From Myxococcota bacterium (lineage in GTDB: Bacteria; Myxococcota_A; UBA9042; PHBI01; JAWLBL01): DNA of 64,000 bases. How positions within the stretch are numbered: position 1 is the stretch's first letter; every line of letters starts with the position of its first letter. The notes under the pieces are model-generated. The model did not search any database. It was not told the origin of the DNA and was given only the letters and a program-made list of their open reading frames with translations. This document shows, one piece after another, positions 1 to 64,000 of the stretch. A program made the translations under genes and the position numbers. The stretch lies in assembly GCA_041687695.1 (NCBI GenBank), contig JAWLBL010000019.1:110685-174684 (forward strand), given 5' to 3'.

Positions 1-2
1 AC

Positions 3-251
3 CTGGCGGTCGACGACATCTGGATTCCGCTCGCGGAGTCAATGCTGATTGAGATGTTCCAGCCCCTCTGGAACCGGGTGGTCGACGGGTACGGGAACCA
101 CGACCCTGGACGCGGGCGACACGGCCAACAACGGTCCGCGTGGGACGTACTCCATCCTGGGCGGGTCTGGGCCGATAGGCTTCAGCCCGGCCGGGACATG
201 GTCGACATCATCATGGACATCAACGCCTACGTCGCAGGCAGAGGTTGGTAA
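3..251 (+). CDS. Eco29kI-family (GIY-YIG) restriction endonuclease, C-terminal part (5' truncated by window)
   Basis: Frame open from position 3: LAVDDIWIPLAESMLIEMFQPLWNRVVDGYGNHDPGRGR...SAWDVLHPGRVWA, matching the recalled Eco29kI-family C-terminus. Confidence 0.8.
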   Translation: MAVDDIWIPLAESMLIEMFQPLWNRVVDGYGNHDPGRGRHGQQRSAWDVLHPGRVWADRLQPGRDMVDIIMDINAYVAGRGW

Positions 252-253
252 GC

Positions 254-748
254 ATGCCAGCAGAAGAAGCAGGGCTACATCCTGCGCTGATTGCGGCCCT
301 CATCTCAGCGGGAGTTACGCTGTTTGTTGGTCCTCTGACTGCCGCATTCGTGACTCGTCGCGCTAACGGAAAGGCCCGAACGGCTGATCTGACTTTGCGA
401 TTATATGAGAGATACGCGGCCATATTGCCCGATCTCGCGGTGATCGTATCGGCGATGCGGGACCAGAACCTGACACCAGAGACATACGAGAAGTACCTTC
501 ATACGCGAAAGATTCTCCTGCTCGAAGAAGTCGGAGCCTTGGTTAAGCACAAGCGCTTGGACGATGCCCTTGTAAAGGAGCTGTTTCGCCAGCCGGTGAA
601 GAAGGACGTCGTCCCCTGGCTCGAGGAAAAGACCGACGGCTACAAGATCGATATCAAACTCGGTGAGCAGAGAAGGGAAAGGTTCAAGATTCTCGGTCGA
701 ACTGTCGGTGTCCAACTACAGTTCCCGGCAGTAGGGGCTGCAGAGTAG
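254..748 (+). CDS. Membrane-anchored hypothetical protein (DUF4760-like)
   Basis: N-terminal TM helix; LEEVGALVKHKRLDDALVKELF resembles DUF4760; lower GC. Confidence 0.5.
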   Translation: MPAEEAGLHPALIAALISAGVTLFVGPLTAAFVTRRANGKARTADLTLRLYERYAAILPDLAVIVSAMRDQNLTPETYEKYLHTRKILLLEEVGALVKHKRLDDALVKELFRQPVKKDVVPWLEEKTDGYKIDIKLGEQRRERFKILGRTVGVQLQFPAVGAAE

Positions 749-790
749 GTCGAGTAGCAGGGGCATCGATAGACGAAGGAGCCTTCGGTA

Positions 791-1603
791 ATGGAACGTC
801 TATACGCCCGCATCTGGCTGCACCTCCCGAAGTATGTGGCCGCGATTCTGATCTTCATCGAGGTCGCGATCCTTGTCGGAGGGAACGCGACTTGGGCGTA
901 TTCGAGCGCTGCTTGGGAGTGGTTTCGGGCCAATACTGATGGCGGGACGAGGCTCCTCATACTGTTCTCAAGCGGGCTGGCGATTTGCGGTTTGGGAGTC
1001 TTCGTCGCCTTGCTGCTTCGAGAGGGGCTGGCGGCCGTGACCATAGGCCTCTCGAGGGCGGTGCTGACATCTCGGCCCCGGTGGGTGGCATCATTCCCAG
1101 GCGTGCTCTTGCCTCGCTCCGCCCAGGTGGTTCGGCTCCTCAACAAGGACAAGCAGTTCCTGGTCGACTACGTGGTTGCACGATCGGCGACCCAGCCGGA
1201 CACATCTCAAGAGCAGGAGAAGTTTGTCCGGGACCTGATGACCAGAATCTCGAAGTCCCTCATGAAACCAGAGCATCACGAGTTCATCGCGGAACTCGCG
1301 CATGCCACGAGCTTGACCCAGGACCAGCGCAAGTACGAACTGCTTGAAGACCAGATGCGCACGTTCGAGATGTTCGGCGCGGCCTTGCTGCTCTACGTCT
1401 GGATTTCGGCGCTGGGTTATCCTGGGGCAGCGCGAAGCACGGCAGGCGCTCTACTCGTTTTCGTCCTGCTCTGCCTGCTGATAGCCGCTTGGATGCGTCT
1501 ACGGCGCAGGCTGGTGCGGGTGCTGGCCTGGGCGTACATCGAGATCTTCGTCGTGGCCGAGGGCGCCGACATCGAAGATCGAGAAGGCGAGGGCCCTCTC
1601 TGA
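791..1603 (+). CDS. Hypothetical multi-pass membrane protein
   Basis: 270 aa ORF with about 4 hydrophobic segments. Confidence 0.6.
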   Translation: MERLYARIWLHLPKYVAAILIFIEVAILVGGNATWAYSSAAWEWFRANTDGGTRLLILFSSGLAICGLGVFVALLLREGLAAVTIGLSRAVLTSRPRWVASFPGVLLPRSAQVVRLLNKDKQFLVDYVVARSATQPDTSQEQEKFVRDLMTRISKSLMKPEHHEFIAELAHATSLTQDQRKYELLEDQMRTFEMFGAALLLYVWISALGYPGAARSTAGALLVFVLLCLLIAAWMRLRRRLVRVLAWAYIEIFVVAEGADIEDREGEGPL

Positions 1604-1609
1604 AGAAGC

Positions 1610-2029
1610 TTACTCCTCAGGCTCCGTCAGCTTCTTCCTGACCTTGGTCAGCGCCAGGTCGATCGCGGCGTCAATCCTCATCTGAGCACGCTGGTCAGCT
1701 CTCACGTGCCGCAGGTGACCGTTCTGATACACCTCGTTGGCCAACGCGACCCGGCCCATCAGTGAGTCGACCGCGTCCTCGATCGAGTGGAGCGAGGCCG
1801 GCGTCGTGACCATCTCGATCTCAGGGTCGTACTCGAAGCAGGTGTGCTGGTCCGGTCCGTCGAAGGCGTCGATCCACTCGGGCGGTGGGGTGCGGGAGAG
1901 CTTGATGGCCAGCAGGACGTTGAAGCCGTCGTAGACAGGAGCGCTGTAGAGCTCGCGGTCGATGGGCTCGATCTTCACGTCGTCAGCGATCAGGGTGATG
2001 GGTGTCCAGGTCGACATGGTGGACTCCAT
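1610..2029 (-). CDS. Hypothetical protein
   Basis: 139 aa ORF with normal globular composition. Confidence 0.55.
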   Translation of the reverse strand: MESTMSTWTPITLIADDVKIEPIDRELYSAPVYDGFNVLLAIKLSRTPPPEWIDAFDGPDQHTCFEYDPEIEMVTTPASLHSIEDAVDSLMGRVALANEVYQNGHLRHVRADQRAQMRIDAAIDLALTKVRKKLTEPEE

Positions 2030-2197
2030 TGTTCAGTGCGTGTTCGGCATCGATATGGTCCGAATGTGACTCGGCTGAGTAGCCAAGGCAAACTGTAGTC
2101 GCACTGGCTCCGCAGACCAACGCCTTCGATGGGCGCGGCTGCTTGCATCTCAGGAAGTCTCTCCTCCGTTCCAAGGAACGGGACTACCCATCCACAA

Positions 2198-2701
2198 TCA
2201 CTTCTTGATAACGTCCCTTTCCACTTCGTCCGCTGCAGCAGATACCTCCGTCAAGTAAAAGCTCGGAAGCTCCTCGTTTGCGAACGTGACTTCTTGCCCG
2301 TCTTCAATTCGGGATGTGGTGGTTCCATATGAAATCACTACCTTCGAGCGAGTACCGGTTGCCGCTGGAGTGAGCGAAGTTGGCCGTGGTGGGCTCGAAT
2401 CGAGCTTCTGTTTGAGCGCTTCGTATCGCAGTTCAAGTTCCATCAGCTTAGTCTTTTCGTTGCTTCGCTTGCTAAAATCTGCCCTGATTGCGCGAGCAAT
2501 CCCGGTAGAAATCAAGCTGGCCGACACCGCAGCAAAGATGATGGCCAATTCGACCAGCGACTTCGGAGCGCCCTCACCGGAAACTGTCCCGCCATACACC
2601 AGGAATGTGGTGCCGACTATCGCCAATATCGGGACCACGCCACCAATTATTCCGATACCGGCTGCAAGTAAGTTGATTTGAAGCGGAGTGGACGGTCTCA
2701 T
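2198..2701 (-). CDS. Hypothetical membrane protein
   Basis: Two TM segments; start overlaps upstream stop; low GC. Confidence 0.55.
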   Translation of the reverse strand: MRPSTPLQINLLAAGIGIIGGVVPILAIVGTTFLVYGGTVSGEGAPKSLVELAIIFAAVSASLISTGIARAIRADFSKRSNEKTKLMELELRYEALKQKLDSSPPRPTSLTPAATGTRSKVVISYGTTTSRIEDGQEVTFANEELPSFYLTEVSAAADEVERDVIKK

Positions 2702-3243
2702 TTAAGCATCCTACGGAGCAGTGCCTTCAGGAAATCCACGAGACCGCCGTAAAAGAGTCCCTTCACGAGGGCCATGCTGAGGCTCTCGCCGGCCAAGGCC
2801 GCGACAATCGGGCCAGCGGTCATGCCCGAAAAGGAGCCGACAAGCAAGTCATGGAGCAACCCTTCAGGCTCGGTCTTGGCGAGCCGGGCTGTGACAGCCT
2901 TGAGCCCCCGAGGGAAGAAGGCGTCAAGGATCTGATCCGTACGCTTGACATGGTCGTTGATCTTCGCATGCAGCGCGTCGATCTCCTGGGGTGAGGCGGC
3001 TGTAGTGAGATCGTCCCTCAACTGGTCGATGTCCGAATCGATCTGATCGAGCACAAAACTTTGCTCGGGCGAAGCCTTACGGCGCGCTTCGTTCAGCCGA
3101 CGTCTCAGTCCGCTGAGCGCCGTGCGGCCTTCATCCACCTTCGTGACGGGCCTTGGTCTAGCCGGAACTGTCATGGTCGGGCAACCGATCGTCCATGCCC
3201 ATCGGGTCGTGCCAGCCGCTCCCCGCGTGCTGGCACGTACCAC
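2698..3243 (-). CDS. Hypothetical protein (coiled coil plus C-terminal hydrophobic segment); true start probably ~3174
   Basis: ORF track; coupled to the downstream gene. Confidence 0.5.
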   Translation of the reverse strand: MVRASTRGAAGTTRWAWTIGCPTMTVPARPRPVTKVDEGRTALSGLRRRLNEARRKASPEQSFVLDQIDSDIDQLRDDLTTAASPQEIDALHAKINDHVKRTDQILDAFFPRGLKAVTARLAKTEPEGLLHDLLVGSFSGMTAGPIVAALAGESLSMALVKGLFYGGLVDFLKALLRRMLK

Positions 3244-3402
3244 CGCCCCTCGGTGCTGGTGCGATCCTTACCAAGAACTCGGCTCGACGCAAGCGACCCG
3301 CCACGGCGAGCCCGCGCAATCGGATTGCGCGACCGGAGACTTGACTAACGCGGGCATCCGTGATCCGGTCGGACGTCTCGATCACGATCACGGAGGCTCA
3401 AC

Positions 3403-4371
3403 ATGGTCCCCCCCTACCTGCTCCCGATCCTGCTCTTCCTTGGTTCCGACCTAGACCACGTTGTATCGCATGATCCTGCGACGCACCTCTGCCGGGAAGG
3501 AGGGGAGCCTAGGCAGTACCCTCTTGAGGGCAAGAGGGACGCGATACATGCATGTATCAAGGAAGCGACTGTGAAGCGACACAGCTGTCCTGCCAAGACC
3601 GAGAAGCGGGTGAGCTACGATCCTCAGGACGGGACCTTCGGGGTGTGGTGCGCAGATGATCGAGGACGTCGCCAGGGGCTCGAGGTCTCCTGGGCGGTCG
3701 ACCATCAGCGCCGTTGGGAGTTCGAGTGGAAGGACGATCATAACCTGGTGCGGAGGTGGTGGAAGGACGGCCACCTCACGGCGATCGACTGTTTCGACGA
3801 GCACCGGAACGAAGTCCTGTGCCCCTGCCCGAAGGGAACCGAGAAAGTCTCGGATGGCGACCTATCTACTGAGTGGTGCGCTGATCGTCGCGGGAGGCGG
3901 ACCGGGCCGATCGTCACCTGGAGCGCTGGCAAGGGGGACGCCAAGTTCATCGCCGAGTCGGGCTACTACCTGAACGACAAGCGAGATGGCCTGTGGACCA
4001 GCTACACCTTCCTGGAAGGTAGGCTGACGTCGGCTGGCCACTACCGGGCGGGGAAGAAGGAAGGTCTGTGGCGCACCTTCCACGAGGACGGCTCAGTTGA
4101 GTGGGAGGCCACCTACTCGCGTGGTCGATTCGAGGGAGTCATGCGCAAGTGGCACGCCAACGGCCAGCTCGCGAAGGAGCGGAGCCATCGTAGAGGCAAG
4201 ATCGTAGGGACGGTACGGACCTGGCATGAGAACGGGCAGCTCGCTTCCGAGGTGATGGTCCGCAAAGGTCGAGCCCACGGGCAGCGACGCTACTACGATG
4301 AGGACGGAGTGCTGATCAGGACCGAGTGCTGGGTTGGCGGTCGGCAGGCGCCGTGTAAGCTTGAACCGTGA
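3403..4371 (+). CDS. MORN-variant repeat protein (YwqK-like antitoxin family)
   Basis: Repeated G.W..WHENGQL..E..Y..G units; N-terminal signal-like peptide; GGAGG RBS. Confidence 0.75.
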   Translation: MVPPYLLPILLFLGSDLDHVVSHDPATHLCREGGEPRQYPLEGKRDAIHACIKEATVKRHSCPAKTEKRVSYDPQDGTFGVWCADDRGRRQGLEVSWAVDHQRRWEFEWKDDHNLVRRWWKDGHLTAIDCFDEHRNEVLCPCPKGTEKVSDGDLSTEWCADRRGRRTGPIVTWSAGKGDAKFIAESGYYLNDKRDGLWTSYTFLEGRLTSAGHYRAGKKEGLWRTFHEDGSVEWEATYSRGRFEGVMRKWHANGQLAKERSHRRGKIVGTVRTWHENGQLASEVMVRKGRAHGQRRYYDEDGVLIRTECWVGGRQAPCKLEP

Positions 4372-4377
4372 TAGGAC

Positions 4378-4803
4378 GTGGATACCGGTCCAAAGATGAA
4401 CTCGCCAAAGCAGACCAGGGTCAGGATCCACAACCTGGCCGACACCATCCGGACCGGCTGGTACGAGCTCGCGTTGCTCATGGCCGAGGCGAAGGAGCGT
4501 GAGCTGTACCGCGACTGGGGGTACGAGGACTACCTCGCCTGGGCGAGCGAGGAGCTCGGGTACCAGAAGCGGATCACCCAGTACATGGTCGCGGTCGCGG
4601 AGCACTTCGGGACCGCGAGCCCCAAGGTCCAACAGTGGATCGCCGAGATCGGGGTGGCGAAGGCCAAGGAGCTGATCGGGCTGGTCGACGAGAAGAACCT
4701 CGTCCGCTGGCAGCGTGAGCTCCGAGAGGCCAATACCCCAATGGTGGCCGCTATCGCTCGAGCGGTGCGGGAGACCCTTGCCGAGCCCGAACCAGCGCAG
4801 TGA
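4378..4803 (+). CDS. Phage hypothetical protein
   Basis: 141 aa ORF; LYRDWGYEDYLAW segment typical of phage/ParB-associated helical proteins. Confidence 0.55.
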   Translation: MDTGPKMNSPKQTRVRIHNLADTIRTGWYELALLMAEAKERELYRDWGYEDYLAWASEELGYQKRITQYMVAVAEHFGTASPKVQQWIAEIGVAKAKELIGLVDEKNLVRWQRELREANTPMVAAIARAVRETLAEPEPAQ

Positions 4804-5378
4804 CCTCGTCGATCAGGTCGGCCGCATGAGCCGCGATCCCGCTCGGGTCGCCCATCTCACGGAGGGTGCCGGCCCTCAGGTCGAGCGCGACCTCGAGCTC
4901 AGCCAGCAGAGACGTCACGGTATCGAGCTGTTCAGTCATAACAGGTCTCCTGGGGCTGGCTGTGGGTGAAGGCACGGGATAGCGGACGGTATCAAGTGCC
5001 CAGGTCGGCCAGAGCAGAGATGAGCCGCTTCCGAATGTGGGGGTCCTCGACCACGGGCCCGATGTAGCGGACGCCCGGGACGACCGGCTCGGGCTCAGGC
5101 TCGGGGCGGACGACGCGCAGGTGGCCACGGCGAACCAGGCTGGCGATGCGGGCAAGGGTCGGGTGGATCGCGGTGGCGGGCTGGGTCATGGGCGTGGCGT
5201 CCTCGCGCGCGGCGTTCTTCTTGGCGTGTGGCCCTTCGGGCCTTTGACGAGATCTACCCCGGGTCCGGAGCTCGGTGCAAGTGATTGCACTTTTCAACGG
5301 AAGTGCCAACTCGGCGCGAGCGTCAGCTCGCCCCCTCTAGGTCCCTCTCTTTCAACCTCTCTCCTCTCTTTCTATGGG

Positions 5379-5461
5379 GTCTCATCTGGGGGACGAAACC
5401 GTCTCATCTGGGGGACGGACCGTCTCATCTGGGGGACGCTGACCGTCTCATCTGGGGGACG
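5379..5461 (+). repeat. Four 17-bp direct repeats GTCTCATCTGGGGGACG (putative iterons, replication origin)
   Basis: Copies start at 5379, 5401, 5422, 5445 (21-23 bp spacing), directly upstream of a Rep-like HTH gene. Confidence 0.8.
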
Positions 5462-5523
5462 CTTTGACTCTGAGGAGGAACTTGTCACCCGTGACCGGAG
5501 GAGGCTACTCTCGTCGAGTAGAC

Positions 5524-5569
5524 AAAGAAAAACCCCGGCAGGCTGCTTTGGTCGGTCGCCTACCGGGGT
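5524..5569 (-). terminator. Antisense-strand intrinsic terminator in the rep leader
   Basis: Minus strand reads CCCCGGUAGGC...GCCUGCCGGGG followed by UUUUUCUUU. Confidence 0.55.
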
Positions 5570-5589
5570 CAAAAGGAAAAGAAACTGAT

Positions 5590-6312
5590 ATGAAGAATAC
5601 GGTCGCGCGTGTCGGCAGTCCAGCCTGCGCTTCGATTCAAAGAGACTTCAGCAAGGTGCCCTGGACCACGACGTTGATCCCTGAGGACCTGCTCGACTGG
5701 GCCGATGAGGACAAGGCCCGTGTTACAGCGTTCGCATTGGCCGCGCTGCTGTACTGTTCGAGTCGGGGCGGCGAGGTCACGAGATGCGTCGCGACGTCGG
5801 CCGAACTGCTAGGGATCAGCAAGGCGACCAGTTGGCGAGCGGTCTCAATGCTCAAGGAGATCGGCATCGCTCGCGACGAGACCGGGACGTGGCACGGGAT
5901 GCGCGTGCCCACTCGAGAATCCATCAGCGGCTGGCTGGCCATCCCGAGTGAGATCGTCGTCGACCCTCGCCGCAAGCCCATCGATATCATCTGGCTCGCG
6001 CGCTTGCTCCGCTTGTGCGAGCAGGAGAGCCAGGCAGCTGGGGGAGAGGACCGCCGCGAAATGGTTCACCCGCGCGCATGGGTCCTGAGGTCGCAGTACG
6101 CCGTCGCGACCAAGCTGGGCACCTCAAGGAACACCACCCACAAGGCGATCCAGAGGCTGGCCGAACTCGGCTACGTGGACGTGCGCGGACAGGGGGTGAA
6201 CGTACAGCCCCACATGCCCCGGCAGCTCGGGCTCGTCGGTGGGATCGTCCAGGCCCTGCGCGGTCAGGCCGACGTTGTCCGGCTTGAGGATTGGCGGCGG
6301 CATGAGTCGTAA
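5590..6312 (+). CDS. Putative replication initiator with two HTH motifs
   Basis: SAELLGISKATSWRAVSML and QYAVATKLGTSRNTTHKAIQRL HTH motifs; adjacent iterons. Confidence 0.6.
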   Translation: MKNTVARVGSPACASIQRDFSKVPWTTTLIPEDLLDWADEDKARVTAFALAALLYCSSRGGEVTRCVATSAELLGISKATSWRAVSMLKEIGIARDETGTWHGMRVPTRESISGWLAIPSEIVVDPRRKPIDIIWLARLLRLCEQESQAAGGEDRREMVHPRAWVLRSQYAVATKLGTSRNTTHKAIQRLAELGYVDVRGQGVNVQPHMPRQLGLVGGIVQALRGQADVVRLEDWRRHES

Positions 6313-6335
6313 GAAGTGCAATCGATTGCGCGAGT

Positions 6336-6644
6336 TTGATCGGGGATGATGAGTGCATCCGGTATCGGGAAACCCCACACCGGAGGCCTCCCGTGGACGA
6401 CGTCAATCGCACCCGCATGCGCGCGCTGATCGACCTTTGGAAGCGCAGCCGCGCACGCAGAAACCCAAAGCAACTCCGAGTGCTGATGCTCATGAAGAGG
6501 ACCGGTGTACGCTGTCGCAAGTGCCGAAAGGAGATCCCTGTCGGGGACCGGGTGTTGTGGGATCCACGCGACAAGTCGTGTGAACATGAGCTCTGCCCAA
6601 ATGTGATTGACTTCGTGGCCTGGCGAGAGGAACGGAATAGATAA
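6336..6644 (+). CDS. Small zinc-ribbon protein
   Basis: CRKC..IPVGD....H..C motif. Confidence 0.5.
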   Translation: MIGDDECIRYRETPHRRPPVDDVNRTRMRALIDLWKRSRARRNPKQLRVLMLMKRTGVRCRKCRKEIPVGDRVLWDPRDKSCEHELCPNVIDFVAWREERNR

Positions 6645-6864
6645 CCGCTCGAAAGCTGCGTATCTGTTGACGACTACGCCATCCGCCTGCGATCATTAGT
6701 CGTCGACTTCGGTCATTGGGGATGCGTTAGTCCATGAGGTGGCGTATGGCGTGGGTGTTGGCTTGGCTTTGCTTGACCTGCGCGCCGCCTGGTATGGCCG
6801 ACGTCGACCAGCAGCTTCGCAGCATCGAGTCACGGCTCGAGCTGCTCGCTCAGGAACTCGGGCG

Positions 6865-7368
6865 ATGAGCAGCAAGTGGTGCAGCGGAGCCTGTGGTGAG
6901 CTACTCCCGCACTCCCATTTTGCGCGGGACAAGAGTAAGAAGGATGGCCTGTCGTCCCGGTGCCGGGCCTGCGCCAAGGCAGCGACCAAGGCCTGGACCC
7001 AGGCAAACCCAAAGCGAGCCGCCGCAGCCAAGCGTCGGGCCTACGAGCGCGGCAAGAAGCACGTGGTCTATCGGCTGACCCACGTCCCGACCGGCCAGTA
7101 CTATGTGGGCTCGACGCACCAGCCCACCTCGCGCGAGCAGAGCCACCGCTACGCGCTACGAACCGCCACTCACTGGAACCCTGGCGTGCTGGCCATCATC
7201 GCCCGAGAGGGCTACCACGCGGACGACTGGACGTTTGAGGTGGTCGCGGTGGGATCGTCGGCGGAGGAGGTCCGGAGGCTGGAGACGCAGGTCATTCAGG
7301 ACCTGGAGCACGACTCCTTGGTCTTGAATCGGATGGCTGGTGGCGGCCCGATGGCGAGAGCCCACTGA
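6865..7368 (+). CDS. GIY-YIG nuclease with N-terminal CxxC zinc finger
   Basis: KWCSGACGELLP..F...GLSSRCRAC followed by VVYRL...YYVGST...R...H. Confidence 0.7.
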   Translation: MSSKWCSGACGELLPHSHFARDKSKKDGLSSRCRACAKAATKAWTQANPKRAAAAKRRAYERGKKHVVYRLTHVPTGQYYVGSTHQPTSREQSHRYALRTATHWNPGVLAIIAREGYHADDWTFEVVAVGSSAEEVRRLETQVIQDLEHDSLVLNRMAGGGPMARAH

Positions 7369-7414
7369 TGGTGCGCTCGGACGTCAGTCTCCCTCGGGCT
7401 GCGGCAATACGGCC

Positions 7415-8047
7415 ATGAGCGCGTTCGAGGCGCAGGTCTCATGGCAGGCGTACAGGACATGGGGGGCTGTCGACCCACAGGTCTGGTGGCCATCCACCGC
7501 TCGGTCGTCGGATGCCGAGCTTGAGCGCCTCGGCTGGGCGATGTCACGTGTGACGCTGCGACATCGTGCAGCCCTAGCGCCGCTCCCGCAGGCGGCGATC
7601 GCGCGCGAACTGGGCGTCAGTCAGCCGACGGTCTGCGCGCGTCGTCGGGTGACCTTGGCCGGCCTGAGGAAGCTCCTAAGCTACCGGGGCGACCCAGACC
7701 GCGATGCCGCCATCGTGGTCGAGATGGCGAGGGGCGAGGATCTGGTGACCAGGCTGGCGGTCAGGACATGGGCCGCGACTGGTCGTCGTGCTCCAGTCGC
7801 AGGGGTGCTCGACGAGGCCTACACACCCGACCATCGACGCGCGAGCGAGGCCTTGGTCGAGTGGCTGGCGGACCACGCCTCGAACGCGACGGTTCGTCGT
7901 CTTGCGGGAGTGCATTTGCCGGCAGGTCCGGTGCTCATCGTGGGGCCTGACGTGGATGCATGGTCTCGATGGGATGCGGCCCGGAGTACGGCAGCCGAGC
8001 GACTCCTGGCGTGGAGGTCCATGGCCGAGGACAGCAGGGCGGCATGA
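7415..8047 (+). CDS. Sigma70 region-4-like HTH protein (candidate late-gene regulator)
   Basis: PQAAIARELGVSQPTVCARRR; position just before the packaging genes. Confidence 0.5.
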   Translation: MSAFEAQVSWQAYRTWGAVDPQVWWPSTARSSDAELERLGWAMSRVTLRHRAALAPLPQAAIARELGVSQPTVCARRRVTLAGLRKLLSYRGDPDRDAAIVVEMARGEDLVTRLAVRTWAATGRRAPVAGVLDEAYTPDHRRASEALVEWLADHASNATVRRLAGVHLPAGPVLIVGPDVDAWSRWDAARSTAAERLLAWRSMAEDSRAA

Positions 8048-8400
8048 GGCGGGGCACGAACGCATGCGGCACGGGATTGATTAGCCGTCCTCCAGCGGAG
8101 GCGACCATGGAGCTGGACAGGGTCAAGCGCGAAACAGTCGAACACGTACCGCTGCTAGTGGTCATGGTGCGCTCGGTGCTGCGCCTTGGTGACTGGTTCC
8201 GGTGTTTGCCCACTAGAGCGAGCAAGGCGAGGAGGCCCAGGAAGACGGGCTGTCGCCATGGTGGTGCCTCAGGGTGAGGCAGGGGAGGGCGGACACCCCC
8301 CCGTTTGGGTCTCATGGTGAGACACCGAGCCCGGCCTCTCTCCCCTCCGATTTAGCGGCGGATCCGAAGAAAAAATCCTGAACCGGAAAACGAGCCCGGG

Positions 8401-8871
8401 ATGAGCAAGGGTCAGAGCAAGATGGAGACCGCGCGAGCGATGGCTGATCGTGGCCTGTCCAGGGCATCTGCGCCTCCAGAAGCCGACGAGACGGTCGACC
8501 TGCTGCTCGAGCACATCTCGCGGGGGATCGACAAGCGGACGAGCGCGGGGAAGGCGCAGCTCGCGTTGCTGCGTCAGGTGCGGGAGCGGGGGATCTCGCT
8601 GCGCCAGCTGCAGGCCTGGGAAGTGAGCCGAATGTTCGAGCTGGAGAAGCAGTTCCGCGACGAGAAGATCGAAGCCGGCAAGATGCACGTCCAGGTGGCG
8701 AAGATCATCGAGTCGCTTCGGAAGCTGGCGGAGGCGGATCAGGAGCCCGACGAGACCGTCCCGGGCAACATCGAGATCACGGTGACGCTGGACCCGTCGC
8801 TGAGGGATGACGGCCCCGGCGACACCATCTCGGTGGCGAGCCCGAGAGGCGAAGGACTGGCGAGCGAGTAG
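8401..8871 (+). CDS. Putative terminase small subunit
   Basis: Position and size immediately upstream of terL. Confidence 0.5.
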   Translation: MSKGQSKMETARAMADRGLSRASAPPEADETVDLLLEHISRGIDKRTSAGKAQLALLRQVRERGISLRQLQAWEVSRMFELEKQFRDEKIEAGKMHVQVAKIIESLRKLAEADQEPDETVPGNIEITVTLDPSLRDDGPGDTISVASPRGEGLASE

Positions 8872-8897
8872 GCCCTTGGACGGGGCCGGGTGAACCG

Positions 8898-10391
8898 GTG
8901 GGGTCGGGAAGACCCTGGTTGGCGCAGCGGAGACGAAAGCGAGCGGACCTTCGGCATTTCAACGCCGACACGCTCCAGTGCGACTTCGTCCGGATCTTCT
9001 GGGGCGACAAGGCCGAGAAGGCGCGTCAGCAGGTCCGCTTCGTGGTCGCGAGCGGGCGCCGGTACCAGCTTGCGTTGTGCGGGCGCGGGTTCGGGAAGAG
9101 CTGGTGTCTGGCGCTGAAGTGTCTCTGGCTCGCGCTGATCAACCCGGGCGTCGACGGCGCCATCCTCGGCCGGACCTATCAGGAGGCGAAGTCCGGGCCG
9201 CTCCTGACCAACCTGCTCGCGCACCTTGAGACGTTCGCGCAGGTGACGGGAATCGACCTCGTCGCCTCGTTCAACAAGGGCGAGAAGTGCCTGACCCTCA
9301 CCAACGGGTCTCGAATCCACATCCGTGGGTTCGAGACGATGGCAAAGCTCCGCTCGCTGTCGCTGGGGTGGGCGGTGGCCGACGAGCTCGACTGGAGCCA
9401 GTCGGTTGCGGCCGACGTATTCGACTCGCTCCAGAAGCTGATTCGCGAGCCCTGCCCGATGCCCTGCCTGGCCCTCGGGACCTCCCCGGCCGGGATCTCT
9501 GGCATCGGCGGCCTGTTCCTCTCGCGCCTTAACGGGAATGACCCGGTCGAGGCAGCGCGCTACTTCGTGATCACCGGGACCGCCGAGGACAACCCGCACC
9601 TGGCCGGGACCGACTACCTCGACACGATCCGACGCGGCAGCTCCAAGCGGAGCTGGATGCAAGAGGGCCTGGGGCAGGTCCTGACCGCGTCCGAGGCCGT
9701 CTTCCCCGAGTTCGACTTGGCGAAGCACCGCATCCCGTGGACCTGGGACAAGTCGCTGGACTACCTGGTCGGGGTCGACTGGGGGACCTCGGCCGCGTCG
9801 GCGCTCTTCGTCCAGGTGCAGAAGGACGGGACGTGGATCGTGGCCGACGAGATTCGGGCGGTCGAGGGCTCGTATCAGCAGTTCCGTGACGCGCTGAGCC
9901 GCAAGGTCCGGTCCATCGGGTACCTCCCGAGCTTGCTGGCGGCGGACAAGGCCGTGAAGTCGGAGAACGCCTGGGCGCGCGAGCACTTCACCGCGAAGTG
10001 CTGGGTGGCGACGCTGGACGGCGGTGCCGAGCAAGAGCTGGTCTACGGGCTCGAGTGCCTGCGGGCGCTGCTTGACCCAGCAGCGGACGACGAGCCGCCG
10101 CGTCTCCTGTTCGCCGACTCCCTGGCCTACGACCCGCATGATCCGAACCCCGGAATCGTGGGCTCCCTCCTGTCCTACTCGTACATGAGGGGGCGGAATG
10201 GGGTGCTGACGAACATCCCGATCAAGTCAGCGACCGACCCGTACAAGCACGCGGTTGACGCGCTCCGTTACCCGATCGTCGCGACGGCGAAGAAGCCTCA
10301 GTTCCACGGCGGACGCGCGCTGCCCTTTGCGGCGGCGGCGTCCCGTATCGACTTCAAGGCGTCCTACGAGCCCAAGGAGTTCGCTGCATGA
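8898..10391 (+). CDS. terL: Terminase large subunit
   Basis: Walker A CGRGFGKS, Walker B WAVADE, nuclease GVDWG and HAVDALRY motifs; exact start uncertain. Confidence 0.9.
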   Translation: MGSGRPWLAQRRRKRADLRHFNADTLQCDFVRIFWGDKAEKARQQVRFVVASGRRYQLALCGRGFGKSWCLALKCLWLALINPGVDGAILGRTYQEAKSGPLLTNLLAHLETFAQVTGIDLVASFNKGEKCLTLTNGSRIHIRGFETMAKLRSLSLGWAVADELDWSQSVAADVFDSLQKLIREPCPMPCLALGTSPAGISGIGGLFLSRLNGNDPVEAARYFVITGTAEDNPHLAGTDYLDTIRRGSSKRSWMQEGLGQVLTASEAVFPEFDLAKHRIPWTWDKSLDYLVGVDWGTSAASALFVQVQKDGTWIVADEIRAVEGSYQQFRDALSRKVRSIGYLPSLLAADKAVKSENAWAREHFTAKCWVATLDGGAEQELVYGLECLRALLDPAADDEPPRLLFADSLAYDPHDPNPGIVGSLLSYSYMRGRNGVLTNIPIKSATDPYKHAVDALRYPIVATAKKPQFHGGRALPFAAAASRIDFKASYEPKEFAA

Positions 10392-11866
10392 ACCTCATCG
10401 GCAACCTGTTCCGGCGCCTGACGAGGGTCCGCCGCTACGAGATCGATTCCCGCGACCGGGGGGCGCACCGGTCCAACAGCCTCCGTCTCGAGGCGTTCAG
10501 GGCCGGCGACTTCGCGACCGCCATGGATGGCGTTTTGGAGGCCATCTTCAGCGACACGGACGGGCTGCAGCCGAGGTACGCGCCGCTGATCCAGCGCATC
10601 GCGTCCGACGGGGCGAGTCAGTACGTGCGTGCGCCGCGCCGGCGGTTCGACGGGGTGTCGCCGACGCAGGCTGAGAAGCTGGCGAGCGTGTACCGCGCTT
10701 CGCGGGTCGACCGCGTCCTGTTGAAGGGGCAGCAGAAGAGCGTCCCGCAGAACGCCGTGCTCATCACGGCGGACCCGACGCCCGACTTGGACCGCCTGCA
10801 GCTCCAGTCGTGGGTGCCCGGCGAGGTGCTCGACATCGTGATGCCGAACGCGCTCGAGACCGACATCCGTCGGGCTGTTCGGGTGGAACTCGAGTGCCCG
10901 GTCGCGAAGGATGCGAAGGGCAACCTGGTGATCGGGAAGCGGGTCTACACGCCCACGGAGGCCTACACGGAGCATCCGAGCGGGGAGGGGGAGCCGCTTC
11001 GGGTCGGCATCTTCCGGCCCGACCTGACCCACCCGTTCAGGTCCGTCCCGATCGTGTTGGTGCGGCTGGAGGAACCGCGTCGCGGTGAAGTCCTGCCGGC
11101 GTTGCGTCTGGACCTGTTGGCGTTGAACGAAGCCTTGTGCGCGGCGCTGTCGGATCAAGAGTTCATCGCTCGGACCCAGTCGGCGGGCGAGCGCATCCTG
11201 ACCGGGCCGGGCGCCATGCAGGCGGTGACAGCGCTCTATGACGCGCAGAACAACCCCGAGCTGGCCGATGTGGGGAGCGCGTTGGCCGCCGACGCCATCA
11301 AGGCGTTTGACGGCGAGGACCTCGAATACAAGGTGGTCAACTCGAACCCGGACCTCGAGGGCTACCGAACCACGGTCGGTTCGATGGTGGAGCTGGTCGC
11401 CCGGTACGGGTACGCGCAGCCCGAGGGGTTGCTCGGCAGCACTGGCATCACGGGCGCGGCGAAGGAGGCCGAACGTCTCGAGGTGGTCGAACACCAGCGC
11501 CGGATGGAGGGGATCTGGCGCGACGCCGAACAGGACCTCCTGACGCTGATCGTCCAGGTGCTGAACGCGGGGCAGGTGGCGTTGCGGCTGCCCGAGTCCG
11601 CGACCGTGGAGGTGGATCACCTGTATGTGGCCCCGAGGGCGAACGACCTGCAGACCGCGCAGGCCCGAGAGATCGATCACGCGCGCGGCCACTCGTCGGA
11701 GATCGAAGACGTGGCGCGCGCCGAGGGCCTGACGCTGGAAGAGGCCGAGCGGCTCATTCGGTGGCGGCTGCAGAAGCGGCGGGAGCTACTCGAGCTTGCG
11801 GGTCCGCAGACCCCGCAGGGGCTGAACCGCGTGGCCGACCTGAGCGCGAAACAGCTGCCCGGGTAG
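10388..11866 (+). CDS. Portal protein
   Basis: 492 aa directly after terL with ATGA overlap. Confidence 0.7.
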   Translation: MNLIGNLFRRLTRVRRYEIDSRDRGAHRSNSLRLEAFRAGDFATAMDGVLEAIFSDTDGLQPRYAPLIQRIASDGASQYVRAPRRRFDGVSPTQAEKLASVYRASRVDRVLLKGQQKSVPQNAVLITADPTPDLDRLQLQSWVPGEVLDIVMPNALETDIRRAVRVELECPVAKDAKGNLVIGKRVYTPTEAYTEHPSGEGEPLRVGIFRPDLTHPFRSVPIVLVRLEEPRRGEVLPALRLDLLALNEALCAALSDQEFIARTQSAGERILTGPGAMQAVTALYDAQNNPELADVGSALAADAIKAFDGEDLEYKVVNSNPDLEGYRTTVGSMVELVARYGYAQPEGLLGSTGITGAAKEAERLEVVEHQRRMEGIWRDAEQDLLTLIVQVLNAGQVALRLPESATVEVDHLYVAPRANDLQTAQAREIDHARGHSSEIEDVARAEGLTLEEAERLIRWRLQKRRELLELAGPQTPQGLNRVADLSAKQLPG

Positions 11867-11914
11867 CGGCACCGATCCTATCGGACCACCCATGGTGAAC
11901 CGGTGGAGGGTCTC

Positions 11915-12460
11915 ATGTCAGGAGCCAACCAGAACACGAACACGGCGCCCGCTCAGCAGGGCGGGGCCGACCAGTCAGGGAGCCCGGGGGCGGGGTCGGG
12001 CGCGTCTCACCAGACCCCACCGGCGTCCGAGCCCCACGTCCAGCCCCCGGGCTCGCCTGCCTCGGCCGAGAAGCCGAAGCAGGAGACCAAGCCCAAGGAC
12101 GGTGGGGAGGCGCCCGCGAAGGGCGATGGCGCCGAGGCGGCGACGGCGCAGCCGCAGGGCGACGACGAGACGGCGAAGCGGCTGGCCGCGTTGGAGGCGG
12201 CCAACCAGGAACAGGCCAAGACGCTGGAAGCGGCGAAGCAGGCGATGCGGGACACGGTGCTCGAGGGGCTGGGCATCCTCCCGACGTATCGGAGCTTCGT
12301 CCCCGAGTTCGACCCCTTCAGCGAGAAGGGGAAGCGGGCGGCGGAGGAGTGGGCGGGCAAGCACCCCGAGGTGCGCCGGCCTCAGCAGAACCAGGCGCCG
12401 GCTCGGAAGGAGCGCGACCCGGCGAAGGCCAAGAACAAGCTCTTCGGACGCAGAGGCTGA
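11915..12460 (+). CDS. Putative capsid scaffolding protein
   Basis: Low-complexity N-terminus plus coiled coil, between portal and capsid. Confidence 0.55.
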   Translation: MSGANQNTNTAPAQQGGADQSGSPGAGSGASHQTPPASEPHVQPPGSPASAEKPKQETKPKDGGEAPAKGDGAEAATAQPQGDDETAKRLAALEAANQEQAKTLEAAKQAMRDTVLEGLGILPTYRSFVPEFDPFSEKGKRAAEEWAGKHPEVRRPQQNQAPARKERDPAKAKNKLFGRRG

Positions 12461-12462
12461 CG

Positions 12463-12828
12463 ATGGCGGACGTGAAGCAGGACAAGGCGGCGAAGGCCGA
12501 GATGGCGCCGTCGGAGCGCACCAAGCGGTGGATCGAGTCGCGGAAGAAGGGGAGCGTGGCCGACGTGCTCGGCACGACCCCGGGATACCGCTACTACGTG
12601 GTCGACCCGAACGGTCGCAAGCCGGGGCCGCTGACCGCGCTCCGCTCGCGCCTGTACGAGAAGGGCTACGAGCTGTGCTCCAAGGTGGGGGACACCGCCT
12701 ACTCGCCGACGGTGCCGGGCGGGGAGGTCTGGCGCATCTCCGAGGCCGACTACAAGGCGCTGTTCGCGGACCGGAAGGACCGTGACGACGCCGCGCGACG
12801 CGCCGCCGAGGCGCCGACCGAAGCCTGA
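12463..12828 (+). CDS. Phage hypothetical protein
   Basis: ORF with GAGG RBS within the head module. Confidence 0.55.
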   Translation: MADVKQDKAAKAEMAPSERTKRWIESRKKGSVADVLGTTPGYRYYVVDPNGRKPGPLTALRSRLYEKGYELCSKVGDTAYSPTVPGGEVWRISEADYKALFADRKDRDDAARRAAEAPTEA

Positions 12829-12902
12829 CCCGAAGGGGTCGCTCCCTCTGGACGGGGAGTCGTCGAGAACCAGGTGGGGTCATTCGTTAGGAGTGACCCA
12901 AA

Positions 12903-13787
12903 GTGCCGACCAACAACGATTTCTCGCACCTCCTGGAGACCGTCGTCGAGATGGTGGAGGACGGACTCGACGCAACTCGCCTCGAGTTCGAGGACATCTG
13001 CCAGATCAAGACGGTCGACTCCCCGACCCTGCAGCTCTCGGACCTCTACGGCGTCGGGCACTACTCGACGACCGTCGCCAGCCCGAACGCCGACGCGATG
13101 TCGTCGTCGAGCAAGGTCCTGTCGAGCGTGTCCCGCGAGAAGAAGCTGATCTTCTTCCGCAAGGACGTGCGCGACCGTCCGGACCTGCCGCAGCACCTGG
13201 CGAAGCAGGTGATCCAGGCGGCGACGAGCACGGTCCGCAACCTGTTCTGGGCGGGCTTCGCCGGTCTCCCGACGCTGGCCCACCCCGACGAGGCCTACGC
13301 GGGCGCGGGCAAGTACTTCGTCGACTCGTTCAGCGAGACGGTCACGCAGTCGAACAAGCTCACCGTGAGCCTGTCGGCGGACAGCCTCGCGCTCGCGCGG
13401 ACGCGCCTCCGCGCCTACAAGAACAAGAAGGGCCTGCCGCTCTCGCTGGACGTGTCGTCCAGCAACCTGGCGCTGGTCGTCCCGTCGACGATGCTGACGG
13501 AGGCGATGGACCTGGTCGCGGTGCGCGAGCCGACCTACGACGGCACCGGGCTGACCACCGGCACCTTCCACGGGATGCAGGTGATCGACTCGCCGTACCT
13601 GTCGGACAGCGACGACTTCGGCGTGATCCACAAGCCGACGACCCCGCTGATCATGTGGATGCGGAAGGCGCCCGACCTGCGGATCGAGCCGATCCCGGGC
13701 ACCAACACCGTCTCGCTCATCAGCGAGATGGAGTGCGTGTTCGGCGTCGACCCGTTCGAGGCCGGCATCGTCATGTCCGTGGTCTGA
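12903..13787 (+). CDS. Major capsid protein (HK97 fold, Mu gpT-like)
   Basis: Size and position; LVVP and VIDSPYL motifs; strong codon bias; AGGAG RBS. Confidence 0.7.
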   Translation: MPTNNDFSHLLETVVEMVEDGLDATRLEFEDICQIKTVDSPTLQLSDLYGVGHYSTTVASPNADAMSSSSKVLSSVSREKKLIFFRKDVRDRPDLPQHLAKQVIQAATSTVRNLFWAGFAGLPTLAHPDEAYAGAGKYFVDSFSETVTQSNKLTVSLSADSLALARTRLRAYKNKKGLPLSLDVSSSNLALVVPSTMLTEAMDLVAVREPTYDGTGLTTGTFHGMQVIDSPYLSDSDDFGVIHKPTTPLIMWMRKAPDLRIEPIPGTNTVSLISEMECVFGVDPFEAGIVMSVV

Positions 13788-13808
13788 GCGAGCGCAGGGG
13801 CGGCCACG

Positions 13809-14381
13809 GTGATCGGGATACACTACAGCTGGGCCAAGTCCATCACGGACGACGAGCGCCGGTTCACGATCCCGCTCTCCGTGGCCACGTCCTGGCTCGC
13901 GAAGTCCATCCGGGCGCGCGTGTCCAACCGGGGCGAGACGGCCGACGGCGGCCAGTTCTCGCCCCTGGTTGCTCGCAGCCGGACCAAGCCGACCCGGAAG
14001 GTCCGGCGGTTCTACAAGTCGGGCGAGCTGTGGCGGAGCCTGCACGTTCACGCCACGCAGCCCGGCCGCGTTCGGGTCATGTTCCGGGGGAAGCGGACCC
14101 AGCGCGGGAAGTCGGCGCTGACGAACCCTCAGCTCGCCTGGTTGCTGCAGCGGCCGGAGCGAGCCGAGCTACTGGCCCCCAGCCGGCGCGAGGAAGCGCA
14201 GTTCGTTGAGCACCTGGCGACCCTGGCGCCGGGCCAGTGGCTGGACCGGACGGCGAAGATGGCCGGGGACTTCCGGCAGCGGCAGCAAGATGACCGGGCC
14301 GCTCGGGCGGTCGCGAAGGCGCAGAAGCTGCGGGCGCAGCTGCGGGCGCTCGGGGTGGAGATCGTAGGGGAGGCGGCGTGA
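13809..14381 (+). CDS. Putative virion morphogenesis / tail completion protein
   Basis: Basic protein with DGGQFSPL...K...YKSGELWRSL motif. Confidence 0.5.
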   Translation: MIGIHYSWAKSITDDERRFTIPLSVATSWLAKSIRARVSNRGETADGGQFSPLVARSRTKPTRKVRRFYKSGELWRSLHVHATQPGRVRVMFRGKRTQRGKSALTNPQLAWLLQRPERAELLAPSRREEAQFVEHLATLAPGQWLDRTAKMAGDFRQRQQDDRAARAVAKAQKLRAQLRALGVEIVGEAA

Positions 14382-15271
14382 TGGCGGTGGAGCTGCTTCA
14401 GTCGCGAGACTGCCCGGTCAGCTACGTGCCGACGGTCCGCCCGGCTTCGGCCGAGCTCGTCCTGGTCGACGACTCCGGCGCGGAGGTCGCCAGCCCGGCC
14501 GTCACCGTCGACGCGATCGGGGCTGGGGGGACCGCCACGATCGCCAGCCTGACCAACCAGGCGACGTTCGAGGTCGACGACGCCACGAACATCCGGCCGG
14601 GTCAGCGGCTCTGGCTGCAGCCTCAGAGCGGGTCCGGGAGCGTGGTGAAGGTGTCGACGGTCAGCGGAACGACCGTCACTGTGGACGGGGCGCCGGCCGC
14701 GACGGTCCTCGAGGGGGACACGCTGCACGGAGCGACGCTCCGCGCGACCGTCTCCGCTTCCGCGCTGGGGATGCGGGGCCTGCACTGGTCGCTTCGGTGG
14801 ACGATCACGGACGCGGACGGACGGGTTACGGTTGAGCAAGAGACCGCGCACGTCGTCCGCCAGCGGTTCCGCGACGCCTGCACGCCCGACGAGGTGTCGC
14901 GCTACGTGGGGCAGCTCTTCCCGGGGATGACGAGGGGCAGGGACGCCGGGTGGTACGCCGACCTGGCCGAGCGCGCGTCAGACCGGGTGCGTCGCTTGCT
15001 GCAGGCGAAGGGGTGCTACCCGCACCTGGCGGGCGACCCGCTGGCGTTCCGTGAGGCGGGGCGCCTGGCGCTGTTGGCGGAGCTGGCGCTGCAGGGGCAG
15101 CGGGCGCCGGGGTACCAAGGGGTCGCGCTCGAGGACATCGACAAGGCGGCGCGGCGCGCGGTCTACGAGGCGGCTGACGGGCTCCAGTGGCACGACCGCA
15201 ACGACGACGGGGCGGTCCAGGCGTCGGAGGTCGCGAAGCCGGTGGCCCGGGTGGTGAGGCTGCGACGATGA
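14378..15271 (+). CDS. Putative head-tail adaptor
   Basis: Position and overlap coupling. Confidence 0.45.
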   Translation: MMAVELLQSRDCPVSYVPTVRPASAELVLVDDSGAEVASPAVTVDAIGAGGTATIASLTNQATFEVDDATNIRPGQRLWLQPQSGSGSVVKVSTVSGTTVTVDGAPAATVLEGDTLHGATLRATVSASALGMRGLHWSLRWTITDADGRVTVEQETAHVVRQRFRDACTPDEVSRYVGQLFPGMTRGRDAGWYADLAERASDRVRRLLQAKGCYPHLAGDPLAFREAGRLALLAELALQGQRAPGYQGVALEDIDKAARRAVYEAADGLQWHDRNDDGAVQASEVAKPVARVVRLRR

Positions 15272-15696
15272 GGGCGAGCGAAGTACGCCGGGCGATCATC
15301 GCGGCCGTGGAGGCGATCCAGCCCGATCACCGCGCGACACCGGCTGACGTGTTTCGTCACGTCGACCTGGGGCAGATCACCGCCGGGGTGTCGCTCCCGG
15401 ACCGGTCGTTCTACGTGGCCCTCGAGTCGCCGCCGCGCGACATGGCGGACATGACGGACAACCTGTTCCAGGTCGGCTACTCGGTTCAGGTGTTCTACGC
15501 GGCGTCGCCGACGATCGATGACCGAATCGGGGCCGACGTGGAGAAGCTGATCTGGGCGCTGCCTCAGATCCCGGCCGGCCACAACGAGGTGGCGTCGGCA
15601 TCGGTCCTATCGACCTCGGTTGGTGAGGACGAAGGCGGGATCGATGTCGTCGTCTTGGTCGAGGTGACGTACCGGCTGGACGACCTGTCGGCCTGA
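15268..15696 (+). CDS. Putative tail terminator
   Basis: ~142 aa acidic protein preceding the tail tube; begins RASEVRRAII. Confidence 0.5.
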   Translation: MRASEVRRAIIAAVEAIQPDHRATPADVFRHVDLGQITAGVSLPDRSFYVALESPPRDMADMTDNLFQVGYSVQVFYAASPTIDDRIGADVEKLIWALPQIPAGHNEVASASVLSTSVGEDEGGIDVVVLVEVTYRLDDLSA

Positions 15697-15747
15697 GCCC
15701 CTTGGACGGGGGCGCGAAGAACACGGTGGGGTCAGGAGTGACCCCGG

Positions 15748-16956
15748 ATGGCTTACTCGCAGACACGGATCGGCAGGGCTCGGATTCGCCCGCAGACCGA
15801 TTGGGGCTTCGACAACGCGGTGGCTGCGGGGTCGTTCGTCGCCGGGGACACGCTCGGCTGCGAGGTCTGGGTCCCCCAGCTGGTCGAGGAGGCGCTGCGG
15901 TCGGAGACCTTCAGGGGCGCGTTCCACGCCCACCGGGTCGTCGGCGGCTCGCGCAAGGGCGTGCAGATCACCGTCTCCATGCCGGCGCACGGGCTGTCCA
16001 GCTCGGCCCCGTCGGGTGAGCCGACCCGCACGCCGGACATCCTGCTGTTCGAGTCCGCCCTGGGGTTCGGGGCGGCGACGACGGCCGGGTTCGACGCCAC
16101 CAACCTGGTCGGCGGGACCGCTGCGAGCGTTCAGTGGACGGACGCCACCGGGCTGAACCCCGGTCAGGCGCTCCTGATCCCGCTCGCGTCGGGCCACTCG
16201 TTCGGGTGGCTGCAGACGATCACCCCGGGGACGCCGGAAGAGCTCGTCCTGGTGACGGAGCTGTCGGGGGCTCCGGCGGCGAGCGGTCAGGTGTTTGGGT
16301 CCTACGGGGTCGCGCTGTCGACGGCGCAGTCGGCGCCGCTGAGCCTGCTGTGGGTGGGCTCGCGCGGTGAGCAGATCCGCCTGTACGACGGCGCGGTGAG
16401 CCAAGCGCAGCTGACCCGGGAGCCGTCGGGGCGGCTGATGATCTCGGCGACGCTCCAGTTCGGCGGCTGGATCGTCGACGCCGGTTCCGGGACCGCGCCC
16501 GGCCAGTATGCGTTCGGGCTCCCCGACCTGCCGGCGGCGATCGGGCGCAACGGGGCGCGCGTCATGGTGGACGGGGCGGCAATCCCGCTCTCGAGCTTCG
16601 AGCTGAGCATCACCAACACGCTCGCCGAGGCCCCGGACATCGGCGCCCGTGAGGGCCTGGGCGCCTACGTGACGACGGACCGCGCGGTCCAGCTGACGGT
16701 GACGGGGCGCCAGCCCGACGTGTCGGCGCTCAGGAGCCCCGGTGACGAGCTCGGGACGGTCCAGGTCGACTGCGGGAACACGCCCGGCAAGGCGCTGAGC
16801 CTGCTGATGCCGGCGGCGGTCGTTCAGGAGTTCGAGCCGCTGCAGGACAGCGAGGGGGTCGTCGGCAACCAGCTGACGCTGGCCCCGGGCAACTACACGG
16901 GCGACGGCAGTTCGACCGAGCCCGGCAACACCGTCTTCCGCATGGCGTGGAGCTGA
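15748..16956 (+). CDS. Major tail (tube) protein
   Basis: SFELSITNTL motif; position before chaperones and tape measure. Confidence 0.65.
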   Translation: MAYSQTRIGRARIRPQTDWGFDNAVAAGSFVAGDTLGCEVWVPQLVEEALRSETFRGAFHAHRVVGGSRKGVQITVSMPAHGLSSSAPSGEPTRTPDILLFESALGFGAATTAGFDATNLVGGTAASVQWTDATGLNPGQALLIPLASGHSFGWLQTITPGTPEELVLVTELSGAPAASGQVFGSYGVALSTAQSAPLSLLWVGSRGEQIRLYDGAVSQAQLTREPSGRLMISATLQFGGWIVDAGSGTAPGQYAFGLPDLPAAIGRNGARVMVDGAAIPLSSFELSITNTLAEAPDIGAREGLGAYVTTDRAVQLTVTGRQPDVSALRSPGDELGTVQVDCGNTPGKALSLLMPAAVVQEFEPLQDSEGVVGNQLTLAPGNYTGDGSSTEPGNTVFRMAWS

Positions 16957-16957
16957 C

Positions 16958-17431
16958 ATGGCGATCCAGCTGATCCGTAAGACCGACACGGTGGCCCTGG
17001 TCTGCACGGCGGACGAATCGGTCACCCTCCCCGAGGGCGCCTCGCGCGAGCCGGTCCAGTGGGTGGAGGCGGACAAGTTCCCCCACGGGGCCGACGCGAC
17101 CGTGGTCACCATCCGTCCGCTCGTTCACCTCGAGGTCCACGGCCTCGCCGGGAGGGACTTCCAGGAACAGTGCCACCTGGCGGTGAGGGCCGGGCTGGTG
17201 AGCCTGTCGGGGGTGGAGACGCGCGACGAGGCGGTCGACGCTATCCCGTACAAGCTCGCCCCCTCGCTGGGGGCGGCGATCCTCTCCTACACGTTCGGGG
17301 CCGTCGACCCTTTCGGCCTGGTCGCGCCCGAACGGCGGTCTGGCTCGACCAGCTCCGGGCGCAAGGCCTCGCCGAGTGCGTCGACCAAGGGTGCTCGCCC
17401 GAGTGCGACACGAAAGAGGGTTGGTGGCTAG
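16958..17431 (+). CDS. Tail assembly chaperone (gpG-like)
   Basis: Between tail tube and tape measure; contains slippery C CCT TTC at 17308-17314. Confidence 0.65.
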   Translation: MAIQLIRKTDTVALVCTADESVTLPEGASREPVQWVEADKFPHGADATVVTIRPLVHLEVHGLAGRDFQEQCHLAVRAGLVSLSGVETRDEAVDAIPYKLAPSLGAAILSYTFGAVDPFGLVAPERRSGSTSSGRKASPSASTKGARPSATRKRVGG

Positions 17432-17649
17432 GCCGCGAGTGGACCTGCTGCCCGATCCGGGACCTGACCAGCGACCGTCACCTGATGGTCGCGCTGGACC
17501 TGGACGGGCTGGCTGGTCAGGGGCTCATCCGGCTGGACGCCGGGGAGTACGCGAGCTGGGTGATCGATGCGGTGCGGCTGATCCGCGCGAAGAGGGCTGA
17601 CCGGGAGCGACACGAGCGCGAGCGGCTGAAGCGACAGGCGAGGGGGTGA
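17308..17649 (+). CDS. Tail assembly chaperone -1 frameshift extension (gpGT-like)
   Basis: The -1 frame is open from the slippery site to 17649, ending just before the tape measure gene. Confidence 0.6.
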   Translation, partial: PFRPGRARTAVWLDQLRAQGLAECVDQGCSPECDTKEGWWLGREWTCCPIRDLTSDRHLMVALDLDGLAGQGLIRLDAGEYASWVIDAVRLIRAKRADRERHERERLKRQARG

Positions 17650-17653
17650 CGAC

Positions 17654-20179
17654 ATGGCAGCCGGGAGAGTCGAGCTCGTCGTCCAGGCCGTCGCCGAAGA
17701 TCGGATCACCGCCACCCTGAAGAGCACGTCCAAGGGCCTCGACCAGCTCCGGGAGAAGCTGAAGGACCAAGAGGAAGGGGCCGGGAAGGCGACGACCAAG
17801 TTCGGGAAGTTCACCGAAGGCCTGTCCGGGATCGTGGGCTTCGCGGGCAAGCTCGGGTTGCTGGGAGCGGCGGCCGGGGTCGCCTACAGGGCCGTCGGCG
17901 AGCTGGGCGAGGCGCTGGACGTGGTGGCCGGCGCGAAGGCGGCCGACCAGTTCGACGTGATGACGAAGTCGGTCAGGGGCTTCGAGAGCATCGTCGCGCA
18001 GGCGAAGGAGTCGACCGCCGGGATGATCCCCGAGGGGGAGATCATCCGAGGGGCGGCCCTCTTCAAGTCGTTCGGGTTGGACGTGAACCAGCTCCCGAAG
18101 GCGTTGGAGCAGGTCAGCAAGACGGCGGTGCGGACGGGGGAGGACGCCAAGTTCCTGGCGTCGTCGCTGGTCACCGGCATCTCGCGCATGTCGCCGATGA
18201 TCTTGGACAACCTCGGCCTGACGGTGAAGCTGTCCGACGCCAACGCGCGGGCCGCCGAGATGTTCGGCAAGACCGCCGACGCCTTGGAGGACCAAGAGAA
18301 GAAGGCGGGGATGCTCGCCCTGGCGTTGGACCAGCTCGCCAAGGCGAACGAGCCGGTCGACCTGACCAACTCCCGAACCGCCAGTCTCGAGCGGCTGAGC
18401 GCCGGGTGGGAGAACCTGAAGGGGTCGATTCAGAGCCACCTGGCGGACGCGGCGGTGGCGGTCCTCGACTGGTTCACGACCAGCGACGAGAAGACCAAGA
18501 TCCTGGTCAACGACATCCGGGAGGTGTCGCCCGCGCTCCATGAGATGCAGGCGGCGGCTCGGCAGTCGTTCGACAGCTACATCGCGAGCGTCCAGCGGGC
18601 GATCGATCGCACCCGGGTCCTTCAGGAGATCCAGCTCGAGACCGGGAAGCGCCTCGCCGAGGGCGACGCCGATCGCATCGCTGCGGCCGAACAGGACGCG
18701 CGCGCCAAGGCGGCCGAGCAGTACGACGCCGAGCAGATCGAACGGGTCCAGGCGATCGCCCGGCTGGTGGAGTCGCGCCTCATCACCGAAGAGGAGGCGG
18801 CCAAGCGCATCAAGGCGATCGAAGAAGAGCGGGCGCGGGTGGTCAAACAGGCCGGGGATGCCTCGCGCCGGGTGACCTTCGATGCCCTGCAGGCGGAGGC
18901 GGCGCAGCGGGCGGCTCAGGAGGCGAAGAACAAGGCGCTCGCCGAGGAAATCAAGGCGCAGACCGAGATCAACGAGATGCTGAAGGGGCGCGGCCCCCTG
19001 TTGCTCGAGCTCGGCCGAGTGCAGGCGAAGCTCGCGCAGGCCGAAGGCCTCTCGGCGGAGGAGCGGCTGACGCTGCTTCAGGACGAGTCGCGCCTGATCG
19101 TTGAGGCCAAGCGAGAGCAGGACGCGCTCTACAAGGTGAAGGCGGGTGGGCTCCGGGCAGAGGGCGAGCTGATCGGCTCGAACCTGCGGCTGCAGAAGGC
19201 GCAGCTCGAGGCGCAGGTGAGCCTCACGGAAGAGCAGCGGCGGTCCGCTGCGATGCTCGCGTGGGAGATCCGCCTTCAGGAGATCGATGCCGACCTGCGC
19301 GCCCGGAAGGTCACGGCGGCGCGTGCCGAGTACGAGACCAAGCTGGCCGACCTGGCGCTCCAGAAGGAGCTGGCGAAGCTCGAGAAGGAGTCGACGGCGG
19401 CGGCCGAGAAGGCGGCGGCGAAGGAGGCGGAGAAGGTCGCCAGCCTGCAGACCGAACTCGCGCTCATGGGGGCGCGGAACGAGTCGGAGCGGGAGCTGAT
19501 CCGGCTGCAGGCCGAGATGGACCGGTTGCTCGCCAGCTCGGGGCCGATGGTCTCCGAGAGCGAGTCGCTCCAGCTGCAGATCCTGGCCGAGCGCATCGGC
19601 GCGGTTCACCGCGAGATGGAGAACGCGAAGCTCGCCGACAGCTTCCGGGAGGTCGGGGACAGCCTCTCCTACGCCTTCGACAAGATCGGCCAGTTCAACG
19701 CCGAGCTGCCGGCGGTCGGCACGGCGATCCAGGACATCACGAAGGTCTGGGGCGACTACGCGACCGGACAGACGGGCGTCCAGGACGCGATCGTCGGCAC
19801 CCTGGGGGTGCTCGGGCCGGCGACCGCCCAGTTCGTCGAGGACACCAAGACGAAGGCCGCGATCATGGCGGCGTTCGAGGCCGCGCAGGCGGTGGCCAGC
19901 TACCCGAACGTCCCGGCGATGATCGCCCACGGGGCGGCGGCGGCGATGTTCGGCCTGGTGGCCGGTGGGGTGATCCCCTCGACCGCAACCCCCAAGGGCG
20001 CCGCGACTCCGAAGATGCCGACGCCGGAGCGTCAGCGCGAGCCGGGCGGCTCCGGCGGTCAGCGGACGGTCGTCGTCAACATTAACGGCGGGCTCTCGAC
20101 CGCGCAGGACGTGGCGTGGGCGGTCCGCAAGGCCCTGTCGTCCACCGAGGGCACCGGACGCGAATCGGCGAGGTGGTGA
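17654..20179 (+). CDS. Tape measure protein
   Basis: 841 aa, Ala/Glu-rich helical; ILDNLGL and WENLK motifs; C-terminal VVVNING. Confidence 0.8.
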   Translation: MAAGRVELVVQAVAEDRITATLKSTSKGLDQLREKLKDQEEGAGKATTKFGKFTEGLSGIVGFAGKLGLLGAAAGVAYRAVGELGEALDVVAGAKAADQFDVMTKSVRGFESIVAQAKESTAGMIPEGEIIRGAALFKSFGLDVNQLPKALEQVSKTAVRTGEDAKFLASSLVTGISRMSPMILDNLGLTVKLSDANARAAEMFGKTADALEDQEKKAGMLALALDQLAKANEPVDLTNSRTASLERLSAGWENLKGSIQSHLADAAVAVLDWFTTSDEKTKILVNDIREVSPALHEMQAAARQSFDSYIASVQRAIDRTRVLQEIQLETGKRLAEGDADRIAAAEQDARAKAAEQYDAEQIERVQAIARLVESRLITEEEAAKRIKAIEEERARVVKQAGDASRRVTFDALQAEAAQRAAQEAKNKALAEEIKAQTEINEMLKGRGPLLLELGRVQAKLAQAEGLSAEERLTLLQDESRLIVEAKREQDALYKVKAGGLRAEGELIGSNLRLQKAQLEAQVSLTEEQRRSAAMLAWEIRLQEIDADLRARKVTAARAEYETKLADLALQKELAKLEKESTAAAEKAAAKEAEKVASLQTELALMGARNESERELIRLQAEMDRLLASSGPMVSESESLQLQILAERIGAVHREMENAKLADSFREVGDSLSYAFDKIGQFNAELPAVGTAIQDITKVWGDYATGQTGVQDAIVGTLGVLGPATAQFVEDTKTKAAIMAAFEAAQAVASYPNVPAMIAHGAAAAMFGLVAGGVIPSTATPKGAATPKMPTPERQREPGGSGGQRTVVVNINGGLSTAQDVAWAVRKALSSTEGTGRESARW

Positions 20180-20183
20180 CGCG

Positions 20184-21809
20184 ATGGCGACGATCTACAT
20201 CGATACGGTCGCGGGCTCGGACGCTTCGCCTGACGCCACCAACCCGGCGACGCCGGTGCAGACGATCGGCGAGGCGCAGACCCGGGCCACTGTCGGTGAC
20301 AGCACGTTCGGGTCCGGCGACACCATCAAGTACCTGAACGCCGGCCCGGTCCCCCCGATCCCGATCAGCACGAAGGCCGGGCTCACCTACGAGGCGGCCG
20401 ACGGCGGGACTGAGGTCGACGCGACCGGGCAGAGCAGGGGGGTCTACCTCTACAACGGCCAGACCGCGCGCGGCTTCACGGTCCACTCGTCGACCGGCGA
20501 CGGCATCGTGGGCTACACAGCATCGACCAGCGCCCGGCGGGTTCGCGCAGTCGATTGCACCGCCCACGGGAACGCCGGCCATGGCTTCTCCATCGTGGCG
20601 CCGGAATCGGAGATCCACCGCTGCATCGCCCACGACAACGGCGGGCGCGGGTTCCAGACCGGCAACAACGGCTCCTACACGCTCTCCGTGGTGCTCGCGT
20701 TCGACAACGGGACCGGGGGCGTGCGGGTCAGCGGCGCGGGGGCCGTGCTCGAGCACGCGACCGCCTTCGGGAACGCGGGCGCCACCTACGCGATCGAAGT
20801 CAGCTCGAACGCGGTGGCGCGCAGCTGCATCGCCGTCGACAACCCGACCGCCTACGGGATCGGGTCCGACCTGGACGACGTGACCAACAGCTGGTCGTTC
20901 AGCTCGAACCGGTCGCTCTACCACACGACGGCTGACTTCTTCGGCGGCGCGACCCCCACCGGCTGCGGGACCACGGACCCGCTGCTGACGGACCCGTTGG
21001 CGGGCGACTTCACCCTGCAGGTGGGCTCGCCCTGCATCGGGACCGGCGTCACCGGGCTGGCGACGGTCGACCTGGCCGGCGTCGACTTCACGGACCCACC
21101 TTCGATGGGGGCCTACGAGGCGGCGCTGCCGCCGGACCCGCGCAACCGCTGGGACCCCCGGGTGGCGGGCCTGTACGAGGTCACGTCGGGCTGGTCGGGC
21201 TCCGTCAAGGTGACCGTCGACGGCGCCGAGACCTCCGTCACCCCGAGGGCGCGAACCAGCGCGGCCGAGGTCTGGGAAGCGGTGCTCGCGCGGGTCCGGC
21301 GCCTTCACGGGGAGGCGACCCCCTGGGAGGCCTGGGCCGACGCCACGGGGAAGCTGACCCTGGTCGGAGAGGAACTGACCGAAGCGGGGTTCAGGCTGGC
21401 CTTCACCGGCAACGCCGGAGAGCGGCTGGGGTTCGATGAGTCAGGCTACGAGGGCCAGCTCCAGTACACGTCCGAGGCCGGCCCGGACGGGCTCGCCGCG
21501 TTCGGGGTCGACCTGATCGCCGACGGGGCGCCGGCAGTGGCGTTGGCTGAGGCGGCGGCAGTCGCCGATGGGTCGCTCGCCCCGAGCACGCGGAACACGG
21601 CCAGCACGGTCACGCTTTGGGTCTACGACGCGGCGGTGACCGCGTTCGGCTACCGGGCCTTGGTCGGGCGGGTGTTCGACATCCTCGGGCCGGGCGCTCG
21701 TTGGTTGGGGCGGCTGCAGGTGCGCGGGCATCGGGTGGTGAAGCGGGGGCAGTCGTCGGGCGCGCCGGTCATGCTGGCGGAGCTGCGCTGCGAGGCGGTG
21801 GCCCTGTGA
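20184..21809 (+). CDS. Tail protein with right-handed beta-helix and choice-of-anchor-Q-like segment
   Basis: Repeated .N.G.G. units; DFTLQVGSPCIGTG...PSMGAYE. Confidence 0.65.
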   Translation: MATIYIDTVAGSDASPDATNPATPVQTIGEAQTRATVGDSTFGSGDTIKYLNAGPVPPIPISTKAGLTYEAADGGTEVDATGQSRGVYLYNGQTARGFTVHSSTGDGIVGYTASTSARRVRAVDCTAHGNAGHGFSIVAPESEIHRCIAHDNGGRGFQTGNNGSYTLSVVLAFDNGTGGVRVSGAGAVLEHATAFGNAGATYAIEVSSNAVARSCIAVDNPTAYGIGSDLDDVTNSWSFSSNRSLYHTTADFFGGATPTGCGTTDPLLTDPLAGDFTLQVGSPCIGTGVTGLATVDLAGVDFTDPPSMGAYEAALPPDPRNRWDPRVAGLYEVTSGWSGSVKVTVDGAETSVTPRARTSAAEVWEAVLARVRRLHGEATPWEAWADATGKLTLVGEELTEAGFRLAFTGNAGERLGFDESGYEGQLQYTSEAGPDGLAAFGVDLIADGAPAVALAEAAAVADGSLAPSTRNTASTVTLWVYDAAVTAFGYRALVGRVFDILGPGARWLGRLQVRGHRVVKRGQSSGAPVMLAELRCEAVAL

Positions 21810-22471
21810 GGTACCTGATCGGATGGCTCGACAGCGGCTTGCCCGGCTACCGGTCGCTGACCATCGGAGGGACCGGGCACACGATCCCCGACGCCTACCA
21901 GCGGGTGACGGAGGCGGTCGACGCCCTCTCGAGCGAGCTGGCGGCGTCCGGGTGGAGCGCCGAGGTATTGGCGAACGGCCGCGTCAGGCTCACCGGCTCA
22001 TCGGCCGACCTGACCTGGCCGGACCGGCTCGGATGGCTGTTGGGGTTCGAGACCGAACCCGGCGACAGCGACACCGGGAAGACCTCGTTGACGAGCTCGT
22101 CGGTCCCGCCCGGGATCGTCCCGCTCTACGGGGCCGACGTGGAGGCGGTCGACCTGACGCAAGAGGAAGACCTGAGCGTGGATCGCCACCTTCGCGGGCA
22201 CGGTTACGTGTGGGGCGGGGCGGCGGTCTGGCGGGTTCGTGCGATGGCGTCGGCGGAGGCGGTTCGCGCCCTGAAGGCGGGATGGGTCCTCAGGGGAAAG
22301 GTCACGCTGAGCCCGACCTTGCACCCCGCGACCGCCGGGGCCTGGGACGCGGAGACCAACCCGGGCGGCTACTTGGACGGTCACGTCATGGGGTTGGAGT
22401 CGCTGACCTGGCGCGGTGACGCGCGGCTGGTCGCCGACCTGACCCTGCTGTTGGTGAGGGAACCCGCATGA
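21806..22471 (+). CDS. Phage tail protein (distal-tail-like)
   Basis: GTGA overlap with upstream gene; position. Confidence 0.5.
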   Translation: MRYLIGWLDSGLPGYRSLTIGGTGHTIPDAYQRVTEAVDALSSELAASGWSAEVLANGRVRLTGSSADLTWPDRLGWLLGFETEPGDSDTGKTSLTSSSVPPGIVPLYGADVEAVDLTQEEDLSVDRHLRGHGYVWGGAAVWRVRAMASAEAVRALKAGWVLRGKVTLSPTLHPATAGAWDAETNPGGYLDGHVMGLESLTWRGDARLVADLTLLLVREPA

Positions 22472-25005
22472 CGGACGCGACGTTCAGCCGAGCCCTCCAG
22501 CGGGGCCATTCGACCGTCTACAGCCTGACCATCGAAGGCATCCCCTACGTGTGGGTGGAGCGGGAGTACCAGCAGACTTCGGCGTCGGGGGCACCGGCGG
22601 TGCCGGCCGGCTATCTGGGGGCGGTGCCGGCGCTGTTGGTCGACGACGGCCAGAGCATCAGCGTGGAGCTGAAGCGCGAGAGCGGGATCGCCTCGGGGAA
22701 GGCCTGGGACATCGTCCTGAGCTTCGCGGCCCTGGAAGACGCGGAGCTGCTGTCGACGTTGTTCCGCCGGCCGGAGGGGCGGGCGCAGCTGACGGCGGAC
22801 GTGGCGGGCGACGACACCGTCCTGACGGTCGACGACACGGCCGAGGTCGACGACGCCACGCACCTGTACCTGGGGCGCGAGTGCCTGGCCGTCTCGGGGT
22901 CGACGGCGACGACCCTGACCGTCACGCGGGGCGTCGTCGGGTACCCCTACGCCTATCAGGCGCAGAGCCCGTCCAGCTACCGATGGGTGACGACCAGCCC
23001 GACCGTCTGGAAGGGCCGGCTGGTGACGCTGACGGAGCACCTGGTCTCGCCGGAGGGCCGGCTACTCGACGGGACGGTGGGGCAGGTCGGGGACTACTCG
23101 CGGGTGCTCTGGCGGGGCTACCTGGACGGCACCCCGAAGGTGACCGCGAAGGGGATGCAGCTGCGGGCGCAGGCGCTGGTGCGGCTGGCCTCGCAGGACA
23201 TCGGGTTCGAAGTGTCGCTCGAGACGGCGACAAGCCTCACCGGGTCGATGTTCGAGCACCACCTGGACTACCCGATCGTGGTCACGTCGGCCGACACGGT
23301 CCGGGTCCGCATCGTGTGGGACGAAGGGCTCAACTCGGGCGACAACGTCTACACGGTCCCGCAGCTGGACCCGTCGTTCACCCCGACGGTGATGACGTAC
23401 AGCGAATGGTGGGACCTGGTTCGGGCGGACCTCGAGGCCCTGGTCGCGCTGGAACCGTGGTTCAAGGGGCCTGGCTCGCTGTTCGGCTACCACACGTTCC
23501 ACGAGATCGGCCCCGGGAAGGTCGACCATTCCAACCTCATCCTGAAGGAGGATGGGTACGCGCTCGCGGTGACGGTCACGGCCGATGAGGGACGGTGCTA
23601 CTGGTACGAGCCCGGCGCCTACCTGGGCTCCGTCTCGCACACGACGGTCATGGGGGACCTGCACATCCCGGTGGGGCCGACGTTGGGGACGGGCTGGCTG
23701 CCCGTGCGGGTGATCGCCGGGGAGGGGATTCAGGACTACGACATCGGGGACAGCGGGATCGGCGTCGTCGACGGTGACCCGAAGGAGATCCTCCGATGGT
23801 CGGAGGCGCTCGACCTGGGCAGCGACACCATCCGAATGATCTACATCGCCGAGCGGACGATGAACCTCACGGAGCCGGCCGAGCTGTGGGCGGACGGGGT
23901 GAGGATCAAGGCGCTGTCCGGCTACTCGGGGACGCTGATGGATGGTCTGCTGACCCTGTTGACCAGCTCGGGGACCGGGCTGCGCTCGGCCACCTGGGAC
24001 ACCTTGGAACTCGGGATGGGGCTCGGGGTCCCGGAGGCGATGATCGATGTCGACGGCGACGGGGTCACCGCGATCAAGGGCGGGCTCGAGGCGCACGCGG
24101 AGCTGGACCCCACCGCCATCCTGGTCGCCGAGGGGCGCAGCTCCATCGAATCGCTCGCCGGTGGCTGGTTGTCGCTGTCGGGGCTCTGCCTGTCGCAGGC
24201 GGACGGGCTTCTGACGATGGTGGAGACGGATCCGGCCGATGACCCCGACGCGGTGGTGATCACGGCCGACGATGTCCTGGTCGAACGCCTCGAGCCAGAG
24301 GCGGAGGTCGACACCCCGAACGAGGTGCGGATCGACCCGAGCGGGATTGGGGTGGAGCGGACGCAGCTCCTGTTCCGGGACACGACCTCGGTTCAGGCGG
24401 AGGCGCCTCGGACGCGCGACCTGTCGGTTCCCGGGATTGACCCCATCCTGGCGGCCGTCTACGCCCACGGGCTGATCTCTCGCGGGCTCGGCCAGAGCAT
24501 CGTCCGGCTTCGCCTCGCCCCGTGGGCGCGGGTTCAGCCGGGCCAGCGGGTCCGGCTCTCGCTGTCGCACCCGATGCTCTACGACTGGAACGTCGGGGCG
24601 CGGGGGCCGGCGGTGGTGAACGCGCTCGCGCTGGGCGTCGAGACCAACCTGGTCGACGGCACGCACGCGGCGACCTTCATCCTGGCCGGGCTGCAGGACG
24701 TGGCCCGCTACCTCTGCCCGTGCGCCGAGGTAGCGACGGTCGACACGGTCCGGGACGTGACGGTCGACGAGCCCCAGTGGTTCGCGGTCGATGACGTGGT
24801 CACGCTCTACACGCCGGGCGCCGAAGCGAGCGAGCAAGTCACGCGGACCGTGACGGCCATCGCGGGCGCGACGCTGACGTTCGACGCCGACCATCCGGCC
24901 TGGCTGGCGTCCGGCGCCATCGTCACGTACCCGCCGCACGGGGCCGCGAACGACGACCAGCGGACCCACGCCTACGTGCGACCCGACACCCACTGGAGCG
25001 CGTGA
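22468..25005 (+). CDS. Tail tip / hub protein
   Basis: 845 aa, overlap-coupled, position in tail module. Confidence 0.55.
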   Translation: MTDATFSRALQRGHSTVYSLTIEGIPYVWVEREYQQTSASGAPAVPAGYLGAVPALLVDDGQSISVELKRESGIASGKAWDIVLSFAALEDAELLSTLFRRPEGRAQLTADVAGDDTVLTVDDTAEVDDATHLYLGRECLAVSGSTATTLTVTRGVVGYPYAYQAQSPSSYRWVTTSPTVWKGRLVTLTEHLVSPEGRLLDGTVGQVGDYSRVLWRGYLDGTPKVTAKGMQLRAQALVRLASQDIGFEVSLETATSLTGSMFEHHLDYPIVVTSADTVRVRIVWDEGLNSGDNVYTVPQLDPSFTPTVMTYSEWWDLVRADLEALVALEPWFKGPGSLFGYHTFHEIGPGKVDHSNLILKEDGYALAVTVTADEGRCYWYEPGAYLGSVSHTTVMGDLHIPVGPTLGTGWLPVRVIAGEGIQDYDIGDSGIGVVDGDPKEILRWSEALDLGSDTIRMIYIAERTMNLTEPAELWADGVRIKALSGYSGTLMDGLLTLLTSSGTGLRSATWDTLELGMGLGVPEAMIDVDGDGVTAIKGGLEAHAELDPTAILVAEGRSSIESLAGGWLSLSGLCLSQADGLLTMVETDPADDPDAVVITADDVLVERLEPEAEVDTPNEVRIDPSGIGVERTQLLFRDTTSVQAEAPRTRDLSVPGIDPILAAVYAHGLISRGLGQSIVRLRLAPWARVQPGQRVRLSLSHPMLYDWNVGARGPAVVNALALGVETNLVDGTHAATFILAGLQDVARYLCPCAEVATVDTVRDVTVDEPQWFAVDDVVTLYTPGAEASEQVTRTVTAIAGATLTFDADHPAWLASGAIVTYPPHGAANDDQRTHAYVRPDTHWSA

Positions 25006-25994
25006 TGGCCTACGACGTGATCAAGTACGGGACGCTCGCGGGCGGGCTTCGGGGGAACGCTCCGGCGTGGGGGCGCCTCGTCGCGAACCACGACGCGCTG
25101 TACGAGGCCTACGCCCCACCGATCACATATGGGGCGTCGTCGGAGGCGGACCCCCTCGTCGTCGCCGACACCGCCGACGCGAGCCTGTCGGAGACGTACC
25201 AGCCGTACCTCCGCTGGATCGTGCCTCGGGACCTGGACAACGTCCCGGTGGCGGTGACGGTGATCGCGCGCTGCACAGCAAACCAGGTGGGGGTGAAGCT
25301 GGTCAGCGGGGCGAACGAGGACTCCATCGGGGTGGCGTCCCCGACGTGGATCGTCTTCACCCTGACGGTCACCCCGGACGGGTCGCCGGGGCCGGCGCCG
25401 CTCTACGGGCGCGAGGTGCGCCTTGAGATGGCGGCGACTACCGAGCTGGCGACGGCCGCCGACATCCTGACGGTGAGCGCGCACTACGCCCCGACCAGCG
25501 TCCCGTCCGGCGTCCAACCGTCGGGCTGGGCACGCATGGCAAGCTCGCCGGTGACGGACGCTGACGAGCCGCTGACCAGCGAGAGGGTGGCGCGGCTGAT
25601 CAACGGGCCGGTCTACCTGGCGAAGGACCGGCCGGCCTGCGTGGCGTCCATGCTGCAGGACACGGCGGACGCCAACCGGGGCGGCGGTCGCTGGTCGACC
25701 CTCTCGAGCGACTGGGTCACGGCCGGCAAGGTCTCCATCCCCCCGCAGCCCAAGGGGACGCCCCCGATGGTCTACGGGGTCGCGGTCTACACCGGCGGCG
25801 ACGACACGGAGCTAAACCTCACGGTGCCCGGGACTTCGGCCGGCCTGTCGTTCAGCGGGGCAGGGTGGAGCTACGCGACGTTCGCGCACAACAACCCGGG
25901 CGCCCCCCTCAGCGGGTTGGTCCGGCTCCGAACCACGGGCATCAAGGCGAGCCTGCACACGCTGCAGGTGTTCCGCATCGGCGAGGTGAGCTGA
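25002..25994 (+). CDS. Phage tail protein (beta-sandwich-like domains)
   Basis: ORF in tail operon. Confidence 0.55.
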   Translation: MMAYDVIKYGTLAGGLRGNAPAWGRLVANHDALYEAYAPPITYGASSEADPLVVADTADASLSETYQPYLRWIVPRDLDNVPVAVTVIARCTANQVGVKLVSGANEDSIGVASPTWIVFTLTVTPDGSPGPAPLYGREVRLEMAATTELATAADILTVSAHYAPTSVPSGVQPSGWARMASSPVTDADEPLTSERVARLINGPVYLAKDRPACVASMLQDTADANRGGGRWSTLSSDWVTAGKVSIPPQPKGTPPMVYGVAVYTGGDDTELNLTVPGTSAGLSFSGAGWSYATFAHNNPGAPLSGLVRLRTTGIKASLHTLQVFRIGEVS

Positions 25995-25995
25995 G

Positions 25996-26577
25996 ATGGT
26001 GACGAAGGCCCCGCTCGCGACGCCCCTTTCGATGATGGCGCCGGTCGCGCTGACGGACCGGGCGCTCGCCCGCGTGACCCACCTGGCCTACGCAGACATC
26101 AACCAACACACGCTGGCGACCGCGTTCGGTGGACCGGCGACCTGGCTCCCGGTGGACCTCGAGTGCTCGTCACCGGGCGTGCCGACGACCGGCCAGCTCC
26201 TGTACCGGGTTCCGCTCGGGGTGACGCACTTGAAGGTGCGGGCGCGGGTCCAGGGCAGGGGGACGCTGCGCGTGACGAGCACCGACCTGGCCGGCGTCGA
26301 CCTGGACGCGGAGGGCGCGCTTTTCAGCTGGTACACCGACGAGATGGACCCGTCGCTGCTGACGGTCGAGTTCGGGATGTCCGTCTCGACGACCAAGCTG
26401 GACGACACGGCGACGGACGCGCGACGGCACCTGATCGTGTCGGCGTCCAGCGCGATGGCCTGGCAGGACGTGATCCTTCACCTGTCGCTGGACGCGGCGA
26501 CGGCGGACGTTCACGAGTTCGCGAAGCTCTACAGCCTGGCTCTCGAGCCGCTGCACCCGCTGCTGGCGGCCAGCTAG
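25996..26577 (+). CDS. Phage tail protein
   Basis: ORF in tail operon; GAGGTG RBS. Confidence 0.5.
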   Translation: MVTKAPLATPLSMMAPVALTDRALARVTHLAYADINQHTLATAFGGPATWLPVDLECSSPGVPTTGQLLYRVPLGVTHLKVRARVQGRGTLRVTSTDLAGVDLDAEGALFSWYTDEMDPSLLTVEFGMSVSTTKLDDTATDARRHLIVSASSAMAWQDVILHLSLDAATADVHEFAKLYSLALEPLHPLLAAS

Positions 26578-26714
26578 AGGGGTTCGCAGCCCATGATCTG
26601 CCGGGCCATGTCGCCGCCGGGACAGCACTGGGTCCCGGGCTCGTAGCCGGTCGGCATGTCGGCCTCGCACCCGGCGAGAAGGGCGGCGAGCGCGCAAACG
26701 ATCAAGCTCCGCAT
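26574..26714 (-). CDS. Small lipoprotein, 46 aa (not in ORF track)
   Basis: Hand translation MRSLIVCALAALLAGCEADMPTGYEPGTQCCPGGDMARQIMGCEPL; lipobox LAGC. Confidence 0.6.
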   Translation of the reverse strand: MRSLIVCALAALLAGCEADMPTGYEPGTQCCPGGDMARQIMGCEPL

Positions 26715-26809
26715 GGTGGTCACCCGTTGAGATGGAGGTCGGCACCGGTCCTATCGCACGTAGGCCAGTGAAGGCGCAGTCGAGCGCCCCCAATCGAAGA
26801 GGCGGCACG

Positions 26810-27295
26810 ATGGCAACCTACGGAGACAAGAGGAAGGCGCACGTCGAACCGGTGCGCGTGGTCGGCATCGGGACGGACGTGGCCGAACCGGGCGCGACCA
26901 TCGATGGCGTCACGATGGTCGTCGGGGACAGCGTGGCGGTGCTCGGTGTCGAGGGCGCGGGGATCTACGACTGGAACGGCGCGGCCGTCCCGATGACACG
27001 GCGCGACGACCGTCCGATCGGCTTCACCGCCGGGACGGCGTTCGTGGTGCTCGAGGGCGACGACTGGGGCGGGAGGATCATCGCGGTCACGGACGCCGAA
27101 GAGGGGATGCCCGTCGTGCTGACGCCGGCTCGCCACAACTTCAGCGCGACCTCCGCCCCGACGGCCGCCGACGACGAGGACAGCCTCTACGGGCCGGGCT
27201 CCATGTGGGTCGACACCGTGGCGGGTACCGCCTACCTCTGCACTAGCGGGGCGACCGGCGCCGCCGTCTGGAAGCAGTTCACGTTCGTCGCCTGA
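26810..27295 (+). CDS. Virion fibre / decoration-like protein
   Basis: GATIDGVTM..GD.V and YGPGSMWVDT...GAAVW motifs seen in fibre proteins. Confidence 0.55.
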   Translation: MATYGDKRKAHVEPVRVVGIGTDVAEPGATIDGVTMVVGDSVAVLGVEGAGIYDWNGAAVPMTRRDDRPIGFTAGTAFVVLEGDDWGGRIIAVTDAEEGMPVVLTPARHNFSATSAPTAADDEDSLYGPGSMWVDTVAGTAYLCTSGATGAAVWKQFTFVA

Positions 27296-27324
27296 TCGGC
27301 GGGCTTCCGACGGAGGGTTCCACG

Positions 27325-27651
27325 ATGACCGAGACCACGAAGAGGCACCCGCACGCGAAGATCGTCGCCGCCATCATCGCCGCCTTGGTGGCGATCGGCG
27401 GCGGGGTCTACGGGCTGGGCGAGACCGAAGGCGTGACCACGGTGACGACCGCGACCGTGCAGGGCCTGGACGCCCGGGTCGCGGCCAACACGGTGGCGAT
27501 CGCCGAGATCCGTGTCCAACAGGAGGCGGCCAACCAGGTGCTCGTTCGGCTGGACCGGACGATCGAACGCCTGGACGTGACGCTGGCCGAACTCGCCCGC
27601 GTCGTCGCCCGCATGGAGGGGCGCGACGCCATCCTGGGCACGAGCAAGTGA
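27325..27651 (+). CDS. Single-TM coiled-coil protein (holin- or i-spanin-like)
   Basis: N-terminal TM plus coiled coil; GGAGG RBS. Confidence 0.5.
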   Translation: MTETTKRHPHAKIVAAIIAALVAIGGGVYGLGETEGVTTVTTATVQGLDARVAANTVAIAEIRVQQEAANQVLVRLDRTIERLDVTLAELARVVARMEGRDAILGTSK

Positions 27652-28001
27652 AGCGGGTCCTGTTCGCGGCGCTGCTGGCCGGCTGTTCGGTCGACCTGCA
27701 GCGCCGGCCTGACCAGTTCCCCCCGCTCGAGCTGGGCGCCGGGCCATGCACGGTGACGATCGCGTCCGAACACGCGACCGTCACCATCCACCTGGGCGAC
27801 GTGTCCGCGCTGGTCGTCAGAGAGGCGACGGTCCGAGCCCTCAAGGGGCTGGCCGGTCAGGGCCTACAGGTCACGCCGATGATGATCGCACTCGTCGAGG
27901 GGCTCACGATTGCCGGGGTCGACGAGGGGCTCTGCCGGGTCCTCGACAAGGCCCGCAGCCATCTCAACGGCCGACTGGACCTGCTGGTCGAACGACGCTG
28001 A
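27648..28001 (+). CDS. Lipoprotein (o-spanin-like?)
   Basis: MKRVLFAALLAGC lipobox; GTGA overlap. Confidence 0.55.
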   Translation: MKRVLFAALLAGCSVDLQRRPDQFPPLELGAGPCTVTIASEHATVTIHLGDVSALVVREATVRALKGLAGQGLQVTPMMIALVEGLTIAGVDEGLCRVLDKARSHLNGRLDLLVERR

Positions 28002-28087
28002 CGCGGGCTCGACGCTTCCCGCTTGCTCGCGACTAGCGTGTTCCTCTTGAGACCGTTTCCCTAGCGGCCCGCCACAGAGCCTTGCAG

Positions 28088-28260
28088 GCACAGGGCCTAG
28101 TGGTCGGAATGGGGAATTCTGCAACTTCTTGGGTTGACGGCGGCCCATCTAGCCGCCATCGTTGTAAGCCTCCAACGACGACGCGTTCGGCGAAACGAGC
28201 CCTCCGGGGGGAGGGGCGTGCCGACCTCGTTACCGCCTCCGGCCCCAGTGGCCGAAGCGC
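28088..28260 (+). promoter_or_regulatory. Prophage copy of host nrdJ promoter/leader (degenerate NrdR boxes, TTGACG -35, structured RNA)
   Basis: Collinear with 44753-44920; 28173-28223 identical to 44838-44888. Confidence 0.8.
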
Positions 28261-28810
28261 GGCGACGTGTGTTGACCCGTAAGCCTCCCCCACAGCAGGT
28301 TCCAGCCAACACACGAACAGTCCGTCACGGCACGCTTCCCGTTCTGACACGGGGAGGGCAGCACATGCCCGGGCGTAGGTGCTCGGGCCTGACGACGGAA
28401 ACGGAGCAGTGCTCCGTAGCCTCGGTCAGGAGAAGCCACCTCGCCCGAACCAGGGCTGGGTTGCGTTCCGGCAGGTGCGAACCAAGACCAGGAGACAGAG
28501 AACGAACAAGGGGCTGCAACGCAGCCAAGCTACGAAGCAGCCCCGTGAAGACCTAGACCAACCAAAAAATCACCAGAGCTTGCTGGCAACTGCTCAGCGC
28601 GCTGGCCGGCGCGCCGCAGGTTGGCAACCAGGCGTGCGAACAACTCTGTCCAAGGCGTTCGTAGGTCCCGGTCGAGTAGATGTCAAGCGGGCTTGCTGCA
28701 ACCCAGAGACCTGGGGGGTCGGCTGCGTGGGCGTTCCACCGTAGCTGCACCGGTTTCCCGGGTACTGCAGGCCACCTGCAGTACGCCTCCGTGCGTTCCG
28801 CACAAAGGCA
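28170..28810 (+). ncRNA. Candidate long structured RNA or 5' UTR
   Basis: No convincing ORF; dense hairpins (28367-28388, 28401-28417, 28510-28544, 28762-28784, 28791-28803). Confidence 0.45.
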
Positions 28811-28817
28811 TCAAGCC

Positions 28818-28904
28818 ATGGTCGAGTTCCTGTTCGGCATCATCCTCGGCATCATCGCTCGCGACGTGTGGCCCCGTGGCACCCGTCCGCCGGCGAAGAA
28901 GTAG
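28818..28904 (+). CDS. 28-aa hydrophobic peptide MVEFLFGIILGIIARDVWPRGTRPPAKK
   Basis: ATG after AAAGG; hydrophobic helix plus basic tail. Confidence 0.45.
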   Translation: MVEFLFGIILGIIARDVWPRGTRPPAKK

Positions 28905-28925
28905 CAGGGGAGCCTGATCGCGCGG

Positions 28926-28956
28926 CGGGTTCACGGGGAACGGTCCCGTGAACCCG
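28926..28956. terminator. Perfect 12-bp hairpin between convergent genes
   Basis: CGGGTTCACGGG / CCCGTGAACCCG; no clear U-tract. Confidence 0.5.
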
Positions 28957-28975
28957 ACCGTAACCTCACAGGCGC

Positions 28976-29287
28976 TCAGCCGCCCCCGACGCGGGTCCCG
29001 CCGCCCTCGTAGCCGTTGCCGACGCCGGTCCCGTTTGCAGCGAAGCCGTTGCCGACGGTGCCTTCGTACCCGACGGTCCCCTTATAGCGGCCGTCGTCGT
29101 CGTAGCCGCCTCCAATCTCGGTTTCCTTCGCGGCGACCGTGAAGCCACCTCGCTCGACGCCGTTGTCGGCGGAGGCGGTGAAGCCGCCGGTGGTTCCGCT
29201 GCTGTCGTGGGAGGTGATCAGGAAGCCACCACCCGAGTAGCCGCCGGTGGCCAGAAGGGTCGCAGCCGCGATGATGATGAGCTTCAT
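28976..29287 (-). CDS. Small secreted Gly-rich protein
   Basis: MKLIIIAAATLLA signal peptide; GAGG RBS. Confidence 0.6.
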   Translation of the reverse strand: MKLIIIAAATLLATGGYSGGGFLITSHDSSGTTGGFTASADNGVERGGFTVAAKETEIGGGYDDDGRYKGTVGYEGTVGNGFAANGTGVGNGYEGGGTRVGGG

Positions 29288-29379
29288 GGGAGCCTCTGTG
29301 GTAGGTGCCGGTAACCCGCAGACGGGCAACCGTTCCACAGAATTCCAGGGAGCTCGTGCTAAGTGCAACGCTTCGGTCG

Positions 29380-30096
29380 TCAGCTGCCCTTGGAACGGTC
29401 AATCTTTGCCTGGAGTGTCGCCCTGCGCTCTCGGCTCCGAGCGGGCTGCACGTAGAAGAACTCCAAGAGGTCATCGAGGACTTGGAGCATGAGCTGAGCC
29501 TCGTTCTCTTCGATGTCGAGGATCTCACCTGTCACGCCGTCGGCCTTCAGGTGAACCGCGATGTTGCCCAGCTGCCGGACGTGGTCCAGTTCCTCGTGGA
29601 GGTGCGCCGGGAACCGCTGTTCGGCGAGCTTCAGGAGCCCGGCAAGGTTGGTCCGAGGCGAGGCGCTGGTGGCCTCGAGCAGGATGGCTTCCATGCACCG
29701 GCGGGAGAGCGCCGCCGAGGCCCGAGGGCTGATGTCGAGGATGGCCCAAGCCTCGCGCCAGTCCTTCGCGATCCCCTCGGGCACGGCCGGGTCTGGGGCG
29801 CGAGAGCGGAAGCGGGGATAGATGACCTGGTCAGGCCAGGGAGTACCGGAAGCGAGACCGATGTCGGCTCCGATGACCAGGATCGGGAAGTCACAGACTG
29901 GACATAGGAATCCGACGAGCGCCCACTCGCTCCGGCCTCGACTGCAGACCCAGTGAAAGGTCAGCGGAACCCACTCGCTCTCCTGCTGCCAGCTCTGGCC
30001 ACCACGGACGCGCATGGGCTCGCCCAGGTTGACCTTCTCTTGACAGTGTGGACAGGTCACCCGCGAGCCCTGATAGTAGACGTTCTCGTCGTTCAT
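29380..30096 (-). CDS. DUF4145 (HEPN-like) protein with N-terminal zinc finger
   Basis: CPHC...CPVC; SPRASAALSRRCME; RQLGNIAVH. Confidence 0.8.
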   Translation of the reverse strand: MNDENVYYQGSRVTCPHCQEKVNLGEPMRVRGGQSWQQESEWVPLTFHWVCSRGRSEWALVGFLCPVCDFPILVIGADIGLASGTPWPDQVIYPRFRSRAPDPAVPEGIAKDWREAWAILDISPRASAALSRRCMEAILLEATSASPRTNLAGLLKLAEQRFPAHLHEELDHVRQLGNIAVHLKADGVTGEILDIEENEAQLMLQVLDDLLEFFYVQPARSRERRATLQAKIDRSKGS

Positions 30097-30260
30097 CGTG
30101 GTCTCCGACGATTGCTCTCGTGGTCAACCTACCCCACCGGCGTCGATGCGCAACCGCGTCGATGGTCGAGGCTATCGACCTGCTTCAGCGACGGCGTCCG
30201 AACTGATGAAGGACGCGGCGGTCAAGGCAGGAGTCGAGAGGAGCGTAGAAGACCAGGACG

Positions 30261-30635
30261 TTGACAGGGTGGGATCTCGCGATCCTCATCAGAGCTATGA
30301 GACCTACCCACGACGTCCCTGCATCCGTGCTCGAGCTGATGGCCCAGCAGACGAGCTGGACCTGGTGCATCGAGGTCCTGACCGGATGGCTCAACAGGAC
30401 CAAGCGCTGCTACACGGTCTACGACGTATACTGCTTCCTGGTCGAGCACAGGCCCGGTGAGGCGGTCGACTACGACTACATCGCCCGTCGCCTCAGCCAG
30501 AGCAGTACGCCCGGCACCTACTACTGGGTGGCCTTCGGTCCCGACCATGAGTCGGCTCGGCAGTACTACGAGGCCCTGCGTGGGCGTCTGTCGCTGGCCG
30601 AGGTCGACGGAGGCGAGCTGTCGCTGACGAACTAG
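30261..30635 (+). CDS. Hypothetical protein (start may be 30297)
   Basis: ORF between the DUF4145 paralogues. Confidence 0.45.
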   Translation: MTGWDLAILIRAMRPTHDVPASVLELMAQQTSWTWCIEVLTGWLNRTKRCYTVYDVYCFLVEHRPGEAVDYDYIARRLSQSSTPGTYYWVAFGPDHESARQYYEALRGRLSLAEVDGGELSLTN

Positions 30636-31333
30636 GTAGCCTTCGAGGTCTTGGCCTTCAGGGCAGCTTGCCGCTGAGCACGCTTGGCCGGCTGGACGTA
30701 GTAGAAGTCCAGCAACTCATCCACGATGGTGAGCAGCGCCTCGGCCTCGTCCTGGTTGATCTCCATGATGGATCCCGTCGTGGAGTCCGACTTGAGATGG
30801 ACTGCGATGTTGCCCATCTTCCGAACCTCGTCGAGGTGCTGTTCGAGGTCTGACGGCAGCGTGGGCCCGACGCTGGTGATCATGTCGACCAGCCGAGTCT
30901 TCGGGTTCTGCTTGCCAGCGTCAACGAGGGTCGCCTCGATGCAGCGACGCGAGAGCGCCGCCGAGGCCCGTGGGCTCAGGTCGAGGATCGCCCATGCCTC
31001 CTGCCAGTCCTTGGCGATGTCGGCAGGTACGACTGGGTCTGGCGCGCGGACTCGAGCGGCAGGGTGGACGATCCGTTCGTCAAGGACTTTCCCACCTGTG
31101 ATGTCGTTTTGCACGGTTCTCAGGACGAGCACGAGTTGATCGCAGACTGGGCAGACGTAACCCCTTAGTTCTTGACGCTGCTGGCTTCTGTTCCGTTGCC
31201 AGGTGAGGAACAAGGACACGAGGGTCTGTCGGTCGCGGTCGTCGAGCGCAAAAACCTGTGTGTATTCGGGTAGGTTGATGGGCTGCTCGCAGTGGGGGCA
31301 GGTAACCCGGGCCTTCGGCTCGTAGCTCGTCAT
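30632..31333 (-). CDS. DUF4145 (HEPN-like) protein with N-terminal zinc finger, paralogue
   Basis: CPHC...CPVC; SPRASAALSRRCIE; RKMGNIAVH. Confidence 0.8.
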   Translation of the reverse strand: MTSYEPKARVTCPHCEQPINLPEYTQVFALDDRDRQTLVSLFLTWQRNRSQQRQELRGYVCPVCDQLVLVLRTVQNDITGGKVLDERIVHPAARVRAPDPVVPADIAKDWQEAWAILDLSPRASAALSRRCIEATLVDAGKQNPKTRLVDMITSVGPTLPSDLEQHLDEVRKMGNIAVHLKSDSTTGSIMEINQDEAEALLTIVDELLDFYYVQPAKRAQRQAALKAKTSKAT

Positions 31334-31455
31334 GTTCCTCTCCTAGGGGGCCAGAGCTTAGCGGACCCTCAAGGATCCGCAACGTCGTTCGGGACGGACG
31401 AACCTTGATCGGGTCTGTCGTCTTCCGCTACTCAGAGCTGAGCGGAGGAACGCCA

Positions 31456-33063
31456 ATGACCGAGCCCACGCAATCGACTGCGCGACGAGCTGTCATCTAC
31501 GCCCGTGTCTCGAGCCAGGGGCAGCGGGACCGCCAGACCATCGAGTCCCAGCTCCGGGTCTTGCCCGAGTTCGTCGAGTCCCGGGGGTGGGAGCTGGTCA
31601 GGCCCACCGACACCTATATAGACGATGGGTTCTCGGCCAAGGCCGGGGGACTCGACGACCTCAAGGGCCGGGCCCAGCTGCTCTCGGATGCCGAGGCGGG
31701 CCTCTTCGACCTGGTGGCGGTGGTCGACCAAGACCGGCTCACCCGATCGGAGGACTTGGTCGAGCGCGGCTACATACTGGGTTCGCTCCAGCGGGCTCAG
31801 ATCCAGATCGCGGTTCAGTCCACCGGCCAGGTGCTCGACCTCTCGAGTTCCGAGGGCGACCTGCACGCCAGCCTCCAGGGGTTCTTCAGCGCCGAGGAGA
31901 ACCGCAAGCGTCGGAAGCGAACTCTCGATGGCAAGCAGACCGCGATCAAGCGTGGCCGTAAGCCCTCCGGCCCAACCCCCTACGGCTACAACTACGATCG
32001 AACCACCGGTACCTGGACCATCGACCAGGACCAGGGTGCGATCGTACGCGAGCTCTTCGAACGGGTCGCTGGCGGCGAGTCCTGCCACAGCCTTGCCAGG
32101 GAGCTGAACGAGCGAGGGGTCCCTCGCCCCAGGAGCGGCGCCTGGCAGCAGGCGCGGGTCAACCAGATCGTCCGCCAGCGCGCCTACATCGGGACCTACA
32201 CGGCCGACAAGAAGAGGAACCTGACCATCGAGGTCCCGAGGATCGTGAGCGACTGGCTGTTCGAGCAGGCCGAGATCGCCCTGCAGGCCAACCGGTTCCA
32301 CCTCAACCCCAAGACCAACCACTACAACCTGGCCCAGGGGATCGGGGTCTGCGGGGTCTGCGGCCAGGACATCCTGCTTACGGGCAACAAGCTCAAGAAG
32401 CGGTACTACGTCTGCCGGTCCAAGAAGGGGCTGGGCAAGGACGTCGAGCGCTGCCCCAACCCGATGCGGCAGGTCGAGCCCACCGACGAGAAGATCTGGG
32501 CGCAGGTCCGCTACGTGCTCGAGCAGCCCGACCTCCTGGAGGGAGCGGTCCAGCTCCGGATCGATCGGGCCAACGAGACCGACTGGGAGGCCGAGCTCAA
32601 GGAGACCGAGTCCAAGCTGGCCGCCATCGATCGCCGGGCCCAGAACGTCCTCAACTCCTACATGAAGGGGTTGATCGCCGACGACGTCTACGAGCAGCAC
32701 CTGGTGTCGACGCAGCGGGACCGAGAGGGGCTGGAGCGCCAGCGCGATCTGGCCAACCAGAACCTGCTGGCCGCCAAGAGGACCGAGCAGGAGACCCGTG
32801 CTCTTCGGGCGACCGTCGAGAAGCTCAAGCAGAACCTCGACACCGCGTCACCAGAAGAGCGCCAGAAGCTCGTCAGGATGCTGATCCCAGGCCGGGACGG
32901 GTACCGGATCACGTTCGAGCAGGACGGGACCCTGACCATCATGGGGATGGTGGATGCCGGGACACCCGCATCGAACAAGGCTGGATCAGGGGAAGGAGAG
33001 GGCGGCTCGGGTGTCTTCCACGATGACGGTGTATCAACCAGCTGCGACAGAAGATCGGGGTGA
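31456..33063 (+). CDS. Large serine recombinase (prophage integrase)
   Basis: YARVSS catalytic motif, DRLTR, PYGY recombinase domain, CGVCG...YYVC zinc ribbon, coiled coil; GGAGG RBS. Confidence 0.95.
33011..33056. other. Putative prophage-host att junction
   Basis: RecA-like translation begins at 33033; GGT-GT-AT-CA-ACC symmetry and flanking TCTTC/GAAGA. Confidence 0.65.
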
Positions 33064-33506
33064 TGTTCGGCAACCCCGAGACGACGACCGGGGGCAACGC
33101 CCTCAAGTTCTACTCGAGCGTCCGCCTGGACATCCGGCGCATCGGGGCGCTCAAGAACGGCGACCAGGCCATCGGCAACCGCACCCGGGTGAAGGTGGCC
33201 AAGAACAAGGTCGCGCCGCCGTTCCAGACCTGCGAGTTCGACATCGTCTACGGACGCGGGATCTGCCAGGCGGGCGAGCTGCTCGACATGGGCGTCGAGG
33301 TCGGCGTCATCGACAAGTCCGGCGCCTGGTACTCGTGGCGCGAGGGGCGCCTGGGCCAGGGGCGCGAGAAGGCGCGCGAGGCCCTGATGGCCGACGAGGC
33401 GCTGTTCCGGACCCTGCGCGCCGAGACGATGGCGCGCCGGCTGGGGCGGCCCGCGCCGGTGGTCGAGGTGGCGGGCGACGACGGCATCGAGGCGCAGGCC
33501 GCCTGA
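33033..33506 (+). pseudogene. recA: RecA C-terminal half, interrupted by the prophage
   Basis: [36 protein letters not shown]...KNKVAPPF...KSGAWYS; in-frame TGA at 33024. Confidence 0.95.
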
Positions 33507-33528
33507 GGCGCGCCCGGGAGGACGAACG

Positions 33529-33969
33529 ATGAGCGTGAACAAGGCGTTCCTGGTGGGCCGGCTCGGCGCCGCGCCCGAGATGAAGACGACCCAGGGCGGA
33601 AAGGCGATGTGCCAGTTCAGCGTGGCCACCGACGGCTGGGGCGGCGAGGACAAGGGCCGCACGACCGAGTGGCACTCGATCGTGGTCTGGGAGCGGCAGG
33701 CCCAGCTCTGCGAGCAGTACCTGAACAAGGGCAGCCTGGTGGCGGTCGAGGGGCGGCTCGCGACCCGCAGCTGGGACGACCCCAAGTCGGGCGTCAAGCG
33801 CTACAAGACCGAGGTCGTCGCCTCGCGCGTGACGTTCCTCGGCGGCCGGGGCGAGGCCACGACCCACCCGAGCGGCGGACACGACGGCGGGCCCGGAGCC
33901 GGGCGTCGCGGTGGCGCGGTGGGGGTGGCGCATGCGGGGCGGGAGGTGCGTGATGACCTTCCGTTCTGA
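33529..33969 (+). CDS. ssb: Single-stranded DNA-binding protein
   Basis: MSVNKAFLVGRLG...TEWH...VEGRL; C-terminal DDLPF. Confidence 0.95.
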   Translation: MSVNKAFLVGRLGAAPEMKTTQGGKAMCQFSVATDGWGGEDKGRTTEWHSIVVWERQAQLCEQYLNKGSLVAVEGRLATRSWDDPKSGVKRYKTEVVASRVTFLGGRGEATTHPSGGHDGGPGAGRRGGAVGVAHAGREVRDDLPF

Positions 33970-34261
33970 CGGTGGCGCCGACGCGCCGGCCATGCACGTC
34001 TCGCTGAGGGTCACGGCCCGCTGCGAGGCGCCGGAGGCCTCGGCCCACTGGGTCGAGGAGGACGGGATCGCGCGCATCGTCGCGCCCCGGCCGGCGGCAC
34101 CGGCGGTCGGCGCGCTCAAGCGCTGGCTCGAGCGCTCCGGCTTCGACGTGGTCGACGTGCGGGCGCGTGGACGGAGCTGCCGCATCACCGCGAACGGCGC
34201 GTGGAGCCCGCGCGACGCGCCCATGGCGGCGCCGGGCGAGCGTGTCGGCGGCGACGGCTGA
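33953..34261 (+). CDS. Hypothetical protein
   Basis: GGAGGT RBS; overlaps the end of ssb. Confidence 0.35.
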   Translation: MTFRSDGGADAPAMHVSLRVTARCEAPEASAHWVEEDGIARIVAPRPAAPAVGALKRWLERSGFDVVDVRARGRSCRITANGAWSPRDAPMAAPGERVGGDG

Positions 34262-34577
34262 CCCGGGCCCGGGCCCGGGTGCGACCCGCGGGGAGGCCTG
34301 CCTCCCCGTGGCCCCCTCGCGGGTCGCGTCTTGGCCGCCGAAGCGGCGGTGGGTGCGAGGGCACCGGTCGCGGACATGGGCTGGCAGCGACAGCAGGCGT
34401 GTCGGCTGCGGGCCGATCCCTGCAGGGGCCGGCGGGCTCGGGCCGGGAGGCTTTGCCGACGAGGCCGTCCGTCGCGGACCGTGGACCGTGACGCGGCGCC
34501 CCGCTATAAGGGCGCCACCGAGGCGGCAGGCGAAGAGCGTGGCCAGAGGGCGCCCGAGGGCGTCGGAGGAGAGGGCG

Positions 34578-35978
34578 ATGGCGGAGACACTGCAGGTCGT
34601 GCATCCCTGGACGGGCGAGGTGGCGCTGGAGGTCCCGATCGACGGACCCGAGGTCGTCGAGGCCAAGGTGAAGCGGGCGCGGCAGGCGTGGAAGGCCTGG
34701 CGCACGACGACGCTCGAAGAGCGCACGGCGCTGGTGCAGCGGTTCCTGGACGTCGTCGCGGCCGAGCGGGAGGAGCTGGCCCGTTCGGTCTCGCTGCAGA
34801 TGGGCAAGCCGGTCGCCGAGGCCCGGGGGGAGGTCGGGCGGCTCGTCGAGCGCGCTCGGATGATGCTGGCCATCGCCCCCGAGGCCCTGCGCGACGAGCA
34901 CGTCCCCATCGGCGACGGCCTCCGGCGCGTCATCGTTCGCGAGCCGCTGGGCGTCGTCCTGGACATCGCTGCCTGGAACTATCCGCTCATCATCGCCGGG
35001 AACGTGGTCGTCCCGGCGCTGCTCGCGGGCAACACCGTGCTCCTCAAGCACGCCAGCCAGACGCCGGGCGTCGGGCTGTGGTTCGAGGAGGCCTTCCGCA
35101 AGGCGGGCGCCCCCGAGGGCGTCGTCACCGCCGTGACCGTGCGCGGCCGCGACGCCGCCGCCCTCATCCAGCACCCGGACGTCGCGGCCGTGTTCTTCAC
35201 CGGCTCGGTCGAGGGCGGGCGCGACGTCTATCGCAAGGTCGCTCAGCGGCCCGAGGGCTTCATCGACGCAGGGCTCGAGCTCGGCGGCAAGGACCCGGCC
35301 TGGGTGCGCGCCGACATGCCGCTCGAGATCGCCGTCCCCAACCTGGTGGAGGGCGCCTTCTACAACGCCGGACAGTCGTGCTGCGGCGTAGAGCGCATCT
35401 ACGTCGATCGCGCCATCTACGACGACTTCGTGCGCGCCTTCGTCGAGGAGGCACGCCGCTGGCAGGTGGGCGATCCGCTGGCGCCCGACACGATGATGGG
35501 GCCCGTGGCCTCGCCCGGCACCCTGGACACGCTCGAAGCCCAGATCCGCGACGCCGTCGCGCGTGGCGGACGGCTGCTGCTCGGCGGCGAGCGCCTGCCC
35601 GGCCCCGGCTGGCGGTTCCCCGCGACCGTGGTGGCCGAGGCGAACCACGAGATGGCGCTGATGCGCGACGAGAGCTTCGGCCCGGTCATCGGCCTGATGC
35701 CGGTCGACGGCGACGAGCAGGCGATCGCGCTGATGAACGACACGGTCTACGGGCTGACCGCCTCGATCTGGACCGCCGATCTGGCCCGCGGCGAGGCGCT
35801 CGCGCGGCGGGTGGTCGCCGGGACCGTCTTCGTCAACCGCTGCGACTACGTCGACCCGGCGCTGCCCTGGACCGGGTTCGGCGACAGCGGAAAGGGCGTG
35901 ACGCTCTCGCGCCTCGGGTTCGACCACCTGACCCACCCGCGCGGCCTCCATCTGCGCGACGTCCGGATGATGCGATAG
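34578..35978 (+). CDS. Aldehyde dehydrogenase family protein
   Basis: WNYP, FTGS, LELGGKDP, NAGQSC, ESFGPV motifs. Confidence 0.92.
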   Translation: MAETLQVVHPWTGEVALEVPIDGPEVVEAKVKRARQAWKAWRTTTLEERTALVQRFLDVVAAEREELARSVSLQMGKPVAEARGEVGRLVERARMMLAIAPEALRDEHVPIGDGLRRVIVREPLGVVLDIAAWNYPLIIAGNVVVPALLAGNTVLLKHASQTPGVGLWFEEAFRKAGAPEGVVTAVTVRGRDAAALIQHPDVAAVFFTGSVEGGRDVYRKVAQRPEGFIDAGLELGGKDPAWVRADMPLEIAVPNLVEGAFYNAGQSCCGVERIYVDRAIYDDFVRAFVEEARRWQVGDPLAPDTMMGPVASPGTLDTLEAQIRDAVARGGRLLLGGERLPGPGWRFPATVVAEANHEMALMRDESFGPVIGLMPVDGDEQAIALMNDTVYGLTASIWTADLARGEALARRVVAGTVFVNRCDYVDPALPWTGFGDSGKGVTLSRLGFDHLTHPRGLHLRDVRMMR

Positions 35979-35986
35979 GCGCCTGG

Positions 35987-36874
35987 ATGACCGAAGTCCC
36001 CAAGGACCCGCCCACCGACCTCACCCAGCTCACCCTGGCCGAGGTCCCGCTCGCTCGCATGGGCCCGGGCGGAGACCTGCGGCCGTCGTTCGTGGGACTT
36101 CAGCGTCCCTGGACCCGCCGGGGGGTGCACCGCTGGCTCGACCTGGTCGATCCCGCCGGTCGCTGGCCGGTCGCGGTCCTCGGCGCGCTGCCTGCTTCGG
36201 GCGCGCCGGCGCTCGCAGGCGCGCTGGTCGCTCTCTGGGCCTCGGAGCCGCTCGAGCGCTTCGACGACCTGTTCGATCGACCGCGTGGGCCCGCTGGTGA
36301 CGCGTCGCGTCGCCCCCAGGGCGGCATCTGGCACTTCATCTCGGTGACGACCGACCCGCGAGCCCGCGGCGCCGATCTGGGCCGGCGCCTGGTCGAGGTC
36401 GCTCTGGATTGGGTCCGCGCCACCTCCGGTGCAGACGAGGCCCGCACCCTGTCGCCCGCGGTCGGCCTGCCCGATCTCGCAAAGCGCGTCGCGCCCGGCG
36501 CCCCGTTCGAGCGAGCGGCGATGGTCGCGCTGCGCGCGGCGGCCCGCGAGGACGGCTCGCCGGTCATGCCCATCGTCCGCCTCCACCTCGGGGCCGGGGC
36601 CTGGCTCGAGCGCGTCCTGTTCGACAGCCGGCGCGACGACGTGGACAGCGGCGCCGTGACCCTGCGGTTCGCCTACGCGGTGGACGCTCACCGTCGAGAT
36701 GCCCAACGTCGGCGCTACGGCGACTGGTGCGCCGCCCGGGCCCGCGCCGTCGCGGCCGGGCAGGCCTCGCCCGGAGGCGAGGGGGTCTGGCTGGCGCCCG
36801 ACCGGGTGGACGCCGACCTGGTGGCCGGGGCCGTCGACCAGGGCGACGAGCGCACGGTCGGGGGGCGCCCTTGA
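35987..36874 (+). CDS. Hypothetical protein (GNAT-like)
   Basis: ISVTTDPRARGADLGRRLV resembles the acetyl-CoA-binding motif A. Confidence 0.5.
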   Translation: MTEVPKDPPTDLTQLTLAEVPLARMGPGGDLRPSFVGLQRPWTRRGVHRWLDLVDPAGRWPVAVLGALPASGAPALAGALVALWASEPLERFDDLFDRPRGPAGDASRRPQGGIWHFISVTTDPRARGADLGRRLVEVALDWVRATSGADEARTLSPAVGLPDLAKRVAPGAPFERAAMVALRAAAREDGSPVMPIVRLHLGAGAWLERVLFDSRRDDVDSGAVTLRFAYAVDAHRRDAQRRRYGDWCAARARAVAAGQASPGGEGVWLAPDRVDADLVAGAVDQGDERTVGGRP

Positions 36875-37009
36875 TCGGCAGGTCCAGGAGGCGGTCGCCC
36901 CGCGCCGGCGCGGGTGTTGGCGCCATGTCGCGAATCTGCTACGGTCACCTCCGGCAAATCGCCACGCGTTTCGTTCGCGTTGGGGACGGGTCGTCCAGGG
37001 GAGCCGACG

Positions 37010-38887
<1,878 letters not shown>

Positions 38888-39121
38888 GCGATGAACGCGG
38901 GCCTCACGGGCTCGCGCGCGCTCGTTGGGTCCGCTCGCGTTGGTTCACCCGGGCGTCGGGGGCGGCCCGCCTCGCTCCGGTCGGTTCGCGACCAGTCGCG
39001 AGCCGTCGTCCGGTGGCGCCGTTGCCCCGATGGGCCGGCTTGGGGTAGGTTCGACGGTGCGCACGGGGAGCTCGTGCGGTGGTCTGGGGCCGCGGTCGCG
39101 CGGCCAAGGGGAGGGTGATCG

Positions 39122-40246
39122 GTGCGGCTCACTTCACGAATCCTGGCGTGCGGGCTCTCCGCCGTCGTGATGCTCGGTTCGGTCCCGGCCTACGCCAACA
39201 GCTCCGAGAAGGAAGCGTTCGAGCTCTACCAGGCCACCCGCGAGGACTTCGACAAGCGCGACTTCGCGTCGGCGGTCGACAAGCTCACGCGCGCCTACAA
39301 GATGTTCCCCAAGCCGCTCATCCTGCTCAAGCGGGCCGAGGCCTACGAGGCGATGGGGCTCATCGAGGAGTCGCACGCCGACTACGTCGAGGTCTCGAAG
39401 GCCAGCGATGACATGAAGAAGCGTGTCACGCCCGCGCTCCGCCGCTTGGAGGGCCTGCTCGCCAAGCCGGTGTCCGTGTCGGTCCTGAGCGGCAGCGTCA
39501 CGGGGGCCCGCATCATCGTCGACGGCAAGGACGCCGGTAGCACGACGCCGTCGGTGCTCGAGCTGCCGCGCGGCGCCCACTCCATCCGCGTGGTCAAGGA
39601 AGGCTACAAGCCGTTCGAGATCTCGGGCTTCGTGGCCAAGGGCACCGAGACGCTGGTCGTCGAGGCCGGCCTCGAGCCGCTGGTCGGGCGCGTCCGGGTG
39701 CGGCTCGACTCGGGCACCTTCGCGAACACCCGCGTGATGATCGACGACCGCCCGCTCTCCGTGTCGGACCCGGCCAGCGCGACGGCCGATCCCGTCGAGG
39801 TGCAGATCGGCAAGCACGACCTGGTCTGCACCCGCCCCGACACCCCGCGCTTCTACAAGCCCTTCCAGGTCGAGGCGGACGCCGACGTCGAGGTCTCCTG
39901 CGACTTCAAGACGTTCCTGCGCGCCGAGGAGCCGTCCAGCGCGGCGGGGTGGGTCACGCTGACCAGTGGCATCGTCGCGGCGGGCGTGGGCGGCGGATTC
40001 CTTTACAAGTACTACGTCTACGACGAGCAGCGGATGCAGGACGAGAAGCTCCGCCGGGTCTCCGGCAGTGAGCACATCGTCGGGGCCGCGCTGGTCGGCG
40101 TCGGCGTCGTCACGATGGGCATCTCGTACTTCCTGTTCCCCGAGGCCCCACCCGAAGGCACCGGCAGCGTCAACGTCTCCGGTTGGCGCCTCGACGTGGC
40201 CCCGCTGGACGGCGGCGGCCTGCTCGGCGCCTCGGGGCGCTTCTAG
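39122..40246 (+). CDS. TPR / PEGA domain membrane protein
   Basis: Signal peptide, TPR helices, GARIIVDG...TP...G.H.IRVVKEGY. Confidence 0.8.
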   Translation: MRLTSRILACGLSAVVMLGSVPAYANSSEKEAFELYQATREDFDKRDFASAVDKLTRAYKMFPKPLILLKRAEAYEAMGLIEESHADYVEVSKASDDMKKRVTPALRRLEGLLAKPVSVSVLSGSVTGARIIVDGKDAGSTTPSVLELPRGAHSIRVVKEGYKPFEISGFVAKGTETLVVEAGLEPLVGRVRVRLDSGTFANTRVMIDDRPLSVSDPASATADPVEVQIGKHDLVCTRPDTPRFYKPFQVEADADVEVSCDFKTFLRAEEPSSAAGWVTLTSGIVAAGVGGGFLYKYYVYDEQRMQDEKLRRVSGSEHIVGAALVGVGVVTMGISYFLFPEAPPEGTGSVNVSGWRLDVAPLDGGGLLGASGRF

Positions 40247-40317
40247 GCTCTCGACGCCGCGCAAGGACGAGCGGCGCTGGAAGGGGCGACGCGTAACGGC
40301 ACGGCGCCCACGACGAG

Positions 40318-40403
40318 ACTGGCAGCGTGAACGTCTCGGTTGGCGCCTCGACGTGGCCCCGCTGGACGGCGGCGGTCTGCTCGGCGCGTCCGGTCGCCCT
40401 CAG
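40318..40403 (+). repeat. Degenerate duplicate of the 3' end of the PEGA gene (40160-40246)
   Basis: Direct alignment. Confidence 0.8.
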
Positions 40404-40544
40404 TCCCTCGGCGCCGCCGCGATTCCATCGACGTTCAGCGTAGGGCATGGCCAGCGAGCCGGAGCATCCCCGCATGCGACGCGAATCGTTTCCGTGCGCC
40501 GGGTCGCGACCGCTCGTCGCCACGGTGACAGATACTGAAGCCAG

Positions 40545-40865
40545 GCACGGGCTGCCACGGCTACGGACGACAGCCTCGGCCACGGCGACGGCCACGGCCA
40601 CGGCTGACGGCCACGGCGACGGCCACGGCCACGGCCACGGCCGACAGCCACGGTCACGGACGACAGCCTCGGCCACGGCGACGGCCACGGCCACGGACGA
40701 CGGCCACGGACGACGGCCACGGCTGACGGCCACGGCCACGGCCACGGCCACGGCCGACAGCCACGGTCACGGACGACGGCCACGGACAACGGCCACGGCC
40801 ACGGACGACGGCCTCGGACACGGAGGACGGCCACGACCACGGACGACGGCCACGGCCACCGCCGC
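40545..40865 (+). repeat. Imperfect (ACGGCC)n hexamer tandem repeat
   Basis: Visible low-complexity array between convergent genes. Confidence 0.85.
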
Positions 40866-40939
40866 CTACCCGACGACTACGGGCCTCGCCACGGCCGCGC
40901 CCCCGAACAGGCTCGCGGCCTACCGTCCGGTCGCCCGCC

Positions 40940-43165
40940 TCAGGCCGACCGCCGGCGCCGAACGAGCCCGAGCGCCAGCACGGTGAGCAGGGCCGCCGGC
41001 CACGGTGCCGTGCCGCCGCCCGAGCAGCCCAGGCCGCTGGAGGTGCCCCCCGCGCCGCCGCTCGTCGGCTGGCTCGGCTGGCCTACCTGGATGTCGGCGC
41101 CGCCCTTGGGGCCGGTGTCGTCGCTGGGGTGCGGACCGAGGTCGGCGCCGTCGTCGGCGGTCTGGGTCGCGTCGGCGCCCTGGGACGAAGCGGCGTCGGG
41201 CTCGGGCTCGGCCACCGGCGGAGGCTTGGGCGCGCAGTGGCCGACGGTGCTGGAGATCTGTTCGCAGACCTGGTCCACGCCGCAGGTCGAGGCGCCGAAC
41301 GGGCTGCAGGGCTGCACGCAGACGTTGTCGTGGCACAGGTAGGACTGGCAGGCGTTGTCCTGGCCGCACGGCTTGCCCAGGCTGTTGGGGCCGGGCGCGA
41401 CGCAGACGCCCTCGGGCTTGGTCGGCGCGACGCGGCCGCAGGTCAGCCCCGAAGGGCAGGTCGCGGCCGGGTTGAAGATCGAGCAGGCGATGGCGCACAC
41501 GCCGTCGTCGCACACGCCGCTGACGCACTCGCTGCCCGCCTGGCAGCTGGCCCCGTCGGGGACGCAGGCCACCTTGGCGCCCGGCGCGCAGACGTCGCCC
41601 GAGGTCGTGCCGACGCACTGCATGCCGCACGGGCAGTCATCGTGCGAGCCGCAGCCTCCCGTGCAGACGTAGGCGCTGCCGCCGATGCTGGCGCACAGGT
41701 CGCTCTCGCACTCGAAGCTCCCCTCGCAGGTCTCGCCCACGGACTTCTGCTCGGTCTTGAAGCACCCACCCAGGCTCTGCGACAGGGCGAAGCACCCGTA
41801 GCCGTCCGGGCACTGCGCGCTGCTCGAGCACGGATCGGTGCACAGGTAGCTGAACCCGTCCCCGGCGCACAGCCCCGAGGCGCACTCGCTGCTGCTCTGG
41901 CACGGCTCCCCCGTCGCCTTGCTGCCCGTGGCGGGGGGCGCGTCCTCGAAGCAGGCCCCGTAGTTGACCCCGCTCAGGCCGTAGCAGACGTACCCGGCGG
42001 GGCAGGGCTGCGCCGACGTGCACTTCTGACGGCAGACCTGGCCGCCGTCCTCGATGACGCACAGCTGGCTCTTGCACTCGCTGCTCGAGGTGCAGGCCTG
42101 GCCGTTGTCCTTGGTCCCCGTCGTCGGGCTGGTGCCCTCGAGGCACACGCCGAGGTTGGGCGAGTTCGAGTACGGCACGCACGTGAAGCCGCCGGGGCAG
42201 TTGCCGCTCTGCGGCGAGCACTCCTGCGCGCACACCCCCGACCCGCCGCTGAGCGGCTGGCAGAACAGCGGGTCCGCGCAGTCGTAGCTGCCCGAGCACC
42301 CGTCACCGAGCGCGCCGGCCCCGGTCGGGATCTCGTTGGAGATGCCGCCGCAGTAGCCGCCGGTGCAGGCGAGCTGGCCCGCGTAGAACTCGCCGTTGGG
42401 ACCGTCGTCGACCACCAGCGGACAATCGGCGTTCGAGGCGCAGGTGTGGCTGCCCTTGGGCTGCAGGAAGCACAGCCCCTTCAGATCGTCGGCCTCGGGC
42501 GTCCGCGAGCGCATGAACGGGTCGGCCGTGGGCGCCATGGTCGGCGGGTTGCTCTCGTCGTAGCCGCCCAGGTTGTGCTGCAGCCCGAAGTAGTGGCCGA
42601 TCTCGTGGACCATGACGTTCATCACGTCGGTCGAGTAGTTCGCGCCCGACAGGCTCCAGGACTGCAGGTAGCCGTTGAGCGCGATGTCGGCCTCGAAGAT
42701 CGAGCCGGCGTCGGGGCCGCTGGTCCAGAAGATCGGCCCCGTCACCCCCAGCGTGTACTTGCCGTACGTCCACTGGCTGCCTTCGATCCAGGCGATCTCG
42801 TTCTTGCCGTTGTCGCCATAGCCGATCGACGTCAGCTGAAGGTTCTGGCTGAAGCCCTGCTCGACGAAGCTCACGTCGGCGCAGTTGGCCTTCCAGGCGG
42901 CGAAGCTGGCGCGCACGGCGTCGAGGCAGGCGGCCGTCTGCAGATCCGACGAGCAGGACGGGTGCAGGTGGTAGGCCAGCGACTTCTTGTTCCAGCGCAC
43001 GATGGCGCCCGTGTCGCCGCCGGTCAGCGTGACCGAGTACGCCAGGGCGGCCGGGGCCGCACCCAGGACGGCGAGCGCGACCGCCGCGGCGAGCGGCGCG
43101 CCGAAGCGGGGCGTGCGCCCGATCGTCACCAGGGGCGTGCGCCCGTGTGTCACCAGACGTTGCAT
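40940..43165 (-). CDS. Matrixin-family zinc metalloprotease with Cys-rich repeats and MYXO-CTERM-like tail
   Basis: HEIGHYFGLQH; many Cys repeats; GCS...TM-RRRR C-terminus. Confidence 0.85.
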   Translation of the reverse strand: MQRLVTHGRTPLVTIGRTPRFGAPLAAAVALAVLGAAPAALAYSVTLTGGDTGAIVRWNKKSLAYHLHPSCSSDLQTAACLDAVRASFAAWKANCADVSFVEQGFSQNLQLTSIGYGDNGKNEIAWIEGSQWTYGKYTLGVTGPIFWTSGPDAGSIFEADIALNGYLQSWSLSGANYSTDVMNVMVHEIGHYFGLQHNLGGYDESNPPTMAPTADPFMRSRTPEADDLKGLCFLQPKGSHTCASNADCPLVVDDGPNGEFYAGQLACTGGYCGGISNEIPTGAGALGDGCSGSYDCADPLFCQPLSGGSGVCAQECSPQSGNCPGGFTCVPYSNSPNLGVCLEGTSPTTGTKDNGQACTSSSECKSQLCVIEDGGQVCRQKCTSAQPCPAGYVCYGLSGVNYGACFEDAPPATGSKATGEPCQSSSECASGLCAGDGFSYLCTDPCSSSAQCPDGYGCFALSQSLGGCFKTEQKSVGETCEGSFECESDLCASIGGSAYVCTGGCGSHDDCPCGMQCVGTTSGDVCAPGAKVACVPDGASCQAGSECVSGVCDDGVCAIACSIFNPAATCPSGLTCGRVAPTKPEGVCVAPGPNSLGKPCGQDNACQSYLCHDNVCVQPCSPFGASTCGVDQVCEQISSTVGHCAPKPPPVAEPEPDAASSQGADATQTADDGADLGPHPSDDTGPKGGADIQVGQPSQPTSGGAGGTSSGLGCSGGGTAPWPAALLTVLALGLVRRRRSA

Positions 43166-43217
43166 GCCACGGCTCCCGAGGTCGGTCGTGGGACGGACGG
43201 AGGACGCGCGCGCCGTA

Positions 43218-43808
43218 TCAGGGCGTCGGCGGCGCCTGCTGGGCCAGGTAGATGTCCCGGACCAGCTCGCCCAGCGGGCGGGCGTCGCTCATCAGCGCCG
43301 GCTCGGCGTGCGCCAGGCGCCCCTGCGCGTCGCGGCGCATCAGATGCACGCCGCCGGTCGACTGGCGCACCCAGGCCTGACCGTCCGGACCGACCGCGAC
43401 GCGCCAGACCCCCTGGCCGAGGCCGCAGGGCACGTGGCCGACGCTGGTCTTCTCGAGGAAGAGCACGACGTCCTCGCCCGCGACGAAGGTCGGCATGCCC
43501 GGGATGCGCAGCTCGATGCCGTCGGCCCCGCGTCCGCCCACCATGCGCAGCGTGTAGCGCGCGGGCACCTCGGCGCCCCGGTAGACCTCGGTCACGCTGA
43601 GGTCCACGTCGGTGAACAGCCCGCCGCCCTGCGGCCGCAGGTCGACCCAGCGGACGCCCACGACCCGCGCCCGGACCACCCACTCGGACGTGACGGTCAT
43701 GTCGGGGACGTCGACCTGGAGCACGGTCGTCGCGCGCGCGGGCGCGGCGGACAGCGGCGCCGCCGCGAGCGCCAACATGAGGACGAGCGCCTTGGTGTTC
43801 ATGCCCAC
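43218..43808 (-). CDS. Secreted hypothetical protein, partner of the protease
   Basis: Signal peptide; GG...IPGMPTF..GEDVVLFL. Confidence 0.65.
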   Translation of the reverse strand: MGMNTKALVLMLALAAAPLSAAPARATTVLQVDVPDMTVTSEWVVRARVVGVRWVDLRPQGGGLFTDVDLSVTEVYRGAEVPARYTLRMVGGRGADGIELRIPGMPTFVAGEDVVLFLEKTSVGHVPCGLGQGVWRVAVGPDGQAWVRQSTGGVHLMRRDAQGRLAHAEPALMSDARPLGELVRDIYLAQQAPPTP

Positions 43809-43955
43809 TCCTGGTTCGAGGCGGGCGCAGCATACCAGAACGGCGCCCCCGGAAAACCCGCGGGAGACGCCTGGGACCGCGCGCGCGGTTCGTTGACGCG
43901 AACGCGCCAGGCCGGCGCCGTCGTCCCCAGCGGCCGGCGCGGGCGTCCGGGCGTG

Positions 43956-44420
43956 TCAGCGCATGGCGCGATCGATCTCGCGCTTGGCGTCGCGCTCCTT
44001 GAGATCCTGGCGCTTGTCGTAGTGCTTCTTGCCCTTGCCCAGGCCGATCTCGACCTTGACCCGCCCGTCCTTGAAGTAGAAGCGGAGCGGGACGCCGGTG
44101 AAGCCCTTCTCGCCGATCTTCTCGGAGATGCGCTCGATCTCGTCGCGGCTCAGCAGCAGCTTCCGACGCCGCATCGGGTCGTGTTGCTCGACGCTGGCGA
44201 ACGGGTACTCGGCGATGTGGACGTTGACCAGGAACAGCTCGCCGCCGAACTCGGCCACGTAGCCGTCGCCCGCGGTGACCTTGCCCTCGCGCAGGCTCTT
44301 GACCTCGCTGCCCATCAGCACGAGCCCGGCCTCGTAGGTCTCGTCGATGGCGTAGTCGTGGCGCGCCTTGCGGTTGGTCGCGATGGTCTGGTTGTTCTTG
44401 TCGGACTTGCGGCTGCCCAT
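43956..44420 (-). CDS. smpB: SsrA-binding protein SmpB
   Basis: NRKARHDY...EAGLVLMGSEVKSLR...GKGKKHYDKR. Confidence 0.96.
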   Translation of the reverse strand: MGSRKSDKNNQTIATNRKARHDYAIDETYEAGLVLMGSEVKSLREGKVTAGDGYVAEFGGELFLVNVHIAEYPFASVEQHDPMRRRKLLLSRDEIERISEKIGEKGFTGVPLRFYFKDGRVKVEIGLGKGKKHYDKRQDLKERDAKREIDRAMR

Positions 44421-44740
44421 GGCTCGGTCGGCTCCCTGAAGTGAGCGCTTGACTACCACGAAACGCCGCCGCCTGGGGAACCCTGGCCGCCGGCCGAGGG
44501 CGGATCGGGCCGAATTCCGGGCACCTTGCGCGCGACCATCCACAGCTCGCCCCCAGCGCGCCGGAGGCCTGTGGATGATGGGGATTGATGATCGTTCGAA
44601 TTGTCGCCGACTTACGGCGGCGTCATCCGATCGTCACCGGGGCGGGTGACCCCGGCGGACCCGCGTGGCACAAGGGGTCCTCGCCGTCGCCGGGGGGGAC
44701 GCGCCCAGCTTTCTTGCGCCCCCCGGTCGAGGCCCCATGC

Positions 44741-44830
44741 TGGCCATATATGGCGCAGCATGTAGTGTCCGGCATGGGTAGTGCACCAACATCTTGGGTT
44801 GACGGCGGCCGAGCGAGTCGCCATCTTAGC
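44741..44830 (+). promoter_or_regulatory. NrdR boxes and sigma70-type promoter of nrdJ
   Basis: GCGCAGCATGTAGTGT (44753-68) and CACCAACATCTTGGGT (44784-99) are 31 bp apart; CCATATATGG at 44744; TTGACG-N17-CATCTT. Confidence 0.75.
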
Positions 44831-45210
44831 AAGCCTTCAACGACGACGCGTTCGGCGAAACGAGCCCTCCGGGGGGAGGGGCGTGCCGGCCTCGTCCGCC
44901 TCCGGCTCCACGGCCGACGAGCGCCTCGGTGCGCTCTCGGTGGGGGCCGACCCGCGAGCGCGACCGCCGCCCGTGGGCGCGCGGACCGTCGAGGGAGCCC
45001 AATCACGACTTTCGCCACCGGCGACCTGCGCGCGGCCCCGGCCGGCGCTCTGACGCCTCGCGCCGAAGCGCCCCACCAGCCTCCGCGACATTCCAGTCAT
45101 CGATTCCGACGCCCGCCGCCGCGCCCGGGCGTCTCGGCGCGAGCGCTGCCACCGGCCCTCGCGCACCCCACATCCGCCTTCGAACCCCGAGCCCCAGGAA
45201 GCGTGACCTC

Positions 45211-48200
45211 ATGAAGATCGCCCGTCGCTACACCAAGAAAGGCCAGGATCCCTTCGCCCGCCTCGGCTTCACGACCCGCGCCTCGCGCATCACCAACCCC
45301 GACGGCAGCGTGGTCTTCGAGGCCCCGGAGGTGGTGGTCCCCGAGGGCTGGTCGCAGGTCGCGGTCGACGTGCTGGCGCAGAAGTACTTCCGCAAGGCCG
45401 GCGTCCCGGCGCGTCTGAAGGCGGTCGAGGAGGAGGGCGTGCCGGCCTGGCTGCAGCGCTCGGTGCCGGACGAGGCGGCCCTGGCCAAGCTCGACGAGGC
45501 CGAGCGGTCGACCAGCGAGCGCGACAGCCGGCAGGTCTTCGGGCGCCTGGCCGGCTGCTGGACCTACTGGGGCTGGCGGCACGGCTACTTCGCGACCGAG
45601 GAGGACGCGCGGGCGTTCCACGACGAGCTGTGCTTCATGCTGGCCAATCAGATGGTCGCGCCCAACTCGCCCCAGTGGTTCAACACGGGGCTGCACTGGG
45701 CCTACGGCATCGACGGCCCGGCGCAGGGCCACTGGTACGTCGACCCGAAGACGGGCGAGGCCAAGCCCAGCGAGACGGCCTACGCCCACCCGCAGCCGCA
45801 CGCCTGCTTCATCCAGTCGGTGGGCGACGATCTCGTGAACGAGGGCGGCATCATGGACCTGTGGGTCCGCGAGGCGCGCCTGTTCAAGTACGGCTCGGGC
45901 ACCGGGTCGAACTTCTCGCACCTGCGGGGCGAGGGCGAGCCCCTGTCGGGCGGCGGGCGCTCGAGCGGCCTGATGAGCTTCCTCAAAATAGGCGACCGCG
46001 CCGCCGGCGCCATCAAGTCGGGCGGCACCACGCGCCGCGCCGCCAAGATGGTGGTGCTCGACGTCGACCACCCGGACGTCGAGCAGTTCATCAACTGGAA
46101 GGTGCTCGAGGAGCAGAAGGTCGCGAGCCTGGTCCTGGGCTCGCGCCTGAACAACAAGCACCTCAACGCCATCCTGAAGGCCATCGGCGAGGCCAAGCGC
46201 CGCGGGATGAACGGCGAGTCCACCAAGGCCCGCAGCAACCCCGACCTGGCCAAGGCGCTGCGTGACGCGCGCGCCGCGGGCGTGCCCGACAACTACATCC
46301 ACCGCGTGATGCAGCTGGGCGAGCAGGGCATCACCGAGGTCTACTTCCCCGAGTACGACACCAACTGGGACTCCGAGGCCTACTACACGGTCAGCGGCCA
46401 GAACTCGAACAACTCGGTCCGCGTCAACAACGCCTTCCTCGAGGCCGTCGAGCGCGGCGAGGACTGGACGCTGCGCCGCCGCACGGACGGCAAGGTCGCC
46501 AAGGTCGTCAAGGCGCGCAGCCTCTGGGAGGAGATCGCCTACGCCGCCTGGAGCTGCGCCGACCCCGGGCTGCAGTTCGACACCACCATCAACGACTGGC
46601 ACACCTGCCCGAACGACGGCCGCATCAACGCGTCCAACCCGTGCTCCGAGTACATGTTCCTCGACGACACGGCGTGCAACCTCGCCAGCGCGAACCTGAT
46701 GAAGTTCCGCACCGAGGACGGCCGCTTCGACATCGAGAGCTTCGAGCACGCCTGCCGCCTGTGGACCGTCGTGCTCGAGATCTCGGTCCTGATGGCCCAG
46801 TTCCCGTCGCGCCGCATCGCCGAGCTGAGCTACGAGTTCCGCACGCTGGGCCTGGGCTACGCCAACATCGGCACCCTGCTGATGGTCCAGGGCATCCCCT
46901 ACGACAGCGAAGAGGCCCTGGCCGTCTGCGGCGCCATCAGCGCCATCATGACCGGCGTGTCGTACGCGACCAGCGCCGAGCTGGCCAAGGAGCTGGGGCC
47001 CTTCCCGGGCTACCAGCGCAACCGCGAGCCGATGCTGCGCGTCATCCGCAACCACCGCCGGGCCGCCTACAACGCCCCTCGCTCGGGCTACGAGGGCCTC
47101 AGCACGGCGCCCAAGGGCATCGACGGCGTCAAGGCCCCCGCCGATCTGCTGCAGGCCGCCAAGAAGGCCTGGGATCGGGCGCTCGAGCTGGGCGAAAAGC
47201 ACGGCTACCGCAACGCCCAGGTCACGGTCATCGCCCCGACCGGCACCATCGGCCTGGTGATGGACTGCGACACGACCGGCATCGAGCCGGACTTCGCCCT
47301 GGTCAAGTTCAAGAAGCTGGCCGGCGGCGGCTACTTCAAGATCATCAACCAGTCGGTCCCCGAGGCGCTGGCCAACCTGGGCTACTCGCCCGAGCAGGTG
47401 CAGGCCATCATCACCTACTGCGTGGGCACCAAGACCCTGGTCGGCGCCCCGCACGTCAACCGCGACGCCCTGGCCGCCCGGGGCTTTCCGGCCGAGGTGC
47501 TCGACCGCATCGAGCGCGAGCTCGGCCGCAGCTTCGAGCTGGGCTTCGCCTTCAACCGCTGGACGGTGGGCGACTCGGTCATCACCGATCGCCTGGGCGT
47601 CCCGGCGACCGAGCTCGACAAGCCCGGCTTCGATCTGCTGACCGCCCTGGGCTTTTCGGCCGACCAGGTCCGCGAGGCGAGCGACGTCATCTGCGGCCGC
47701 ATGACGGTCGAGGGCGCGCCCTTCCTGCAGGCCAAGCACCTGCCGGTCTTCGACTGCGCCAACAAATGCGGCCGCTACGGCACGCGCTACATCCACCCCG
47801 AGGCGCACATCCGCATGATGGCCGCCGCGCAGCCGTTCCTGTCGGGCGCCATCTCCAAGACCATCAACCTGCCCAACCACGCCACCGTCGAAGAGGTGCA
47901 GCAGGCCTACCTGCTCAGCTGGAAGCTGGGCGTCAAGGCCATCGCCCTGTACCGCGACGGCTCCAAGCTCTCGCAGCCGCTCAGCTCGTCGAGCGGCGAG
48001 TCGCTCGAGGATCTGCTGGCCGAGGTCGCCCCCGAGCCGGCGCCCCCGCCCTCGCCGGTCGAGCGCGCCGAGCGCATCGTCGTCAAGTACCTGGCCAAGC
48101 GCCGCAAGCTCCCCTACCGCCGCGCGGGTTACACCCAGAAGGCGGTCATCGCCGGGCACAACGTCTACCTGCGCACGGGCGAGTACGAGGACGGCACCCT

Positions 48201-48861
48201 GGGTGAGATCTTCCTCGACATGCACAAGGAGGGCGCGGCCTTCCGCAGCATGATGAACTGCTTCGCCATCGCCGTGTCGCTGGGCCTGCAGCACGGGGTG
48301 CCGCTCGAGGAGTACGTGGACGCCTTCCTGTTCACGCGCTTCGAGCCCAACGGCATCGTGCAGGGCAACCCCTACATCAAGATGACCACCTCGATCATCG
48401 ACTACATCTTCCGCGAGCTGGCGGTGACCTACCTGCACCGCCACGATCTGGCGCAGGTCAAGCCCGAGGGGTCCGCCATCGACGACGTGCGGTCCGGCGC
48501 GGACGGCGGCGGCCACGTGGGGGCGACGGCGCTGGTGCCGCGCACCGACCGGCTGCACCTGGGCGGCGGCATGGCGGCGGGCGCGGCCTCGGTCGGGCGC
48601 GTCGTGCAGGCGACCCCGGCGCTGGCGGTCGAGTCCGGCGGTCAGGTCGTCGCCGGCGGCGGTCAGGCCGCAGCGGCGGGCGCGGCCGTGCTGCCGGCCC
48701 TGGCGGCCGGCCCGCTGACCGGCCCGGGGGACGCGGCGCTGATGGCGCGGCTCAAGGGCTACGAGGGCGACGCCTGCCCCGACTGCGGCCACATGACGCT
48801 GGTCCGCAACGGCACCTGCCTCAAGTGCGTCACCTGCGGCTCGACCACCGGCTGCAGCTGA
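45211..48861 (+). CDS. nrdJ: Class II (B12-dependent) ribonucleotide reductase
   Basis: [36 protein letters not shown] domain, C-terminal CPDC/CVTC. Confidence 0.97.
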
Positions 48862-48978
48862 TCCTTCCCGAACCCGGATGAGGCGCCGGCCGCTCGTGTC
48901 GCGAGTGGCCGACCGCCTCGGGGGGTGGCTCGCGGCGCGCCTTTCCCTGACGCGTCGCGAGCCCGTCTTACCTCGCTC

Positions 48979-49872
48979 CTACCAGGGGCCCTTCATCGGG
49001 TCGCCGGGCAGCGGCAACAGCGCCTCGAGCTGCTCGGGGCCCTCGGCGCCGCAGGTCAGGCGCAGGCGGAACGCGGCCGGGGCCGACAGCGCGCCCGCGG
49101 CGGCCTCCAGCGCCGTCTCGCCGCCGACCAGCGCGCGGGCCAGCGAGGTGGCCAGGCGCACGCCGACCGGCCCCCACTCGAGGGTCAGCCGCGGCAGCGG
49201 CTCGGGGTCGTAGCTGACCTCGATCACCGCCGGCACCGGGCGGCCGGCCATCTGGCGCAGGTCGTCCAGGAGGGGCTGCAGGACCTCGCGCGCGGCGGCG
49301 CCGACCCCCAGGTGATCGGCCAGGGCGGGCAAGGTCTCGTGCCGCAGCGACCAGCGCGGCCGCAGGTGGCGGACGCCGGTCGGGCTGGACACCAGGCGGC
49401 AGCCGACCACGCCGGGCTCGCCGGTCAGGGCGTGCAGCGCGTTGAAGTGCAGCACCGAGGCGCGCGGGAAGGGCAGGGGGCTGGCGCTGAGCGACAGGCG
49501 GGTCGGCGGCATCGGCGCGACCAGGCCCAGGACGCGCGTCGGGTCGCCCGCGGCCAGCGGGTGATCGATGACCACCGGGCCGCGGGGCCAGCGGCCGACC
49601 AGCCAGCGGGCCAGCCAGGTGGGGTCGGCGTGGGGGGCGCGGGCCGGGGCGACGCCGGTGGCCGTCAGGCGCTGCAGGGCCGGCAGCATCGACTCACGCG
49701 GGCCGCCCACGACGACGGCGGCGCTGGGCGGCGCCTGTCGGGTCAGCGAGAGGCGGGCCAGGCGGCGGGTCGGCTCGGCCGAGAGCAGGGTCGCGGCCAG
49801 CGGCGCGGGGTCGAGGTCGGCGGTGGCGCCCGCGGCGGTGGCCCAGGCGGTGAGCGAGGCGAGGTCGTTCAT
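48979..49872 (-). CDS. Hypothetical protein
   Basis: 297 aa ORF with GC3 bias. Confidence 0.5.
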   Translation of the reverse strand: MNDLASLTAWATAAGATADLDPAPLAATLLSAEPTRRLARLSLTRQAPPSAAVVVGGPRESMLPALQRLTATGVAPARAPHADPTWLARWLVGRWPRGPVVIDHPLAAGDPTRVLGLVAPMPPTRLSLSASPLPFPRASVLHFNALHALTGEPGVVGCRLVSSPTGVRHLRPRWSLRHETLPALADHLGVGAAAREVLQPLLDDLRQMAGRPVPAVIEVSYDPEPLPRLTLEWGPVGVRLATSLARALVGGETALEAAAGALSAPAAFRLRLTCGAEGPEQLEALLPLPGDPMKGPW

Positions 49873-49919
49873 GGTAGCTAGGGTGTGACAGCGCTTGGGC
49901 GCGGTGGCAAGGGGGGCTT

Positions 49920-51338
49920 GTGATCGAAGGACGGGCGACCAGCGAGGGGACGGCGCGGCGGGCGGCGCGGACGGCGGCGGGGGCCGGCTGGTGGCGGCCC
50001 TTCGGGGCGACCGGGTGGACGGCCAGCGCGCTGGGGTTCGGGGCCTACCGGGTCACCGATCGCGACGACGAGGCGGCGGCGCTGGGGCAGGCGCTGGCGA
50101 TGGGCGTCAACCTGGTCGACACGGCCCACAACTACGGCCTGGGGCGCAGCGAGGCGCTGATCGGGCGGGTGCTGGCGGCCGAGCTGGGCGCCGGGCGGCT
50201 GGCGCGCGACGAGGTGCTGATCGTGACCAAGGCCGGGTACCTGCAGGGCGGGGTGCTGGAGGCCGTGCGGGACGAGGTCGAGGCCGGGGCGGAGTACGCC
50301 GTGCGCCCGATGCGCGACGACCACTGGCACACGCTGGATCCGCGGCTGGTCGCGCGCCTCATCGAGGGCTCGCGGCGCCGGCTGGGGCTGGCGACCGTCG
50401 ACGTGGCGCTGCTGCACAACCCCGAGCACCTGTTCGTCGGCGACGCCGACGGGTTCTACGCGCAGGTGCGGGCCGCCTTCGAGCGGCTCGAGGCGCTGGC
50501 CGACGCGGGGGCGATCGCGGCCTACGGGGTGTCGTCGAACACGCTGCCGGCGGGGGCCGAGGCGCCGGCGCGGGTCGAGGCCGACCGGCTGCTGCGGGCG
50601 GCGCGCGAGGTGGCCGGCGAGGGGCACCGCCTGCGGGTGGTGCAGTTCCCGCTGAACCTGGTCGAGGACGCCGGGGTGGCCCTGGCGGCGCGGTGCGCCG
50701 AGCTGGGGCTGGCGGTGCTAGCGAACCGGCCGCTGAACGGGCTGGTGGTCGAGGCGGGGCGCGAGCGGGTGGTGCGGCTGGCCGATCCGGGCGACGACGC
50801 GGCGGCGGACGACTTCGCCGAGGCGCGGCGGGCGCTGGGCGAGCTGGAGGGCGCGTATCGGCGCGAGGTGGGGCCGGCGCTGAGGATGCCGCCGGCGGCG
50901 CTGCCGACCTGGTCGCAGGAGCTGCCCCACGCGATGCGGCGGCTGGGCAGCGCGCTGGACTTCGACGTGTTCCGGCGGGTGCAGGCCGACGCGAGCCTGC
51001 AGCCGACCCTGGGCAAGATCGAGGCGCGGCGGGGCGAGGCCGAGGCGGCGGGGCCCTGGCTCGAGGCCTTCGGGGCGGGCTGGGAGCGGCTGATGGCGGC
51101 GGCGCGGGCGCAGCTGGCGCGGCGGGACCGGCTGCGGCTGGGGCCGCTGATGGCGCGGGCGGCGGGCGAGCTGCCGGCGGAGGTGGCCGAGGGGCCGTGG
51201 GCGCGGCGGGCGGCGGCCTGGGTGGCGACGCGGCCGGGGGTGTCGACGGCGCTGGTGGGGATGCGGCGGCCGGCCTGGGTGGGCGATCTGGCCCCGCTGG
51301 TGTCGGCCGACCTTTCGGGGACCGCGGCGGTCCGGTAG
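49920..51338 (+). CDS. Aldo/keto reductase
   Basis: LGFGAYR, NLVDTAHNYGLGRSE, TKAGY, LLHNPE. Confidence 0.85.
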   Translation: MIEGRATSEGTARRAARTAAGAGWWRPFGATGWTASALGFGAYRVTDRDDEAAALGQALAMGVNLVDTAHNYGLGRSEALIGRVLAAELGAGRLARDEVLIVTKAGYLQGGVLEAVRDEVEAGAEYAVRPMRDDHWHTLDPRLVARLIEGSRRRLGLATVDVALLHNPEHLFVGDADGFYAQVRAAFERLEALADAGAIAAYGVSSNTLPAGAEAPARVEADRLLRAAREVAGEGHRLRVVQFPLNLVEDAGVALAARCAELGLAVLANRPLNGLVVEAGRERVVRLADPGDDAAADDFAEARRALGELEGAYRREVGPALRMPPAALPTWSQELPHAMRRLGSALDFDVFRRVQADASLQPTLGKIEARRGEAEAAGPWLEAFGAGWERLMAAARAQLARRDRLRLGPLMARAAGELPAEVAEGPWARRAAAWVATRPGVSTALVGMRRPAWVGDLAPLVSADLSGTAAVR

Positions 51339-51348
51339 ATTGGCGCGC

Positions 51349-53037
51349 ATGACGCACGGGGGACAGGCGGCGGCGGGCGGGCATCTGGACAAGCACCTCG
51401 AGGAGGCGCGCGAGGTCGCGGTCTTCGAGGGGGCCTCCAGCGCGCAGATCGAGATCCAGCTGGGCCACGTCTGCAACAACCGCTGCGTCTTCTGCGTCAG
51501 CGGGCAGCTGACCGAGCAGGGGCTGGCGCGCAGCATCCCCGAGGACCCGGTCTTCGCGACGCTCGAGGCGGCGCGGGCGCGCGGGGCGCGCAAGCTGACC
51601 TTCCTGGGCGGCGAGCCGACCCTGCAGAAGAGCTTCCTGCCGGCGCTGAGGAAGGCGGTCGACCTGGGCTTCGAGGAGATCGTCATCTTCACCAACGGGG
51701 TGAAGACGCGGCGGCCCGAGTACATCGACCAGATCGTCCGGCTGGGGCGCTTCACCTGGCGCTTTTCGATCCAGGGCGGCAACGCCGAGGCCCACGACCG
51801 GGTCACCGGGCGGGTGGGCGCCTTCCAGCGCATCGTGGACGGGATGGCGCACCTGAAGGCGCTGGGCCAGGACATCACCGCCAACATGTGCATCAACGAG
51901 CTCAGCTACCGCTCGCTGCCCGACTATCCGGCGCTGGCGGCCGAGTACGGCCTGCGGCAGCTGCACATCGACATGATCCGGCCGGCCGACGCCGGGGCGC
52001 GCACCGACGCGTACCTGCGAGACATCATGCCCAGGTACGCCGACATGGCGCCCTTCATCGCGCAGATGCTCGAGGGCTTCGCGCGCCTCGCGCCCGAGGT
52101 CGACGTCAACATCGGCAACTACCCCTACTGCCTGGTCCCCGAGTGGGCCCACAAGGTCCACCACGACGGCGAGGCCACCATGACGGTGGCGGTCGACGGC
52201 GACCAGCTGAGCGAGCCCTGGGACAAGTACACCAGCAAGCGCAGCGACAAGCGCCACCCCGCGGCCTGCGACGGCTGCGTGTTCAAGCCGCAGTGCAACG
52301 GCCTGTTCGACAAGTACCGCGCCTTCTACGGCGACGACGAGGTGCGGCCGGTCACGCGCGCGCGGCTGGCCCAGGTCGACCGGGCGCAGCGCTTCTTCGT
52401 GCTGCAGGTCGAGCCGCTGCTCGAGGCGGCGCTGGCCGAGGCGGCGCCCGCGCCCTGGCGGCTGGCCGAGCTGTTCCGCAACACGCGCGACCGGCGGGTC
52501 GAGCTGCGTTTTTCCGGCGGGTCGGCGGGGCTGACGACGCTGGCGCTGACGCCGCCCGACGCGGCGGGGGCCCCCGAGCCGGTGGTCGCCTTCGAGCGGC
52601 TGGGGCTGAGCGCGCTGCCCGACCCCGGCGCCGACGCCGAGCAGGTCGTCGCGCTGCTGGGCTGGCTGGCTTCGCGGCTGGCGGCGGCTGGGGCCGGGGC
52701 GCCGATCATGCGCGTGCCGGCGCCCGAGCTGGTCGCGCGCTGGACCACGCCCGAGCGGCTCGAGCGGGCGCGGGCGCGCATCCTGCGCCTCACGTCCAAG
52801 CTGGAGCGGGCGCGCGTGCCCCTTTGGAGCTACGAGGGCGCGCGGCCGCTGGACGACGGGCTGGGCACCGGCGTGACCTTCGCCGGCCCGCGGGCCGACC
52901 GGGTCGAGGTGCGCCTGAGCGTGCAGAGCGATCCGGCGCGTCCCCCGGTGGCCATCGGCTACCGCCTGGGCGACGGCACCGACGAGGCCGGCGCCCGCCA
53001 GGCGCTGGGCGCGCTGATGGCGGCGCTGCGCGGCTGA
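51349..53037 (+). CDS. Radical SAM protein with SPASM-like Cys motif and C-terminal extension
   Basis: CNNRCVFC, GGEPTL, CDGCVFKPQCNG. Confidence 0.88.
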   Translation: MTHGGQAAAGGHLDKHLEEAREVAVFEGASSAQIEIQLGHVCNNRCVFCVSGQLTEQGLARSIPEDPVFATLEAARARGARKLTFLGGEPTLQKSFLPALRKAVDLGFEEIVIFTNGVKTRRPEYIDQIVRLGRFTWRFSIQGGNAEAHDRVTGRVGAFQRIVDGMAHLKALGQDITANMCINELSYRSLPDYPALAAEYGLRQLHIDMIRPADAGARTDAYLRDIMPRYADMAPFIAQMLEGFARLAPEVDVNIGNYPYCLVPEWAHKVHHDGEATMTVAVDGDQLSEPWDKYTSKRSDKRHPAACDGCVFKPQCNGLFDKYRAFYGDDEVRPVTRARLAQVDRAQRFFVLQVEPLLEAALAEAAPAPWRLAELFRNTRDRRVELRFSGGSAGLTTLALTPPDAAGAPEPVVAFERLGLSALPDPGADAEQVVALLGWLASRLAAAGAGAPIMRVPAPELVARWTTPERLERARARILRLTSKLERARVPLWSYEGARPLDDGLGTGVTFAGPRADRVEVRLSVQSDPARPPVAIGYRLGDGTDEAGARQALGALMAALRG

Positions 53038-53084
53038 GGGGCTGAGGGCGAAACCACTCCGGACGCTCGGCGAAGCGCCCGAGG

Positions 53085-53668
53085 TGGTTCGAACCACTTA
53101 TCCCGGCTCGGCGAACCGCCCGAAGTGGTTCGAACCAGCCGAGGCCGAGCTCGGAGTCGCCTTGAATGGGTTCGAACCAGCCGAGGCCGAGCTCGGAGTC
53201 GCCCCCGTTTGGTTCGAACCAATCGGGGCCGAGCTCGGAGTCGCCTTGCATTGGTTCGAACCAGCCGGAGGTCGAGCTCGGAGTCGCCTTGCATTGGTTC
53301 GAACCAGCCGGAGGCCGAGCTCGGAGTCGCCTTTGATGGGTTCGAACCAGCCGGGGCCGAGCTCGGAGTCGCCTTGCATTGGTTCGAACCAGCCAAAGGC
53401 CGAGCTCGGAGTCGCCTGGCAGTGGTTCGAACCCATCGAGCCCGAGCTCGGAGTCGCCCCCGTTTGGTTCGAACCAGCCGGAGGCCGAGCTCGGAGTCGC
53501 CTTGCATTGGTTCAGACCCATCGAGGCCGAGCTCGGAGCCGCCCGTGATGGGTTCAGACCCGCCGAGGCCGAGCTCGGAGTCGCCCGTGATGGGTTCAGA
53601 CCCGTCGAGGCCGAGCTCGGAGTCGCCCGTGATTGGTTCAGACCCGTCGAGGCCGAGCTCGGAGTCGC
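53085..53668. repeat. Tandem array of 13 units of 42-43 bp (GGTTCGAACC...GCCGAGCTCGGAGTCGCC)
   Basis: GAGCTCGGAG at 53147, 53189, 53231 ... 53655. Confidence 0.9.
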
Positions 53669-53721
53669 TCGGCGGCGGTTTCCACTGGCGCGGCCACGTG
53701 GCGGGGTTATCGTTCGCGCCC

Positions 53722-54852
53722 ATGTCCGAGCCGCGCACCGCCATCATCGTCGAGAACTTCGGCGGCCCCCAGTCGGCCGAAGAGGTCGAGCCCTTCCTGT
53801 TCAACCTCTTCAACGACCCCGACGTCATCCACCTGCCGTTCGGGCCGGCCTTCCAGGCGTGGCTGGCGCGGCGGGTGAGCAAGAAGCGGGCGCCGGCGGT
53901 CATCCCCGAGTACGCGCGCATGGGGGGCGGCTCGCCGCTGGTGCCGGTCACGATGCAGCAGGCGGCGGCGCTCGAGGCCGAGCTGAAGACCCGCCAGCCT
54001 GCCGATGCGGTCCCCCCGATCTATGTGGGCATGCGCTACACCGCGCCCTTCATCGCCGACGCGGTGAAGCGGGCGCTGGACGACGGGGCCCAGCGGCTGG
54101 TCGCGCTGCCGCTCTTTCCCCACTACTCGCTGACCACCACCGGGTCGGTGCACAACGCGGTGGCGCAGGCGCTGGAGGCGCTGGGGCGGCGCGAGGTGCC
54201 GGTCTCCTACGTCCCGGCCTTCTTCGACCACCCCGGCTGGGTCGAGGCGGTGGTGGCCCGCATCGGCGAGGCGCTGGCCGGCCCCGACGCGCCCGCGCGG
54301 CCGGCGCTGCTGTTCAGCGCCCACGGGCTGCCCTCGCGCTACGTGCGCAAGGGCGACCCCTACATGGGGCAGGTCCAGGAGAGCGTGCGCCTCATCGTCG
54401 ACCGGCTGGGCTGGACCGGCCGCTGGGGCCTCAGCTGGCAGAGCCGCGTCGGGCCGCTCAAGTGGCTGGACCCCTCGACCGATCTGGCCATCGAGCGCCT
54501 CCTCCGCGAGGAGGGCGAGCGCGAGATCCTGGTGGTGCCCATCGCCTTCGTCGGCGATCACATCGAGACGCTGGTCGAGATCGGCCACACCTACCGCGAG
54601 CAGGCCCTGGCCCAGGGCGCCAGCTGGTTCGAGGTCACCCGCGGCCTGGACACCCACCCGGCCTTCATCGCCTGCCTCGCCGACCTGGTCGCGCGCGCAC
54701 AGGCGGGCGCCTACGATCGCCTGTGCTTCCGCTGCTTGCTACCCCGCGAGCGTCAGCACCTGGGTCGCGCGCAGTGCCTGGACTGCAAGATCAAGCGCCC
54801 CTACTACGACCGCGTGTGGCGCACCCGCCAGGACCTCGAGCGCGGGTTGTAG
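53722..54852 (+). CDS. hemH: Ferrochelatase
   Basis: NFGGP, GGGSPL, MRY, PHYS, FSAHGLP, WQSRVGP..WL.P, FVGDHIETL.EI. Confidence 0.93.
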   Translation: MSEPRTAIIVENFGGPQSAEEVEPFLFNLFNDPDVIHLPFGPAFQAWLARRVSKKRAPAVIPEYARMGGGSPLVPVTMQQAAALEAELKTRQPADAVPPIYVGMRYTAPFIADAVKRALDDGAQRLVALPLFPHYSLTTTGSVHNAVAQALEALGRREVPVSYVPAFFDHPGWVEAVVARIGEALAGPDAPARPALLFSAHGLPSRYVRKGDPYMGQVQESVRLIVDRLGWTGRWGLSWQSRVGPLKWLDPSTDLAIERLLREEGEREILVVPIAFVGDHIETLVEIGHTYREQALAQGASWFEVTRGLDTHPAFIACLADLVARAQAGAYDRLCFRCLLPRERQHLGRAQCLDCKIKRPYYDRVWRTRQDLERGL

Positions 54853-54954
54853 GGGGCCACGGGGCGTGCCCGTCTCGAGCCTCGAAGCGCCGCGAGCTTT
54901 GCAAACCCACGAGCCGTCGTGAGCGAGGGCACTCCAGGTGGCGTGACGCCGTCG

Positions 54955-55120
54955 CCGAAGGCGGCCTTGGAGTGCTCCAGCTTGCTGGAGCCCCAGCACC
55001 GGCGGCTTGCCGCCGGGATCTGGCCGCCAGACCCGGCGCAGCAAGCTGCGCCGCATCGGGGCTCCGGCAAGCCGGAGCACTCCGGTAGGGCTGTAGCGAC
55101 ACCCTCTTCCAGCCGGCCGG
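54955..55120. repeat. REP-like palindromic element, homologous to the 209-bp unit at 63205-64000
   Basis: GGAGTGCTCC...CGGCGGCTTGCCGCCG...GGCGCAGCAAGCTGCGCC...GGAGCACTCC. Confidence 0.75.
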
Positions 55121-55167
55121 TTTGCAGCAGCGAGCCCTCGCGAGCGAGGGGACTCCGGGCGGCCGCG

Positions 55168-56871
55168 TCAGGGGGTGAGGACGGCGAAGCCGCGGGCGGG
55201 CAGGAGCAGCTCGAGCGGGGCGTCGGTGTCGGCGCGGCTGGCCTGGGCGACGTGGCCGGCGAGCGCGGTGAAGTGGGTCGCTGGCGGCAGATCGGCGGCG
55301 GCCAGGGTGACGGTCGAGGGGGTCGCGGCGAAGTTGAAGGCCAGCACGACGCGGGTGTCGTCCAGCTCGCGCAGCAGGGCCAGCGGCGGGCCGGCGGACC
55401 CGCTGGCCTCGAGACGCCGGGTGGCGCCGACCGACAGGGCGGGGTGGGCGCGGCGCAGGTGGATGAGCGCGCGGTAGTGGCTGAGCAGCGAGTCCGGGTC
55501 GCCGGTCTGGCCGGCCACCGAGTCGAGGACCGCCGTGCTGGCCGGGGCGCGCCAGGGGGTGCCGGCGGTGAAGCCGACGCCCTGGCCGGCGGCCCACTGC
55601 ATGGGCAGGCGCTTGGCCTCGTCGCCGCCGCCGGGGCCGTTCTTCAGGCCTAGCTCCTCGCCGTAGTACAGCCAGGGGGTGCCGGGCAGGGTCAGCAGCA
55701 GCGCCGCGGCCAGGCGCAGCGCGTCGGGGCCGGCGCCGGCCAGCTCGGTGGCGACGCGGACCTGGTCGTGGTTGGTCAGGAAGCTGGCGGCGCGGCCGTG
55801 GGCGGGGAAGCCGTCCAGCCGCTGGCACAGCGCGCCAGCCAGCGCGCTGGCGCTGCCGGTCTGCAGCGCGGTCAGGGTCGCCGCGGCGGCGTCGAAGTCG
55901 AAGCTCATCGTCAGCTCGGGCGCCCCCGCGGCGCCGAAGTAGGTCGCGACGACGGCGGTGTCGGTCCAGACCTCGCCCAGGTACAGCGCGTCCGGGTGGT
56001 CGGGGGCCAGCGCGGCCCGCAGGTCGCGCCAGAAGGCGTGGGTCTGGGGCGTGTCCGACTGCCCGGGCCCCGGGCCCGTCTCGACCAGGTAGCGCGCCGC
56101 GTCCAGCCGGAAGCCGTCGACCCCGCGGCCGAGCCAGAAGCGCGCGATGTCGGTCATCTCGGCGGCGACCGCCGGGTTGGCGTAGTTGAGATCGGGCATC
56201 CCGTCCCAGAACAGCGCGTAGAACCAGGACGAGCCGCGCTGGTGCCAGACCGGGCCCGGCCCCCAGGGGCGGTCCCAGTCCAGGAAGGTGTCGCTCCAGA
56301 CGTACCAGTCGCGCCGCGGCGAGGCCGGCCCGCGGGCGGCGTCCAAAAACCAGGGGTGCTGGCTGGACGAGTGGTTGACCACCAGATCGGTCACCACCCG
56401 GAGGCCGCGGGCGTGGGCCGCCGCCAGCAGCGCGTCGAGGTCGGCCAGGGTGCCGTACTCGTCGTCGACGGCCCGGTAGTCGGTCACGTCGTAGCCGTGA
56501 TAGCTGGGGCTCTGGTTGATGGGCATCAGCCACAGCACGTCGACCCCCAGATCGGTGGTCGTCGCCGGGTCGCCGTCGTTCAGGTAGTCCAGCCGCGCGG
56601 TCAGCCCCTTCAGATCGCCCACGCCGTCGCCGTCCGAGTCGGCGAAGCTGCGGACGAAGATCTCGTAGCCCACCGCCGTGTCGTACCAGGCCGGGGCGGC
56701 GCGGGCCGGGGCGCTGCAGGGCGGGTGCGGGGCCTCGCTCGCGTCGACCGCCGGGTCGCCGTCGGCGGCTGCGTCCGGCGCGGCCGGCGCGTCGGCGACG
56801 GTCAGCGCCGGGGTCCCGCCGCAGCCGAGGGCCAGCGCCACGGCCAGGGCCAGCGCCGCCGCCGTCCGCAT
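55168..56871 (-). CDS. GH13 alpha-amylase family lipoprotein
   Basis: Lipobox LGC; YEIFVRSFADSDGDG, DLVVNH, DGFRLDA, GEVW, FLTNHD. Confidence 0.9.
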   Translation of the reverse strand: MRTAAALALAVALALGCGGTPALTVADAPAAPDAAADGDPAVDASEAPHPPCSAPARAAPAWYDTAVGYEIFVRSFADSDGDGVGDLKGLTARLDYLNDGDPATTTDLGVDVLWLMPINQSPSYHGYDVTDYRAVDDEYGTLADLDALLAAAHARGLRVVTDLVVNHSSSQHPWFLDAARGPASPRRDWYVWSDTFLDWDRPWGPGPVWHQRGSSWFYALFWDGMPDLNYANPAVAAEMTDIARFWLGRGVDGFRLDAARYLVETGPGPGQSDTPQTHAFWRDLRAALAPDHPDALYLGEVWTDTAVVATYFGAAGAPELTMSFDFDAAAATLTALQTGSASALAGALCQRLDGFPAHGRAASFLTNHDQVRVATELAGAGPDALRLAAALLLTLPGTPWLYYGEELGLKNGPGGGDEAKRLPMQWAAGQGVGFTAGTPWRAPASTAVLDSVAGQTGDPDSLLSHYRALIHLRRAHPALSVGATRRLEASGSAGPPLALLRELDDTRVVLAFNFAATPSTVTLAAADLPPATHFTALAGHVAQASRADTDAPLELLLPARGFAVLTP

Positions 56872-57764
56872 CAGCTGCGCTTGCGCGGCTTGAGCAGCTT
56901 GGCCGTCAGCCGGTCGAAGCGCTCCTGGGCGGCGGTGAGATCGGCCACCAGGGCGCGCAGCTGCTCGAGCGCGTCGGGCGAGGGCTCGAGCAGCGGCGCC
57001 ACCGCGCCCAGGACGCGCGCGGTGCGGGCCAGATCGGCCAGGCCGGCGCCCGCGACCTCTTGCAGGTAGGCGGTGATCGGCGCGCGGACGAGGCCGGGGC
57101 CCGGCGGGAAGCCCTGCTCCATCAGCTCGAGCGCGTCCTCGACCATGTCGCGGACCTCGGCGGCGCCCTCGGCCATCAGCACCTCGTGGCGCATGCCGGG
57201 CCGCTCGAACAGGTAGTCGCTCATCAGCAGCAGGCGCTGCGCCGGACCGCGCGCCGCCTCGAGCTCGCCGATGGGCCCCTCGACCGCCTCGCGCAGCCCG
57301 CCCGCGTCCAGCGCGTCGCCGCGGGTCGCCAGCAGGATGCGGTAGAAGCGGCGGACCAGCGCGTCGACCTGGGCGGCCTCGACCTCGCCGGCGGCCAGCG
57401 GCCAAGGGTCGACCCCGGCCATGAAGCCCCCGGCGCGCGCCTCGGTCTCGCGCAGGCGCACCCGCGAGGTGCTGGAGATGGCAAGCGCCGGGTGGGGATC
57501 GTCGTCGGTCGGCGGCCGCAGCGTGCCCTCGCCGACCAGCGCCGCCTCGACCAAGGGGCCGGGGCCGGCCTGGGCGCGCTTTTCCATCGCGGTCACCCGC
57601 GGCGCGTTGGGCGGGCGGCAGGCGACGACCACGGCGGCGGTCCCGCCCGCGCCCTCGAGCAGCGGCGCCAGGAAGCGCGCCTCGTCGGGGTCGAGCGACA
57701 CCTCGGTGTCGGCGCCGGGGAGCATGATCTCGTCGAGCACGATGAGCGGGAGGGTCGCGGCCAT
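56871..57764 (-). CDS. LON peptidase substrate-binding (N-terminal) domain protein
   Basis: TLPLIVL...MLPG start typical of LON_N. Confidence 0.55.
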   Translation of the reverse strand: MAATLPLIVLDEIMLPGADTEVSLDPDEARFLAPLLEGAGGTAAVVVACRPPNAPRVTAMEKRAQAGPGPLVEAALVGEGTLRPPTDDDPHPALAISSTSRVRLRETEARAGGFMAGVDPWPLAAGEVEAAQVDALVRRFYRILLATRGDALDAGGLREAVEGPIGELEAARGPAQRLLLMSDYLFERPGMRHEVLMAEGAAEVRDMVEDALELMEQGFPPGPGLVRAPITAYLQEVAGAGLADLARTARVLGAVAPLLEPSPDALEQLRALVADLTAAQERFDRLTAKLLKPRKRS

Positions 57765-57854
57765 GGGCGCGTTCTGCCACGAGCCGCCGAGAAAGGGAAC
57801 CAGCGTTCGCGGCGCCGCTTTACTCACGCGCCCGCGTGCGGTAGGGCAGCGCCA

Positions 57855-58895
57855 ATGTCTAACGCGGGCATCGTGGGCCGTAAGGCCGAGCACATCCGGG
57901 TCTGCCTCGAGGAGGCGGTCGAGTCCGGCGCCGCGGGCGGGCTCGAGCGCTGGCGCCTCGGGTACCGCGCGCTGCCCGAGATCGCGCTGGACGAGGTCGA
58001 TCTGTCGGTGACGCTGGCCGGAAAGCGGCTGGCCGCGCCGCTCGTCATCGGCGCGATGACCGGCGGCACCGACGAGGCGCGGACGCTGAACCTGCGGCTG
58101 GCGCGGGTGGCGCAGCTGCGCGGCCTCGGCTTCGCCCTGGGCTCGGGGCGGGTCGCGCTGGAGCGGCCCGAGACGCTGCCCTCGTTCCAGGTGCGCGAGG
58201 TGGCGCCCGACGCGCTGGTCTTCGCCAACCTGGGCGCGGTGCAGCTCAACAAGGGCATGAGCGGGCACGACGCGGCGCGCCTGGTGGCGCTGACCGGGGC
58301 CGACGCGCTGAACCTGCACCTGAACCCCCTGCAGGAGGCCGTGCAGCCGGGCGGCGACACCGACTTCCGCGATCTGGCCGCCAAGATCGGCGAGGCGGCG
58401 CGGGTCGTCCCGGCGCCGGTCTTCGTCAAGGAGGTCGGCGCCGGCCTCGGCCCCGAGACGGCCGCGCTGCTGGCCTCGCTGCCCATCGCCGGGGTCGAGA
58501 CCGCCGGCGTCGGCGGCACCAGCTGGGCCCGGGTCGAGGCCCTGCGCTCGCCCGACCCCCGCGCCCAGGCCGCCGGCCTCGCCCTCGGGGCCATCGGCGT
58601 GCCCACCGCCGACAGCATCGTCGCCTGCCGCGCCGCCTTCGCCGATCGGCCGGTCATCGGCTCGGGCGGGCTGCGCACGGCGGTCGAGATGGCGACCGCC
58701 CTGGCCCTGGGCGCCGACGCGGTCGCCTGCGCGCTGCCGTTCCTCAAGGCCGCCGCCGAGGGCGAGGACGCCGCGCTCGCGCTGGCCGACCACTACGTCG
58801 AGGCGCTGCGCATCCTGTGCTTCGTCTGCGGCGCCCGCACCCCGGGCGAGCTGCGCGGCCGCGTGCACCCCGTCGAGCCCGGGGCCGCGCGGTGA
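57855..58895 (+). CDS. fni: Type 2 isopentenyl-diphosphate isomerase
   Basis: RKAEHI, AMTGG, HLNPLQE, VKEVG.G, GGTSW. Confidence 0.93.
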   Translation: MSNAGIVGRKAEHIRVCLEEAVESGAAGGLERWRLGYRALPEIALDEVDLSVTLAGKRLAAPLVIGAMTGGTDEARTLNLRLARVAQLRGLGFALGSGRVALERPETLPSFQVREVAPDALVFANLGAVQLNKGMSGHDAARLVALTGADALNLHLNPLQEAVQPGGDTDFRDLAAKIGEAARVVPAPVFVKEVGAGLGPETAALLASLPIAGVETAGVGGTSWARVEALRSPDPRAQAAGLALGAIGVPTADSIVACRAAFADRPVIGSGGLRTAVEMATALALGADAVACALPFLKAAAEGEDAALALADHYVEALRILCFVCGARTPGELRGRVHPVEPGAAR

Positions 58896-59743
58896 CGGCG
58901 CCCCCGCCCAGCCTCGGCCGCGCCTGCGGCAAGGTCATCCTGCTGGGCGAGCACTTCGTCGTGCACGGCGCGCCGGCGCTGGCGGTGCCGCTGACGGCGC
59001 GGCAGGTCGAGCTGCGCCTGGGGCGCGCGCCGGGCGCCTGGGACGTGCCCGAGGCGGCGCGCCCGGCCCTGAGCGAGATGCTGCGCCACGAGGGGGTCGA
59101 CCCGCAGGCGGTCACCCTGGCGCTGTCGACCACGCTGCCGCTGGGGGCGGGGCTGGGCGGTTCGGCGGCGCTGGCGGTCGCGCTGGTGCGAGCGCTGGGC
59201 GAGGACGATCCCGCGCGGGTGAACGCGCGGGCCCACGCCCTGGAGCGGCTGGCCCACGGCACGCCCAGCGGCATCGACGACACGGTGGTGACCTGGCAGC
59301 GGCCGGTCTGGTTCCAGCGGGGCCAGGCGCCCGAGCCCTTCGAGGCGCCGTTGCCGCCGCTGTGGCTGGCGGTGGTCCCGCGCGAGGGCACGACCCGGCA
59401 GGCGGTCGCCAGCGTGGCCCGCTTCGCCCAGGCGAGCCCCGATCGCTTCGCCCAGCTGGCCGCGCGCGCCGCTCGGCTGGCCCACGATGGGCGGCGGGCC
59501 CTGCTGGCGGCCGACTTCGCCGCGCTGGGGGCCGCGATGGCCGACAACCAGGCGCTGCTGGCCGAGATCGGCGTCAGCTCGCCCGCGCTCGACCGGCTGA
59601 TCGCCGCCGCGACGGCCGCCGGGGCGGCCTGCAAGCTGACCGGCGCGGGCCTGGGGGGGGCGGTCGTGGCGCTGGCCCCGCCCGAGGTCGACCTGCAACC
59701 CGTCTTCGAGGCCGCCGGCGCCCGCGAGGTGATCCGCCCATGA
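58892..59743 (+). CDS. mvk: Mevalonate kinase
   Basis: GKVILLGEHFVVHG, PLGAGLGGSAA, HGTPSGID, KLTGAGLGG. Confidence 0.9.
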   Translation: MTAPPPSLGRACGKVILLGEHFVVHGAPALAVPLTARQVELRLGRAPGAWDVPEAARPALSEMLRHEGVDPQAVTLALSTTLPLGAGLGGSAALAVALVRALGEDDPARVNARAHALERLAHGTPSGIDDTVVTWQRPVWFQRGQAPEPFEAPLPPLWLAVVPREGTTRQAVASVARFAQASPDRFAQLAARAARLAHDGRRALLAADFAALGAAMADNQALLAEIGVSSPALDRLIAAATAAGAACKLTGAGLGGAVVALAPPEVDLQPVFEAAGAREVIRP

Positions 59744-60753
59744 CCGTCGCCACCGCGAGCCTGGTGCTCGATCGCGCCGTCACCGCGCGCGCCCACGTCA
59801 ACATCGCCCTCATCAAGTACTGGGGCAAGGCGCCCGCGCGGCGACCCGAGGACGCGAACCTGCCGGCGGTGCCCAGCCTGTCGCTGACCCTGGACGCGCT
59901 GTACACCGAGAGCCGGGTCCGCTTCGCCCCCGACGCCCGCGCCGATCGGGTGGTCCTGGACGGCCGCGAGCTGCAGGGCAAGGAGCTGTCGCGCGCGGTC
60001 GCCGTGCTGGATCGCGTGCGGGCCCTGGCCGAGCTCGCCGCGCCCTTCGAGGTCGACAGCGTCAACCACGTCCCCACCGCCGCCGGGCTGGCTTCGTCCG
60101 CCTCGGGCATGGCCGCGCTGGCCGCCGCCGCTGCGCGCGCCGCCGGCATCGTCGACCCGACCACCGTCAGCGCCCTGGCCCGCATCGGCTCGGGCAGCGC
60201 GGCCCGCAGCGTCTTCGGCGGCTGGGTCGCCTGGGACGGCCCCGCGGCGCGCCCCGTCGCGCCGGTCGACCACTGGGATCTGGCCCTGCTGGTCGCGGTG
60301 GTGGACGCCGGGCCCAAGGCCATCGGCTCGCGCGACGCGATGAACCACACGGCGCGCACCTCGCCCTACTACGGCGAGTGGGTGCAGCAGGCCGGCGCGA
60401 CCTTCGACGCCGGCTGCGCCGCGGTCGCCGCGCGCGACTTCGAGGCGCTGGTGCGGGCGATGGAGGTCTCGACGATGCGCATGCACGCCTCGGCGATGGC
60501 CGCCGACCCGCCGGTCCTGTACTGGCAGGCGGCCTCGGTCGGGCTGATGCGGGTGGTCGAGCGGCTGCGCGCCGACGGCGTCCCGTGCGGCTGGACCATG
60601 GACGCCGGCCCGAACGTCAAGGTGCTCTGCCCGGCCTCGGCGGTGGAAACCGTCCGCGCGGCGCTTGCGGCCGCCCCCGGGGTGGAGCGAATAATTGTGT
60701 CACGACCCGGGCCCGCGGTATGGGTGGAGCCCGGCCCCATGGAGGCGAAATGA
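59740..60753 (+). CDS. mvaD: Diphosphomevalonate decarboxylase
   Basis: NIALIKYWGK, PTAAGLASSASG, GSGSA.RS, TMDAGPNVKV. Confidence 0.93.
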   Translation: MTVATASLVLDRAVTARAHVNIALIKYWGKAPARRPEDANLPAVPSLSLTLDALYTESRVRFAPDARADRVVLDGRELQGKELSRAVAVLDRVRALAELAAPFEVDSVNHVPTAAGLASSASGMAALAAAAARAAGIVDPTTVSALARIGSGSAARSVFGGWVAWDGPAARPVAPVDHWDLALLVAVVDAGPKAIGSRDAMNHTARTSPYYGEWVQQAGATFDAGCAAVAARDFEALVRAMEVSTMRMHASAMAADPPVLYWQAASVGLMRVVERLRADGVPCGWTMDAGPNVKVLCPASAVETVRAALAAAPGVERIIVSRPGPAVWVEPGPMEAK

Positions 60754-61727
60754 TTCGAGCCAGCGCGCCCGGCAAGCTGATGCTGGCCGGCGAGTACACC
60801 GTCGCCGACCCGGGCGGGCCCGCGCTCGCGGTGGCGATCGACGTGCGCGCGGTGGTGACCGTCGAGCCCGGCCCCAGCAGCAGCGGCGGCTGGCGGGTCA
60901 CGTCGCCGGCCCTGTCGCTGGTCGAGGGTGACCCCGAGGAGGCGCCGGTCATCGCGGCCGCGCTGGCGCGCGTGCCGGGGCTGCCCGAGGGCGGGCTCAT
61001 CCACGTCGACAGCGATCTGGGCCTGGGCCGGACCAAGCCGGGCCTGGGGGCGTCGGCGGCGGTGTGCGTCGCGGTCCTGGGCGCGCTCAAGCGCGCGGCC
61101 GGCGTGGTCGAGCCGCCCAGCGTGTGGGACGTGGTCGCCGCCCACACCGAGGCGCAGCACGGAAAGGGCAGCGGCTATGACGCGGCCACCGCGCTGACCG
61201 GCGGGGTGGTCCTGTTCGACTCGACCGGGCCCGAGCCGAGCGTGCAGCAGGTCGGCTGGCCCGAGGGGCTGCACGCGGCGGTGCTGTTCACCGGGTCGGG
61301 CGCGTCCAGCACGCACCTGCTGCAGCGGGTGGCCCACTGGAAGGCCGCCAGCCCGGGGCCGATGGCCGTCCACCGCGATCGCATGGTCGAGGCGGCGCGC
61401 GCCCTGGTCGCCGCCTGGCAGCGGGGCGACGTGGGGGCGATCCTGGACGCGGCGGCCAACGCGCAAGAGGCGCTGACCCTGTTCGACCGGGCGGGCGGCA
61501 TCGGCATCCGCGCCGGGCGGCACGCCGAGCTGCTGGCGGCCATCGAGGACGCGGGCGCGGCGGCGCGGACGGCGGGCGCGGGCGGGGGCGACTGCGCGTG
61601 GGCGCTGTCGGACGACCCCGAGCGGCTCGAGGCGGCGGTGGCGGCGGCCGAGGCGCTGGGGTTCCAGCGGCTGGACCTGCGGTGGCCGGCCGAGGGGTTG
61701 CGGGTCGAGACGGCGGACGCCGACTGA
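60750..61727 (+). CDS. Phosphomevalonate kinase
   Basis: APGKLMLAGEY, KPGLGASAA, GSGYD, GAGGGDC. Confidence 0.85.
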   Translation: MIRASAPGKLMLAGEYTVADPGGPALAVAIDVRAVVTVEPGPSSSGGWRVTSPALSLVEGDPEEAPVIAAALARVPGLPEGGLIHVDSDLGLGRTKPGLGASAAVCVAVLGALKRAAGVVEPPSVWDVVAAHTEAQHGKGSGYDAATALTGGVVLFDSTGPEPSVQQVGWPEGLHAAVLFTGSGASSTHLLQRVAHWKAASPGPMAVHRDRMVEAARALVAAWQRGDVGAILDAAANAQEALTLFDRAGGIGIRAGRHAELLAAIEDAGAAARTAGAGGGDCAWALSDDPERLEAAVAAAEALGFQRLDLRWPAEGLRVETADAD

Positions 61728-61734
61728 GTCACCG

Positions 61735-62712
61735 ATGGTGTTAGCACTCGATGAGGCCAGGGCGCGCTGGGGTGAGGCGCTCGACGCTCAGCTCACCCTG
61801 GCGACCGCCGGGGACGATCTGATCGCGCGCATGGTGGCCTATCACCTGGGCACGGGGGGCAAGCGGCTGCGCGGGCTGCTGCCGGCGTGGATCGCGGCGA
61901 ACCTGGGCGGGCGCGGCGAGGACGCGCTGGCGCTGGGGGCCGGGCTCGAGCTGCTGCACAACGCGACGCTGGTGCACGACGACGTGCAGGACGGCGACCC
62001 GGTGCGGCGCGGCCAGCCGACGGTGTGGCGGCGCTGGGGCGTGGCGCAGGCCATCAACGCCGGGGACGCGCTGTACTTCACGGCGATGCGGGTGATGCTG
62101 GTGGCGCCGGCGGGGCCTGCGTTGATGGCGGCGACGGCCGCGGCGATGGGCCGGGTCATCCTGGGGCAGGCGATGGAGTTCCAGCTGCAGCGGCCGCCCG
62201 AGGCGCCCGAGGCGATGGCGCCGTCGCTGGCCGCGTGGGAGCGGATGGCGCGCGGCAAGACGGGGGCGCTCATCGGGCTGTGCTTCCGGGCCGGGGCGGC
62301 GACGGCGCTGGCCGACGAGGCGACCACCGAGGCGTTGGCCGCGTGGGGCGAGGAGCTGGGCCTGCTGTTCCAGATCCAGGACGACTACCTGGACCTGGTC
62401 GGTGACAAGGGGCGCGATCTCCGGGGCAGCGATCTGGCCGAGGGCAAGCTGTCGTTCCCGGTGGTGTGGGCGCTGGACCACGCGCCGGCGGCGGCGCGCG
62501 AGCGGCTGGAGGCCATCCTGCGGCGGCCGCGGGCGGAGACCAGCGCCGAGAACGTCGCCGAGGGGCTGGCCCTGCTCGAGGGCGCAGGCGCGCTGGAGGC
62601 GACCGCCCAGCGGCTGCGGGACATGCGCGACGCGGCGGCGGCTCATCCGCTGTCGCACGTCGTGCCGGGCCTGGCCGAGCGGTTCCTGGCGCCGGTGGCG
62701 CACGCGCTGTAG
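61735..62712 (+). CDS. Polyprenyl diphosphate synthase
   Basis: GGKRLR, LVHDDVQD, RRG, GKTG, FQIQDDYLD. Confidence 0.92.
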   Translation: MVLALDEARARWGEALDAQLTLATAGDDLIARMVAYHLGTGGKRLRGLLPAWIAANLGGRGEDALALGAGLELLHNATLVHDDVQDGDPVRRGQPTVWRRWGVAQAINAGDALYFTAMRVMLVAPAGPALMAATAAAMGRVILGQAMEFQLQRPPEAPEAMAPSLAAWERMARGKTGALIGLCFRAGAATALADEATTEALAAWGEELGLLFQIQDDYLDLVGDKGRDLRGSDLAEGKLSFPVVWALDHAPAAARERLEAILRRPRAETSAENVAEGLALLEGAGALEATAQRLRDMRDAAAAHPLSHVVPGLAERFLAPVAHAL

Positions 62713-62714
62713 GC

Positions 62715-63100
62715 GGCGATCCCAGGTCGGGGCCGGCTGGAAGCCGGCGATCCCAGGGGGGGCTGGTCGCGCTGGTGGAGTGCCCGCGCTCGCGCGGGCT
62801 CGCTGGATCGCGCCGCTTGCGGCGCCCCGAACCGTGGCCGAACAGCCGGCTGGAAGCCGGCGATCCCAGGGGGGCTGGTCGCGCTGGTGGAGTGCCCGCG
62901 CTCGCGCGGGCTCGCTGGATCGCGCCGCTTGCGGCGCCCCGAACCGTGGGCCGATCAGCCGGCTGGAAGCCGGCGATCCCAGGGGGGCTGGTCGCGCTGG
63001 TGGAGTGCCCGCGCTCGCGCGGGCTCGCTGGATCGCGCCGCTTGCGGCGCCCCGAACCGTGGGCCGATCAGCCGGCTGGAAGCCGGCGATCCCAGGCTGG
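62715..63100. repeat. Three tandem 113-bp REP-like units
   Basis: CTGGAAGCCGGCGATCCCAG at 62737, 62850, 62963, 63076. Confidence 0.9.
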
Positions 63101-63199
63101 GGCCGGCGCGGCTCCGGACTGCACGAGCTCGCTCGTGCTCGTGGGTCGCGCAGCTCGCTGCGCGCGATGTCCTGTGTTTTCAACCGGTTTGGCATTGGG

Positions 63200-64000
63200 G
63201 CCGGCTGGAAGCCGGCGATCCCAGGCTGGGGCCGGCTGGAAGAGGGTGTCGTGTTGATGCCGGCGGAGGCGGCCTTGGAGTGCTCCGGCTTGCCGGAGCC
63301 CCGGCCCCGGCGGCTTGCCGCCGGGAGCTGGCCGCCAAACCCGGCGCAGCAAGCTGCGCCGGATGGGGGCTCCACCAAGGTGGAGCACTCCGGTTGGCCT
63401 TCTGTGACAGCGCCTGGAAGCCGGCGATCCCAGGCTGGGGCCGGCTGGAAGAGGGTGTCGTGTTGATGCCGGCGGAGGCGGCCTTGGAGTGCTCCGGCTT
63501 GCCGGAGCCCCGGCCCCGGCGGCTTGCCGCCGGGAGCTGGCCGCCAAACCCGGCGCAGCAAGCTGCGCCGGATGGGGGCTCCACCAAGGTGGAGCACTCC
63601 GGTTGGCCTTCTGTGACAGCGCCTGGAAGCCGGCGATCCCAGGCTGGGGCCGGCAGGAAGAGGGTGTCGTGTTGATGCCGGCGGAGGCGGCCTTGGAGTG
63701 CTCCGGCTTGCCGGAGCCCCGGCCCCGGCGGCTTGCCGCCGGGATCTGGCCGCAAACCCGGCGCAGCAAGCTGCGCCGGATGGGGGCTCCACCAAGGTGG
63801 AGCACTCCGGTTGGCCTTCTGTGACAGCGCCTGGAAGCCGGCGATCCCAGGCTGGGGCCGGCAGGAAGAGGGTGTCGTGTTGATGCCGGCGGAGGCGGCC
63901 TTGGAGTGCTCCGGCTTGCCGGAGCCCCGGCCCCGGCGGCTTGCCGCCGGGATCTGGCCGCAAACCCGGCGCAGCAAGCTGCGCCGGATGGGGGCTCCAC
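63200..64000. repeat. About 3.8 tandem 208-209-bp palindromic REP-like units, running off the window
   Basis: Units start at 63205, 63414, 63623, 63831. Confidence 0.9.

Follow-up and report, generated by a model that had tools for sequence, protein, structure and literature searches.

Why does a prophage carry a copy of the promoter and 5' leader of its host's ribonucleotide reductase (RNR) gene, without the gene itself? The question is raised by a window of 64,000 nucleotides, the whole stretch of DNA analysed here, which is part of contig C19 in a genome (G000) of 7.97 Mb that is 99% complete and divided among 63 contigs. The host locus has the following features.

44741..44799, plus strand: host NrdR operator, with boxes 0 (at 44741), 1 (44753) and 2 (44784)
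44799..45210, plus strand: nrdJ promoter and leader of about 377 nt, the source of the copy, divergent from smpB
45211..48861, plus strand: nrdJ, class II B12-dependent ribonucleotide reductase

nrdJ is the sole class I or class II reductase found in the genome, no class III reductase was found there, and nrdR is present, on contig C4 near 238.7 kb. The prophage is about 35.3 kb long, carries terminase, capsid, tail and large serine integrase genes, and is inserted in recA. The 5' half of recA lies at C19:107859-108425 and the 3' half starts at window position 33033, with an ATCAAC core common to both; a second recA, on contig C27, is intact. The prophage landmarks are these.

C19:108411, 2.27 kb left of the window: attL
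27325..28001, plus strand: last late genes upstream of the copy, a weak match to an Rz-like spanin (E 0.009) and a predicted lipoprotein
31456..33063, plus strand: large serine integrase, at the right end of the prophage
33033..33038, plus strand: attR core ATCAAC, followed by the 3' half of recA

The copy sits after the last late genes and before two DUF4145 genes and the integrase. The first-pass annotation had described it as a promoter and 5' leader copied from nrdJ while the gene itself was left behind, and this is borne out, with no RNR detected in the prophage.

The two DUF4145 genes (29380-30096 and 30632-31333) are paralogous (45% identical), share N-terminal CxxC motifs and are possible defence genes. 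In the left arm by attL (L069, C19:108683-110935), a row of ORFs looks like a restriction-modification cassette; from their translations we take them to be Vsr-like, cytosine methylase-like and endonuclease-like. A complete prophage also interrupts recA in G307, a genome of another family, which indicates that recA-targeting prophages recur in the phylum. recA is split there (L060:7638-9870, L083:13551-13982) at a point similar to that seen here (31456-33506, L069:8200-8430), and the serine integrases are 40% identical. Two further prophage regions of G000 (C1:1-10500 and C9:150000-180000) have related tail genes, and neither carries a copy of the nrdJ promoter. Elsewhere in the window, 53084-53690 holds about 14 tandem REP-like repeats of 42-43 nt around the palindrome TGGTTCGAACCA, with similar units on contig C5, and 62732-64000 and 54937-55117 hold REP/BIME-like tandem intergenic repeats of 113 nt and 209 nt and a dispersed copy.

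The prophage segment and the host segment are collinear over 28088-28256 and 44753-44918, as claimed earlier, with 29 differences in 170 columns of the gapped alignment (83% identity); the ungapped repeat, 28087-28230 against 44752-44895, is 84% identical. The copies sit on the same 175-kb contig, 16.7 kb from each other and in direct orientation, and each has unique flanks. On the phage side the shared elements are as follows.

28088..28103, plus strand: copy of NrdR box 1, weakened; C4, T11 and G13 kept, AT core 3/8 against 5/8 in the host
28119..28134, plus strand: copy of NrdR box 2, near intact, with A8T; 15-bp linker from box 1
28134..28162, plus strand: captured promoter P1, sigma-A-type, TTGACG-17-CATCGT; in both copies an inverted repeat forms the spacer
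28173..28223, plus strand: identical block, equal to host 44838-44888, within a predicted long interrupted hairpin (28178-28230)
28240..28254, plus strand: second common hairpin (host 44903-44916); homology stops at about 28256

The 51-nt block is exact, as had been reported, and when the mismatch positions were shuffled 100,000 times, an identical run of at least 51 nt appeared 19 times. The copied stretch is no dispersed repeat. Both blastn and a covariance model find just two copies in the genome; the second gives a blastn E of 1e-44, and the other matches to the stretch, among the matches listed, have E values of at least 0.1. The copy is also the sole intergenic host match of the prophage among blastn matches at E<1e-5. 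The promoter layout is kept as described previously, with the -35 element TTGACG at 28134 (host 44799), a 17-nt spacer and a -10 element at 28157 that reads CATCGT (CATCTT at 44822 in the host). A generic sigma-70 scan scored neither copy as a promoter. Promoter status is argued instead from the nrdJ loci of other genomes of the order, 11 of 16 of which have TTGAC-N17-CA/TA directly behind an NrdR-like box, and from similar elements at tRNA/tmRNA genes. The same 11 loci indicate that operator and promoter are conserved across the order.

With the start of P1 placed at about 28168 (the -10 element plus 6 nt), the transcribed part differs at 2 of 62 positions and the promoter at 21 of 81 (Fisher p=1.6e-4), in agreement with the earlier claim that the former is more conserved. 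Phage/host identity is 0.97 in the leader and 0.74 in the promoter. Orthologous host pairs show the reverse order: in 5 of 5 within-genus pairs, 3 of which come from one genus and are hence not independent, the promoter is 0.80-0.91 identical and the leader 0.65-0.84. Ordinary leader constraint therefore does not explain the block, whose identity would require either selection on the RNA sequence or recent gene conversion. Of the earlier suggestion that the RNA is under selection, the excess conservation stands; selection and recent conversion fit these data alike. In the promoter the -35 element is exact, the -10 element matches at 5/6 positions and the 17-bp spacing is kept, and linker, spacer and discriminator differ at 11/38 sites. 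Both stem changes in the common hairpins preserve pairing (U-A/U-G and C-G/U-G), and no compensatory double change was found in them. The shared block folds no better than shuffles (z -0.7), and the fold z of the host leader is +1.2.

The operator has changed in a more particular way. Divergence of the NrdR boxes had been noticed before and amounts to nine differences across boxes 1 and 2. Host box 0 (44741-44756), missed by the first-pass annotation, is the best match of all, with six of six conserved positions, and is absent from the phage copy. NrdR requires two boxes (PMC13584703). For their layout we used two 16-bp boxes with a linker of 15-16 (or 26-27) bp, and the phage boxes at 28088 and 28119, 15 bp apart, are so arranged. 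The sequence expected is C4 and G13 in each box, together with A or T at position 6 and T11; C4, T11 and G13 are kept in both, and box 1 has G6, as host box 1 does. According to PMC13584703, A6G in both boxes weakens in vitro binding 4-10-fold, A8T is tolerated in vitro, and the lower limit for AT between C4 and G13 is about 63%, though a 4/8 mutant still bound. Phage box 1 falls below that limit at 3/8 (box 2 has 6/8), and the box-pair pattern of the same source is found in the host, via boxes 0 and 2, and not in the phage copy. All nine differences in boxes 1 and 2 spare positions 4, 6, 11 and 13 (p about 0.047), which counts against a simple loss of NrdR function. The proposal that the phage copy titrates NrdR as a decoy is poorly supported under the two-box rule, with box 0 missing, box 1 poor in AT and the pair pattern broken. 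The phage operator is predicted to confer weaker, perhaps residual, NrdR repression and to make a poor decoy; with NrdR control weakened, P1 is probably leakier or more readily induced than the host promoter. In another member of the order (L081, G009:C289:16423), an NrdR-box-like sequence and a TTGAC promoter precede a lipoprotein-like gene that does not encode an RNR.

A conserved riboswitch or aptamer in the leader, also envisaged earlier, was not supported. Rfam gave no match at gathering score in the window, with chance-level matches only at E<=10. The nrdJ leaders of 16 order loci align only within genera (one further match, 27 nt, has an E of 0.01) and are unrelated between families. 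A two-copy covariance model matched 1 of 106 other class genomes, inside a coding region, so that no true hit was obtained, and it gave nothing better than E 0.15 on 27 selected loci. None of the comparison genomes is from the same family or genus and the result bears on the wider order and class; the motif is possibly restricted to the family. Other identities were rejected as well. No tRNA or tmRNA identity was found for the copied stretch, and the genome encodes its 6S RNA on a different contig. Rfam lends no support to a likeness with c-di-GMP riboswitches, cobalamin riboswitches or c4-type RNAs. The 140-aa frame across the block (28134-28556) matched no family, and a search for a LexA box in the block gave at best 7-8-nt matches to lexA and recA upstream regions. 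Among host leaders, a long 5' hairpin is conserved in those of genus g6 (L011, L018 and L021), where it shows an apparent compensatory change and carries the motif GANACGA in a bulge. GANACGA recurs in the leaders of G010 and G000, which hints weakly at a 5' architecture common to them.

What the captured promoter now heads is a stretch peculiar to the phage.

28257..28817, plus strand: phage-specific structured non-coding stretch, beginning where host homology ends
28490..28652, minus strand: predicted antisense RNA of about 95-160 nt, a three-way junction and then a hairpin with a pyrimidine tail
28658..28686, minus strand: convergent promoter P2, TTGACA-17-TACGAA
28818..28904, plus strand: 28-aa ORF with hydrophobic N-terminal half, basic tail, net charge +3 and GC3 0.90; predicted ribosome-binding site (RBS) sequestered
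28926..28956, no strand assigned: perfect 12-bp hairpin separating the peptide ORF from the secreted-protein ORF that converges on it

Past 28256 the phage RNA and the remainder of the host leader are unrelated. None of 20 shuffles folds as well as the region 28165-28822 (z -3.5); nine prophage control stretches, on both strands, range from z -2.4 to +1.5. Two 8-nt segments, 28284-28291 and 28328-28335, are able to pair with the 3' arm of the block. Two such block complements in the next 144 nt are unexpected against shuffles (P=0.011), but pairing between the block and its downstream sequence loses significance when all of the region is considered (P=0.08) and has none when judged by duplex energy (P=0.16-0.34). 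Two repeated motifs were also seen: a 10-nt motif ending in CCTCC occurs three times (28164-28173, 28279-28288 and 28781-28790), and CCTCC itself, which resembles an anti-Shine-Dalgarno sequence, has 5 occurrences in 28161-28820, where shuffles predict 0.9.

P2 resembles promoters upstream of the genome's tRNA/tmRNA genes, where a permissive pattern gave 22 matches from 61 genes. Terminator-like sites on its predicted RNA lie at 28591-28568 and 28526-28512. Structure in 28652-28490 is biased to the minus strand (z -5.0, 9 G-U pairs) over the plus strand (z -3.1, 1 G-U pair). The predicted antisense RNA covers a stretch 165-330 nt ahead of the peptide ORF, and its overlap depends on P1 RNA reaching that ORF. 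The 28-aa peptide has a 13-residue Kyte-Doolittle mean of up to 2.5 over a hydrophobic stretch of only about 14-18 aa, and as predicted it has the profile of a type I toxin: an ORF of less than 60 aa, hydrophobic, with a putative transmembrane helix. PHROGs gave no match for the peptide or for the 74-aa frame, and Pfam none for the latter; no homologue of the peptide was found, the 3 representative-library matches covering residues 4-35 of the 74-aa frame. The 12-bp hairpin is the likely end of the unit; in the terminator scan it was unscored and has no U-run. Converging on the peptide ORF is a glycine-rich, secreted-type ORF of 103 aa (28976-29287, minus strand), for which an Atlas search gave scores all under 0.9 and a sub-threshold resemblance to small beta-barrel proteins. 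Taken together, 28257-28904 and P2 form a candidate for type I toxin-antitoxin (TA)-like moron anatomy.

Starting from the observed duplication, its context, its conservation pattern and the predicted structures and promoters, the reading we tentatively prefer, with slightly less than even confidence, is that a captured nrdJ promoter-leader heads a type-I-TA-like moron under weakened NrdR control. A neighbouring host piece of about 170 bp, with NrdR boxes 1 and 2, the promoter and the first two leader hairpins, would have been captured. P1 would drive a long structured RNA ending in the 28-aa membrane peptide, and P2 a cis-antisense RNA that restrains the P1 RNA in type I TA fashion. The new RNA would have kept the captured 5' hairpins as its 5' domain, their identity possibly renewed by recombination with the host copy. 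We infer the transcription, translation, toxicity and NrdR binding of the unit, and likewise in which direction and by what route the capture took place. The first-pass annotation had offered a similar idea, a captured nucleotide-sensing switch rewired to the downstream RNA or peptide; the rewiring is near our preferred reading, but the sole supported nucleotide sensor is the weakened NrdR operator in the DNA.

Several lines of evidence favour this moron. The promoter core is kept while linker, spacer and discriminator have drifted, and the box changes avoid the critical positions. The position between lysis genes and integrase is typical, with the 12-bp hairpin closing the unit. The downstream fold is strong, the P2 match is strong and the antisense structure is strand-biased. 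The ORF has a coding-like GC3 and a type-I-toxin-like profile, stem changes keep pairing, block complements occur downstream, and the donor is close to attR. On the other side, loop and bulge identity is unexplained, compensatory change is lacking and the block itself does not fold unusually well. The 5' UTR of about 650 nt is long, the antisense RNA is distant from the ORF, the peptide has no homologue and a short hydrophobic stretch, and block-downstream pairing is weak over the whole region.

The origin of the copy can be approached from the position of the donor, which is 11,715 bp from attR; only 0.3% of the genome is as close to either prophage end. In lateral transduction, the first headful is packaged from the prophage pac site into the adjacent chromosome, and for P22 it is about 105% (PMC8575938). 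The ORF before the large terminase gene is taken as the small terminase by position only, and the donor lies at 101.6-103.7% of genome length from positions in or near this ORF. It is thus close to where the first in-situ headful would end, a match that may be coincidence. If DNA ends fell near the nrdJ promoter, they would open a way to capture, from host to prophage, and to later conversion; aberrant excision would serve equally as a capture route.

The copy was sought widely. Exact-pattern scans gave 0 matches in viral sequences, 0 and 0 in metagenomes and 0 in species genomes. The box and promoter pattern had 6 viral matches, all inside ORFs and taken as chance. By blastn there were only 2 weak Thermus matches (E 0.2) among phages, none among plasmids and none in 17 other order genomes; 4 of 40 relatives gave merely 32-46-nt matches near E 1e-3, and 1 of 106 class genomes gave a 39-nt match inside a gene. 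No close phage relative was found by terminase or lipoprotein, the best terminase relatives being 35-38% identical. The C1 prophage fragment has the adjacent lipoprotein gene in common (51%), followed directly by a methylase-like ORF. In prophage regions of G307, G021, G022 and G125 the respective host's RNR promoter is not duplicated (best match 22 nt, E 0.007), where the same test recovers the copy in G000 at E 3e-47. The last three of these regions were chosen by related tail proteins, are 39.5-80 kb each and are maybe not whole prophages, and the second RNR of G307, for which no box pair was found, was left out of the test. It had been proposed that absence from related phages would speak against the feature; the copy is absent from the distant prophages examined, and no close relative was found to compare. 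It is a single case so far, in one genome.

An alternative, which we regard as unlikely, is that the phage RNA acts in trans on host nrdJ, either as a sense RNA sponging a protein or sRNA with affinity for the nrdJ 5' hairpin, an RNA version of the earlier decoy idea, or through P2 read-through into an RNA with a 3' end complementary to nrdJ mRNA over its first ~90 nt. Such action would bring selection to stay identical to the host. Near-identity does set in only a few bases from the inferred start site, inverting the host pattern, and if the second loop is set aside, each of the three substitutions in the transcribed part would still allow a G-U pair between phage antisense and host mRNA. The two strands of 28167-28652 also fold almost equally well (z -3.2 for minus, -2.9 for plus), and nrdJ is the only RNR found, with none detected in the prophage. 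However, a scan of the host leader found no convincing antisense promoter, the two terminator-like sites stand between P2 and the block, a DNA-level NrdR decoy fails the two-box rule, and four distantly related prophage-bearing genomes have no copy of their own RNR promoter. We know of no factor that binds the nrdJ leader, which also counts against action in trans. There are partial precedents: RNR leaders can lower mRNA level and stability (PMC12528414), and lambda PreS raises dnaN translation (10.1101/2024.10.31.621285).

We also give rather low probability to a neutral or near-neutral capture in which a recent gene-conversion tract produced the 51-62-nt identity, the downstream RNA and peptide, if real, being independent of the block. 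Copies in direct orientation on one chromosome at such short distance are suited to this, a single tract would account for a sharp run without covariation, and the feature appeared in no other genome, virus or metagenome in the pattern searches. Against it, the promoter core and critical NrdR positions are preserved while neutral sites have drifted by about 29%, and the edge of the tract coincides with the inferred start site.

That the copy is a relic or alternative attachment site is a poor prospect. An ancestor would have integrated in the nrdJ leader via the block, supplying a replacement promoter and 5' hairpins that kept the essential gene on, and its integrase module would later have been swapped for the recA-targeting one. 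This would give a diverged but intact promoter/operator and a conserved 5' end in one step, the copy is 3.2 kb from the integrase, and an element-supplied promoter for an interrupted operon is described for SpyCIM5 (PMC3430984). But the only integrase identified, a serine recombinase, uses a 6-bp core in recA, and no element occurs in the smpB-nrdJ interval at the 11 of 16 order loci where smpB adjoins nrdJ. Finally, consensus bleed between two diverged copies of a sequence found on one contig only, in a 63-contig assembly, is scarcely credible as the cause of the block, given the unique flanks, the 29 differing columns of 170, some in the transcribed part, and the inference that repeat collapse cannot yield such a duplication.

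As a captured promoter-leader heading a moron, the unit can be compared with known systems. Morons are accessory genes with their own promoter and terminator (PMC8575938, PMC6469090), and like prophage morons this would be a self-contained unit between lysis genes and integrase with a host-type promoter and a closing hairpin. Unlike them, its promoter is traceable to one essential host gene, 11.7 kb beyond the attachment site, and brings repressor boxes and a 5' leader. With membrane type I TA loci such as the prophage bsrG/SR4 and the LexA-repressed tisB/IstR-1, as described in PMC8309996, it shares a hydrophobic ORF of less than 60 aa and, as predictions here, a sequestered RBS, an antisense RNA that would overlap the toxin mRNA and an operator for a host DNA-metabolism repressor. 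It differs in having NrdR in place of LexA, a leader of about 650 nt and a peptide without homologue whose toxin status is putative. PeSL cassettes of T4-type phages (PMC2839356) likewise place a promoter and stem-loop ahead of non-essential genes, as repeats that can recombine, but by that account they are multi-copy phage cassettes whose stem-loops are terminators, whereas here there is one phage copy with a host-gene partner. Lambda PreS on dnaN (10.1101/2024.10.31.621285) offers a parallel in that a phage RNA may target a host gene for DNA synthesis here too; PreS is described as pairing in trans via Hfq, whereas ours is a sense-orientation copy of the host leader whose action on nrdJ is putative. 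SpyCI islands in mutL (PMC3430984) also interrupt a DNA-repair gene and carry a promoter serving host genes. There a cryptic promoter inside int drives the interrupted operon, while the host-derived copy here currently drives no host gene. In the largely openly accessible literature, surveyed at listing level, we found no phage copy of an NrdR-controlled promoter or leader and no NrdR-type nucleotide-pool-sensing trigger for a phage toxin.

A bolder interpretation, which we consider improbable, is that a host dNTP sensor has been wired to a phage output: NrdR would release P1 at low dATP to make a membrane toxin, and/or the RNA would tune nrdJ. The fall in dATP might come, for instance, under attack by another phage. 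It is similarly doubtful that the RNA domain is a sense decoy or P2 antisense kept host-matched by recombination.

The origin of a moron promoter is rarely traceable, and here donor and copy lie in one contig, so that one can read base by base how the promoter was captured, how repression was lost and how the RNA part was retained. If neither NrdR gating nor action on nrdJ is true, this would be a neat but ordinary capture event in one genome. If NrdR still gates P1, a phage toxin would have a trigger that senses the nucleotide pool, much as tisB is gated by LexA. Should one or the other RNA strand act on nrdJ, a phage without a detected RNR would steer its host's only dNTP source by means of a copied leader.

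Follow-up and report, generated by a model that had tools for sequence, protein, structure and literature searches.

Active lysogeny, of which the Listeria comK prophage, the sigK skin element and SPbeta in spsM are examples, is defined by a regulated, non-lytic excision. The locus analyzed here, from a Myxococcota bacterium, shares with these systems a serine integrase, a gene split without any replacement and the exact restoration of that gene expected upon excision. Elements inserted in recA itself (recA mobile elements, RME) have been described in Vibrio cholerae S24 and V. parahaemolyticus 090-96 (PMC4405046, PMC4334540) and, according to the cited sections, they resemble our element in that they measure about 30 kb, are site-specific in recA, occur in both orientations and are excisable with exact restoration of the gene. 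However, the Vibrio RME are genomic islands harboring a “phage integrase family” recombinase, they lie at nt 491-494 of recA, and they split the sole housekeeping recA, for which they supply a full substitute copy, whereas ours is a phage with a serine integrase, lies at nt 577-578, splits a paralogue and brings none.

A second group of precedents concerns the attachment site. In the phage Mx8 (and Mx9), attP is located inside int and integration replaces the integrase C-terminus (PMC6070905, PMC4701971); in the cited sections, the prophage form of the Mx8 integrase is reported to be less active (PMC4701971, PMC6070905). Our phage shares with Mx8 the att site within int, the C-terminus swapped on integration and the myxobacterial hosts. 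Nevertheless, the Mx8 enzyme is a tyrosine integrase in which 112 residues are replaced by 13, while ours is a serine integrase that loses a strand-forming tail of 15-25 residues (sometimes plus a domain) and that targets recA. The streptococcal rumA ICEs are also similar, in that a serine integrase has attR in its own gene and the 3′ ends are swapped in a different frame; these, however, belong to Firmicutes and target rumA, and the cited part of the report describes neither a conserved tail nor a tail function (PMC4701971). Lastly, competence genes are overrepresented among the targets of serine integrases, comM foremost, and the genes disrupted by these or by other elements include comM, comK, comYC, comFA and ssbB (PMC10083194, PMC12378983, cited sections); the insertion described here is likewise gene-breaking and falls in the recombination arm of transformation. 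As a target, recA is named neither in section 13 of PMC12378983 nor in the text and eight supplementary files of PMC10083194, and in the literature searched we found no serine-integrase phage targeting recA and no such element in myxobacteria, a listing in a preprint table being possible. Thus, what appears to be new is the combination of a recA target without replacement and a tail swap due to an att site in int, the precedents being known separately.

The genome (7.97 Mb) is distributed over 63 contigs, and the window, i.e., the whole stretch of 64,000 nt that was analyzed, corresponds to C19:110685-174684. A preliminary description of the window had proposed that a serine-integrase prophage lies inside recA and supplies no replacement for the missing 5′ half, and both points were borne out. 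Indeed, the gene of a 535-aa large serine recombinase (31456..33063, forward strand) overlaps a sequence that opens at 33033 with ATC AAC CAG (I-N-Q), where a RecA frame preceded by an in-frame TGA (33024-33026) runs open to a stop at 33504-33506; tblastn found no other RecA-like sequence inside the element, so neither a replacement half nor a complete gene is present. The recA 3′ half (33033..33506, forward strand) encodes residues 192-348, including Q194, loop L2, the KNK motif and the C-terminal domain, and no mutation is visible in it. The matching 5′ half was found on the same contig, downstream of comM and 2.3 kb to the left of the window (C19:107838-108416, with its ATG at C19:107838 and 193 codons). 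A whole-genome search with the Pfam RecA model returned three places, that is, the two halves on C19 (model positions 3-189 at C19:107865-108425 and 185-261 at C19:143717-143947, the latter from window position 33033) and a complete copy on C27, which is the second host recA that the preliminary description had anticipated.

The two halves have in common the hexamer ATCAAC, whose copies are 35,306 bp apart. The attL core (C19:108411-108416) closes the 5′ half (..V-I-F-I-N) at the left prophage end, and the attR core (33033..33038, forward strand) represents the I-N codons of recA, with the crossover dinucleotide AA at 33036-33037; the narrowing to AA derives from the junction letters of homologous insertions. 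As the preliminary description had envisaged, both attB and attP could be rebuilt. Once rejoined at the hexamer, the halves are in frame and yield 349 codons, of which only the last is a stop, i.e., a 348-aa RecA that has the complete set of Walker A/B, L1, L2 and KNK motifs and that aligns with the C27 RecA (63.6% identity) without gaps at the joint; the GC3 of the two halves is 0.97 and 0.98. The insertion follows codon 193, the crossover falling at nt 577-578 of recA. The P arm of attP/attR (33014..33035, forward strand) lies within the integrase coding sequence and forms an imperfect inverted repeat with the P′ arm at attL; in the rebuilt attP, 13 out of 22 positions are paired about the central AA (fraction of shuffles as good, 0.001), as expected for a serine integrase. 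No excised junction, either attB or attP, is present in the assembly, and excision would restore recA exactly. In the lysogen, the predicted product of the 5′ half has 229 aa (193 from RecA and 36 from phage DNA) and is devoid of Q194, L2 and the C-terminal domain; on the basis of established RecA biochemistry, the split gene should be null.

The question then concerns which recA is hit. The split gene belongs to a conserved comM-recA-ssb locus, the third gene of which (ssb, 33529..33969, forward strand) begins 22 bp past the recA stop, two more ssb genes being located elsewhere in the genome; the intact C27 copy is embedded in a cinA-ORF-recA-alaS locus. RecA matches were retrieved from all 41 genomes of relatives, most of which harbor two complete copies, and in the second-copy loci fetched, which represent the empty site, comM flanks recA in 15 out of 15 cases and ssb in 13 out of 15. 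All nine lysogen genomes tested retain an intact housekeeping recA, and the 3′ half of the split gene was found in seven of them; the housekeeping copy was thus left whole in every case, and no replacement recA is carried. The analysis of a RecA tree constructed with 87 N-terminal halves (a quick version without bootstrap) placed all 15 split rows outside the 45-row housekeeping clade (SH-aLRT 96) and among the comM-linked copies. Moreover, the sequence N-Q-L-R-Q-K is present at the site in 12 out of 24 intact comM-linked copies vs. none of the 49 housekeeping ones. Both results bear on the suggestion that such a site might serve as a broad-host integration tool: the attB is indeed conserved, but the idea is weakened by the different 3′ arm of the housekeeping gene and by the absence of split rows from the housekeeping clade.

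The N-domain of the split copy is more basic (pI 8.06 vs. 6.11). In one genome (G448), the comM-linked copy starts with M-S-K-V-S-E-K and the other one with A-N-P-E-K-E-K, and a by-eye translation of the published expression primers of Myxococcus xanthus reads M-S-K-L-A-E-K in the case of RecA1 and M-A-V-N-Q-E-K in that of RecA2 (PMC7029660). The N-terminal likeness and the pI point to the split copy belonging to the RecA1 lineage (MXAN_1441). According to the cited sections, strand exchange and LexA cleavage in M. xanthus are carried out by RecA1, which is weakly expressed, is not preceded by a LexA box and is dispensable (PMC7029660), whereas RecA2 may be essential, a double mutant having never been obtained (PMC12288472). 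The loss of recombination and of the SOS response, which the preliminary description had attributed to the insertion, is partly supported, since the indirect evidence places the split copy in the RecA1 lineage, but the housekeeping recA and lexA (on C20) are both still there and intact. The strict M. xanthus SOS-box consensus (taken from the cited section of PMC9705874) has no exact match in the genome, and, allowing up to two mismatches, neither of the recA genes, lexA nor the prophage has a box; sequences resembling one upstream of lexA and of the C27 recA were recognized by eye only. The host also possesses comEC and dprA, genes that are near-universal among the control genomes (10/14 and 11/14, respectively).

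Concerning the element itself, the window embeds the right 33 kb (1..33038) of the 35,306-bp prophage, whose left end is 2.3 kb to the left of the window; its GC content is 0.671 vs. 0.72-0.74 in the flanks. The following structural genes lie on the forward strand: the terminase large subunit (8898..10391), an SPP1-like portal protein (10388..11866; ESM Atlas feature score 0.98, without an HMM match), a candidate major capsid protein (12903..13787; by position and size only, without a PHROG match), the tail tube protein (15748..16956) and the tape-measure protein (17654..20179; a weak PHROG match); a scaffold candidate was recognized by position only. The presence of terminase, portal, tail tube and tape measure, with the capsid assigned by position, suggests a temperate phage of the tailed type, and the packaging, head and tail module is apparently still open. 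No repressor was recognized in the prophage, and an S24-type repressor had no match in the element, the clear S24 match of the genome being lexA on C20, a negative result that bears on the RecA-independent induction considered in the preliminary description; no recombination directionality factor (RDF) was recognized among the prophage ORFs scanned, RDFs being small and divergent. Without a recognized repressor or directionality factor, the element could be locked in. We found no Rfam match within the window and no sigma-70 promoter consensus at 31200-34100.

The prophage carries, in addition, genes that might represent cargo. Two DUF4145 genes (29380-30096 and 30632-31333, reverse strand), located just upstream of the integrase, form a duplicated pair with 80% nucleotide identity over 122 bp and match the PD-T7-4 defence model, which makes them candidate anti-phage cargo. 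A Type II restriction-modification module (Vsr, a C5 methyltransferase and an Eco29kI-family endonuclease) is placed at the left prophage end (G000:C19:108683-110935, corresponding to L004:10684-12936), and the early region encodes a MORN-repeat protein with a likely signal peptide (window 3403-4371).

The prophage form of the integrase matches Resolvase (PF00239), Recombinase (PF07508) and Zn_ribbon_recom (PF13408), as well as phrog_95; in an alignment of 40 homologues, the catalytic S19 and the Zn-ribbon cysteines C299, C302, C320 and C333 are invariant, and the family model matches the SprA, Bxb1 and A118 structures. The domains, the 2-bp core and the quasi-symmetric attP are consistent with a large serine integrase of the phiC31/Bxb1/A118/SprA type. 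Its frame does not end before recA; rather, it crosses attR and stops at 33061-33063, inside the recA 3′ half, and the last seven residues of the prophage form come from recA read in another frame. As attP lies within the integrase gene, the excised form is predicted to have 548 aa and to end with the hydrophobic R-F-R-L-V-V. Six further attL/attR pairs were rebuilt; each has an AA core and rejoins recA in frame, with attP arms paired at 10-20 out of 24 positions vs. 4-8 out of 24 for attB. In all seven rebuilt cases, ours included, the integrase of the excised form regains a conserved tail at its C-terminus that contains an alternating hydrophobic stretch, followed in three of the six further integrases by 30-90 additional residues. 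Among the homologues listed, 44 out of 119 have a strict [RK]-x-[VIL]-[AVG] ending and 59 out of 119 fit a looser motif, the consensus ending in an alignment of 64 chosen tail-bearing proteins being L-R-I-R-L-V-A. Two AlphaFold models display a disordered, att-encoded linker followed by a paired strand, which corresponds to residues 517-522 of 523 and 242-248 of 249 (last-block pLDDT 92 and 76); with most solved integrases and RDF fusions, the alignment reaches the linker only and ends before the tail strand. Thus, the free phage would encode an integrase with a conserved beta-strand tail, of which the prophage form would be deprived. Some tail-bearing integrases are found in long genome-bin contigs (e.g., L060 and L068), so that in some members the att site may be outside the gene, or these genes may be remnants. 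After the strand, weak HTH or treble-clef matches were obtained in P0047 and P0115; these two proteins, the rebuilt attP forms of G444 and G445, L082 and L121 represent free-phage integrase forms with long C-terminal extensions that resemble HTH or zinc-finger domains and that integration would cut off.

To survey the insertion sites, loci were taken from genomes, viral contigs and metagenomes with the 40-sequence alignment, the record titles being mostly those of Myxococcota. Overall, 257 integrase homologues were found, 120 of which were listed (39-53% identity); out of 113 loci examined, 50 were dropped (contig end before the integrase end, broken frame or identity below 33%), and the remaining 63 fall into 51 clusters at 95%. 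No close integrase was found among annotated phages (best about 26%), and the single-query search of viral contigs gave 26% matches only. Twenty of the 51 clusters adjoin recA at the I-N-Q site (residues 192-196) with crossover AA, three of them forward (ours, L087 and L100) and 17 reverse, among which L093 rests on 24 bases only. A further 23 clusters represent the unintegrated form, ending in the tail, and eight end abruptly at non-recA sites, this division of the last 31 clusters having been made by eye from the C-termini. The conserved attB is thus used by homologous integrases in 20 of the 28 integrated-form clusters; the specificity for recA is not absolute, the other eight being at different sites, such as the comM 3′ end (L128) and an EVE-domain gene (L102). 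The recA-site members are dispersed across the integrase tree, in which the forward cases, three in number, do not group together; this implies that the orientation has flipped more than once; such a flip needs only AA vs. TT relative to int. In one relative (G307), both recA halves lie on one contig and flank a 45,367-bp contractile-tail prophage that has only the integrase in common with ours. An apparently similar insertion in another genome (G003:C261) was merely a contig end in the housekeeping-type copy and was not counted.

In five of the non-recA sites (L064, L092, L094, L115 and L152), the motif TTGTCG recurs some 20 bases after the core; beyond this motif, homology is limited to L115 and L152. 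The idea that these five are attP forms whose frame stops at the core was dropped, because in their relatives the frame continues across the true attP, and they are regarded as other targets. The comM-linked recA is also broken elsewhere, by a distant integrase in the vicinity of residue 127 (27% identity; L077:1630-1971) and at the G-N-P codons, 11 codons downstream (L068:1819-2439).

On the whole, we consider it likely that the element is a temperate phage with a dedicated attB in the comM-linked, RecA1-like second recA of myxobacteria. The sequences show that its large serine integrase recombined at the AA of the I-N codons, a site that related integrases on unrelated elements use in either orientation; recA, split before Q194 and L2, would be null, and the other recA would maintain viability. 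It may well be, by analogy with what has been reported for Mx8, that the change of tail lowers or redirects the activity of the integrase in the lysogen and, in turn, stabilizes the prophage. More tentatively, the site might be favored because the comM-recA-ssb locus serves the recombination of incoming DNA, in which case the split would hinder curing by transformation and may damp the SOS response. The protection of prophages from chromosomal curing by transformation is a concept set out in the cited parts of PMC12637031 and PMC12378983; in our case, a link to competence is suggested by the target gene adjoining comM and by the family member that sits in comM (L128), and the second recA may have a role in transformation. 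Excision, finally, would most likely be the start of lysis rather than a reversible host switch.

These suggestions have to be weighed against other readings of the same data. That the junction is an assembly chimera or an old pseudogene is hardly credible: even though the genome is a draft of 63 contigs, the halves lie on one contig, the core is duplicated, attP is symmetric and independent records show the same junction for a further 19 integrase clusters. A different view of the tail, somewhat unlikely in our opinion, is that it is not structural and that the attP-encoded residues, with their ssrA-like ..V-A end, act as a protease degron that renders the integrase of the free phage unstable and tunes the choice between lysis and lysogeny. 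The position of the consensus L-R-I-R-L-V-A at the extreme C-terminus fits this view, which also has a precedent in mycobacteriophage repressors, where a degron is lost upon integration; however, the models predict an ordered strand for the tail (pLDDT 92 and 76), and the strand is internal, with more sequence after it, in G443, G444, G445, P0047 and P0115. As regards the fate of the prophage, it is rather improbable that we are dealing with active lysogeny, in which a non-lytic excision under stress or competence would restore recA1 and be followed by reintegration, the phage thereby turning recombination and SOS on and off. The two unmutated halves with their host-like GC3, the exactness of excision, the missing S24-type repressor and the strand exchange and LexA cleavage known for the M. 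xanthus RecA1 would all suit such a switch. Intact halves, though, also fit a recent insertion, the assembly contains neither the attB nor the attP junction, and the genes for packaging, head and tail apparently remain open; moreover, the phages found at the site in different hosts are unrelated and the site is mostly empty in relatives, which speaks for recurrent infection and not for a domesticated switch.

The main rival to a selected target is that of a neutral safe harbor, which we regard as a real, if less than probable, possibility: I-N-Q would simply be strongly conserved and belong to a paralogue that the cell can do without, ensuring a wide host range at low cost, with the loss of recA as a side effect. 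In the cited sections on M. xanthus, recA1 is dispensable for growth and no double mutant could be obtained, so that housekeeping insertions may be lethal or counter-selected (PMC7029660, PMC12288472), and the eight clusters at other sites point in the same direction. On the other hand, the same gene is used at three sites (I-N-Q and those of L077 and L068) and comM at one (L128), which suggests selection on the locus. Returning to the dedicated attB in the second recA, its parts might even be joined in a single picture, that of a myxobacteria-wide integrase family specialized in switching off the recombination- and SOS-competent RecA1 and sparing the essential paralogue. Lysogens would resist curing, rival prophages would not be easily induced, and the recombination itself would strip the integrase of a docked strand at its C-terminus, in some cases along with a DNA-binding domain. 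This strand would act as an intrinsic control of directionality, either replacing an RDF or complementing it, and a transient excision would return recombination to the host on demand; as a whole, this picture is unlikely.

The disruption of recA is normally too costly, and the known recA islands pay for it with a replacement copy. Myxobacterial phages would instead exploit the duplication of recA, providing a natural and recurrent knockout of one paralogue and, with it, a handle on why myxobacteria keep two RecAs and on whether one of them is dedicated to incoming DNA. The conflict between prophages and transformation would, in this way, reach beyond comM and comK and include the recombinase. 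As a candidate form of directionality control in serine integrases, the tail swap is simple and has seven attP/attB pairs defined, and the enzymes might become new integration tools for myxobacteria, at the cost of inactivating recA1.

Three minor observations concern other sequences. A 16-kb element inserted in recA (G441:C25 ~57600-73800; L239) has primase-helicase, excisionase-like, head-protease, tail and tape-measure matches and a second integrase fragment, with no terminase or capsid match among the 20 ORFs scanned; it is satellite-like, that is, a satellite or a decayed phage. The host genome harbors a second, distant serine-recombinase-like sequence (29% identity; G000:C24:27179-28153). 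Within the prophage, an apparently non-coding stretch of 164 bp (~28098-28261) is 85% identical to a copy in the host flank (~44763-44923), and it is possible that this repeat represents a structured RNA or a small mobile repeat.
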